Assembly (NCBI GenBank): GCA_000091165.1
Contig: FP565575.1
Coordinates: 2,010,001-2,042,000 of the forward strand
DNA from: Candidatus Methylomirabilis oxygeniifera
GTDB lineage: Bacteria > Methylomirabilota > Methylomirabilia > Methylomirabilales > Methylomirabilaceae
Reading direction: 5' to 3'
DNA: 32,000 nt
Shown here: piece after piece, positions 1-32,000 of the stretch
Layout: every line of letters starts with the position of its first letter
Numbering within the stretch: position 1 is the first letter of the stretch
Program-made: the position numbers and the translations under genes
Notes under the pieces: model-generated
Told to the model about the DNA's origin: nothing
The model's input: the letters and a program-made list of their open reading frames with translations, nothing else
Database searches by the model: none

Positions 1-289
1 CCGCCGCGACAAACTCCTCGCGGTTGCTCGCCTCCCGCACGGCACTGGTGGCGACTACCGCGACGCACAGGGGGTTGAAACGACGGGCCGTCTCCGCGAA
101 CCTCCTGAGAACCACAAGACTTCGCCGGCTCGGTACATCCTGGAGCAGCCGGCTTGGCATCAACCCTTCACCGAGACGAGCGACCTCCTGTTCCTCGTGA
201 AGAATGGCGAAGCGATCTAAGCCTGTCGCTTCGGCGACAAGCAGGCGTAGCGTATTCGTACCTATATCAATGGCTGCGTAAATCGCCAT
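1..289 (-). CDS. Ppx/GppA-family exopolyphosphatase / guanosine pentaphosphate phosphohydrolase, N-terminal part; the C-terminus lies beyond the window edge
   Basis: Absent from the ORF track because it is edge-truncated. Reverse translation from the ATG (complement of 287-289) gives MAIYAAIDIGTNTLRLLVAEATG...CVAVVATSAVREASNREEF. It contains the DIGTN and ATSA(V/L)R motifs typical of ASKHA-fold Ppx/GppA phosphatases. Confidence 0.6.
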   Translation of the reverse strand, partial: MAIYAAIDIGTNTLRLLVAEATGLDRFAILHEEQEVARLGEGLMPSRLLQDVPSRRSLVVLRRFAETARRFNPLCVAVVATSAVREASNREEFVAA

Positions 290-306
290 TCGTAACTACT
301 CAGGTG

Positions 307-466
307 TTTAGGCTGTAGGCTGAAGGCTGTTAGTCATTGCGCATGGACCGAATCAAGGCGCCCAGAACCTTTTTGGTCTCCATCATTGTTGCGTCGCATT
401 TGGTATGGTCTCGCATGGCGCGTTCCTACAGTCTCACAGCCTATAGCCTAACAGCCTTCAGTCTAT
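307..466. repeat. Intergenic inverted-repeat element with arms made of tandem 7-nt units (AGGCTGT/AGGCTGA ... CCTTCAG/CCTACAG)
   Basis: Left arm 310-330 is three tandem heptamers: aggctgt aggctga aggctgt. A 14-nt perfect inverted repeat pairs ctgaaggctgttag (320-333) with ctaacagccttcag (448-461), 114 nt apart. The same unit type recurs at 21028-21125. Confidence 0.65.
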
Positions 467-490
467 CCACCTTGTAGTAGTTACCGTCAC

Positions 491-2290
491 TCAGTCCTCA
501 GCGCGGGACGCGTCTGCGGCGGCGTGCAGTCGACGAACCAGGCCGGCCTCAGGCTGAACGGTAATCGTCTTCTCCTGTGTGAGCAAGACGGCTCCCGGTG
601 CGGCAGCCTTCGGCTTCCTTAGAAATTTTCGCAAAACATAGTCTACCGGCACCTTGGCCTCCCCGCGCGCCCGGCTGTAGTAGGCGGCAAGTTGCGCCGC
701 TTCGCAGAGAGTCCTAGGGGGCGCCTGCTTCCCTTTCTGCAAGCGAACGAGGACATGTGAGCCGTGGATGCCCTGGGCGTGCAGCCACAGATCGTGTGAT
801 CGGGCCAGCCGCCAGGTCAGGTGATCGTTACCGGCCCCGTTTTTGCCGACCAGGATCGCTAGGCCATCAGAGGAGCAGAAGATGCGCGGTTCGGGGCCCT
901 CGGACTGCCGAACGCGCGGCGCTGCCGGCCCCTGGATAGGCCGACGCCTCGCCATACAGGCGAAGGCGGCATCAACCCGCTGCAACTCGCCCACATCTTT
1001 CGCCGTCTCTACCTGCTTCATCATCGTCTGCAGCGTACGGAGCCGCTTCGCGGTCTCTGCGAGACGCTCGCCGACAATCTGCGCGCCGCGCTTGGCCTTG
1101 CGGTGCAGGGCGAAATAGTGCTGAGCATTCTCCTCGAGAGAGCAGGCGGGATCCAGTTCAATCTGAAGCGCCCGCTGCGCGGAATCGGCGTAATCGACGA
1201 GTTCGACCATTTGCTGTCCGCGCCGAATGCCGGCCCGATTAGCCAGCAGAAGCCGACCCTTCCGGGCATGCAGTTCGCCGTCACGATAGAGAGTTGCCTC
1301 CCGCTCGAGTTCGGTCATAAGCCGCTCCGCCGCACCAACGTCGCTCTCTAAGCGGTGTAGCAACCCAGCTCGAAGCGTCTGCAGTCGCTCAATCTGCTCG
1401 CGGCTTTCGTGGTACGCAGCACATGCCTCAGCCATCGTGGAATAAGAAACCTGATGGTCATCGGGGACCGTGACAAGCGGAAAGGCTGCGACACCGAGGG
1501 GCTTTCCATCGCTTCCCATGAGAAGCCTGGGCTCGAATGCAGCGGTGGCCACACGGCCCATGAAATCGTAAAATGGCTTCCACAGAGCGTGCGCTTGCTC
1601 GTCGAATGAGGCGAGCGTCGAGAGGCCGGCACGGACCACCAGTTCCGCCGCCATCAATGGGCTGAATCCTGTGAAGCAGGTCGTGAGGATGCGCGCCGGT
1701 TCGACCCCTTCAGTGAGGCGCAGGCGGACCAGTTCAAGGAATTCGTTTTCCTGAACCAACCTGGGATCGACGCGGCCGCAATCGAGGGGAGGCTGATACG
1801 GCTCGCCCGGTCCCGGCGTCTCACCCCTCGCTCGTCCGGAGGCCGCGCGAAGGCGGTCGATGACCGTTCCAGCAGCTCGATCGACGAGGAAAAAGTTGCT
1901 CGCAGGCCCCAACATCTCTACATATAAGATCATAGCCGCCTCGCTTGTGGTGAGCCCCGTCGAACCAGGCAGCGGGCCGCTACGCATATGGATCGCCATG
2001 ATCCGATCCAGACCCACCTGCTCAACCCTCTCGATCACCGCCCCTTGTGTCTTTGACGCAACAAGGTCTCCAAACCTCGACGAGTGTGAAGCAGGCTTGC
2101 GCGGCGGTGAGAGCAACTCGATGCTGGGCGCGCCAGGCTTGACAGACAGCAGGAGTCCGTCCGGCCCTTGTCTCCTATGAAAGATCAGCAGCAGGCTCCA
2201 CTGATCGAGTTGTAGAGCGCGACCGATCGTAACACCCGGAAGGACGGCTCGCAGCTCTTGAATGATCGCGGCCAGGCAAAAGGCATCCAT
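491..2290 (-). CDS. rqcH: RqcH/FbpA-like NFACT-family protein (ribosome quality control; NFACT-N, coiled coil, NFACT-R/DUF814)
   Basis: The start is trimmed to the ATG at 2288-2290 (MDAFCLAAIIQELRAVLPG), a typical family N-terminus. The N-domain carries the motif EMLGPASNFFLVD. A long coiled-coil middle region follows. The C-terminal DUF814 signature is SSDGLAILVGKNGAGNDHLTWRLARSHDLWLHAQGIHGSHVLV. Confidence 0.7.
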   Translation of the reverse strand: MDAFCLAAIIQELRAVLPGVTIGRALQLDQWSLLLIFHRRQGPDGLLLSVKPGAPSIELLSPPRKPASHSSRFGDLVASKTQGAVIERVEQVGLDRIMAIHMRSGPLPGSTGLTTSEAAMILYVEMLGPASNFFLVDRAAGTVIDRLRAASGRARGETPGPGEPYQPPLDCGRVDPRLVQENEFLELVRLRLTEGVEPARILTTCFTGFSPLMAAELVVRAGLSTLASFDEQAHALWKPFYDFMGRVATAAFEPRLLMGSDGKPLGVAAFPLVTVPDDHQVSYSTMAEACAAYHESREQIERLQTLRAGLLHRLESDVGAAERLMTELEREATLYRDGELHARKGRLLLANRAGIRRGQQMVELVDYADSAQRALQIELDPACSLEENAQHYFALHRKAKRGAQIVGERLAETAKRLRTLQTMMKQVETAKDVGELQRVDAAFACMARRRPIQGPAAPRVRQSEGPEPRIFCSSDGLAILVGKNGAGNDHLTWRLARSHDLWLHAQGIHGSHVLVRLQKGKQAPPRTLCEAAQLAAYYSRARGEAKVPVDYVLRKFLRKPKAAAPGAVLLTQEKTITVQPEAGLVRRLHAAADASRAED

Positions 2291-2393
2291 GACACGCACT
2301 ATACCGAAGGGCGTACGGCCTGTAAAGGCCGGCTCGGCCGATGCGGATAACAACGGGGAACGCCTCCTCCTGGAAAAAATCATAGATAGGGAC

Positions 2394-2422
2394 TTGACAA
2401 GGCAGCAATAGGTGCATATACT
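2394..2422 (+). promoter_or_regulatory. Sigma-70-type promoter candidate for the MarR gene
   Basis: TTGACA (2394-2399), a 17-nt spacer, then TATACT (2417-2422), about 40 nt upstream of the GTG start at 2465. Confidence 0.45.
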
Positions 2423-2464
2423 CTCAATGTGAGGAGTCACCCAACAGAGTCAGGGGTAGCTTAA

Positions 2465-2881
2465 GTGGCCGCGTGTGCCTGTTCCAGTATTCGCAAGGCA
2501 GCACGGGCAGTCACAGAGCTCTATGACGGAATTCTGAAACCGAGCGGTTTGCGGGTAACTCAGTTCGCATTGCTACACGTCCTGGCAAGTGCGGGTTCGA
2601 CTACCATCACGCGCCTCGGTCAGATATTGGTCATAGACCGAACTACAATGACGCGCAACCTGAAGCCGCTAGTAAATCAGGGGTTGATCACGATCGAAGC
2701 GGGCCAGGATCAGCGCACGAGGGTGGTGACGCTGACACCCTCCGGTCGGGAGGCTCTGGCAAAGGCTTTGCCGCTTTGGGAAAAGGCTCAAACACGTGTC
2801 GTCGAAGGGCTGGGTCGCCAACGCTGGAGCACGTTACTGGCCGATTTGTCAGCGGTGATGGCCTTAGCCCGATTAGAGTGA
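2465..2881 (+). CDS. MarR-family winged-helix transcriptional regulator
   Basis: 138 aa. The segment LRVTQFALLHVLASAGSTTITRLGQILVIDRTTMTRNLKPLVNQGLI...DQRTRVVTLTPSGREAL is the canonical MarR wHTH region. Confidence 0.8.
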   Translation: MAACACSSIRKAARAVTELYDGILKPSGLRVTQFALLHVLASAGSTTITRLGQILVIDRTTMTRNLKPLVNQGLITIEAGQDQRTRVVTLTPSGREALAKALPLWEKAQTRVVEGLGRQRWSTLLADLSAVMALARLE

Positions 2882-3157
2882 GTTTTTTTTGTCATATAGG
2901 TGTATACACACTCATGTATGTGGCGAACTGAATAGTCGGTAACGGAGGATCCCGTGGCGAAGCTTGACGACCCCCCAGCCGCGAAACGTTTCTACGAGAC
3001 CGACAACGACCGTAAACCTTAACCCGTTTCATGACGGCGACAAAGGAGGTGGGAGCCGGCGGTCAAAACGAGAAAAGGAAGGGAACACGATTTGTAGCTC
3101 TACAGTAGTACCGTCTACGTCATGTAAATTGTTGAGAGCGTAAGGAGGAAGGATCAA

Positions 3158-3934
3158 ATGGCACAGTACAGGACGGAAGCTGCGCCGGCTAAGCGCGCCG
3201 AGTCAGTCGAGCAGATGTTTGGCTGGGGCACCTTCTTTAAATGTCAGATAGCTATTAGCATCTTCTACGTTATGATTCGGATTTACCAGCAGTACTTCTC
3301 CTGGTCGAAAGGCCTCGACTTCTTCTCCGAGGACTTCCGGATCTACTGGTGGAACATGTTGATCGGGGAGTTGATTATCGAGGGGGCGGTGCTGACCTTC
3401 GCCCTGGGGTACATCTGGAAGACTCGCGACCGGAACCTCGATAAAATTACGCCGGAGGAGGAGCTCAGGCGGTTCTGGGGTCTCGGGCAGTGGATCGCGA
3501 CGTTCGCCTGGGCGGTGTATTGGGGCGCCAGCTTCTTTACCGAGCAGGACGGGACGTGGCACCAGACGGTGATCCGCGATACGGACTTTACGCCGAGCCA
3601 CATCATTGAGTTCTATCTCAGCTACCCGATCTACATCATCATCGGGATTAGCGCCTACATGTGGGCCCGGACCCGACTCCCCCTATTTTCGAAGGCCCAC
3701 TCGATCCCGTTCATGCTCACGGTCGGCGGCCCTGCGATGATCTTTGTCAATGTCGCGCTGAACGAGTGGGGTCACACCTTCTGGATCATGGAAGAGCTGT
3801 TTGTGGCGCCGCTGCATTGGGGCTTTGTCACGCTGGGTTGGTGTCTGTTTGGGGTGTATGGCGTGGCGGCGGCGATGTGTCCGCGGATCTTTGAGTTGAT
3901 CAGGATCACCAGCGGTGGTAAGGCGACCGCGTAA
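3158..3934 (+). CDS. pmoC: Particulate methane/ammonia monooxygenase subunit C homologue (PmoC/AmoC family); an orphan copy with no pmoA or pmoB in the window
   Basis: 258 aa, polytopic membrane protein. The family signature is FTEQDGTWHQTVIRDTDFTPSHIIEFYLSYPIY. Ligand spacings D131-X3-H135-X12-H148 and N202-X3-H206-X13-H220 are intact. A strong RBS (GTAAGGAGGAAGG) precedes the ATG. Confidence 0.85.
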   Translation: MAQYRTEAAPAKRAESVEQMFGWGTFFKCQIAISIFYVMIRIYQQYFSWSKGLDFFSEDFRIYWWNMLIGELIIEGAVLTFALGYIWKTRDRNLDKITPEEELRRFWGLGQWIATFAWAVYWGASFFTEQDGTWHQTVIRDTDFTPSHIIEFYLSYPIYIIIGISAYMWARTRLPLFSKAHSIPFMLTVGGPAMIFVNVALNEWGHTFWIMEELFVAPLHWGFVTLGWCLFGVYGVAAAMCPRIFELIRITSGGKATA

Positions 3935-3990
3935 CGATACTCGTTGAGGATCGTTTTTTGAGGTCCCCAAAGTCTACATGACCAAATGTG

Positions 3991-4017
3991 GAGGGGGGTG
4001 GTTGCTCACCCCCCCTC
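3991..4017 (+). terminator. GC-rich hairpin between pmoC and the downstream gene; possible attenuator or terminator, but no U-tract follows
   Basis: gaggggggtg-gttgct-caccccccctc forms a 10-bp G/C stem with one bulge, 57 nt after the pmoC stop. Confidence 0.3.
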
Positions 4018-4117
4018 CCTAACTAAGCCCGGGGCCATCGCGGAGGGTCTCGATCAGACGGGGATTCGAGGGCGGAAAGGCCAAGAAGGGGCGAGGGGGA
4101 AGGAGGGAGGTAGGGTC

Positions 4118-4897
4118 ATGAAGTATGTAGCTGCGATTGGGTGTGCGATCCTGATGGCTGCGTCTGGAGTGTCGCAGGCATGGGCTCACGGTGGGGGTGG
4201 GATGGGCGGGATCACGGAGAGCGACCTCTGCTCAATGGAAAAGGGGCAGTATTTTATTCACTTCAGCGCCTATCAGCATGGGACGGTGGACCGGGCCTCA
4301 CAGCCGGCTCAGCTCAAAGAGCTTAAGGATGCGGACCTGAGGCGGTACGTGGATGCGATGAAGGAAGAGTTTCAATCCTACTGTCGGGATATTCCAAGAA
4401 CAGGAAAGGCGACGCTGACGTTTGATCTTATCAGCGATGCGTTTCGAAGGATCCCTGTGGCGGTCCGCGTCGTCGAGGCCTCTGAGCGTGAAGGGGGTGA
4501 AACGGTCCTGTATGTCCCCCAACAAGTCTATCCTTCCGGCGTCGTGAGGGCCGAGACCGATTTTGCGAAGGCCGGAAAGTATAGGGCGGTCGTAGAGGTG
4601 GAGGAGCAGGGCGGATTACACGGTGGTGGTGTCGACGCAGAGGCTGTCGTCAGCCACGTTCACGATGCCGCGGTGAGCGAGCAGCATACCAGTACAGCGG
4701 AAGAGGAGGCGTATCATGCACACGATTCGACCTTCAGCTTCCCCTTTACCGTCGGATTGAAGACACCCAGGGGGGGCGCGCGCGGTCCGTCCATGATGAG
4801 CAATCCGGCAATTTTGGTGACGGCGGTTGCCGGCGTGGGAATCGGCGCCGTGCTGTATGTGAGACGAAAAAAGAAAGCGGCCCAAACATACTCTTGA
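4118..4897 (+). CDS. Secreted, C-terminally membrane-anchored His-rich protein; candidate periplasmic metal (copper)-binding partner of PmoC
   Basis: The start is trimmed to the ATG at 4118, which is preceded by GGAAGGAGGGAGG. The Sec signal peptide is MKYVAAIGCAILMAASGVSQAWA|HGGGG, with an AxA cleavage site. The middle region is beta-rich. His clusters include HGGGVDAEAVVSHVHD and AYHAHD. The C-terminal TM helix is AILVTAVAGVGIGAVLYV, followed by RRKKK. Confidence 0.65.
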   Translation: MKYVAAIGCAILMAASGVSQAWAHGGGGMGGITESDLCSMEKGQYFIHFSAYQHGTVDRASQPAQLKELKDADLRRYVDAMKEEFQSYCRDIPRTGKATLTFDLISDAFRRIPVAVRVVEASEREGGETVLYVPQQVYPSGVVRAETDFAKAGKYRAVVEVEEQGGLHGGGVDAEAVVSHVHDAAVSEQHTSTAEEEAYHAHDSTFSFPFTVGLKTPRGGARGPSMMSNPAILVTAVAGVGIGAVLYVRRKKKAAQTYS

Positions 4898-4965
4898 CAA
4901 AAAATTAACCCCCTTACGATGATGGGGTGAATGCTCGTGAGAGGGTTTTATGTGTGGCCAGCGGG

Positions 4966-5190
4966 CCGAGCGTTAGGCTCTATTCGTTAGGCTGGTGGTG
5001 CCGGCGCCGACGGCGTACCTGGCGCAGCAATCGCAATGTCATTCATCCAAGATTCGGAAGTTTCATCCTTCTTGGGACCATCCTAATGGGCGCGGAGGTG
5101 ACCGCTTGCAACAAGCCGATCGGTTATAACTCTTGCGTGGAGTGCATGCTGTGCGTCTCCGCTTGCCCGGTGGGAGCGATCGGCGCGGAT
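4966..5190 (+). pseudogene. Remnant of an epoxyqueuosine-reductase (QueG)-like 4Fe-4S ferredoxin-domain gene
   Basis: SLGWW...NRNVIHPRFGSFILLGTILMGAEV...YNSCVECMLCVSACPVGAI resembles the central QueG block (GLGWIGKN..LI.P.FGS..FLGE....CG.C..C...CP..AI). It contains a perfect CX2CX2CX3CP motif. The N- and C-terminal parts of the family are missing, and the ORF tail runs into the uvrA 3' end. Confidence 0.4.
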
Positions 5191-5261
5191 GTGGCAGGTT
5201 CAATTTACTCGCCTCGGAACAGGCATCTTTCCCTTCCATTCACTCTTACCTTGACTGAACC

Positions 5262-7877
5262 TTACAGCACTCGTCTGAGAAACTGGCCGGTGTAGGAGTT
5301 CGGGTGGTCCGCTACCTCCTCCGGCCGTCCGGCCACGACGACCTGCCCCCCGTCGTCTCCGCCCTCCGGACCCAGGTCGATGATCCAGTCGGCCGTCTTG
5401 ATCACCTCCAGGTTGTGCTCGATCACCAGGACGGTGTTACCGGTGTCGGTCAGGCGGTGCAACACCTCCAGAAGCTGGCTGATATCGTGGAAGTGCAACC
5501 CGGTGGTCGGCTCATCCAGGATATACAGGGTCTGGCCGGTCCCCCGCTTGCTGAGTTCCCGTGAGAGCTTCACCCGCTGCGCCTCGCCGCCGGAGAGCGT
5601 TGTGGCCGACTGACCCAGTTTGATGTAACCCAGACCGACGTCGAAGAGTGTCTGGAGTTTTTCCTTGATCTTGGGGACGGGTTGGAAGAAGGCCAGCGCC
5701 TCTTCCACGGTCATATTCAATATGTCGGCAATGCTCTGACCCTTATACATGATCTCCAGCGTCTCCCGATCGTATCGCGCCCCCTTACAGACATCACAGG
5801 TCACGTGAACGTCGGGGAGGAAGTGCATCTCGATCTGGATCAGGCCGTCGCCCTGACAGGCCTCGCATCGACCGCCCTTGACATTAAAGCTGAAGCGGCC
5901 CGGCTTATAGCCTCGGATACGCGATTCCGGAACCAGCGCGTACAGCTCCCTGATGAGACTGAAGACCCCGGTGTAGGTGGCAGGATTGCTGCGTGGGGTG
6001 CGGCCGATGGGCGACTGATCGATGTCGATCACCTTATCGATATGTTCGGTGCCGAGAATCTTGTCGTGCGCCCCCGGTCGCTCCCGCGAGCCGTAAAGTT
6101 GCCGATCGAGCGCCCGCCGCAGGATCTCGTTCACCAGGGTACTCTTGCCGGAACCGGAGACGCCGGTCACGCAGGTCAATACCCCCAGGGGGATCTCCAC
6201 CTCGATGTTCTTGAGGTTGTGTTCTCGCGCCCCGACGATGGTCAGGATGCAACCGTTTCCTCTCCGCCGAAGAGCAGGAACAGGAATCGCCAGGCGTCCC
6301 GACAGATACTGACCCGTCAGCGAACTCTTATGTCGGATGATGTCACGGGGGCTACCGCACGCCACGACCCGCCCGCCGGACACCCCTGCCCCTGGCCCCA
6401 GGTCGATGACATAGTCGGCGTCGCGGATCGTCTCTTCGTCGTGCTCCACGACCAGAACGGTATTCCCCAGATCGCGGAGCCGCTTCAGGGTATCCAGAAG
6501 GCGAACATTATCCCGTTGGTGCAGACCGATGCTGGGCTCGTCCAGGATGTACAGGACGCCGACCAGCGAGCTGCCGATCTGCGTCGCCAAGCGGATCCGC
6601 TGCGCCTCGCCGCCGGCCAGGGTGGCCGCGGTCCGGTCCAGGGTCAGGTAGTCGAGGCCGACGTTCACGAGGAACGTCAGACGCTCCCGCAGCTCCTTCA
6701 GGATGCGGCGAGCGATCTCACGGTCTTTCTCGCTGAGTTCCAACTCCTGGAAGAACCGCAGCGCCGCCTTGACCGAATAGCGCGTCACGTCCGCGATCGA
6801 CTTGCCGTCTATTTTAATGGCCAGTGTCTCCCGCCTCAGGCGCGCTCCTTGACACGTCGGGCATGGGCGGATACTGGCCAACCGCTTGACGTAGTTCTCA
6901 ATCTCCTCCCGCACCTTGGAGGACGAGGTTTCCTTATAGCGTTGGTCCAGATAGTGGATGTTCGGACTCCCGTGCCACGGCTCCAAAATGCCGGGCAGAT
7001 CATCCATCCGACCGTCCAGTTTTGTGCCCAGGCCATCGCACGTAGGACAGGCGCCGTGCGGATTATTGAAGGAGAAGATGCGAGGGCTGATTTCCGGATA
7101 GCTGACGCCGCAGTCGATACAGGCCAGCCGCTCAGAGAAGGTCAGATCCTTCGATGGATCGAGGAGGTTGACGACCACAATCCCCTCGCTGAGTTTGAGC
7201 GCGGTCTCGAGCGAATCAGCCAGCCGTTTTCGAATATCCGCCTTCAGGATGAGCCGATCCACCACGACCTCGATTGTATGCTTCTTCTTCTTGTCGAGCT
7301 CGATTAACTCCTCAAGCTCCCGCAGCTTACCGTCGACACGGACGCGGACGAACCCCTGCCGGCGCAGGTCGGCAAAGACCTGGCGATACTCCCCCTTCCG
7401 CCCTCGTACGACCGGGGCCAGGACCTGGAACTTGCTTCCATCCGACAGCGCCATCACCTGGTCCACAATCTGCTGAACCGTCTGGGAGGTGATCGGCTTG
7501 CCGCAGGTGTAACAGTACGGCTTGCCGACCCTCGCAAACAGCAGGCGGAGGTAGTCGTAGATCTCCGTTACCGTCGCGACGGTCGAACGGGGGTTCTTGC
7601 TGGTGGTCTTCTGCTCGATAGAGATCGCCGGCGAGAGCCCCTCGATCAGATCCACGTCCGGTTTATCCATCTGCTCCAGGAACTGACGGGCGTAGGTAGA
7701 CAGCGACTCAACGTACCGACGCTGCCCCTCGGCATAGATGGTGTCAAAGGCCAGCGACGACTTCCCGGAACCGGACACGCCGGTGATAACCACCAGCTTG
7801 TCCCGAGGGATCTCCAGATCGATCGACTGAAGGTTATGCTCTCGTGCGCCACGAATCAGAATCTTATCGCTTGCCAT
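5262..7877 (-). CDS. uvrA: Excinuclease ABC subunit A (UvrA), with a shortened insertion domain
   Basis: 871 aa. Two ABC ATPase modules are present ([23 protein letters not shown]; [12 protein letters not shown]; [10 protein letters not shown]; [11 protein letters not shown]). The zinc-module cysteine pairs are also present. Confidence 0.95.
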
Positions 7878-7951
7878 AATGTGACTGACTCCTGCAGATC
7901 GTTCAGGCCCGGAAAAATGTTCAAAGGAGGACTCTCAAACAGCAATTTTTT

Positions 7952-7979
7952 ATTATAACTGATTTTTGCCGCCCCGCAA
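7952..7979 (-). promoter_or_regulatory. Sigma-70-type promoter candidate for uvrA
   Basis: On the minus strand: TTGCGG (complement of 7974-7979), a 16-nt spacer, then TATAAT (complement of 7952-7957), about 75 nt upstream of the uvrA ATG. Confidence 0.4.
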
Positions 7980-8053
7980 GGCGACGCAGCAGAGAGAGGC
8001 CCGGAACCCTACACCCCACGCTTGCAACCCGGCTCACTTGGTCCATATTTTCA

Positions 8054-8083
8054 TTGACAGGTAACGGCCGCCGTTGCCATTAT
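8054..8083 (+). promoter_or_regulatory. Sigma-70-type promoter candidate for tRNA-Leu
   Basis: TTGACA (8054-8059), an 18-nt spacer, then CATTAT (8078-8083). The predicted transcription start falls about 7 nt downstream, at the tRNA 5' end (8091). Confidence 0.45.
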
Positions 8084-8090
8084 ACAGCGG

Positions 8091-8176
<86 letters not shown>

Positions 8177-8287
8177 CGGTATATCTGTAGTGTCGCGATC
8201 GACAGTCCCCTTGACATCTTCGTACATCGCAATCGATTGTTCAGGTTATGCAATGGCACCGAAGGCGGCGCCCGAAACATCATCCGG

Positions 8288-9316
8288 ATGTGGATGCAGC
8301 GCGCCAAGGACCGAGCGTTGGAACCAGGGACCATTGTACTGACAGGTTGTGCGGGCTTCATCGGCTGCAAGGTCGCCGAGCTGCTCCTCCATGCCGGTCA
8401 CCTCGTTATCGGGATCGATAATCTCAACGACGCCTACGACGTCCGGCTCAAACAATGGCGTCTTGAGCAGATCCTCCACCATCCCGGCTTTCAGTTCCAC
8501 CAGCTCGACATCAGCAATCGCGCCGCTCTAAGCGCGCTCTTTGAGAGCGCATGCGGAACTCCGGGTAACCGTCCGTCGGCAATCATCAACCTGGCGGCCA
8601 GAGCCGGCGTGCGCCAGTCTGTTGAAGACCCCTGGGTGTACTTCGACACCAACGTCACCGGGACGCTGAACCTGTTGGACCTTTGCCGGACACTCAGCAT
8701 CAATAAGTTTATCCTCGCCTCTACCTCCAGTCTGTACGGTCAGGGCAATGCAATGCCCTACCGGGAAGATGCGAATACCGACGCCCCCCTTTCGCCATAC
8801 GCCGCTTCCAAAAAAGCGGCTGAAGCCTTCTGCTATACCTATCACTATCTGTATGGGATCGATGTCACAGTGTTTCGGTACTTCACCGTGTACGGTCCCG
8901 CCGGGCGACCCGATATGAGTCTCTTTCGCTTTGTACAGTGGATCAGCGAAGAACGCCCGGTGATGTTGTATGGCGACGGCCGACAATCCCGCGACTTCAC
9001 GTTTGTGGACGATATCGCGAGAGGGACGATCGCCGGACTTACGCCCCTCGGGTTTGAGATCATCAACTTAGGCTCCGACACACCTATTGTGCTGATGGAT
9101 GCGGTCCGACTCGTGGAGGCATTGGTCGGGAAGAGGGCTGAGATCGTCCACGCATCCCGTCATCCGGCCGACGTGCAGGCGACGTGGGCGGAGATCAGCA
9201 AGGCCAAACGATTGCTGGACTGGCAGCCGCAATCGACATTTCAGGACGGCGTCGGCGCACTGGTGCGATGGTATCAGACCAACCGCGAGTGGGCGAGGCA
9301 TGTATCAACAGGGTAA
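8288..9316 (+). CDS. NAD-dependent sugar-nucleotide epimerase/dehydratase (extended SDR; UDP-glucuronate 4-epimerase-like)
   Basis: The start is trimmed to the ATG at 8288 (8294 is an alternative), because the longer ORF would overlap the tRNA. Rossmann motif TGCAGFIGCKV. Catalytic motif YAASKKAAE. The family block is FRYFTVYGPAGRPDMSLFRF. Confidence 0.8.
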   Translation: MWMQRAKDRALEPGTIVLTGCAGFIGCKVAELLLHAGHLVIGIDNLNDAYDVRLKQWRLEQILHHPGFQFHQLDISNRAALSALFESACGTPGNRPSAIINLAARAGVRQSVEDPWVYFDTNVTGTLNLLDLCRTLSINKFILASTSSLYGQGNAMPYREDANTDAPLSPYAASKKAAEAFCYTYHYLYGIDVTVFRYFTVYGPAGRPDMSLFRFVQWISEERPVMLYGDGRQSRDFTFVDDIARGTIAGLTPLGFEIINLGSDTPIVLMDAVRLVEALVGKRAEIVHASRHPADVQATWAEISKAKRLLDWQPQSTFQDGVGALVRWYQTNREWARHVSTG

Positions 9317-11555
9317 CGTCCGCCTGGTACCGTGGTCGGACCGCCTGCTCTCATGGACGCTGACACTCCTTCTCCTGTTTACACCACTCGCCTTTGGTAC
9401 CGTTGAGGTCTGGTCGATCGCGGTAGCCGAACTGCTGGTCCTCTTCATGGGAGCCATCTGGTTTGCCCAGATGATCCGGGACGGACGAATCCAGATCGAC
9501 CGGACACCGTTTACCGTCCTGATCCTCTCCTTCCTGGCGCTGATGCTCTTTCAGATGCTTCCGCTGCCCATGAACACGATCAAGCTGCTTTCACCTGCGG
9601 CGTACTCAGTCTACAGCGCTGCGGCGTCGGCCCTCAACCTCCAGGCAGAGTGGCGAACTGTCTCGCTCGATCCTATTGCCACCCGCGAGGAGCTGCTGAG
9701 GATTCTGACCTATGCCGTGCTGTTCTGGATCTTGCTCAACCGCTTTCGAGAGCGGGAGCAGGTCGAGAGGGTGATCGTCACCATCATCGGCGTCGGATTT
9801 TTCCTGGCGGTATTCGCGATCATTCACAAGTATTCGTCTAACGGCAAACTCTACTGGATCCGCGAAACTGCACAAGGCGGTGAACCGTTCGGTCCCTATG
9901 TCAACCGCAATCACTTCGCCGGCTATATGGAGATCGCCCTCCCATTGACCATCGGCTACATTCTGGCTCAGTCGCCGTTGCGCGCCGCTCGACTTGCCAT
10001 GAGGGAACGTCTTCTCTTGTGGACATCCCAATCTACCAGCAAGTCGATACTCCTGCTGTTCGCCGCAATCTTTATGGGCGCGGCGCTGATCCTAACCGGT
10101 TCGCGCGGCGGTCTCGTCAGTTTCGCAGGCTCTATGGTTTTTTTCGTCATGATGGCGATCATGAAACGGACCGCGCGTTCGCAGGCGGTACGATTGGCGT
10201 TAGCTTGCTGCGGCCTCACCCTGATCGCCGCGATCTGGATCGGTGGAAACAGCGCATTCCTGTCGCTGGAGCGGCTCGAGAAGACGCTCCAGGAGCCGTC
10301 CACAGAAGAACGAGCCGTCCTCTGGCGGGATACCTGGCGCATGGCGAGCGATTACGCGCGTCTTGGCTCAGGGTTCAACACCTTCGAGGGGGTGTTCCCG
10401 GCATACAAGACATCTACCGCCCAGATGATCTTTCAGTATGCCCACAACGACTACCTGCAACTATTGGCTGAGGGCGGCATCGTGGCCTTCGGTCTTGTGA
10501 TGTGGCTCATCGTCGTGTGGTATCGTAAGGTGACCGCCAGGTGGTTCACGCGGCACGATCCGTTTGCAGCGTACCTGACGTTAGCCGGGATGACCGCAGT
10601 GTGTGCCATGCTCATTCACAGCCTAACCGATTTCAACCTGCACATCCCGGCGAATGCCATCGCTATGGTCACCGTGCTGTCCATCACCCTCAACACAGCG
10701 CTTGTCGCCGCGTCAGGACAAAGCGTTACGCATCAGTCGGCGCACGACTCCGACAGTCCCATCCACCACCCCCTTTTCCCTTCTGCCGGGCGCTCTCCAG
10801 GCGCAGCGGATGTTCGGGGGGAGAATGGAACGAAGGATCATGCCAATAATGGAAGTCACGCCTATCTACATGCAGATACGCACGGACAGGCAGACGTTCA
10901 TGAGCGTATCGATAAGACGGAAAGCGGCGGTATGCGTGAGGACAGAATCAACGGAATCATCGCCAGGCTGGCCCAGCCTGAGCCGCTTCCTGATCTTTCC
11001 GCCTTGTGTCCCGACCGACGGGAGCTGATCGGCATCCTCCTGGAGATTCGGAGGGGCTTGCGGTCCTCGTATTACGTCGAACTCCGTGCGACGGCTGAGC
11101 GCCAACATCTCGATGTTCGTCACCTAGTTCAGAAGGCTGAGACACTGCTCGTGTCGATACACCTCGCGTCACGGACGGACTATTACGCGATTCTTGAGGT
11201 GGACCAGAACGCCTCCGCCGAGACGGTTCATGAGAAATGGCTCGAAAAGATGCGGGTGTATCACCCCGATAATTATGAGGACCCGACGGGATGGATTGCC
11301 GAGCAGAGCTGGCGTCTTAATGAAGCGTATGCAGTCCTTAAGGATCCGGAGAAGCGACGAGAGTATGACACCAGACGAAAAGCGCGGATGAAAGGCGGAC
11401 TTAGGGCAGCGGGGGCTACAGATCTCATCGCTCCCGATCACCGTCTCGATGCTGTCTCGGCGGTACACCTTCGCCAGAAATTGATACCGGCTATAATCAT
11501 CGCAGCGATTGCCATCGCGAGCCTCATCGTCACGTTGCTGCTCTGGTCGTTATGA
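9300..11555 (+). CDS. O-antigen ligase/polymerase-like (Wzy_C) polytopic membrane protein fused to a C-terminal J-domain and a terminal TM helix
   Basis: The ATG at 9300 overlaps the epimerase stop by 17 nt. There are multiple TM helices, and the Wzy_C motif is YAHNDYLQLLAEGGIVAFG. A His-rich linker follows. The J-domain is DYYAILEVDQNASAETVHEKWLEKMRVYHPDN...AYAVLKDPEKRREYD (nt 11178-11369), with HPD present. The C-terminal TM helix is IPAIIIAAIAIASLIVTLLLW. Confidence 0.7.
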   Translation: MYQQGNVRLVPWSDRLLSWTLTLLLLFTPLAFGTVEVWSIAVAELLVLFMGAIWFAQMIRDGRIQIDRTPFTVLILSFLALMLFQMLPLPMNTIKLLSPAAYSVYSAAASALNLQAEWRTVSLDPIATREELLRILTYAVLFWILLNRFREREQVERVIVTIIGVGFFLAVFAIIHKYSSNGKLYWIRETAQGGEPFGPYVNRNHFAGYMEIALPLTIGYILAQSPLRAARLAMRERLLLWTSQSTSKSILLLFAAIFMGAALILTGSRGGLVSFAGSMVFFVMMAIMKRTARSQAVRLALACCGLTLIAAIWIGGNSAFLSLERLEKTLQEPSTEERAVLWRDTWRMASDYARLGSGFNTFEGVFPAYKTSTAQMIFQYAHNDYLQLLAEGGIVAFGLVMWLIVVWYRKVTARWFTRHDPFAAYLTLAGMTAVCAMLIHSLTDFNLHIPANAIAMVTVLSITLNTALVAASGQSVTHQSAHDSDSPIHHPLFPSAGRSPGAADVRGENGTKDHANNGSHAYLHADTHGQADVHERIDKTESGGMREDRINGIIARLAQPEPLPDLSALCPDRRELIGILLEIRRGLRSSYYVELRATAERQHLDVRHLVQKAETLLVSIHLASRTDYYAILEVDQNASAETVHEKWLEKMRVYHPDNYEDPTGWIAEQSWRLNEAYAVLKDPEKRREYDTRRKARMKGGLRAAGATDLIAPDHRLDAVSAVHLRQKLIPAIIIAAIAIASLIVTLLLWSL

Positions 11556-12097
11556 TTCGTTGGGCTATCTGCCGAAACCAACCAGTAAAGCCTTACCACG
11601 GCCGGTTGGCCCTCATGGCGCCACAGAGGACTCCCACTTTGTAAGGCAGTCAAGGTGTAAGCGACAGGACGGAGTCACCGTGGGAAGTACGACGACTAGG
11701 ATATGCTGACCCGCGTGTTCTGTAGGCGATCGAGCCGGCGAAGGAGCGCTGGGCCGATTATCGCCGCGGATCATGCTATCCTGCGCGATCTGGTCAACGC
11801 CACTGTCGGGTCTGAAGAATTGGCCGCCGAGCTGTATCCCCACACGGTCTGCGACGCATGGCTAGGGTATGGGCTGCGCATGATACGCAAGCGATGGTCG
11901 GGCCAGTAGCGTACCATACCGCGCGGGTTTGGCGCCTGGACCCACTGCGCGACCCAATATCAGGTTATGCGGCAAGGCGGAACTTGACAGAGGGGGCTCA
12001 GCGATGGATAGTGAGCCAGAATTTGCGGTTTTCGGTAAGCAGGTGTGGACGTGCTATCTGGCTGTCCATATACCTGTTAGTTGGAGAGTAGTCACCA

Positions 12098-12802
12098 ATG
12101 GAAGCAACAACTTTTTTGAACGCTGCTGATATGGCGCAGACACGTACTCCCATGGAGTTCGTGGCCTACGTGGAGCAAAAGAGCGATGAACTGAGCTCGA
12201 CTGTGGAGGCAAAAGCTTTTGCGAGATCTGGAGCCCCGCTCGCAAAGAAATTCTTCGATGAGCTGTGGCCGCTTGCCCGGTTCGTCGACCGCGAATACAG
12301 CGGGCGTAATGACGTTTTTATTCGACCACATCTCGGCAATGAGAACTTCGACGCCCACGTAACAGTGGGGAACGACCGTATCCGACAGGATATTGTTCTT
12401 GAAGTCACCTACGCAAAAGATGGTTACGACTTATCGCTTCGAATGGAAGTGGGGGCGAGTGAAAGACTCGTATTTCTATCTGGCCCTGTGACGGTTTCTG
12501 GACGCAAGGGTTCGCCTAACCGCCGTGTCAAGGTCATGCCGCTTTGTGAAGATGTTGATGATCGTGTCAAAAAGTATTTCCCCCTTGTTGAAGAGAGGCT
12601 TCGAGCCAAGTCGGGGAAACAATATGGAAACAAACATATACTTGTTGTAGCCGTAGACGACTATCTTGCGCTAGCCCAAGACTCGTATTGGCCGCACTTC
12701 AGAGTATTTGTGACTGAACTGCTACCGAAGCTTGCACTAGACTTCCCGCGCATAGTATTCGTTGGCATAGCGGGAAGGTTTTTCCTTTCTGTGAATCGCT
12801 AA
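12098..12802 (+). CDS. Hypothetical protein in a lower-GC region
   Basis: 234-aa ORF with non-repetitive composition and codon usage visibly less GC-biased than its neighbours. I recognise no family motif. Confidence 0.45.
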   Translation: MEATTFLNAADMAQTRTPMEFVAYVEQKSDELSSTVEAKAFARSGAPLAKKFFDELWPLARFVDREYSGRNDVFIRPHLGNENFDAHVTVGNDRIRQDIVLEVTYAKDGYDLSLRMEVGASERLVFLSGPVTVSGRKGSPNRRVKVMPLCEDVDDRVKKYFPLVEERLRAKSGKQYGNKHILVVAVDDYLALAQDSYWPHFRVFVTELLPKLALDFPRIVFVGIAGRFFLSVNR

Positions 12803-13032
12803 ACTGGAGATCGGTGAAGACGGTGACCGGCCGGCATCAACCGAGCTACTTCTCGCGAGTGTTGGTTCGTGAGCGGTTCACGCACACGGCGTTATTCGGC
12901 TACTATCTGGCCGACCTCTTCGAGGTGCTCGTCTCTCGGAAGTTGCTCATCAAATGGATGGGCGGAGTCCGGCCGGCGCACAGGGCATCCTGCTCACGTG
13001 GCTGGCGGGCCTGCTGATGCCTAGCGGGCCGT

Positions 13033-13362
13033 ATGTCATCTTCCCTGTGGGGACGCCTCGCTCTTCGAAGAAAGGATAGGGGCAGCCATGAACATCTGTT
13101 GAGGCGTCTGAGTGCGGGATCCGCCTACTTTGGTGAAGGTGGGATGAACAGAACCGTATACCCCTCTGGGATCGGCGACTACATCATCGTTCACGAACTC
13201 CTGCATTTCTCCGTCCCGAATCATGGCAAGCTTTGGAGAAGCCTCATGCGGGCGCATCTGGGGAACTACGAGAAGCAGGAAGAAGCATTAAGCAAGGTAG
13301 CGCATAACGTGCGCTTGGAGCGAACCGTATTGATAAGAAAGATTTGCAGAAATGATACTTAA
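13033..13362 (+). pseudogene. C-terminal fragment of a DUF45/YgjP-like (M48-type, HExxH) metallopeptidase gene
   Basis: GDYIIVHELLHFSVPNHGKLWRSLMRAHLGNYEKQEEAL matches the family C-terminal block (IDYVVVHEL.HL...NHS..FW.LV....PDY). The roughly 120-aa N-terminal half typical of the family is absent. Confidence 0.45.
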
Positions 13363-14222
13363 CGCGCCCCTGCCTGCCCTGTGAGCAGGGCTGTATAGCC
13401 CTCGCGGAAGGTCGGATAGTGGAAGGTGTAGCCGGAGGTGACGAGCTTGGCGTTGCGACAACGCTTGTTGGCGGGATGCCGGGCCGTACGAGTCTTCGAA
13501 GATTCACCAGGCCGAGTCGGCGACACGCCCAACGCGTCAGCCAGCCAATCAAGGAGAACGGCCAGAGTGGTCGGCTCATGATCGACTCCAACGTAGACGG
13601 GGTCCGGGCGCGGGAGCGTCATCAGATGGCGCAGGGCCCCCGCGGCATCATCCCGGTGAATACGGTTGAAATAGACGGGCGACTCATTATCCCATGCGAT
13701 CTCACCTCGACGCACCTGTTCGATCAGCGAGGCGCGACCTGGACCGTAGAGACCGCCCAAGCGTAATACGGTAGCGGGAAATGGACCATCCAGCAGCAGC
13801 CGCTCGCCTTCGAGGAGACGAATTCCACCAAACTCCCTGGGTTCGGTAGGGGAAGTCTCATCCACCCAGGCGCCGGACGACTCCCCATATACCCCCGTAC
13901 TCGATGTCAGGAAGACGCGCCGGGGATGCGCCTGCTGCACCGTGAGTGCGTGAAGCAGGTTGTTGAGCCCGTCCACATAGACGGACCGATAGGCCGTATC
14001 GTCATGGGTATCTGGGGCGGCCGAGTAGACCACCCAATCTATCGCCGGCGGCAGTGTCTGAAGTGTATCGGGTGAGGTCAGGTCGGCTGCCCATGGGCGA
14101 ATCTCAGACGGCAGCGTCGCGGGGTCGCGACGCAGCCCCCAAACGGTCTGCCCCTCAGCCGCAAGCAAAGAGCCCAGTGCCGTTCCAATATACCCGCAGC
14201 CGGCTATAAGAATATTCGCCAT
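13359..14222 (-). CDS. NAD(P)-binding SDR/epimerase-family oxidoreductase
   Basis: 287 aa. The N-terminal Rossmann motif is MANILIAGCGYIGTALGSLL. The overall pattern is that of an atypical SDR/NmrA-like epimerase. Confidence 0.7.
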   Translation of the reverse strand: MANILIAGCGYIGTALGSLLAAEGQTVWGLRRDPATLPSEIRPWAADLTSPDTLQTLPPAIDWVVYSAAPDTHDDTAYRSVYVDGLNNLLHALTVQQAHPRRVFLTSSTGVYGESSGAWVDETSPTEPREFGGIRLLEGERLLLDGPFPATVLRLGGLYGPGRASLIEQVRRGEIAWDNESPVYFNRIHRDDAAGALRHLMTLPRPDPVYVGVDHEPTTLAVLLDWLADALGVSPTRPGESSKTRTARHPANKRCRNAKLVTSGYTFHYPTFREGYTALLTGQAGAR

Positions 14223-14241
14223 GTTCAGAAAATCAACCTAT

Positions 14242-14452
14242 CGGCTTTCAGCGTTTAGCTGTCAGCTTATTAACTATCTCAAAATAATAGTTTCAAATTA
14301 TCGAACAAACCCTCCTCACCTCCCTTTGCCAAAGGGAGGGTTAACCCCTCCTTGGAAAAGAGGGGCGAGGGGAGATTTTCTCAATCGATGTTCATTCAAT
14401 TATGAGACCATTAATAGGATGATCACGCTGAATGCTGAAAACTGAGCGCTAG
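14242..14452. repeat. Composite intergenic repeat: inverted heptad arrays flanking two CCCTTT...AAAGGG hairpins
   Basis: Left arm cggctttcagcgtttagctgtcagct (14242-14267). Right arm cgctgaatgctgaaaactgagcgctag (14426-14452). Internal hairpin cctccctttgccaaagggagg (14319-14339) has a 9-bp stem; cccctc...gagggg lies at 14345-14365. Confidence 0.7.
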
Positions 14453-15357
14453 GACCCCAAAAGGTGCCGAAGCGCGCCTTCGAGATCAGGGCAGCGAAAC
14501 TCATATCCTGTGGTCAGCAGCCGAGTGGGCTGGACGCGCTGACTGGCCAACAGGACTTCGTCGGCCATCTCACCAAACGCCAGATGTGCGGCGGCGGCAG
14601 GCACCGGAAACAGAGTGAACCGGCCGAGAACCCGTCCCAATGCCCGCGTGAATTCCCGGTTGGTGACCGGATTCGGCGTGACCGTATTCACCGGACCCTG
14701 GAGCGCCTCAATCGTCAGTACGTGCGCAATGACACCTAGGAGGTCGTCCAAGGCGATCCAACTTATATATTGGTTCCCCGTCCCCAGTACCCCGCCGAGG
14801 CCCATCCTGAATGGCGGAAGCAGTTTCGCCAATGCCCCACCTGCTTCACTGGCCACCATCCCGAATCGGAGGTGAACGACGCGGATCCCTTTTTGGACAG
14901 CAGGCTCGGCCGCTGCCTCCCATTCGCGACAGACTCCAGCGAGGAAACCCGTTCCTGGGGTGCTTTCCTCCGTAAGGAGTTCATCGCCACGATCGCCGTA
15001 GTAGCCGGTAGCGGAGGCGCACACCAACACCTTTGGCGGTTGCTTCAGTCCTGCCAGCGCGTCGCAGAGCAACCTGGTGCCGTCTACCCGGCTGCTACGA
15101 ATCATCGCTTTCTTCTCAGCCGTCCACCTTCCGGTCGCGATGTTTTCTCCCGCAAGGTGGACGACCCCATCCAGGCCCTCCAGTCGAGCGACATCGATAA
15201 GTCCTGTCTCCGGGCTCCACTGGATCTCGTCTTTCCCTTGCCGCGGCGAGGTCCGCACCAGGCACGCGACACGATACCCGCCGGCTGCCAGGAACGGAAC
15301 GAGTGCCGACCCCACGAACCCGGTCGACCCTGTGACAAGGATGCGCAACGGTGTCAT
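14449..15357 (-). CDS. YfcH/SDR39U1-type epimerase-family protein (TIGR01777; NAD-binding domain plus DUF1731)
   Basis: 302 aa. ILVTGSTGFVGSALVPFL...VVHLAGENIATGRWTAEKKAMIRSSRVDGTRLL is characteristic of this family. Confidence 0.8.
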   Translation of the reverse strand: MTPLRILVTGSTGFVGSALVPFLAAGGYRVACLVRTSPRQGKDEIQWSPETGLIDVARLEGLDGVVHLAGENIATGRWTAEKKAMIRSSRVDGTRLLCDALAGLKQPPKVLVCASATGYYGDRGDELLTEESTPGTGFLAGVCREWEAAAEPAVQKGIRVVHLRFGMVASEAGGALAKLLPPFRMGLGGVLGTGNQYISWIALDDLLGVIAHVLTIEALQGPVNTVTPNPVTNREFTRALGRVLGRFTLFPVPAAAAHLAFGEMADEVLLASQRVQPTRLLTTGYEFRCPDLEGALRHLLGS

Positions 15358-15364
15358 AAGATAT

Positions 15365-15440
15365 GCTGTGAGCTTTCAGCGATCAGCGGCCAGCAAGTAA
15401 CCGCTTATGACCGACTGCTGATAGCTAATCACTGCCTGCT
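15365..15440. repeat. Intergenic inverted heptad-array repeat (TCAGCNN units, then GCTGANN units)
   Basis: gctgtgagctttcagcgatcagcggccagc ... gaccgactgctgatagctaatcactgcctgc. The two arms are imperfect reverse complements. Confidence 0.55.
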
Positions 15441-15445
15441 ATTGG

Positions 15446-16054
15446 TTAGGCCCCCGTGACGGGATCCCTGAGACTGAGCAAGAAGCCCATCGCAAAATAC
15501 TGCGCAACCCAGCCGATCACGCAGGCTCCCACCGCCCTCATCGTTGTCGTATAGCCGAGCGTCCTGCGCACGGCAACAACCATCGCTCCGAGCATCCAGA
15601 CCGATGCCAATCCGACGACAAAACCGCCAAGGCTGGGGATGACGCGTACCTCATAGGTTCCAAGATAGAAGGCACGATCCTGAAGTCCAAAAGCAATACC
15701 ACCGAGCCATGGGATAACACCCAACAGCCTGATGATTCCCGGGGCGCTGGCAAAACTGATCAGCCGCACTACCCCGCCCACGTCGGTTCTGGTCTGCGGC
15801 TCCTGGAGCAATCGCGTGCCCACCACGCAGGTAAACAACGCCCAGATATACCACTCCAGCATCGCCTGTAATGTTTTGAGAAAGAAGTCTCCGATCCCGG
15901 TCTGAAGGATGACACCGATCCCGGCCGCGATAGCCGACAGGATCACTACGAGCGCGGCTTGCATCGGCGCTCGCCGATCGCCCTGAATCTCCTCATAGAG
16001 ACTTTCATCCAGTCTGGCAGCCCGAATCATCCGCTCACCCAGCCCCTTAATCAC
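15446..16054 (-). CDS. Yip1-domain integral membrane protein
   Basis: 202 aa. The N-terminus RLDESLYEEIQGDRRAPMQAALVVILSAIAAGIG is followed by 4-5 TM helices, the usual Yip1-family layout. Confidence 0.65.
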   Translation of the reverse strand: MIKGLGERMIRAARLDESLYEEIQGDRRAPMQAALVVILSAIAAGIGVILQTGIGDFFLKTLQAMLEWYIWALFTCVVGTRLLQEPQTRTDVGGVVRLISFASAPGIIRLLGVIPWLGGIAFGLQDRAFYLGTYEVRVIPSLGGFVVGLASVWMLGAMVVAVRRTLGYTTTMRAVGACVIGWVAQYFAMGFLLSLRDPVTGA

Positions 16055-16091
16055 CGTTCCTCCTTCGCACCGTTACACGTTTTTAGAAAAT

Positions 16092-16184
16092 AGCGTTCAG
16101 CAATCAGCGCTCAGCCGTCAGCCCCGGATAAGGTAGAAGATGTCTCAGAAACAGCTGACCGCTGAACGCTGACTGCTGACCGCT
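16092..16184. repeat. Long imperfect hairpin built from heptad arrays
   Basis: The arm gcgttcagcaatcagcgctcagccgtcagc (left arm, 16092-16123) matches the reverse complement of gctgaccgctgaacgctgactgctgaccgc (right arm, 16152-16184) at about 26 of 30 positions. The loop is about 28 nt. The element lies between the PEP-utilising gene stop and the Yip1 gene start. Confidence 0.7.
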
Positions 16185-16294
16185 TTTACCATCAAAGCTA
16201 TGGTATCTGACTCTGGGTGTCAACTGTTTTCAGGAGGCAGGGAGGCGTTCGCGGGTGGGCTACAGTGAGGAACAAAAGGGTGCAGCTTCAGGAT

Positions 16295-18859
16295 CTACGA
16301 TCCTTCAGGGGAGGTCGGGCCTTTCAGCAGGGAGACCTTTCCACTGCTACCATCTATCCTGACTTGGCCCTTATCCGGGAGCAGCAACGAGGCATGTTCC
16401 AATATGACAGCAGGGATTCCACTTTCACGGGCCAGACACGCGCCGTGGGCAAGGATGCCGCCGGTCTCCATTACCAGTCCGGCCGCCCCCTTGATGTGAA
16501 GATACATGCCGAGACTCACTGCCGGAACGACGATGACGTCATGGGCCTGGAGGCTATTCCCGTTGCTCAGTGAGTCGAGCGTATCGGGGTCGATAATTCG
16601 AACTCTCCCCACCGCTTCACCGGACGAGACGGGGACGGCTTGAAATTCCTGCGCAGTCTCAAGCCGTGGCGGCCTGCCGATCTCCTCAAGCGAGCTCTCG
16701 AAGATGACCCCGGGCATCCACTTGCGCTTGGAGAACAACAGTGCAATCTCCCGCTCTTCGCGTCTGACCCGCATCTTTTCTCGCGCCGGCGTCAGATCGC
16801 TGAGCAATTCCGACAGCTCACCCGGAAACAGATAGAAGATCTCATCACGCTGAAGCGTAAGCTTTTGGCTCAATACTATCAACGCTCGCCGAATAAGGGC
16901 GTACTCCGCGACCAGGTAATACTTGATCGTCTCGCGGAGCGGCAGATATCGTCTGGCATATGTCAGCTCCGTAAATAGCGTCTGGATATCGAGCTGACTC
17001 GCGCCGAACTGCACCATTCGGCTCCGAACCTCTGCCTCAGCCTGCTCTCGGCATTCTACCTGCTGACGCGATTCGGCAATCGGACGATAAGGCGCAGCCA
17101 TGGCCTTCCTGAGTAACCGTTCGAGGCTCAGGGGGTCGTCAGCCATGCGAGGCATCGCAATCTCCAGTTCGTTCTGGGCAAGATGACCATACGTCGCAAG
17201 AAACTCCTCACGCGATATCTGCTGTTGCGCAAGCCTTGACAGGTCGAATCCTTCCTGACCGATCTTACTTGACTGCAGCCCATGCAGCAGTTGCTCAATC
17301 AGCCCATCGGCCTCGCCACCACACCACACGGGCAATTGCTGCTTCACCCGTTCGGTAAAGAAGAAACCAAGCCTTGCTGCAATCACGAAGTGTACGGCAG
17401 TGTACTGCTTCAGGTGATTCAGGTAGCCCCAGATCTTTACGACGATCTCTGCACATGACAGGCCTGTAAGGGCAACCGATCGCTCCCGAGCCAAGTAGCG
17501 CCGCAGTCCAGGCTCTATCACGTCAGAGAATTGTGTGTAGGACGCCTTCCCCCACCTCATCATCCCGCTTAGGAATTCGAGGAAGCGGTCATGGTACTTC
17601 CGACCCTCATCCGGTCCGAATCTTCTCACAGCCTCATCGAGGGTCAACCCCTGCTGATAGAGCCCGAGCTCCGGATAGTTGGCCAGGCGCGGATCAGCCT
17701 TTACCCGGTCCAGGTACGCCGCGATATCGAGAGGAAAGCCGACCTGGAACGTCTTCGCATCCAGCTCAAGGTTAAAGTAGGGGTGCCCACAGATCAGCTC
17801 GAACAGCCCTTCGGAGGTCTCGTCGCCGAGCGCATACCCAAGCCGTCGGCGGCCAAGCTGGATGCCGCCCTCGTCGCTGAAGATCGATGTGAAGATTCCG
17901 AAGCTCATCGGTGTAGGCGTAGGCAGGATCTCGGCGATATTGCCGTCGCTATAGACCGCCTCGCCGCAGGTGAGCGTCCCTTGTCGCCTTAACTCGGCGA
18001 TCCTGCCGCGCAAACGATCGATCTCTTTCTGCCGGTACTGTGCAGCCTTCTGCTCGTACGAGTCGCCGGCCGCCGAGATGGGCCTGGTCTGCAGGATATG
18101 CATCCGCCGTCCCGCAATGGCAAACTCGATATCCTGGGGGTGGCCGAAGAGCGCCTCCAGCGCGATACCGGCATCAACAAGCTCGCGGAGCTGGGTCGGC
18201 GTAAGCGTTGTGCCCTTTTCGGCGTTTCTCGTCTCCAGTACTCGGCCCTCTCTGCTCACGTGGAATGTGTCGCCCGACACCAGGCCAGACACCAGCGGCT
18301 CGCCAAGACCGAACACTGCATTGACGACGCACTCATCCTGGCTGAAGGTCACCGGGTTCAGGGTGTAGATCACACCCGAGACCTCGGCATCCACCATCTC
18401 CTGGACGATAACAGCCATGCCTCGTCGGCTGCCGTTCTCCTCCAGGCCCACCTGCCGCCTGTACAAGGTAGTGCGTGGCGCCGTCATGGAGCGCACACAC
18501 TCGGCCACAGCGTGGATCAGTTCCACCTCGGAGGCAACATTGACGCACGTCGTGTAGATACCGGCAAAGCTGGCGTGGCGGAGGTCCTCCAGGGTCGCCG
18601 AGCTTCGCACCGCCACCCGCTGAAACCCCCTCGCCCGATAAGCCGTGATAATCGCTGTCTGCAACCGCTCGTCGAGCTCGATCGCCTCACCGGACGATCG
18701 GATCGCTTCTTCGCAGGCGTCGGCAGGGATGACGAACCCTCTCGGCACCGGGAAGCCGGCCCGCATCATCAGACCCAGGTGCAGCGCCTTCCGTCCGACA
18801 CGGGCCAGATCACCCTCCCGGACATCCTGAAGATCGATGATACGGAACTGCTCCGTCAT
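16295..18859 (-). CDS. PEP-utilising enzyme with PEP synthase / rifampicin-phosphotransferase-like architecture: N-terminal PPDK_N ATP-grasp domain, a large central domain, and a C-terminal swivelling phospho-His domain
   Basis: 854 aa. The N-terminus is VGRKALHLGLMMRAGFPVPRGFVI...VAVRSSATLEDL...GMAVIVQEMV...DIEFAI...ILQTRPI. The C-terminus is GLVMETGGILAHGACLARESGIPAVI, with the catalytic His codon at 16445-16447. Its ATG lies 5 nt after the stop of the upstream U32 gene. Confidence 0.85.
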   Translation of the reverse strand: MTEQFRIIDLQDVREGDLARVGRKALHLGLMMRAGFPVPRGFVIPADACEEAIRSSGEAIELDERLQTAIITAYRARGFQRVAVRSSATLEDLRHASFAGIYTTCVNVASEVELIHAVAECVRSMTAPRTTLYRRQVGLEENGSRRGMAVIVQEMVDAEVSGVIYTLNPVTFSQDECVVNAVFGLGEPLVSGLVSGDTFHVSREGRVLETRNAEKGTTLTPTQLRELVDAGIALEALFGHPQDIEFAIAGRRMHILQTRPISAAGDSYEQKAAQYRQKEIDRLRGRIAELRRQGTLTCGEAVYSDGNIAEILPTPTPMSFGIFTSIFSDEGGIQLGRRRLGYALGDETSEGLFELICGHPYFNLELDAKTFQVGFPLDIAAYLDRVKADPRLANYPELGLYQQGLTLDEAVRRFGPDEGRKYHDRFLEFLSGMMRWGKASYTQFSDVIEPGLRRYLARERSVALTGLSCAEIVVKIWGYLNHLKQYTAVHFVIAARLGFFFTERVKQQLPVWCGGEADGLIEQLLHGLQSSKIGQEGFDLSRLAQQQISREEFLATYGHLAQNELEIAMPRMADDPLSLERLLRKAMAAPYRPIAESRQQVECREQAEAEVRSRMVQFGASQLDIQTLFTELTYARRYLPLRETIKYYLVAEYALIRRALIVLSQKLTLQRDEIFYLFPGELSELLSDLTPAREKMRVRREEREIALLFSKRKWMPGVIFESSLEEIGRPPRLETAQEFQAVPVSSGEAVGRVRIIDPDTLDSLSNGNSLQAHDVIVVPAVSLGMYLHIKGAAGLVMETGGILAHGACLARESGIPAVILEHASLLLPDKGQVRIDGSSGKVSLLKGPTSPEGS

Positions 18860-18864
18860 GTTTG

Positions 18865-19833
18865 TCAGACGGCTGATTGTTCAGCCCGCCAGATACGGAA
18901 GCGGTCGCGTTGGACCCGCTCCACCTTCCACCGATATTTCAACTCCTCCCATTCCGGAACAAAATGTTCCACCACGGCAGGGTTCGGGGAAGCCAGGACC
19001 TCGTCGAGGACCTTTCGGTAAAACCTGGTGATATCCCGCATCACCCCATCCGGATGCTCCCGCCCGGGGATCTTCAGATAATCGACCCCCGCCTGGATAT
19101 AGTCCGGCAGTTCGTGAAGGACGAGGGATGGACTGCTTTTGAGGCCTACCCGCTTCGCGGCGGAATCATCCGTGCGGTCGATATCCCATCCCGCCTGGCA
19201 GACACGATGGCAGCTTCCGCCGCGATTGGCGCTCCCAAAGCAATGATCTTTTCCCTCGGAATCGATCCATCGATCAAAACGGAGGTAGGGGCTCATCGTG
19301 CATCGGCCGGGGCAGATAATCCCTTCCTGAAGCGACGTAAAAAGGAAGACCTCGATGCCGACCGGCACGTCCGCCTTGATCGCGCGGATCTGATCGACCT
19401 CGACGCCCCATCGATAGGAGAGGATGACAACATCCGCGCCGATCTGCTGATAGAATCGTACATCCTCCCGATTGCAGACCGCACACGTCACACTGGCATG
19501 AATATCGACGCCAGGGAAGCGGCGGTGCAGTTGCCTGATACAGCCGATATCGTTGAGGATGAAACTTGACAGGCCCCAGCCGATATACTGCTCGACCTTG
19601 TGATAAAAGAGGTCGATCTCCTGCGGACCGGGCAGGCTGTTCATCGCAACCTTGACCTCCTGCCCCCTGCTCCGCGCGAACTCGTGAATCTCCCGGATCT
19701 CCTCATCCTGAAGCTCATCCTCAGGAGGTCTCCGGCTCCACCCCGCCGGGCCCACGTAGACGGCATCGGCGCCGGCTTCCAACACGGCGATCGCCATCGC
19801 CTGTGTGCCTCCTGGAGCCATCAATTTCACCAT
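18865..19833 (-). CDS. U32-family Fe-S protein, UbiU-like paralogue 3
   Basis: The start is trimmed to the ATG at 19833 (RBS GAGGAAGGAAACGATC). It begins MVKLMAPGGTQAMAIAVLEAGADAVYVG and contains LKIPGRE. The four conserved Cys are IICPGRC and GGSCHRVC (nt 19208-19314). By eye it is about 50% identical to the proteins at 22108-23064 and 21113-22108. Confidence 0.85.
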   Translation of the reverse strand: MVKLMAPGGTQAMAIAVLEAGADAVYVGPAGWSRRPPEDELQDEEIREIHEFARSRGQEVKVAMNSLPGPQEIDLFYHKVEQYIGWGLSSFILNDIGCIRQLHRRFPGVDIHASVTCAVCNREDVRFYQQIGADVVILSYRWGVEVDQIRAIKADVPVGIEVFLFTSLQEGIICPGRCTMSPYLRFDRWIDSEGKDHCFGSANRGGSCHRVCQAGWDIDRTDDSAAKRVGLKSSPSLVLHELPDYIQAGVDYLKIPGREHPDGVMRDITRFYRKVLDEVLASPNPAVVEHFVPEWEELKYRWKVERVQRDRFRIWRAEQSAV

Positions 19834-19856
19834 GATCGTTTCCTTCCTCAATTATT

Positions 19857-20047
19857 GCGTTCAGCAGTCAGCCGTCGGCGTCAGACAACCCCCTGACCCC
19901 CTTTCAAAAAGGGGGGGGACTCCTGATACACTTCCCTGTCTCCCCTTTTTGCTAAAGGGGGATATGTCTATGTTTCCTTACCTCCCCTTTCGTAAAGGGG
20001 GATTGGGGGAATTTTCGTACGCCCTGGCGCTGCGGCGCTTCAGGGCT
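19857..20047. repeat. Composite intergenic repeat: a heptad array plus three CCCCTTT-loop-AAAGGGG hairpins and a terminal GC hairpin
   Basis: Array gcgttcagcagtcagccgtcggcgtcag (19857-19884). Hairpins lie at 19897-19915 (cccccttt caa aaaggggg), 19941-19962 and 19984-20000 (ccccttt cgt aaagggg). ccctggcgc...gcgcttcaggg lies at 20022-20045. The whole element sits inside the U32 cluster. Confidence 0.7.
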
Positions 20048-21005
20048 ACTCTATAAACTCTGCAGCAAAGGTCCCTGGAGGCAACCGGTCGATGCCGAGG
20101 AGCGGCCCTCCCCCCACCTTCAGGAGTTCGTCGAAAAGACGCTCAATCTGCCGGACGGTTGAGCCATCCCAAGCGGTCATCACCCGTCGCCGCCAGCTAT
20201 CGCGAAGGATCGTCAGAATTCTGAGATCGATCCCACCCATGACCTGTTCACCTATCTCAGCCCAGATCTCATCGTTCGCCTTTAGGTAGTCGGCGGTATC
20301 GCAAAACGCACGAACGAAACCGCGCAGCAGTTCGGGGTTCCGCTTGGCAAACTCATCAGTGACGGTAAAAAGGGTAATTGGGACAGCGCCGTCGATTCCG
20401 AGGTCTGCAATCAGGTCGAGCACATCCACGACCCGGCGGTACGCCCCAGTCGCCACCAGGGGCGGGATCAACTGCCACCATTGCAACGCGGCATCGACCT
20501 GTCCGCTCTTTAACAAATCGGCCAGAGTCCCTTTAGAGAGCGCTTCGACAATCGTGTTCTCCTGTTGGGGATCAAAGCCAAACTGTTTCATGCACGCCGC
20601 CCTCAAAATAATCCAGTTCTTGTCGCGCAGCCGAACCACCCCGACGCGCTTCCCGTGAAGATCTTGCAGTCCGTTGATCGATGAGTCGGAAGGAACCACA
20701 AGTCCTCCCGCAATCCGTCCATAGGGGAAGAACGCCGTGACGGGTAGACCATCCGTCCGGTGGCGACCGATGACGATCCAATCGATGTCGATCAGATCGA
20801 CGGCCCCCTCTTTCAGGGCCACCTCAAACGATTGGAACGCGCCTGTGATCTGATCCCGAACCAGGGTAATCTGCAGGTCAAAGCCGTGCTTGGCATCAAG
20901 CTCCAGCTTCTTCATCGCATAGACGAACCAGCGGGGGCTCCCGGTCGGCTCAAAGGCCGCCCGCAGAACCGGTAGTCCGGTTGCGCCGTTATTCACAGCC
21001 ATCAT
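20046..21005 (-). CDS. SsuA/THI5 (NMT1)-like type-II periplasmic-binding-fold protein with no signal peptide and no transporter partner
   Basis: 319 aa. RBS AAGGAG lies 9 nt upstream of ATGATG. The N-terminus MMAVNNGATGLPVLRAAFEPTGSPRW has no hydrophobic leader or lipobox. The two-lobe binding-protein pattern shows in GAVDLIDIDW...GKRVGVV...SGQVDAAL. No permease or ATPase gene is present anywhere in the window. Confidence 0.6.
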   Translation of the reverse strand: MMAVNNGATGLPVLRAAFEPTGSPRWFVYAMKKLELDAKHGFDLQITLVRDQITGAFQSFEVALKEGAVDLIDIDWIVIGRHRTDGLPVTAFFPYGRIAGGLVVPSDSSINGLQDLHGKRVGVVRLRDKNWIILRAACMKQFGFDPQQENTIVEALSKGTLADLLKSGQVDAALQWWQLIPPLVATGAYRRVVDVLDLIADLGIDGAVPITLFTVTDEFAKRNPELLRGFVRAFCDTADYLKANDEIWAEIGEQVMGGIDLRILTILRDSWRRRVMTAWDGSTVRQIERLFDELLKVGGGPLLGIDRLPPGTFAAEFIE

Positions 21006-21027
21006 ACAGATTCACTCCTTGAAAAAC

Positions 21028-21125
21028 AGACTGAAGGCTGAAGGTAGACAGGCTAAACACTTGAGGCTAAAAGTAAGACTTTTTGACCTGAAAGCCTCCA
21101 GCCCAAGCCCCTTCAGCCTATCTGC
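21028..21125. repeat. Intergenic inverted heptad-array repeat (CTGAAGG-type units), starting at the stop codon of the upstream U32 gene
   Basis: Left arm agactgaaggctgaaggtagacaggctaaacacttgaggct. Right arm agcctccagcccaagccccttcagcctatctgcc is an imperfect reverse complement of it. The unit type is the same as at 307-466. Confidence 0.6.
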
Positions 21126-22108
21126 CTGGTGCTTCCCAGCAGCAGACCCGCCCGCCTGGTGCGCTCCATCGTCCACCGCTTTCTCAGCTCTTGCCATTCG
21201 GGAACATACGGCTCCAGCGACAGATCGGTCCCGGATGCCACGATCGCATCGATCAATCTCCGGTAAAACCGCGTAATGTCCTGCATCAACTCTTCTGACC
21301 GTTCCCGCCCCTGGATCTTCAAGTAATCGACCCCCGCCTCGACAAAACCCGGCAGCTCCCATAATTGGAGGAAGGGATCGTTGCGCAACGTACTCTTGCC
21401 ATCGAACTCTCCGTCGGACCCCGCCACGTCCCATCCTCCCTGACAGACCCGCGAGCAGCCCCTGGCGCCGCGATTGGCGGAGCCGATGACCTCATCATCT
21501 GCGCCATCCGACCACTCCTTATAGACGAGGTAGCTGCTCATAATGCACTTACCCGGACAGACGATCCCGAGCGGCATCGGCTGAAAGAGAAAGATCTCTA
21601 CGTTCATGCCGACCTCTGTCTTGATCGCCTTCACCTCATCAGGCTGTAGTCGGTACGGCAGGATGATGCAGCTTCCCCCGAGCGTTTTGTAGAAGTAGAT
21701 ATCCTGGCGGTTGGTCACGGCGCTCCCGATGCTGACATGGATGTCGATCGTAGGAAATTGGCGCCGGACAGCGACGATACACCCGGGATCAGACAGGACG
21801 AACCCGGACACACCCCACCCCGCATACGCTTCGACCTTCTGCATCAGGCGCGGCATCTCGGTGGGGCCGGGCATGGCATTGAGGGCGACCTTGACCTCTC
21901 GCCCCATGGCGTTGGCCAATTCGCTCAGCTCCCTGATCTCCTCATCAACCAAATCCATCTGGGACGATCGGCGGCTCCACCCGCGGGCCCCGACATAGAC
22001 GGCGTCGGCGCCCTCGGCCAGCGCGTTACAGGCCATCCGCAGCGTCCCGCCGGGGGCGAGTAACTTCACCGTCTGCGTCACGGTATGCGCGCCTGTAGTC
22101 ATCGGCAT
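21113..22108 (-). CDS. U32-family Fe-S protein, UbiU-like paralogue 2
   Basis: The start is assigned to the ATG at 22106-22108, which shares one nt with the upstream TGA (TGATG). An internal GTG at 22069 is an alternative. Motifs: VKLLAPGGTLRMACNALAEGADAVYVG and LKIQGRERS. Conserved Cys: IVCPGKC and ARGCSRVC (nt 21443-21559). Confidence 0.8.
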   Translation of the reverse strand: MPMTTGAHTVTQTVKLLAPGGTLRMACNALAEGADAVYVGARGWSRRSSQMDLVDEEIRELSELANAMGREVKVALNAMPGPTEMPRLMQKVEAYAGWGVSGFVLSDPGCIVAVRRQFPTIDIHVSIGSAVTNRQDIYFYKTLGGSCIILPYRLQPDEVKAIKTEVGMNVEIFLFQPMPLGIVCPGKCIMSSYLVYKEWSDGADDEVIGSANRGARGCSRVCQGGWDVAGSDGEFDGKSTLRNDPFLQLWELPGFVEAGVDYLKIQGRERSEELMQDITRFYRRLIDAIVASGTDLSLEPYVPEWQELRKRWTMERTRRAGLLLGSTRQIG

Positions 22109-23064
22109 CAGGCCTTCGCCCGCGCAACGAGACGGTCGTCTCGCCGCCTCCGCTCGCTCGCCCACCGCTTCTTCAACTCCTGCAACTCGGACACATAATG
22201 GGCCGTCACCTCATCGGTCGGAAAAATCTGTAAATCGTCGACAACCTTCCGGTAGAAGCTGACGATATCCCGGACCAGATCATCGGACCGATCCCTCCCC
22301 GGCACTTTGAAGTAGTCCACGCCCGCCTGAATATAGTCGGACAGCTCCTGCAGCCAGAGCAACGGGTTGCCTTTCAGGCCGAACTTTCCGTCGATCTCTC
22401 GGTCATCGGCCGTCGCCTCCCACCCGACCTGGCAGACCCGCAGGCAATCACCGCCCCGGTTCGCGCTGCCGTAAAAGTAATCCTTCCCCTCGTTATCGAG
22501 CCACCGGTTGGAGCTGAAGTAACTGCTCATCGTACACTTGCCCGGACAGACGATCCCATCCAGATTCTCGGTCCTGAACAGGAAGACCTCCAGGCCCACA
22601 TCCAGGGATTGCTTGATGGCCCGGACGTCTTCGATCCCCATCCGGTACGGCAGGATGACGACGCTGGCCCCCAGCTCGTGGTAAAACTTCACCTCAAGGG
22701 CGTTGCTCAGTCCGGCTCCAACGCTGACATGGATCGTGATGTCAGGGAAGTGGGATCGCACCTGAACCATGGAACCGATGTCGCTGATCATGAACCCGGT
22801 GACGCCCCACCCGGTATACATGTCCACCTTCTTCAGGAGGAGCGGGACCTCTTCCGAGCTGGGCATCGTGTTTAGCACAACCCTCACATGCTTACCCTGA
22901 GCGCGCGCCGCAGCGCAGAGCTCCCGGACCTCTGCGTCGGTCAGTTCAGTGTCGGAACCCCTTCGACTCCATCCCCTGACGCCGACATAGACCGTATCGG
23001 CCCCCGCCTCCAGAACTGAGAAAGCCATCGTCCGCGTTCCGCCAGGCGCCATCAGCTTCGCCAT
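22108..23064 (-). CDS. U32-family Fe-S protein, UbiU-like paralogue 1
   Basis: 318 aa. RBS GGGGAGGGG. Motifs: MAKLMAPGGTRTMAFSVLEAGADTVYVG and FKVPGRDRS. Conserved Cys C173-X3-C177-X29-C207-X3-C211 (nt 22432-22548). Confidence 0.85.
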   Translation of the reverse strand: MAKLMAPGGTRTMAFSVLEAGADTVYVGVRGWSRRGSDTELTDAEVRELCAAARAQGKHVRVVLNTMPSSEEVPLLLKKVDMYTGWGVTGFMISDIGSMVQVRSHFPDITIHVSVGAGLSNALEVKFYHELGASVVILPYRMGIEDVRAIKQSLDVGLEVFLFRTENLDGIVCPGKCTMSSYFSSNRWLDNEGKDYFYGSANRGGDCLRVCQVGWEATADDREIDGKFGLKGNPLLWLQELSDYIQAGVDYFKVPGRDRSDDLVRDIVSFYRKVVDDLQIFPTDEVTAHYVSELQELKKRWASERRRRDDRLVARAKA

Positions 23065-23089
23065 TGGTTACCCCTCCCCACGCCCTTCG

Positions 23090-24010
23090 TCACGCAATCG
23101 GAGACAGCGCCTGAGGGCTGAGATATTCCTGCCCGGACACGCCGAAATAAAATCCATTGCAGAGTCCGCTATGCGACACCGATCTCAACTGATCCAGCCA
23201 CGGCTCAGCGGCACACTCCTCGCCGGACTGAGCCTTGTGGAGCGCCTCCCGGTAGACGCGTCCTGCCGTTTCGACGTAGGCGCCCGTTTCCCCAAGCGTA
23301 TAGATGTAGAACAGGTTGAGGTCGCTCTGGACCAGGCGATCCAGATACTCGAGCATGCACAGATCCTTGCCGCTCAGGTTTGCCCTGCCGATGCTCTTGA
23401 GCTCCCACTCTTCATGGGTCAGCCAGTGTCCCTGGGAGCAGCTCTCTTCGCAATGGAGCGGCACCTGACCGGTGTAGTCAGTCACGAAGCAGGTCCCCGA
23501 AATCGCCAGCGGGATCTTGCCGTGCAGAGGGACAATCACCTGAACGGGCGAGTGATCCCGAATATAGATCAGCTCTTCCAGGCTCAGTTCAGCGTTCGGA
23601 AAGACCCGTTCCACCCCATACGCCTGGAGTACCCGCGCGGTCTCGTGCGTGTAGAGGTTGCCGAAGACCCCAAGATGGATCGGGATATCACCAAGGATCT
23701 CGCGCACCATCCCCAACAGGCCCATATTGTGGACCTCGACACCGTCAAGGGGCAGCCCGCGGACACCCTGGAGCAGCTCCTTAATCCAAACCAGGTCGCT
23801 GTCCTTCGGAATAGCGTATGTGCTCAGATAGCACTTCTTTCCCATCGACTTGATCCGCTCCACCCCCGAGACAAGCGTCTCGATATTTCGGGAGAAGTTA
23901 CCGGGATAGAGGGGGCAGGTATAGTCACCCAGGTAGAGTGCATCGTATGCAGACAGATCGATCTCGTGCAACTGCTTGGGTCCGGGAATATGCGTGGATA
24001 ATTCAAACAT
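23090..24010 (-). CDS. U32-family Fe-S protein, UbiV-like
   Basis: The start is trimmed to the ATG at 24010 (RBS GGTGGAGG). 306 aa. Blocks resemble E. coli YhbV/UbiV as I recall it: ALYLGDYTCPLY (Cys32), CYLSTYAI, GKIPLAISGTCFVTDYTGQVPLHCEESC (C-X12-C-X3-C, nt 23448-23501), and a C-terminal CNGFY. Confidence 0.75.
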   Translation of the reverse strand: MFELSTHIPGPKQLHEIDLSAYDALYLGDYTCPLYPGNFSRNIETLVSGVERIKSMGKKCYLSTYAIPKDSDLVWIKELLQGVRGLPLDGVEVHNMGLLGMVREILGDIPIHLGVFGNLYTHETARVLQAYGVERVFPNAELSLEELIYIRDHSPVQVIVPLHGKIPLAISGTCFVTDYTGQVPLHCEESCSQGHWLTHEEWELKSIGRANLSGKDLCMLEYLDRLVQSDLNLFYIYTLGETGAYVETAGRVYREALHKAQSGEECAAEPWLDQLRSVSHSGLCNGFYFGVSGQEYLSPQALSPIA

Positions 24011-24378
24011 CTCAGCCTCCACCGTCGTTTGAGAATGAGTAGCGAGCAGGACTATTGTCCAAAAGGGATTGGAGATATTGCACATCGAGTGCCAACCGCT
24101 CTCGGGACTAGTGATGTAAGTTGCTGATTCTTATGATGGTGACTGGCGAAGATCAGGAGTGTTGGCAGACTAATTCAGCGGGACAAGACGAGCAGTGGGG
24201 CAAACGCCCCAACGTGGGTGATCTGCCCCATCTCATGCGTGCTGCGCCATGAAGAGATACCGGCGCTTATTTCAACCTGTCAGTTAGGCGCGTTGAAACG
24301 GTTTCGAGGTACGCCTATCTGGAGTCCTGGGGAATCTGTAGCAGCCCATGGGGGCTAAGATTGTAAGCTCGTTCACGC

Positions 24379-24705
24379 TTACGGTGTGATCGCGACACCA
24401 TACGTCAGGACATACGCAGCGAAACTGGCGGGTTCAGGCTGGTGCAGCGAGCGCGCGGAAAAGAAATGGAGCTTGATATCATCGCCTGCCTTCTCTTGTA
24501 CCAGGGCTGCGGTGTGCGCGCGGGTCGCAAGGTCCCACGATTCGAGGTCCTCCAGAAAGACCGCGAGATCGATGTCGCCCGATTCATCGGCGCCTTCTTC
24601 CACCCACGAACCAAACAGGTAGGCCGCCGCTACCGGGGTATAGCGGGACAGCAGCTCCAGTGCGTACTGAGCGCGGTGTTTGATCACAGCGTCGATGTCA
24701 GCCAT
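24379..24705 (-). CDS. Nucleotidyltransferase-domain protein (MNT-type, antitoxin-like)
   Basis: The start is trimmed to the ATG at 24705 (RBS AAGGGGGTGG), which removes an overlap with hisC. 108 aa. The Pol-beta NTase motif is LFGSWVEEGADESGDIDLAVF. Confidence 0.7.
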   Translation of the reverse strand: MADIDAVIKHRAQYALELLSRYTPVAAAYLFGSWVEEGADESGDIDLAVFLEDLESWDLATRAHTAALVQEKAGDDIKLHFFSARSLHQPEPASFAAYVLTYGVAITP

Positions 24706-24760
24706 CACACCACCCCCTTCGTTTTCTTTACTACCCCAAAGAGGGCTGCCTGTAAGAAGT

Positions 24761-25867
24761 TCAGTGAGTCGCAAGGACCTCGCGAAGAGCGGCGACAAAT
24801 CGCTCATTCTCATGAAAGGCGCCGATGGTGACCCTCAGGGACGTCCGGAGCCCATATCGGGCTAGAGAACAGACGGCCACTCGTTTCTCCGCCAAGACTC
24901 GAACAACCTGGTCGACATCCCGTTCGACATCGACAAGGATGAAGTTTGCCGCCGTCGGTACGTAGCGTACTCTCAGCTTCTCAAAAGCCTGGTAGAGATA
25001 CTGCTTGCCATCCTCATTAAGGCGCTTCGAGCCGACGAGGTGCGCCTCATCATCGAGGGCAGCCACGGCGGCTGCGCCGGCTAAGACGTTGACGTTGAAC
25101 GGCTGCCTCGCCTTATCAATGAGCGCAACACAATCGGGCGGGGCGATCGCGTACCCGATCCGCAGCCCCGACAACCCGTAAATCTTGGAGAAGCTCCGCA
25201 ATGCGATCACCGAGCGGCCCTCCCGCACGTAGCGCACGGCGTCAGGCTGAAGCTCGTCGGGGAGATACTCACGATATGCCTCGTCGAGAAGAACGATGAC
25301 CCTTTCCGGGAGCGCCTCGATAAAGGCGGCGATGTCATGGGGCGGGACACAGCTTCCTGTCGGATTGTTCGGGTTGCTGATAAAGACCATCCTGGTCCGC
25401 AGCGTAATCTGTTGAGCCATGGCCTGAAGATCATGGCGAAACGCTTTCAATGGAACTGCGGCTCGTTGGCTTCCCGCAGCCTGAACCACCCGGCCGTAGA
25501 AGGCGAAGGCGGGATCGCCAACGATAGCCTCTGCGTCAGGACCGAGGAAGCACCGCGCGCACAGATCGATCAGCTCACTACTGCCGTTCCCCAGCGCAAT
25601 ATGCGCCGGTGACAGCCCGAGTCGCGCGGCCAATCGCTCCTTGAGATCGTGTCCCTGACAATCGGGGTACCGGTTGAGACCGTGCAGCAGACCCTGTATC
25701 GCCTTGACCGCCAGCGGTGACGGTCCCAGGGGATTTTCGTTGTAGTCGAGTTTGACCCACTCCTCACTCGCCGGCCTCTTTCCAGTTTCATCAAATGGCC
25801 TACTATGGCGGTAAGGGGGCAGCCGCTTCAGGTGTGGAGAAGCCGCCTCTTCAAAGTCGGAAGGCAT
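24761..25867 (-). CDS. hisC: Histidinol-phosphate aminotransferase (class II PLP aminotransferase)
   Basis: 368 aa. Motifs: LDYNENPLGPSP, FISNPNNPTG, and the PLP-lysine motif SFSKIYGLSGLRIGY. Confidence 0.8.
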   Translation of the reverse strand: MPSDFEEAASPHLKRLPPYRHSRPFDETGKRPASEEWVKLDYNENPLGPSPLAVKAIQGLLHGLNRYPDCQGHDLKERLAARLGLSPAHIALGNGSSELIDLCARCFLGPDAEAIVGDPAFAFYGRVVQAAGSQRAAVPLKAFRHDLQAMAQQITLRTRMVFISNPNNPTGSCVPPHDIAAFIEALPERVIVLLDEAYREYLPDELQPDAVRYVREGRSVIALRSFSKIYGLSGLRIGYAIAPPDCVALIDKARQPFNVNVLAGAAAVAALDDEAHLVGSKRLNEDGKQYLYQAFEKLRVRYVPTAANFILVDVERDVDQVVRVLAEKRVAVCSLARYGLRTSLRVTIGAFHENERFVAALREVLATH

Positions 25868-25881
25868 GATCCGGAATGGGA

Positions 25882-26577
25882 CTAGAAATGTTTGTAGCGG
25901 TAGGCCACCGCCACGGCCTCGAGCTTGGTGTGGAGGCCGAGTTTGACGAGGATCTTCTGGGTATGGTTGCGGGCGGTGGTAGTGCTGATTTGAAGCGCTT
26001 TCGCAATCCCCTTGGCAGTCTCGCCGCGGGCGATGAACCGGAGAACCTCCTGCTCTCTAGGCGTTAATGTCTTTAAGGGAGAGGCGCTCTCCGAGGTCGT
26101 CATTGCACCGCCATCCGAGAGGGTCCCTTCGCTTCCCAGCAGGGACTGGACCTTGCCGAGCAGGACCTCGGTCTCTACCTGCCGGGTGACGTCGTGAAAG
26201 ATGTGCACCATGGTGAAGAGGCTCGGAGAACCGGAGGGGACGACGATGGTGCTGACGTGGAGCCAGAGGGGGCGCCCCGTCTTGGTGTGGATCATGATCT
26301 CGCGCCCCTCAACCGGCTCCTCTTTCCTGGCTGAGGTGATCGGGGTACAATTCTCTCCGCACAGCCGGCACCCTGTTCGATTTCTGACAGCCCACACCTC
26401 GGAGCAGGGCTTTCCCAAAACCTCTGCCGCCGTAAACCCCACCAGGCGTTCAGCCGCCTTGTTCCACAGGGTGATCATGTGGTCTTGATCGACGCCGAGC
26501 GCTCCGTCTGCCGTATTTGAAAAGATCTCAGCAAGCGAACTTGTCGCCGGGTACGCCGTATCCATTATCTGTGCCAT
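25882..26577 (-). CDS. One-component regulator: Cys-rich PAS domain plus a LuxR/FixJ-type HTH
   Basis: ATG at 26577 with AAGGTG upstream; the track's GTG at 26589 is an alternative. PAS segment: GVDQDHMITLWNKAAERLVGFTAAEVLGKPCSEV. C-terminal HTH: LTPREQEVLRFIARGETAKGIAKALQISTTTARNHTQKILVKLG. Confidence 0.8.
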   Translation of the reverse strand: MAQIMDTAYPATSSLAEIFSNTADGALGVDQDHMITLWNKAAERLVGFTAAEVLGKPCSEVWAVRNRTGCRLCGENCTPITSARKEEPVEGREIMIHTKTGRPLWLHVSTIVVPSGSPSLFTMVHIFHDVTRQVETEVLLGKVQSLLGSEGTLSDGGAMTTSESASPLKTLTPREQEVLRFIARGETAKGIAKALQISTTTARNHTQKILVKLGLHTKLEAVAVAYRYKHF

Positions 26578-26673
26578 GCGGTTGTACACACCTTACATTA
26601 GGAAAAGACTATACTCAGGAAGATACCTGAGACCGCCAAAAAAATCAAGGGAAGCAATGAACTGTAACGTTGG

Positions 26674-27039
26674 TCATTCTTTGAGCAGCATCGGCTCCTC
26701 TTGCGCCTCTTGGTTATCGGCTGTAGGGCCCTTATGCATCTGATCAGGCCGCAGATCAGAGATATCCATCGTCGAATTCTCCGCCGCTTTGCCTTGAGAA
26801 GGACCAAGTGGCGTCAACCTCTCGAAATCCAGTAAGACGCGGTCCGCATCCGGCTCGGTTGCGTGCTCGACGGCCCGTTGTACCCTGCGCTTCGTGATCC
26901 GCCCAATGAGTACGCCGAGTAGAAATGCGACAAGGATGATCCCGGCTAGCTGAAGCGCCGGTACTGAAACTGATGCAACCCTTAGAAAGTCGATGAAGGC
27001 GAAGAGCAGATCGAGTGCGCTTTCAATGATCGCCCACAT
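26674..27039 (-). CDS. Small membrane protein with one or two N-terminal TM helices and an acidic, disordered tail; hypothetical
   Basis: 121 aa. The TM segment is LQLAGIILVAFLLGVLIGRITKRR. I recognise no family motif. Confidence 0.45.
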   Translation of the reverse strand: MWAIIESALDLLFAFIDFLRVASVSVPALQLAGIILVAFLLGVLIGRITKRRVQRAVEHATEPDADRVLLDFERLTPLGPSQGKAAENSTMDISDLRPDQMHKGPTADNQEAQEEPMLLKE

Positions 27040-27111
27040 ATTGTCCCGCGTAAGGATGAGGTGATTGTGACTGCGACTTCAAGGCGGGTGGCGCTGCGAC
27101 AGGAAAGGCCG

Positions 27112-27438
27112 CTACCGACTCTTGATGACCAGCACCGACTGTACCTCCCTGACCCCGGAGACCTCCCTGGCCAGGGCAACCGCTCGATCAATTTGGGCCT
27201 GAGAGCTGACAAACCCGGAGAGGATAACCCGTCCGCGAAACGTCTCTACGGAAATTGCGAACCCGCTGACTATCGGATCCCCAAGTAGAGTTGTCTTGAC
27301 CTTAGCGGTAATAGCCGTGTCATCGAGGTACTCCCCGGTACTCTCGCGAGTCGCCGTGGCGGCACAGGCCTGAAGCAAGGGGAAAGCCACGATCAGGATA
27401 GCAATAAGTGCTACACGGGTTCGGCTTATGATATGCAT
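27112..27438 (-). CDS. BON-domain lipoprotein (OsmY-like)
   Basis: 108 aa. Lipobox LLQAC. The BON-domain pattern is DDTAITAKVKTTLLGDPIVSGFAISVETFRGRVILSGFVSSQAQIDRAVALAREVSGVREV. Confidence 0.75.
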   Translation of the reverse strand: MHIISRTRVALIAILIVAFPLLQACAATATRESTGEYLDDTAITAKVKTTLLGDPIVSGFAISVETFRGRVILSGFVSSQAQIDRAVALAREVSGVREVQSVLVIKSR

Positions 27439-27578
27439 CTGCGCCTCCTCCAGTAATCGGTTACGCCCTGTATCATCAACGCTGCCCGAAGGCTCAGCGC
27501 CACAGGGCCACTATACCAGAAAAGCATGGGGCGAAGAAGTGGTTTGTGCTATTATTGAGCCCTTCTTCAGGAGCGATC

Positions 27579-28619
27579 ATGCCCAGGCATACGACATTTC
27601 GTCCGTTTTTGGGATTGACCATCGGCGACCCGGCAGGGATAGGTCCCGAAATCGTCGCCAAAGCCGTGACGCAGGAGGAGGTACGGGCGGCCTGCCGTCC
27701 GTTGATCGTCGGCGAGGCAGGCATCATGCGGCGTGCCATCAGGCTATGCCGTCTTGACCTCGTCGTTCGATCCATCGCCTCGCCGGCTGAGATCACCGGC
27801 GATCCGGGTTGTCTTGAGGTGCTGGATCTAAAGAATACCGATGCTGCGAGTTGCCCGCCAGGCGTTCTTGCTCCCCACTGTGGCAGGGCGGCGGTAGAGT
27901 ACCTCAACAAGGCGATCGACCTGACAATAGCCCACGAACTGGACGGCGTTGTGACCGGCCCCGTGAACAAGGAAGCGATAGCCCAGGCGGGGTTTACATA
28001 CGACGGTCAGACGGAGCTGTTCGCCGAGCGGACCCGCACCAGGGATTATGCGATGCTGCTGGTCGTCGGTCGGATGCGGGTTCTTCACGTCTCGACCCAC
28101 ACCTCGTTACGAACCGCCTGCGACAAGGTCGCACAGGCCAGAGTTCTGACGGTCATTCGTTTGGCTCATCAGGTGCTCCGTGATCTCGGATCACGGCAGA
28201 AGCGGATTGGCGTTGCCGGCCTCAACCCTCACGCGAGCGAAAGCGGGCGATTCGGCCGGGAAGAGATCGCAGAGATCACGCCGGCGGTTGAGGCCGCCAA
28301 GACTGAGGGAATCAGGGCGAGCGGTCCTTTCCCTCCGGACACACTGTTCCATCGACACAAGCTTGGTGAATTCGACGCCGTCGTCGCGATGTACCATGAT
28401 CAGGGCCATATCCCGCTCAAGCTGATCGGATTTCATCGTGGGGTGAACGTGACCGTTGGACTCCCTATCATCCGCACCTCAGTAGATCACGGCACCGCCT
28501 TCGATATCGCGGGAACAGGAACCGCAAATCCTCGCAGCCTGGTCGAGGCGATCCTGCTGGCCACAAAGTTCGCCCACCGCCGGCATAAAACAGCCCCTAC
28601 ACCGGACGTACAGTCCTGA
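27579..28619 (+). CDS. pdxA: 4-hydroxythreonine-4-phosphate dehydrogenase
   Basis: The start is trimmed to the ATG at 27579 (RBS AGGAG). Motifs: LTIGDPAGIGPEI, GVVTGPVNKEA, AMYHDQGHIPLK and RTSVDHGTAFDIAG. Confidence 0.9.
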   Translation: MPRHTTFRPFLGLTIGDPAGIGPEIVAKAVTQEEVRAACRPLIVGEAGIMRRAIRLCRLDLVVRSIASPAEITGDPGCLEVLDLKNTDAASCPPGVLAPHCGRAAVEYLNKAIDLTIAHELDGVVTGPVNKEAIAQAGFTYDGQTELFAERTRTRDYAMLLVVGRMRVLHVSTHTSLRTACDKVAQARVLTVIRLAHQVLRDLGSRQKRIGVAGLNPHASESGRFGREEIAEITPAVEAAKTEGIRASGPFPPDTLFHRHKLGEFDAVVAMYHDQGHIPLKLIGFHRGVNVTVGLPIIRTSVDHGTAFDIAGTGTANPRSLVEAILLATKFAHRRHKTAPTPDVQS

Positions 28620-28667
28620 ACGTTGCTCCCGCGCCTCCTGTCCCCCTGCGCGATGTCGATTTGGCGG

Positions 28668-29252
28668 TCACCGTGCGCCAGGGTGCATCGGAGGGGGCAT
28701 GGCCGGACCTCTCATCGATTCGTGGCCCAATCGTTCAAACTTCCCCCGCTGCTCCGGTGTCAGGACCGCCTTACCGGCCTCAATGGTCTTAATACGACCG
28801 ACACGAAGGCCGGCCTGTAGCATTGCAATCTTCTTCGCCAGCGCCTCCACCTTGACGACATCTACCTTTTCCTGCTCCAGCAGGCCGTTCAGCTCCAACT
28901 CCGCCACATCGATCTCCGCATTCTGCCTGATCGACTCCTTCTGGAAGTCGGCTCGCAACTCCCTGAGGGTACGCTCCTGATCGGCAGTCAATCCAAGCTG
29001 CTCCTTTGACGCCAGCATCAGGGTGATCAGTGGCCTCTCGTGGCCCCTCCGAGCATGAAATCCCGGATCCATCAGTTCCATACCCTGCATCATCTCATGG
29101 ATCCCGCGCATCATCTCGGGAGCCATCCGATACCCCATCATCCCCGGTCCACCCGCACCCTCCTCAGCCGAGGCAGCCCATGTCCACACCGGCGAAAAGA
29201 CCGTTCCTGCTACACTCATCAGAACCAACACGGCCGTTACAATTGCTCGCAT
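28668..29252 (-). CDS. Periplasmic Spy/CpxP/ZraP-family protein (LTxxQ motifs) with Met/His-rich termini
   Basis: The start is trimmed to the ATG at 29252 (RBS AAGGAGG). Signal peptide: MRAIVTAVLVLMSVAGTVFSPVWTWA|AS. Met/His tract: GMMGYRMAPEMMRGIHEMMQGMELM. LTxxQ motifs: LTADQ and LTPEQ. The C-terminus is HESMRGPAMPPPMHP. Confidence 0.7.
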   Translation of the reverse strand: MRAIVTAVLVLMSVAGTVFSPVWTWAASAEEGAGGPGMMGYRMAPEMMRGIHEMMQGMELMDPGFHARRGHERPLITLMLASKEQLGLTADQERTLRELRADFQKESIRQNAEIDVAELELNGLLEQEKVDVVKVEALAKKIAMLQAGLRVGRIKTIEAGKAVLTPEQRGKFERLGHESMRGPAMPPPMHPGAR

Positions 29253-29369
29253 CGTCACGTCCTCCTTATTACATCGTCTCTGAGTTCTTACCGATCCGTT
29301 ACTCGCTGGGGCAACCCAGCACCCGATCTCAACATCCGTGTACTGTGACACGAGATGCCGGCATAAGGT

Positions 29370-30383
29370 TTAGCCGGAGCGGACAGGACCGCCGAACGCC
29401 TCAGCGGCCTGTTGATAGATGACCTCCGAGCGCTCCTGATATCGTTGAGAAAAATGGAAGATGACCAGCTCCTTCGCATGAGCCTCGCGAGCAAGCAGTC
29501 CGGCCTGCCGCGCCGTCAGGTGGTGTCGCTCGGTCGCGTAATCCCGATCCTGCTCCAGGTACATCGCTTCACAAAACAGAAGGTCGGCGTCCCGCGCCAG
29601 GGCGACGATCTTCTGCCGATTCTCGTCGGAGTACAATGTGTCCGTAATGTAGACCAGCCGCTGCCCGTTGGTGATCGTAACAATCTGATCCCGCAGATCA
29701 CCGAGCCGCCATTCCTGGAATACCATACCGGTCTCGCTCCTGCACGGAGCTCGAACGACTGCATCGTCCGGTGCGCCTGCGCGGACCAGCCGCTTGAATT
29801 CGGTCAGCCAGGGCCCGGTCGCAAGACCGAGACGCTGCAGTCGTTCGGGGTCGATATTGATCCGCTCCATTTCGATCAGCGCAAAGGCAAGACACGGGAT
29901 CTTGTGATCGAGGTGAACCGCTTCGATCCGGAACAGCGGATCGTCGACCAGCACCCCGGTAAACGGTAAAGATGGCGACAGATCGATCCGCTCGAAGCGA
30001 GCGCCACATGGAAAGCGGGCCGCGGTGATCTTGTCAGAACTGACCTCGTAAACGTCGAATGTGAGCGTGTACCCCTCGACCAAGTTCCAGATGTAGCCGG
30101 CGAGTTTCCCTTCAACGTTCGCGATGATGCCGGGAGGCCCAAACAGCCGGATCGTCTGGTTGCGACCGAGAACGATCCGCAACAGGTGATCGAAGCCGAT
30201 GAAGTGATCGATATGAGTGTGGGAGATGAAGATGTCGGCGACCTTCAACAGCTCGGCAGGCGGCTGCGTCGTCAGGTCACCAAGATCCAGCAGAATGGCG
30301 CGCCGTTCCCACCTGAGCCTCACAAAGAGGCCGGGATCGCCGAACACCCCATTGAGGAGCCTTGGTTGAAAGAGATTGGTCAT
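29370..30383 (-). CDS. MBL-fold metallohydrolase, RNase Z/ElaC-like
   Basis: 337 aa. The HxHxDH motif appears as ISHTHIDHFIGF. The overall beta-lactamase-fold pattern is present. Confidence 0.7.
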   Translation of the reverse strand: MTNLFQPRLLNGVFGDPGLFVRLRWERRAILLDLGDLTTQPPAELLKVADIFISHTHIDHFIGFDHLLRIVLGRNQTIRLFGPPGIIANVEGKLAGYIWNLVEGYTLTFDVYEVSSDKITAARFPCGARFERIDLSPSLPFTGVLVDDPLFRIEAVHLDHKIPCLAFALIEMERINIDPERLQRLGLATGPWLTEFKRLVRAGAPDDAVVRAPCRSETGMVFQEWRLGDLRDQIVTITNGQRLVYITDTLYSDENRQKIVALARDADLLFCEAMYLEQDRDYATERHHLTARQAGLLAREAHAKELVIFHFSQRYQERSEVIYQQAAEAFGGPVRSG

Positions 30384-30569
30384 TTCAGTCGCGCCAAGAC
30401 TGGTCTATTTCCCGCCCGCCATCTTTCGTCCTTCTCGGGTCAGCGTACTCAACATGATGCAGATGGCTATCGTTACCCGTCTTTTTAGGACGTACTATCT
30501 TTTTTGACCGTAACACCCCAACATGAGGGGGTCAAGTAGATTGACCGGAAATGGGAGGCATGTTGTAGC

Positions 30570-30596
30570 GCTTTACCTTCTGTGATAAAGTAAAGC
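30570..30596 (+). promoter_or_regulatory. Inverted repeat upstream of vapB; candidate autoregulatory operator
   Basis: GCTTTAC-N13-GTAAAGC at 30570-30596, 13 nt before the vapB ATG. It overlaps an extended -10-like TGTGATAAA. A second inverted repeat, GGTCAA-N5-TTGACC, lies at 30530-30546. Confidence 0.3.
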
Positions 30597-30608
30597 TAAC
30601 TGCAACCT

Positions 30609-30839
30609 ATGGAGAAACCGATGACTTCGATCAAGCTCTCTTCAAAAAACCAGATCGTCCTTCCCAAAGAAGCGCGCGAGGCAATGAGGGTCAAAGGAGG
30701 GGATGAGATCATAGTAGTCGTCAAAGGAGGGATCACCCTTCTGCTGCCCAAACCCAAAAGCTATACAAAAGCCCTTGCAGGAAAGGGGCGCGGACTGTAT
30801 CCTTCCGATTATTTGACCAAGGAACGCCGCGCGTGGTAA
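30609..30839 (+). CDS. vapB: AbrB/MazE/SpoVT-family antitoxin (VapB-type)
   Basis: 76 aa. The swapped-hairpin motif is KLSSKNQIVLPKEAREAMRVKGGDEIIV. The gene overlaps the downstream PIN gene by 7 nt. Confidence 0.8.
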   Translation: MEKPMTSIKLSSKNQIVLPKEAREAMRVKGGDEIIVVVKGGITLLLPKPKSYTKALAGKGRGLYPSDYLTKERRAW

Positions 30840-31285
30840 GTGCCCAGCACCTCGAGGGCTTCCTGCGAAGGCACCCCGTAGTTGGACTGGATTCAAATCT
30901 GCTGATCTACCTTATCGAGGAACACCCGGAGTACCATCGATTGACTGAGAAGGTATTCGGATCAATTGAAGCGGGACGCAATACGGGGGTTTGCTCCACA
31001 CTCTCCCTTCTTGAGGTCCTGGTCCAACCCTACCGAGAGAGCAATGACGAACTCGTCGATCAGTTCTATGCCCTCCTCACCACCTATCCTCACATCCGAT
31101 GGATCGACTTATCGATCGGGATCGCCGATCTGGGCGCCCAACTTCGCGCCAAATACCAATTGAAAACACCCGATGCCATCCTGGCGGCGACCTCTATCGA
31201 GGCCGGCGCCACCGGTTTCATAGGGAACGACAGCCAGCTCAAACGGATTTCTGAGTTGGATATTCTGATTTTAAGCGGCGATTAG
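30833..31285 (+). CDS. vapC: PIN-domain ribonuclease toxin (VapC-type)
   Basis: 150 aa with a GVG-overlapping GTG start. PIN acidic residues appear in VGLDSNLLIY, SLLEVL, TPDAILAATS and IGND. Confidence 0.8.
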   Translation: MVSAQHLEGFLRRHPVVGLDSNLLIYLIEEHPEYHRLTEKVFGSIEAGRNTGVCSTLSLLEVLVQPYRESNDELVDQFYALLTTYPHIRWIDLSIGIADLGAQLRAKYQLKTPDAILAATSIEAGATGFIGNDSQLKRISELDILILSGD

Positions 31286-31383
31286 AACCGGACAGGGTGA
31301 GCCCCCGTCATCGGCCGGCGGCTGTTTCGCGCCGGTTCCTGCATGCCACACCGAAACCCAATCAATGGTGGTCAGATGTCAAC

Positions 31384-32000
31384 TTAATGGCCTCCTGGCG
31401 GCAGAAACTTGACCCGCCCAGGGACACGCGCCGAGTGCCCAATCGCCACGGCAAAGAGTGCGGCCTTCCCTGCGGCATGGGGAGAGAAGAACTCGGTCAC
31501 ATCGTCGTCGTAAAAGGTGGTGCCCGTCGCGCCTAATCCCAGGGCATATGCGCAGAGGTAGATCTTTCCGCCGACGATCCCCGCCTCCAACTGGGCAGCG
31601 CCGTAGCCCCGATTCCCGTAGCGCTCAAGGATCCGCTCCAGGTCTGCGAGGAAGAAGACGACGACGCTCGCCTCGATGCCAAGGTGTTGTTCGAGGCAGA
31701 GGTAGCCTGCCTCGCGTCGAAATGTGCCCCCCTTCAACAGCTCAAGCGCCTGCCGTAATGGCGAGAAGTGGAAGGCCCCGGTAGAGAGATTCTCGACGGA
31801 GTTGACGATGAGATAGGTGTCCAACAAGGTCGTGCTCGACCCCCCGAGAAAGTCCGCCGGGATCCCGCGGCTGGTTCGCTCAAGGATAGTGGACAGTTGC
31901 TGGAATGAGATCGGGAGTTGAGCGAACTGGTGCGTAGAACCCCTGCGGAGGATGGTCTCACCCAGGGTCCGGGCAGGAAGCTGCTCCCGCTCAATGGGGT
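31384..32000 (-). CDS. SagB-type dehydrogenase / nitroreductase-superfamily protein; the N-terminus lies beyond the window edge
   Basis: The frame stays open to the window end: PIEREQLPARTLGETILRRGSTHQFAQLPISFQQLSTILERTS...LDTYLIVNSVENLSTGAFHF...GYGAAQLEAGIVGGKIYLCAYALGLGATGTTFYDDDV. The track's TTG at 31827 is only the first in-window start codon. Confidence 0.65.
   Translation of the reverse strand, partial: PIEREQLPARTLGETILRRGSTHQFAQLPISFQQLSTILERTSRGIPADFLGGSSTTLLDTYLIVNSVENLSTGAFHFSPLRQALELLKGGTFRREAGYLCLEQHLGIEASVVVFFLADLERILERYGNRGYGAAQLEAGIVGGKIYLCAYALGLGATGTTFYDDDVTEFFSPHAAGKAALFAVAIGHSARVPGRVKFLPPGGH

Follow-up and report, generated by a model that had tools for sequence, protein, structure and literature searches.

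An uncharacterised seven-gene operon-like unit of Candidatus Methylomirabilis oxyfera, conserved across phyla, as a possible candidate for oxygen-independent PQQ synthesis

Gene content of the locus

The window analysed here is a stretch of 32,000 nucleotides from the genome of Ca. Methylomirabilis oxyfera (contig FP565575.1). Six minus-strand genes (V, U1, U2, N, U3 and P) run from 24010 down to 16295 and had been singled out in the original prediction as a tightly linked cluster. The gene coordinates and spacings given there were borne out on re-checking the sequence: V and U1 are 25 nt apart, the stop codon of U1 and the start codon of U2 share one base (TGATG) and P begins 5 nt after U3. 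However, the start of the unit at 24010 could not be upheld. A conserved aminotransferase gene upstream (AT) also belongs to it and, in NC10, so does the gene for a PAS-LuxR regulator. The conserved unit comprises seven core genes: AT, V, U1, U2, N, U3 and P. The features are as follows.

25882..26589, minus strand: transcription regulator of the PAS-LuxR (GerE) type (NCBIfam PAS and LuxR-type HTH matches)
24761..25867, minus strand: AT, HisC-family, Phe-aminotransferase-like PLP aminotransferase (TIGR01141 cut-off passed)
23090..24010, minus strand: V, UbiV-like U32 [4Fe-4S] protein, 306 aa (Pfam Peptidase_U32, E 6e-31)
22108..23064, minus strand: U1, UbiU-like U32 protein 1, 318 aa, orthogroup 1 (Pfam match)
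21113..22108, minus strand: U2, UbiU-like U32 protein 2, 331 aa (Pfam Peptidase_U32)
21006..21112, unstranded: U2/N spacer, 107 nt, with an interspersed CAGCCTTCAG-type repeat (repeat count)
20046..21005, minus strand: N, leaderless PqqT-family binding protein, 319 aa (profile search, AF2 model, Foldseek)
19834..20045, unstranded: N/U3 spacer, 212 nt, with three tandem palindromic hairpins (repeat count and sequence)
18865..19833, minus strand: U3, UbiU-like U32 protein 3, 322 aa from the ATG at 19833 (Pfam Peptidase_U32)
16295..18859, minus strand: P, RPH-like ATP-dependent phosphotransferase, 854 aa (Pfam PPDK_N and PEP-utilizers)

A longer reading frame for V from 24085 is unneeded, as the MFELS start at 24010 agrees with the orthologues, and a TTG start for U3 at 19851 was rejected in favour of the ATG (MVKLMAPGG). 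Both spacers had been said to carry repeat elements, and match counts against chance confirm that these are real. CCCCTTT..AAAGGGG palindromic hairpins occur three times at 19898-20000, each matched on both strands (6 matches, 0 expected), whilst the CAGCCTTCAG-type element gave 14 matches (2.3 expected), mostly intergenic, with one at 21031-21040. Elsewhere, the reading frames at the U/N junction overlap, by 19 nt in locus L002 and by 8 nt in L004. The PAS-LuxR family is also found directly 5′ of the cluster in L001, L007 and L045, and its member here is probably the local regulator of the operon. A metallo-beta-lactamase gene in the window was considered as PqqB and rejected, being RNase Z-like.

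Conservation and gene neighbourhood

The seven core genes co-occur in every distinct locus with enough sequence (28/28), and the same gene set lies on four further contigs. The hosts of the 28 loci belong to NC10, Acidobacteriota, Alpha-, Beta- and Gammaproteobacteria and a 'delta' MAG lineage. Gene order is kept across at least five phyla or classes, so that the neighbourhood conservation named as a check in the original prediction was found, and adjacent genes often overlap, which suggests co-translation within the cluster. In pipeline annotation the U32 proteins appear as 'U32 family peptidase', N as 'ABC transporter substrate-binding protein' and P as 'phosphoenolpyruvate synthase'. Those labels, together with an uninformative promoter and terminator scan of the locus, would suit a set of chance neighbours, in which the U32 proteins are separate TrhP- or RlhA-like RNA hydroxylases or peptidases and the remaining genes are unrelated. 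However, this is effectively refuted by the retention of seven genes in order, many of them overlapping, over such a range of hosts, and we regard it as extremely improbable. The region is very probably a single conserved operon-like unit, encoding an oxygen-independent pathway that acts on a soluble aromatic compound.

The hosts include methylotrophs or anaerobes such as Methylovirgula HY1, Rhodoblastus acidophilus, Novimethylophilus and Aromatoleum. No match came from Hyphomicrobium, a genus classically associated with methanol use under anoxia. PQQ use by Aromatoleum, Motiliproteus and Thiorhodococcus is not documented within this analysis.

In most genomes the core genes are accompanied by a DSP phosphatase, an FAH-family hydrolase and an SDR. 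The phosphatase is of the DSP type in Proteobacteria and of the His_Phos_1 type in one NC10 locus, and the FAH-family companion is closest to a 2,4-diketo-acid hydrolase (acylpyruvate-hydrolase-like). Among the 140 flanking proteins, the most frequent families include FAH (9), SDR (8) and aldehyde dehydrogenase (3). Moreover, genes for LysR regulators occur within the cluster or next to it in alphaproteobacterial loci, and an MFS transporter adjoins it in Aromatoleum and Azoarcus. The FAH and other flank families, the regulators and the transporter would fit an inducible anaerobic catabolism or detoxification of an aromatic amino acid or related aromatic, proceeding by transamination, O2-independent ring polyhydroxylation, phosphorylation in the manner of phenylphosphate synthase, SDR reduction and FAH-family C-C hydrolysis; several hosts, Aromatoleum for example, degrade aromatics anaerobically. 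Nevertheless, we consider such a role unlikely. If prephenate is the oxygen donor, one prephenate would be spent per hydroxylation, an implausible cost in bulk, and no ring-reducing or CoA-ligase genes are conserved alongside. M. oxyfera, whose genome is small and which specialises in methane oxidation, also has the cluster, and N resembles a cofactor-binding protein (see below).

The original prediction also held that no ubi, mqn or SCP2 genes are adjacent. This stands for the window, where none was seen among the annotated ORFs, but for ubi genes it does not extend to all other loci. Three alphaproteobacterial loci (L002, L017 and L038) have an SCP2/UbiT-like gene no more than 10 kb from the cluster; of these, L002 also has ubiD, ubiX and a U32 gene, and L017 has ubiD and an upstream U32 gene. 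In L005 and L042 a TonB-dependent receptor is found 3′ of the cluster.

The U32 proteins

Pfam searches recovered the domains anticipated for the cluster: all four U32 proteins match Peptidase_U32 (E 1e-28 to 1e-33), N matches NMT1, and P matches both PPDK_N and PEP-utilizers. The pattern of cluster cysteines bears out the assignment of one protein as UbiV-like and three as UbiU-like. V shares 27% identity with E. coli UbiV, and the four UbiV cluster cysteines C39, C180, C193 and C197 are all invariant. U1 shares 24% identity with E. coli UbiU and has its cysteines kept, and the U proteins retain equivalents of UbiU C169, C176 and C232, the fourth cysteine being relocated (CxxxC motif). Scores against the equivalog models are low: 68 bits for V against UbiV (cut-off 275), 117 bits for U1 against UbiU (cut-off 440) and 94-111 bits for the U32 proteins against TrhP (cut-off 534). 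The U32_C domain was not found by Pfam in any of the four, which together with the TrhP scores argues further against separate RNA hydroxylases. Judged by these comparisons, none of the four is an orthologue of UbiU, UbiV or TrhP, and they do not fall into those known groups.

Across Proteobacteria and Acidobacteriota the UbiU-like paralogues fall into three orthogroups according to gene position, all far from E. coli UbiU, and U1 clusters with the position-1 orthologues of other phyla. This is compatible with three distinct, retained functions, in line with the separate roles first proposed. The U32 family has been tied to O2-independent, prephenate-dependent hydroxylation that gives phenylpyruvate (PMC10990095).

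Phosphotransferase P and aminotransferase AT

P matches PPDK_N (6e-57) and PEP-utilizers (4e-11) in Pfam, its orthologues also match Rph_4th, and its architecture runs from an ATP-grasp PPDK_N through a central domain to a swivelling His domain. Among solved structures P is closest to RPH (5FBS and 5HV1, E 2e-54), and the catalytic-histidine motif GGILAHGACLARESGIP is kept in all full-length orthologues, in agreement with its initial description as RPH-like. P scores 241 against the Rph equivalog (cut-off 999) and 208 against PigC (cut-off 1300), and is also under the PEP-synthase cut-off. Of the original prediction, which is supported in part, an uncharacterised module of U32 hydroxylase-like proteins and a phosphotransferase stands. 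AT was identified in each of the 28 complete loci; its identity to the counterparts in other clusters is 38-58%, and it scores 303 bits against TIGR01141 (cut-off 276.6). The solved structure closest to it is 4R2N, a putative phenylalanine aminotransferase (E 5e-56), which ranks above HisC entries.

Binding protein N

N, an NMT1-domain protein in which no signal peptide was found, had been described as an orphan SsuA/THI5-fold carrier analogous to UbiT. A leaderless binding-fold protein it is, but specifically a homologue of PqqT. Profile search returned PqqT (9B1U, 9B1V, 9OOZ) at E 2e-35, with THI5 as the next solved family at 1e-5, and Foldseek placed PqqT first for the AF2 model of N (pLDDT 92.8), with TM-scores of 0.87 and 0.93, an rmsd of 1.9 Å and 29% identity. 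PqqT binds PQQ specifically, with a Kd of about 60 nM, and contacts it through T41, G112, K142, N143 and Y188 (PMC11331073). Across about 35 N orthologues the equivalent positions are S/T, G, K, N and mostly aromatic. Nearly all intact N orthologues have the DKNW motif (D141-K142-N143-W144 of PqqT), together with G112 and an S or T at the T41 position. K142 is shared by 14/14 N-like and 67/70 PqqT-like proteins but only 10/40 other related binding proteins, and G112 by 14/14, 68/70 and 11/40, respectively. The stacking position in M. oxyfera N is Trp, as in the PqqT Y161W variant crystallised with PQQ (9OOZ). N is a leaderless cytoplasmic PqqT homologue with a PqqT-like fold and pocket residues, and therefore its ligand points to a soluble polycarboxylated aromatic, PQQ or PQQ-like, rather than a lipid.

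However, the pocket signature is also found in an NC10 paralogue of N (N2) that adjoins a flavoprotein gene, and the DKNW motif in leaderless haloarchaeal homologues from triple-NMT1 loci without U32 neighbours, so the ligand of N could be another aromatic carboxylate. The same machinery of U32 hydroxylation, phosphorylation and transamination might then yield some other carboxylate with a hydroxylated aromatic or heteroaromatic ring. It could be an undescribed cofactor, a lanthanophore or other metal chelator, or a precursor of the ubiquinone head group, for example 4-hydroxybenzoate derived from tyrosine. Consistent with this are the TonB-dependent receptors, the nearby SCP2/UbiT-like and ubiD genes and the lack of adjacent pqq genes; AT, SDR, aldehyde dehydrogenase and the acylpyruvate-hydrolase-like FAH would suit the trimming of an aromatic side chain. 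We view such a product as possible though doubtful, given that PqqT, the nearest relative of N to have been characterised, is specific for PQQ and that its contact residues are kept. A ubiquinone precursor fits poorly with the occurrence of the cluster in NC10 and Acidobacteriota, ubiquinone being to our knowledge confined to Pseudomonadota; three retained hydroxylase orthogroups exceed the needs of 4-hydroxybenzoate, and a lipid substrate is unlikely for a PqqT-type pocket.

A possible oxygen-independent route to PQQ

M. oxyfera uses a PQQ-dependent methanol dehydrogenase, yet it has been reported to be without known pqq genes. The PqqC step of PQQ synthesis requires O2 (PMC11102522), and PQQ synthesis in anaerobes is an acknowledged open question (PMC12423496). 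With this in mind, we tentatively favour, at a probability of about 0.4, an O2-independent route to PQQ, its immediate precursor or a close analogue. The match of N to PqqT in sequence, fold and contact residues argues for this, as does its lack of the signal peptide that PqqT-like proteins encoded beside xoxJ possess. Moreover, two independent lineages carry genes for PQQ enzymes close to the cluster: in L005 and L042 its divergent neighbours are xoxF-xoxG-xoxJ, a PqqT-like gene and an ABC importer, and L016 and L029 encode a PQQ-dependent dehydrogenase a few genes 5′ of AT, separated from it in L016 by two cytochrome c genes. Seven-gene conservation, the kept Fe-S cysteines and the position-specific UbiU-like orthogroups add to the case, and the phenylpyruvate yielded by prephenate-dependent hydroxylation has a counterpart in an AT closest to Phe aminotransferases.

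Other observations weaken the PQQ reading. A strict motif scan of the loci turned up no pqqA-like peptide, and the 25 commonest Pfam families among the 140 flanking proteins include none of the PqqE, PqqD or PqqC type; were PqqB and PqqC alone bypassed, pqqADE neighbours might be expected at times. Known PQQ chemistry offers no obvious step for the kinase, the phosphatase, the SDR or the FAH-type hydrolase, and the LysR regulators and MFS transporters of some loci look catabolic. PQQ-enzyme adjacency is limited to four distinct loci of the two lineages, the PqqT-like pocket also occurs outside the cluster, and Hyphomicrobium, for which another candidate cluster has been proposed (PMC12423496), is not among the matches.

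The PqqT-like but cytoplasmic nature of N, and the PqqT-type importer genes of L005 and L042, could alternatively reflect cytoplasmic handling of PQQ, whether regeneration from amino-acid adducts or imported derivatives or modification of imported PQQ. Wu and colleagues are said to have suggested in 2015 that M. oxyfera obtains PQQ from community members. We think such handling quite improbable, since three hydroxylase paralogues, a kinase and a transaminase would be much machinery for salvage and, PQQ enzymes and PqqT being periplasmic, import into the cytoplasm would be an unexplained detour.

In the pathway inferred for the unit, the UbiV-like and three UbiU-like [4Fe-4S] proteins would catalyse as many as three regiospecific hydroxylations or two-electron oxidations in the absence of O2, the oxygen atom probably coming from prephenate by analogy with UbiU-UbiV. 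N may hold the substrate or product, whilst P would phosphorylate a hydroxyl group, either activating it for elimination or condensation or protecting it, and the phosphatase might later remove this phosphate. AT could supply an aromatic 2-oxo or amino acid, or convert prephenate-derived phenylpyruvate into phenylalanine. The product that we consider likeliest is PQQ, an immediate precursor or an analogue, in which case the operon would replace the O2-requiring chemistry of PqqB and PqqC, and in M. oxyfera it might constitute a complete alternative route. The operon, uncharacterised and conserved across phyla, is a testable candidate for oxygen-free PQQ synthesis in an anaerobic methane oxidiser reported to lack pqq genes.

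Comparison with known systems

The UbiU-UbiV-UbiT system of E. coli and other Proteobacteria likewise has UbiU-type and UbiV-type Peptidase_U32 genes side by side; 4/4 UbiV cysteine ligands and 3/4 UbiU ligand positions are kept in the operon proteins, and both systems imply multi-step, O2-free aromatic-ring hydroxylation with an accessory binding protein. However, the operon proteins are only 24-28% identical to E. coli UbiU and UbiV, far under the equivalog cut-offs, there are three UbiU-like proteins per UbiV-like protein instead of one, and the fourth UbiU cysteine has moved. The accessory protein is a PqqT-fold soluble-ligand binder, whereas UbiT is an SCP2 lipid carrier. The operon adds a kinase, an aminotransferase and a phosphatase, and occurs in phyla not known for ubiquinone synthesis. 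TrhP and RlhA, the U32 RNA hydroxylases, share the U32 catalytic domain and proposed prephenate-dependent chemistry, but the operon proteins are shorter, lack U32_C and score under the TrhP cut-off.

P shares with RPH, and with the PigC/RedH condensing enzymes, the ATP-grasp PPDK_N, a substrate domain (Rph_4th), the swivelling His domain and the catalytic histidine, but is far under the Rph and PigC cut-offs and has no rifamycin or prodiginine context. N resembles periplasmic PqqT of Methylorubrum extorquens AM1 (9B1U, 9B1V, 9OOZ) in fold and PQQ-contact residues, including the D-K-N-W motif, Gly, Ser/Thr and, in most orthologues, the aromatic stacking residue. Unlike PqqT, N has no signal peptide or ABC-transporter partners, its gene sits between U32 genes, often with overlapping reading frames, and its binding of PQQ is putative.

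A pqqAED-puuD-serC-pyrD cluster has been proposed, as a hypothesis only, for anaerobic PQQ synthesis in Hyphomicrobium denitrificans (PMC12423496). It addresses the same problem and includes an aminotransferase, but its genes are wholly different, with no U32, PqqT-like or RPH-like members. The canonical PqqABCDE(F) route is O2-dependent and shares no homologous parts with the operon. Were our hypothesis true, both would arrive at the same end product, and the chemistry needed, in which a Tyr-derived ring is hydroxylated and undergoes a multi-electron oxidation, is what U32 enzymes could supply without O2.

Gene organisation of the cluster

The original prediction described six linked genes, encoding a UbiV-like U32 protein (V), three UbiU-like U32 proteins (U1, U2 and U3), a leaderless binding-fold protein (N) and an RPH-like PEP-utilising enzyme (P). 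This was confirmed by the gene coordinates and spacings, by the Pfam domains (Peptidase_U32 in V, U1, U2 and U3; NMT1 in N; PPDK_N and PEP-utilizers in P) and by real repeats in both spacers. PF01136 (Peptidase_U32) was found in all four U32 proteins (E 1.6e-28 to 9e-33). The window comes from Candidatus Methylomirabilis oxyfera; P, N, U1 and V are identical to its entries CBE69404, CBE69406, CBE69408 and CBE69409, respectively. The repeats and the gene set were retained, with the start of U3 moved to the ATG at 19833. The upstream limit also shifted, since the unit takes in a HisC-family aminotransferase gene (AT) in addition to the six genes, giving a core of seven.

Genes of the cluster and its upstream neighbours in the window
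26589..25882, minus: PAS-LuxR regulator
25867..24761, minus: AT, aminotransferase, HisC family
24813..24379, minus: small ORF of 144 aa, MntA-like nucleotidyltransferase
24010..23090, minus: V, preceded by a 368-nt gap
23064..22108, minus: U1, 25 nt downstream of V
22108..21113, minus: U2, one-base TGATG overlap with U1
21005..20046, minus: N, preceded by a 107-nt spacer
19833..18865, minus: U3, preceded by a 212-nt spacer
18859..16295, minus: P, 5 nt downstream of U3

The N-U3 spacer contains three tandem palindromic hairpins (CCCCTTT-loop-AAAGGGG, 19898-20000) at a spacing of about 43 nt; none are expected by chance and the motif is absent elsewhere in the window. At this junction N and U3 abut or overlap in other genomes. 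Short interspersed CAGCCTTCAG / GCGTTCAGC..TCAGC-type repeats, which are REP-like, gave 14 matches against 2.3 expected and are mostly intergenic (window 313-329, 452-461, 14428, 16112-16171, 19857-19880 and 21031-21040). A promoter and terminator scan of 15300-27000 returned fewer promoter-like sites than shuffled sequence and no excess of terminators. The 144-aa ORF between AT and V was considered as a pathway member and rejected. It encodes an MntA-like nucleotidyltransferase of toxin-antitoxin type, whose homologue in a close Methylomirabilis relative (L045, 5833-6159) lies in the opposite orientation, and it was treated as an insertion. Given this reversal, the AT-V gap looks like an insertion hotspot.

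Several other features of the window were recorded. An orphan pmoC/amoC copy (3158-3934, plus strand) scores above the AmoC and PmoC equivalog cut-offs and has no pmoA or pmoB beside it; such a copy is in keeping with an M. oxyfera origin. The next gene has no family match, and its 303-aa product looks secreted and is rich in Gly and His in the N-terminal part (3986-4897, plus strand). An 818-aa ORF (9099-11555, plus strand), with a multi-pass membrane region and, by eye, a C-terminal J-domain-like segment, overlaps the end of a sugar-epimerase-like gene (8147-9316). A SagB-type dehydrogenase ORF of nitroreductase fold (31384-31827, minus strand) neighbours a 150-aa ORF that is PIN-like by eye and has no family match (30833-31285, plus strand); nitroreductase-family genes also occur near the operon in two loci from other genomes (L002 and L041).

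Conservation across genomes

A homology search with U1 returned paralogue triplets on single contigs, and contig look-ups placed the cluster genes side by side in an NC10 MAG, a Motiliproteus MAG, a 'Deltaproteobacteria' MAG and Methylovirgula sp. HY1, a methanotroph (PMC9371685). A scan with an N profile, at one genome per species, gave 35 loci, of which 28 remained once duplicates and partial contigs were removed. Gene calling used a codon model trained separately on each locus; a small gene for a DSP-type phosphatase (DSPc) was missed and was recovered by tblastn. AT, V, three U genes, N and P were all present in every locus with enough sequence (28/28), and four further contigs carry the same seven genes. 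Among the hosts are Methylomirabilota, one Acidobacteriota MAG, Alphaproteobacteria (many from soil, and two strains of Rhodoblastus acidophilus), Aromatoleum tolulyticum, A. diolicum, A. toluolicum, Azoarcus, Novimethylophilus, Motiliproteus, Neptunomonas and Thiorhodococcus minor. Thus, the first refuting condition of the original prediction, a gene set not conserved as a neighbourhood, clearly fails. The cluster is real and well above chance, and a fortuitous adjacency of its genes is next to negligible as an explanation.

Outside NC10 the gene order is AT-U-V-U-N-U-P, and in NC10 it is V-U-U-N-U-P with AT upstream or downstream. Adjacent genes frequently overlap, suggesting that they may be co-translated. 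AT accompanies the cluster in all phyla that have it. By tblastn, about 18 loci have DSPc directly upstream of AT. An SDR and an FAH-family protein, the latter closest to L-2,4-diketo-3-deoxyrhamnonate hydrolase, are frequent companions; LysR regulators accompany the cluster in Alphaproteobacteria and a His_Phos_1 phosphatase does so in one NC10 locus.

The U32 proteins form a separate subfamily

V shares 27% identity with E. coli UbiV, and the cluster-binding cysteines of UbiV (C39, C180, C193 and C197) are all invariant in V and its orthologues. Identity to E. coli UbiU, whose [4Fe-4S] ligands (C169, C176, C193 and C232) were used as the reference, is 24-28% for U1, U2 and U3. In the U-like proteins the positions matching C169, C176 and C232 never vary; the C193 position falls in a segment deleted from them, and a cysteine that is nearly invariant stands in for it, four residues ahead of C232 within the motif 'DCLRVC'. 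V and the U-like proteins are therefore all predicted from their ligand cysteines to bind [4Fe-4S] clusters.

The possibility that the four proteins belong to known groups such as TrhP or RlhA was not upheld. Scores against the NCBIfam equivalogs were 111-120 bits for UbiU (cut-off 440), 68 bits for UbiV (cut-off 275) and 94-111 bits for TrhP (cut-off 534), and a Pfam search found the U32_C domain (PF16325) in none of the four. The curated cut-offs, together with a neighbour-joining tree built from 92 U-like sequences in which a long branch separates these from E. coli UbiU, rule out UbiU, UbiV or TrhP orthology. By sequence, the four proteins are a separate U32 subfamily, distinct from UbiU, UbiV, TrhP and RlhA. 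Within the same tree, the proteins of Proteobacteria and Acidobacteriota form three orthogroups that correspond exactly to gene positions 1, 2 and 3; in NC10, U1 joins group 1 whilst U2 and U3 pair together. This match between orthogroup and position argues that three distinct UbiU-like functions have probably been kept over a long time.

No ubi or SCP2 (UbiT) genes were found among the annotated ORFs of the window. Only three alphaproteobacterial loci (L002, L017 and L038) have an SCP2/UbiT-like gene near the operon, no more than 10 kb away. L002 additionally has ubiD and ubiX together with a U32 gene (1-3183), and L017 has ubiD and an upstream U32 gene (495-4486); these neighbourhoods hint at a genomic island that would serve anaerobic cofactor synthesis.

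N is a cytoplasmic homologue of PqqT

A profile of N orthologues was searched against all solved structures. The best matches were 9B1U, 9B1V and 9OOZ, all PqqT (E 2e-35), with THI5 next (1e-5). PqqT binds PQQ in the periplasm of Methylorubrum extorquens, and a Kd near 60 nM was obtained by ITC or fluorescence quenching with purified protein (PMC11331073). An AlphaFold (AF2) model of M. oxyfera N (pLDDT 92.8) gave the same ranking in Foldseek, with 9OOZ, 9B1V and 9B1U at the top (E 3e-26) and Thi5 second (E 4e-15), so that non-PqqT structures trail by eleven orders of magnitude. Superposition of the model on PqqT gave TM-scores of 0.87 and 0.93 and an rmsd of 1.9 Å. N was thus taken to be neither an HMP-P synthase of the THI5 type nor a sulfonate-binding protein, PqqT being far closer in both searches.

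PqqT contacts PQQ through T41, the G112 amide, K142, N143 and Y188, which stacks on the ligand; K142 occupies the site of the dehydrogenases' metal ion (PMC11331073). In about 35 N orthologues these positions hold S/T, G, K, N and mostly Y/F/W, with Pro at the Y188 equivalent in some Alphaproteobacteria, and a D-K-N-W motif is kept in nearly all intact copies. The stacking position in M. oxyfera N is Trp, as in the PqqT Y161W variant crystallised with PQQ bound (9OOZ). As a control for these residues, 1.84 billion representative proteins were searched, among which the family is small (42 representatives at E <= 1e-30).

Pocket residues in N-like proteins and their relatives
K142: N-like leaderless 14/14; PqqT-like periplasmic 67/70; other related binding proteins 10/40
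G112: N-like leaderless 14/14; PqqT-like periplasmic 68/70; other related binding proteins 11/40

The PQQ-contact signature therefore tracks PqqT-likeness and is not general to the fold. Signal peptides are missing from the N orthologues that were examined, whereas a typical one is present in the PqqT-like genes adjoining xoxJ in two related MAGs (L005 and L042). Taken together, the profile match and the model identify N as a cytoplasmic homologue of PqqT, with PQQ as a candidate ligand. With such a protein in the cytoplasm, the cluster might serve cytoplasmic PQQ handling, a role that we consider very improbable for it.

The same pocket is found outside the operon. An NC10 paralogue, N2, is about 55% identical to N and carries the same signature and DKNW. 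It directly follows a fumarate-reductase/NadB-like flavoprotein gene in four loci (L001 1181-3765, L007 2-1898, L010 8343-10906 and L011 6395-8958), and the pair lies immediately upstream of the U32 operon in L001 and L007; in CSP1-5 the 20-kb locus that holds the pair lacks U32 genes. Leaderless haloarchaeal homologues of N also carry the DKNW motif, in loci of three tandem NMT1 genes without U32 neighbours. In the Halopiger thermotolerans triple-NMT1 locus (L044, 7094-10006), which has cupin and glyoxalase genes nearby, the middle gene product is leaderless and 46% identical to N.

The phosphotransferase, aminotransferase and phosphatases

P has the architecture of rifampicin phosphotransferase (RPH), with a PPDK_N ATP-grasp domain, a central substrate domain and a PEP-utilizers swivel domain with the catalytic histidine. 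Its nearest solved structures are of Listeria rifampicin phosphotransferase (E 2e-54), its orthologues match the Rph_4th domain, and the swivel-domain motif GG[ILV]LAH.AC.ARE.GIP is kept in all full-length copies. None of the cut-offs for Rph, PEP synthase or PigC/RedH is approached by P, which reaches 241 bits with the RPH model NF041857 (cut-off 999) and 161 bits with NF000283 (cut-off 1700). The structural match, the kept histidine and scores below those of known families point to P as a predicted small-molecule phosphotransferase or activating enzyme.

AT passed the cut-off of TIGR01141 (HisC; 303 bits against 276.6), but among solved structures it is closest to a putative phenylalanine aminotransferase. 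In the proposed U32 mechanism phenylpyruvate is released from prephenate, and 18O-shikimate labelling offers an approach to prephenate-dependent hydroxylation (PMC10990095). One economical reading is that AT would turn the phenylpyruvate by-product into phenylalanine; alternatively, it may supply or aminate an aromatic 2-oxo acid. Two non-homologous phosphatases recur beside AT, DSPc in Proteobacteria and His_Phos_1 in one NC10 locus, which suggests that P may make a phosphorylated intermediate that is later dephosphorylated.

Genomic links to PQQ and a possible product

That the cluster encodes one conserved pathway of O2-independent U32 chemistry with a soluble aromatic ligand is well supported, and we put its probability at roughly 0.85. 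For the product, three lines of evidence point to PQQ: N resembles PqqT in fold and pocket, the operon lies near genes for PQQ enzymes in two independent lineages, and the biology of the hosts fits. In L005 and L042 the operon divergently adjoins xoxF-xoxG-xoxJ, the PqqT-like gene and an ABC importer, and is followed by a TonB-dependent receptor and a GST gene (L005 19226-20978; L042 19281-20978). In an independent alphaproteobacterial lineage (L016 and L029), a PQQ-dependent dehydrogenase is encoded a few genes upstream of AT, with two cytochrome c genes between them in L016. Rhodoblastus acidophilus grows anaerobically on methanol in light via a PQQ methanol dehydrogenase, and M. oxyfera has been reported to lack any pqq genes. 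The canonical PQQ pathway requires O2 (PMC11102522), and the PQQ source of anaerobic methylotrophs is an acknowledged open question; the only cluster proposed for anaerobic PQQ synthesis, pqqAED-puuD-serC-pyrD, is speculative and differs in content (PMC12423496).

We tentatively propose PQQ or a close analogue as the product, at a little under an even chance. The stronger form, in which the operon is a complete PQQ pathway needing neither precursor peptide nor O2, seems rather unlikely. In that form, three U32 hydroxylases sharing one UbiV-like partner would install or oxidise ring oxygens with prephenate as their source, condensation or aromatisation would be driven by a phosphatase acting with the RPH-like kinase, and the cytoplasmic PqqT homologue would hold an intermediate or the product. 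Against PQQ, a strict motif scan of six-frame translations found no PqqA-like precursor peptide in any locus, and the pqqB, pqqC, pqqD and pqqE families are missing from the 25 commonest Pfam families of 140 flank proteins, a count in which rarer cases may be present. A metallo-beta-lactamase gene 5 kb upstream in the window (29370-30383) was considered as PqqB and proved RNase Z-like. Moreover, PQQ synthesis leaves the kinase, phosphatase, SDR and FAH protein without explained roles, and the N-like pocket is more widely distributed, in N2 and the haloarchaeal homologues. These points leave room for another hydroxylated aromatic product made by the same chemistry, which is possible if doubtful. 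Some loci have catabolic-looking regulators and transporters, a further point against PQQ; anaerobic catabolism is nonetheless improbable, since bulk flux through a hydroxylase that consumes prephenate would carry a very high cost. Nothing relevant was found in the literature linking U32 proteins with PQQ or with Aromatoleum.

PQQ-dependent methanol and alcohol dehydrogenases work in anoxic habitats, although the only known PQQ pathway needs O2, and with a candidate operon in hand the old question of oxygen-free PQQ can be tested directly. A complete PQQ pathway, if true, would explain the supply of PQQ to the methanol dehydrogenases of M. oxyfera and other anaerobic methylotrophs. Whatever the product, U32 hydroxylases would gain only their second use in a multi-step metabolic pathway, anaerobic ubiquinone synthesis being the first, and the cluster would be the first case of three specialised UbiU-like paralogues sharing one UbiV-like partner. 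The recently discovered prephenate-dependent hydroxylation chemistry would gain scope, and annotations as 'peptidase', 'ABC transporter substrate-binding protein' and 'PEP synthase' would be corrected in hundreds of genomes.

Comparison with known systems

No characterised system accounts for the cluster, and no description of it was found in the literature searched. The canonical PqqABCDE system is defined by its PqqA peptide with the radical-SAM enzyme PqqE, PqqD, PqqB and PqqC; the cluster loci show no PqqA-like ORF, and the other four families are not among the commonest of their flanks. N resembles PqqT in its fold and PQQ-contact residues; however, it is leaderless and its neighbours are U32 genes, not those of an ABC importer. 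P has the three-domain architecture and catalytic histidine of RPH but lies below the equivalog cut-offs. TrhP and RlhA are longer and carry a C-terminal U32_C domain, unlike the cluster proteins, which also fall below the TrhP cut-off. With UbiU and UbiV the cluster proteins share the U32 catalytic domain and the [4Fe-4S] ligand cysteines, whereas they fall below the orthology cut-offs and the window lacks the SCP2 carrier UbiT. The cluster is best filed with the U32 oxygen-independent hydroxylase systems, as a new variant.
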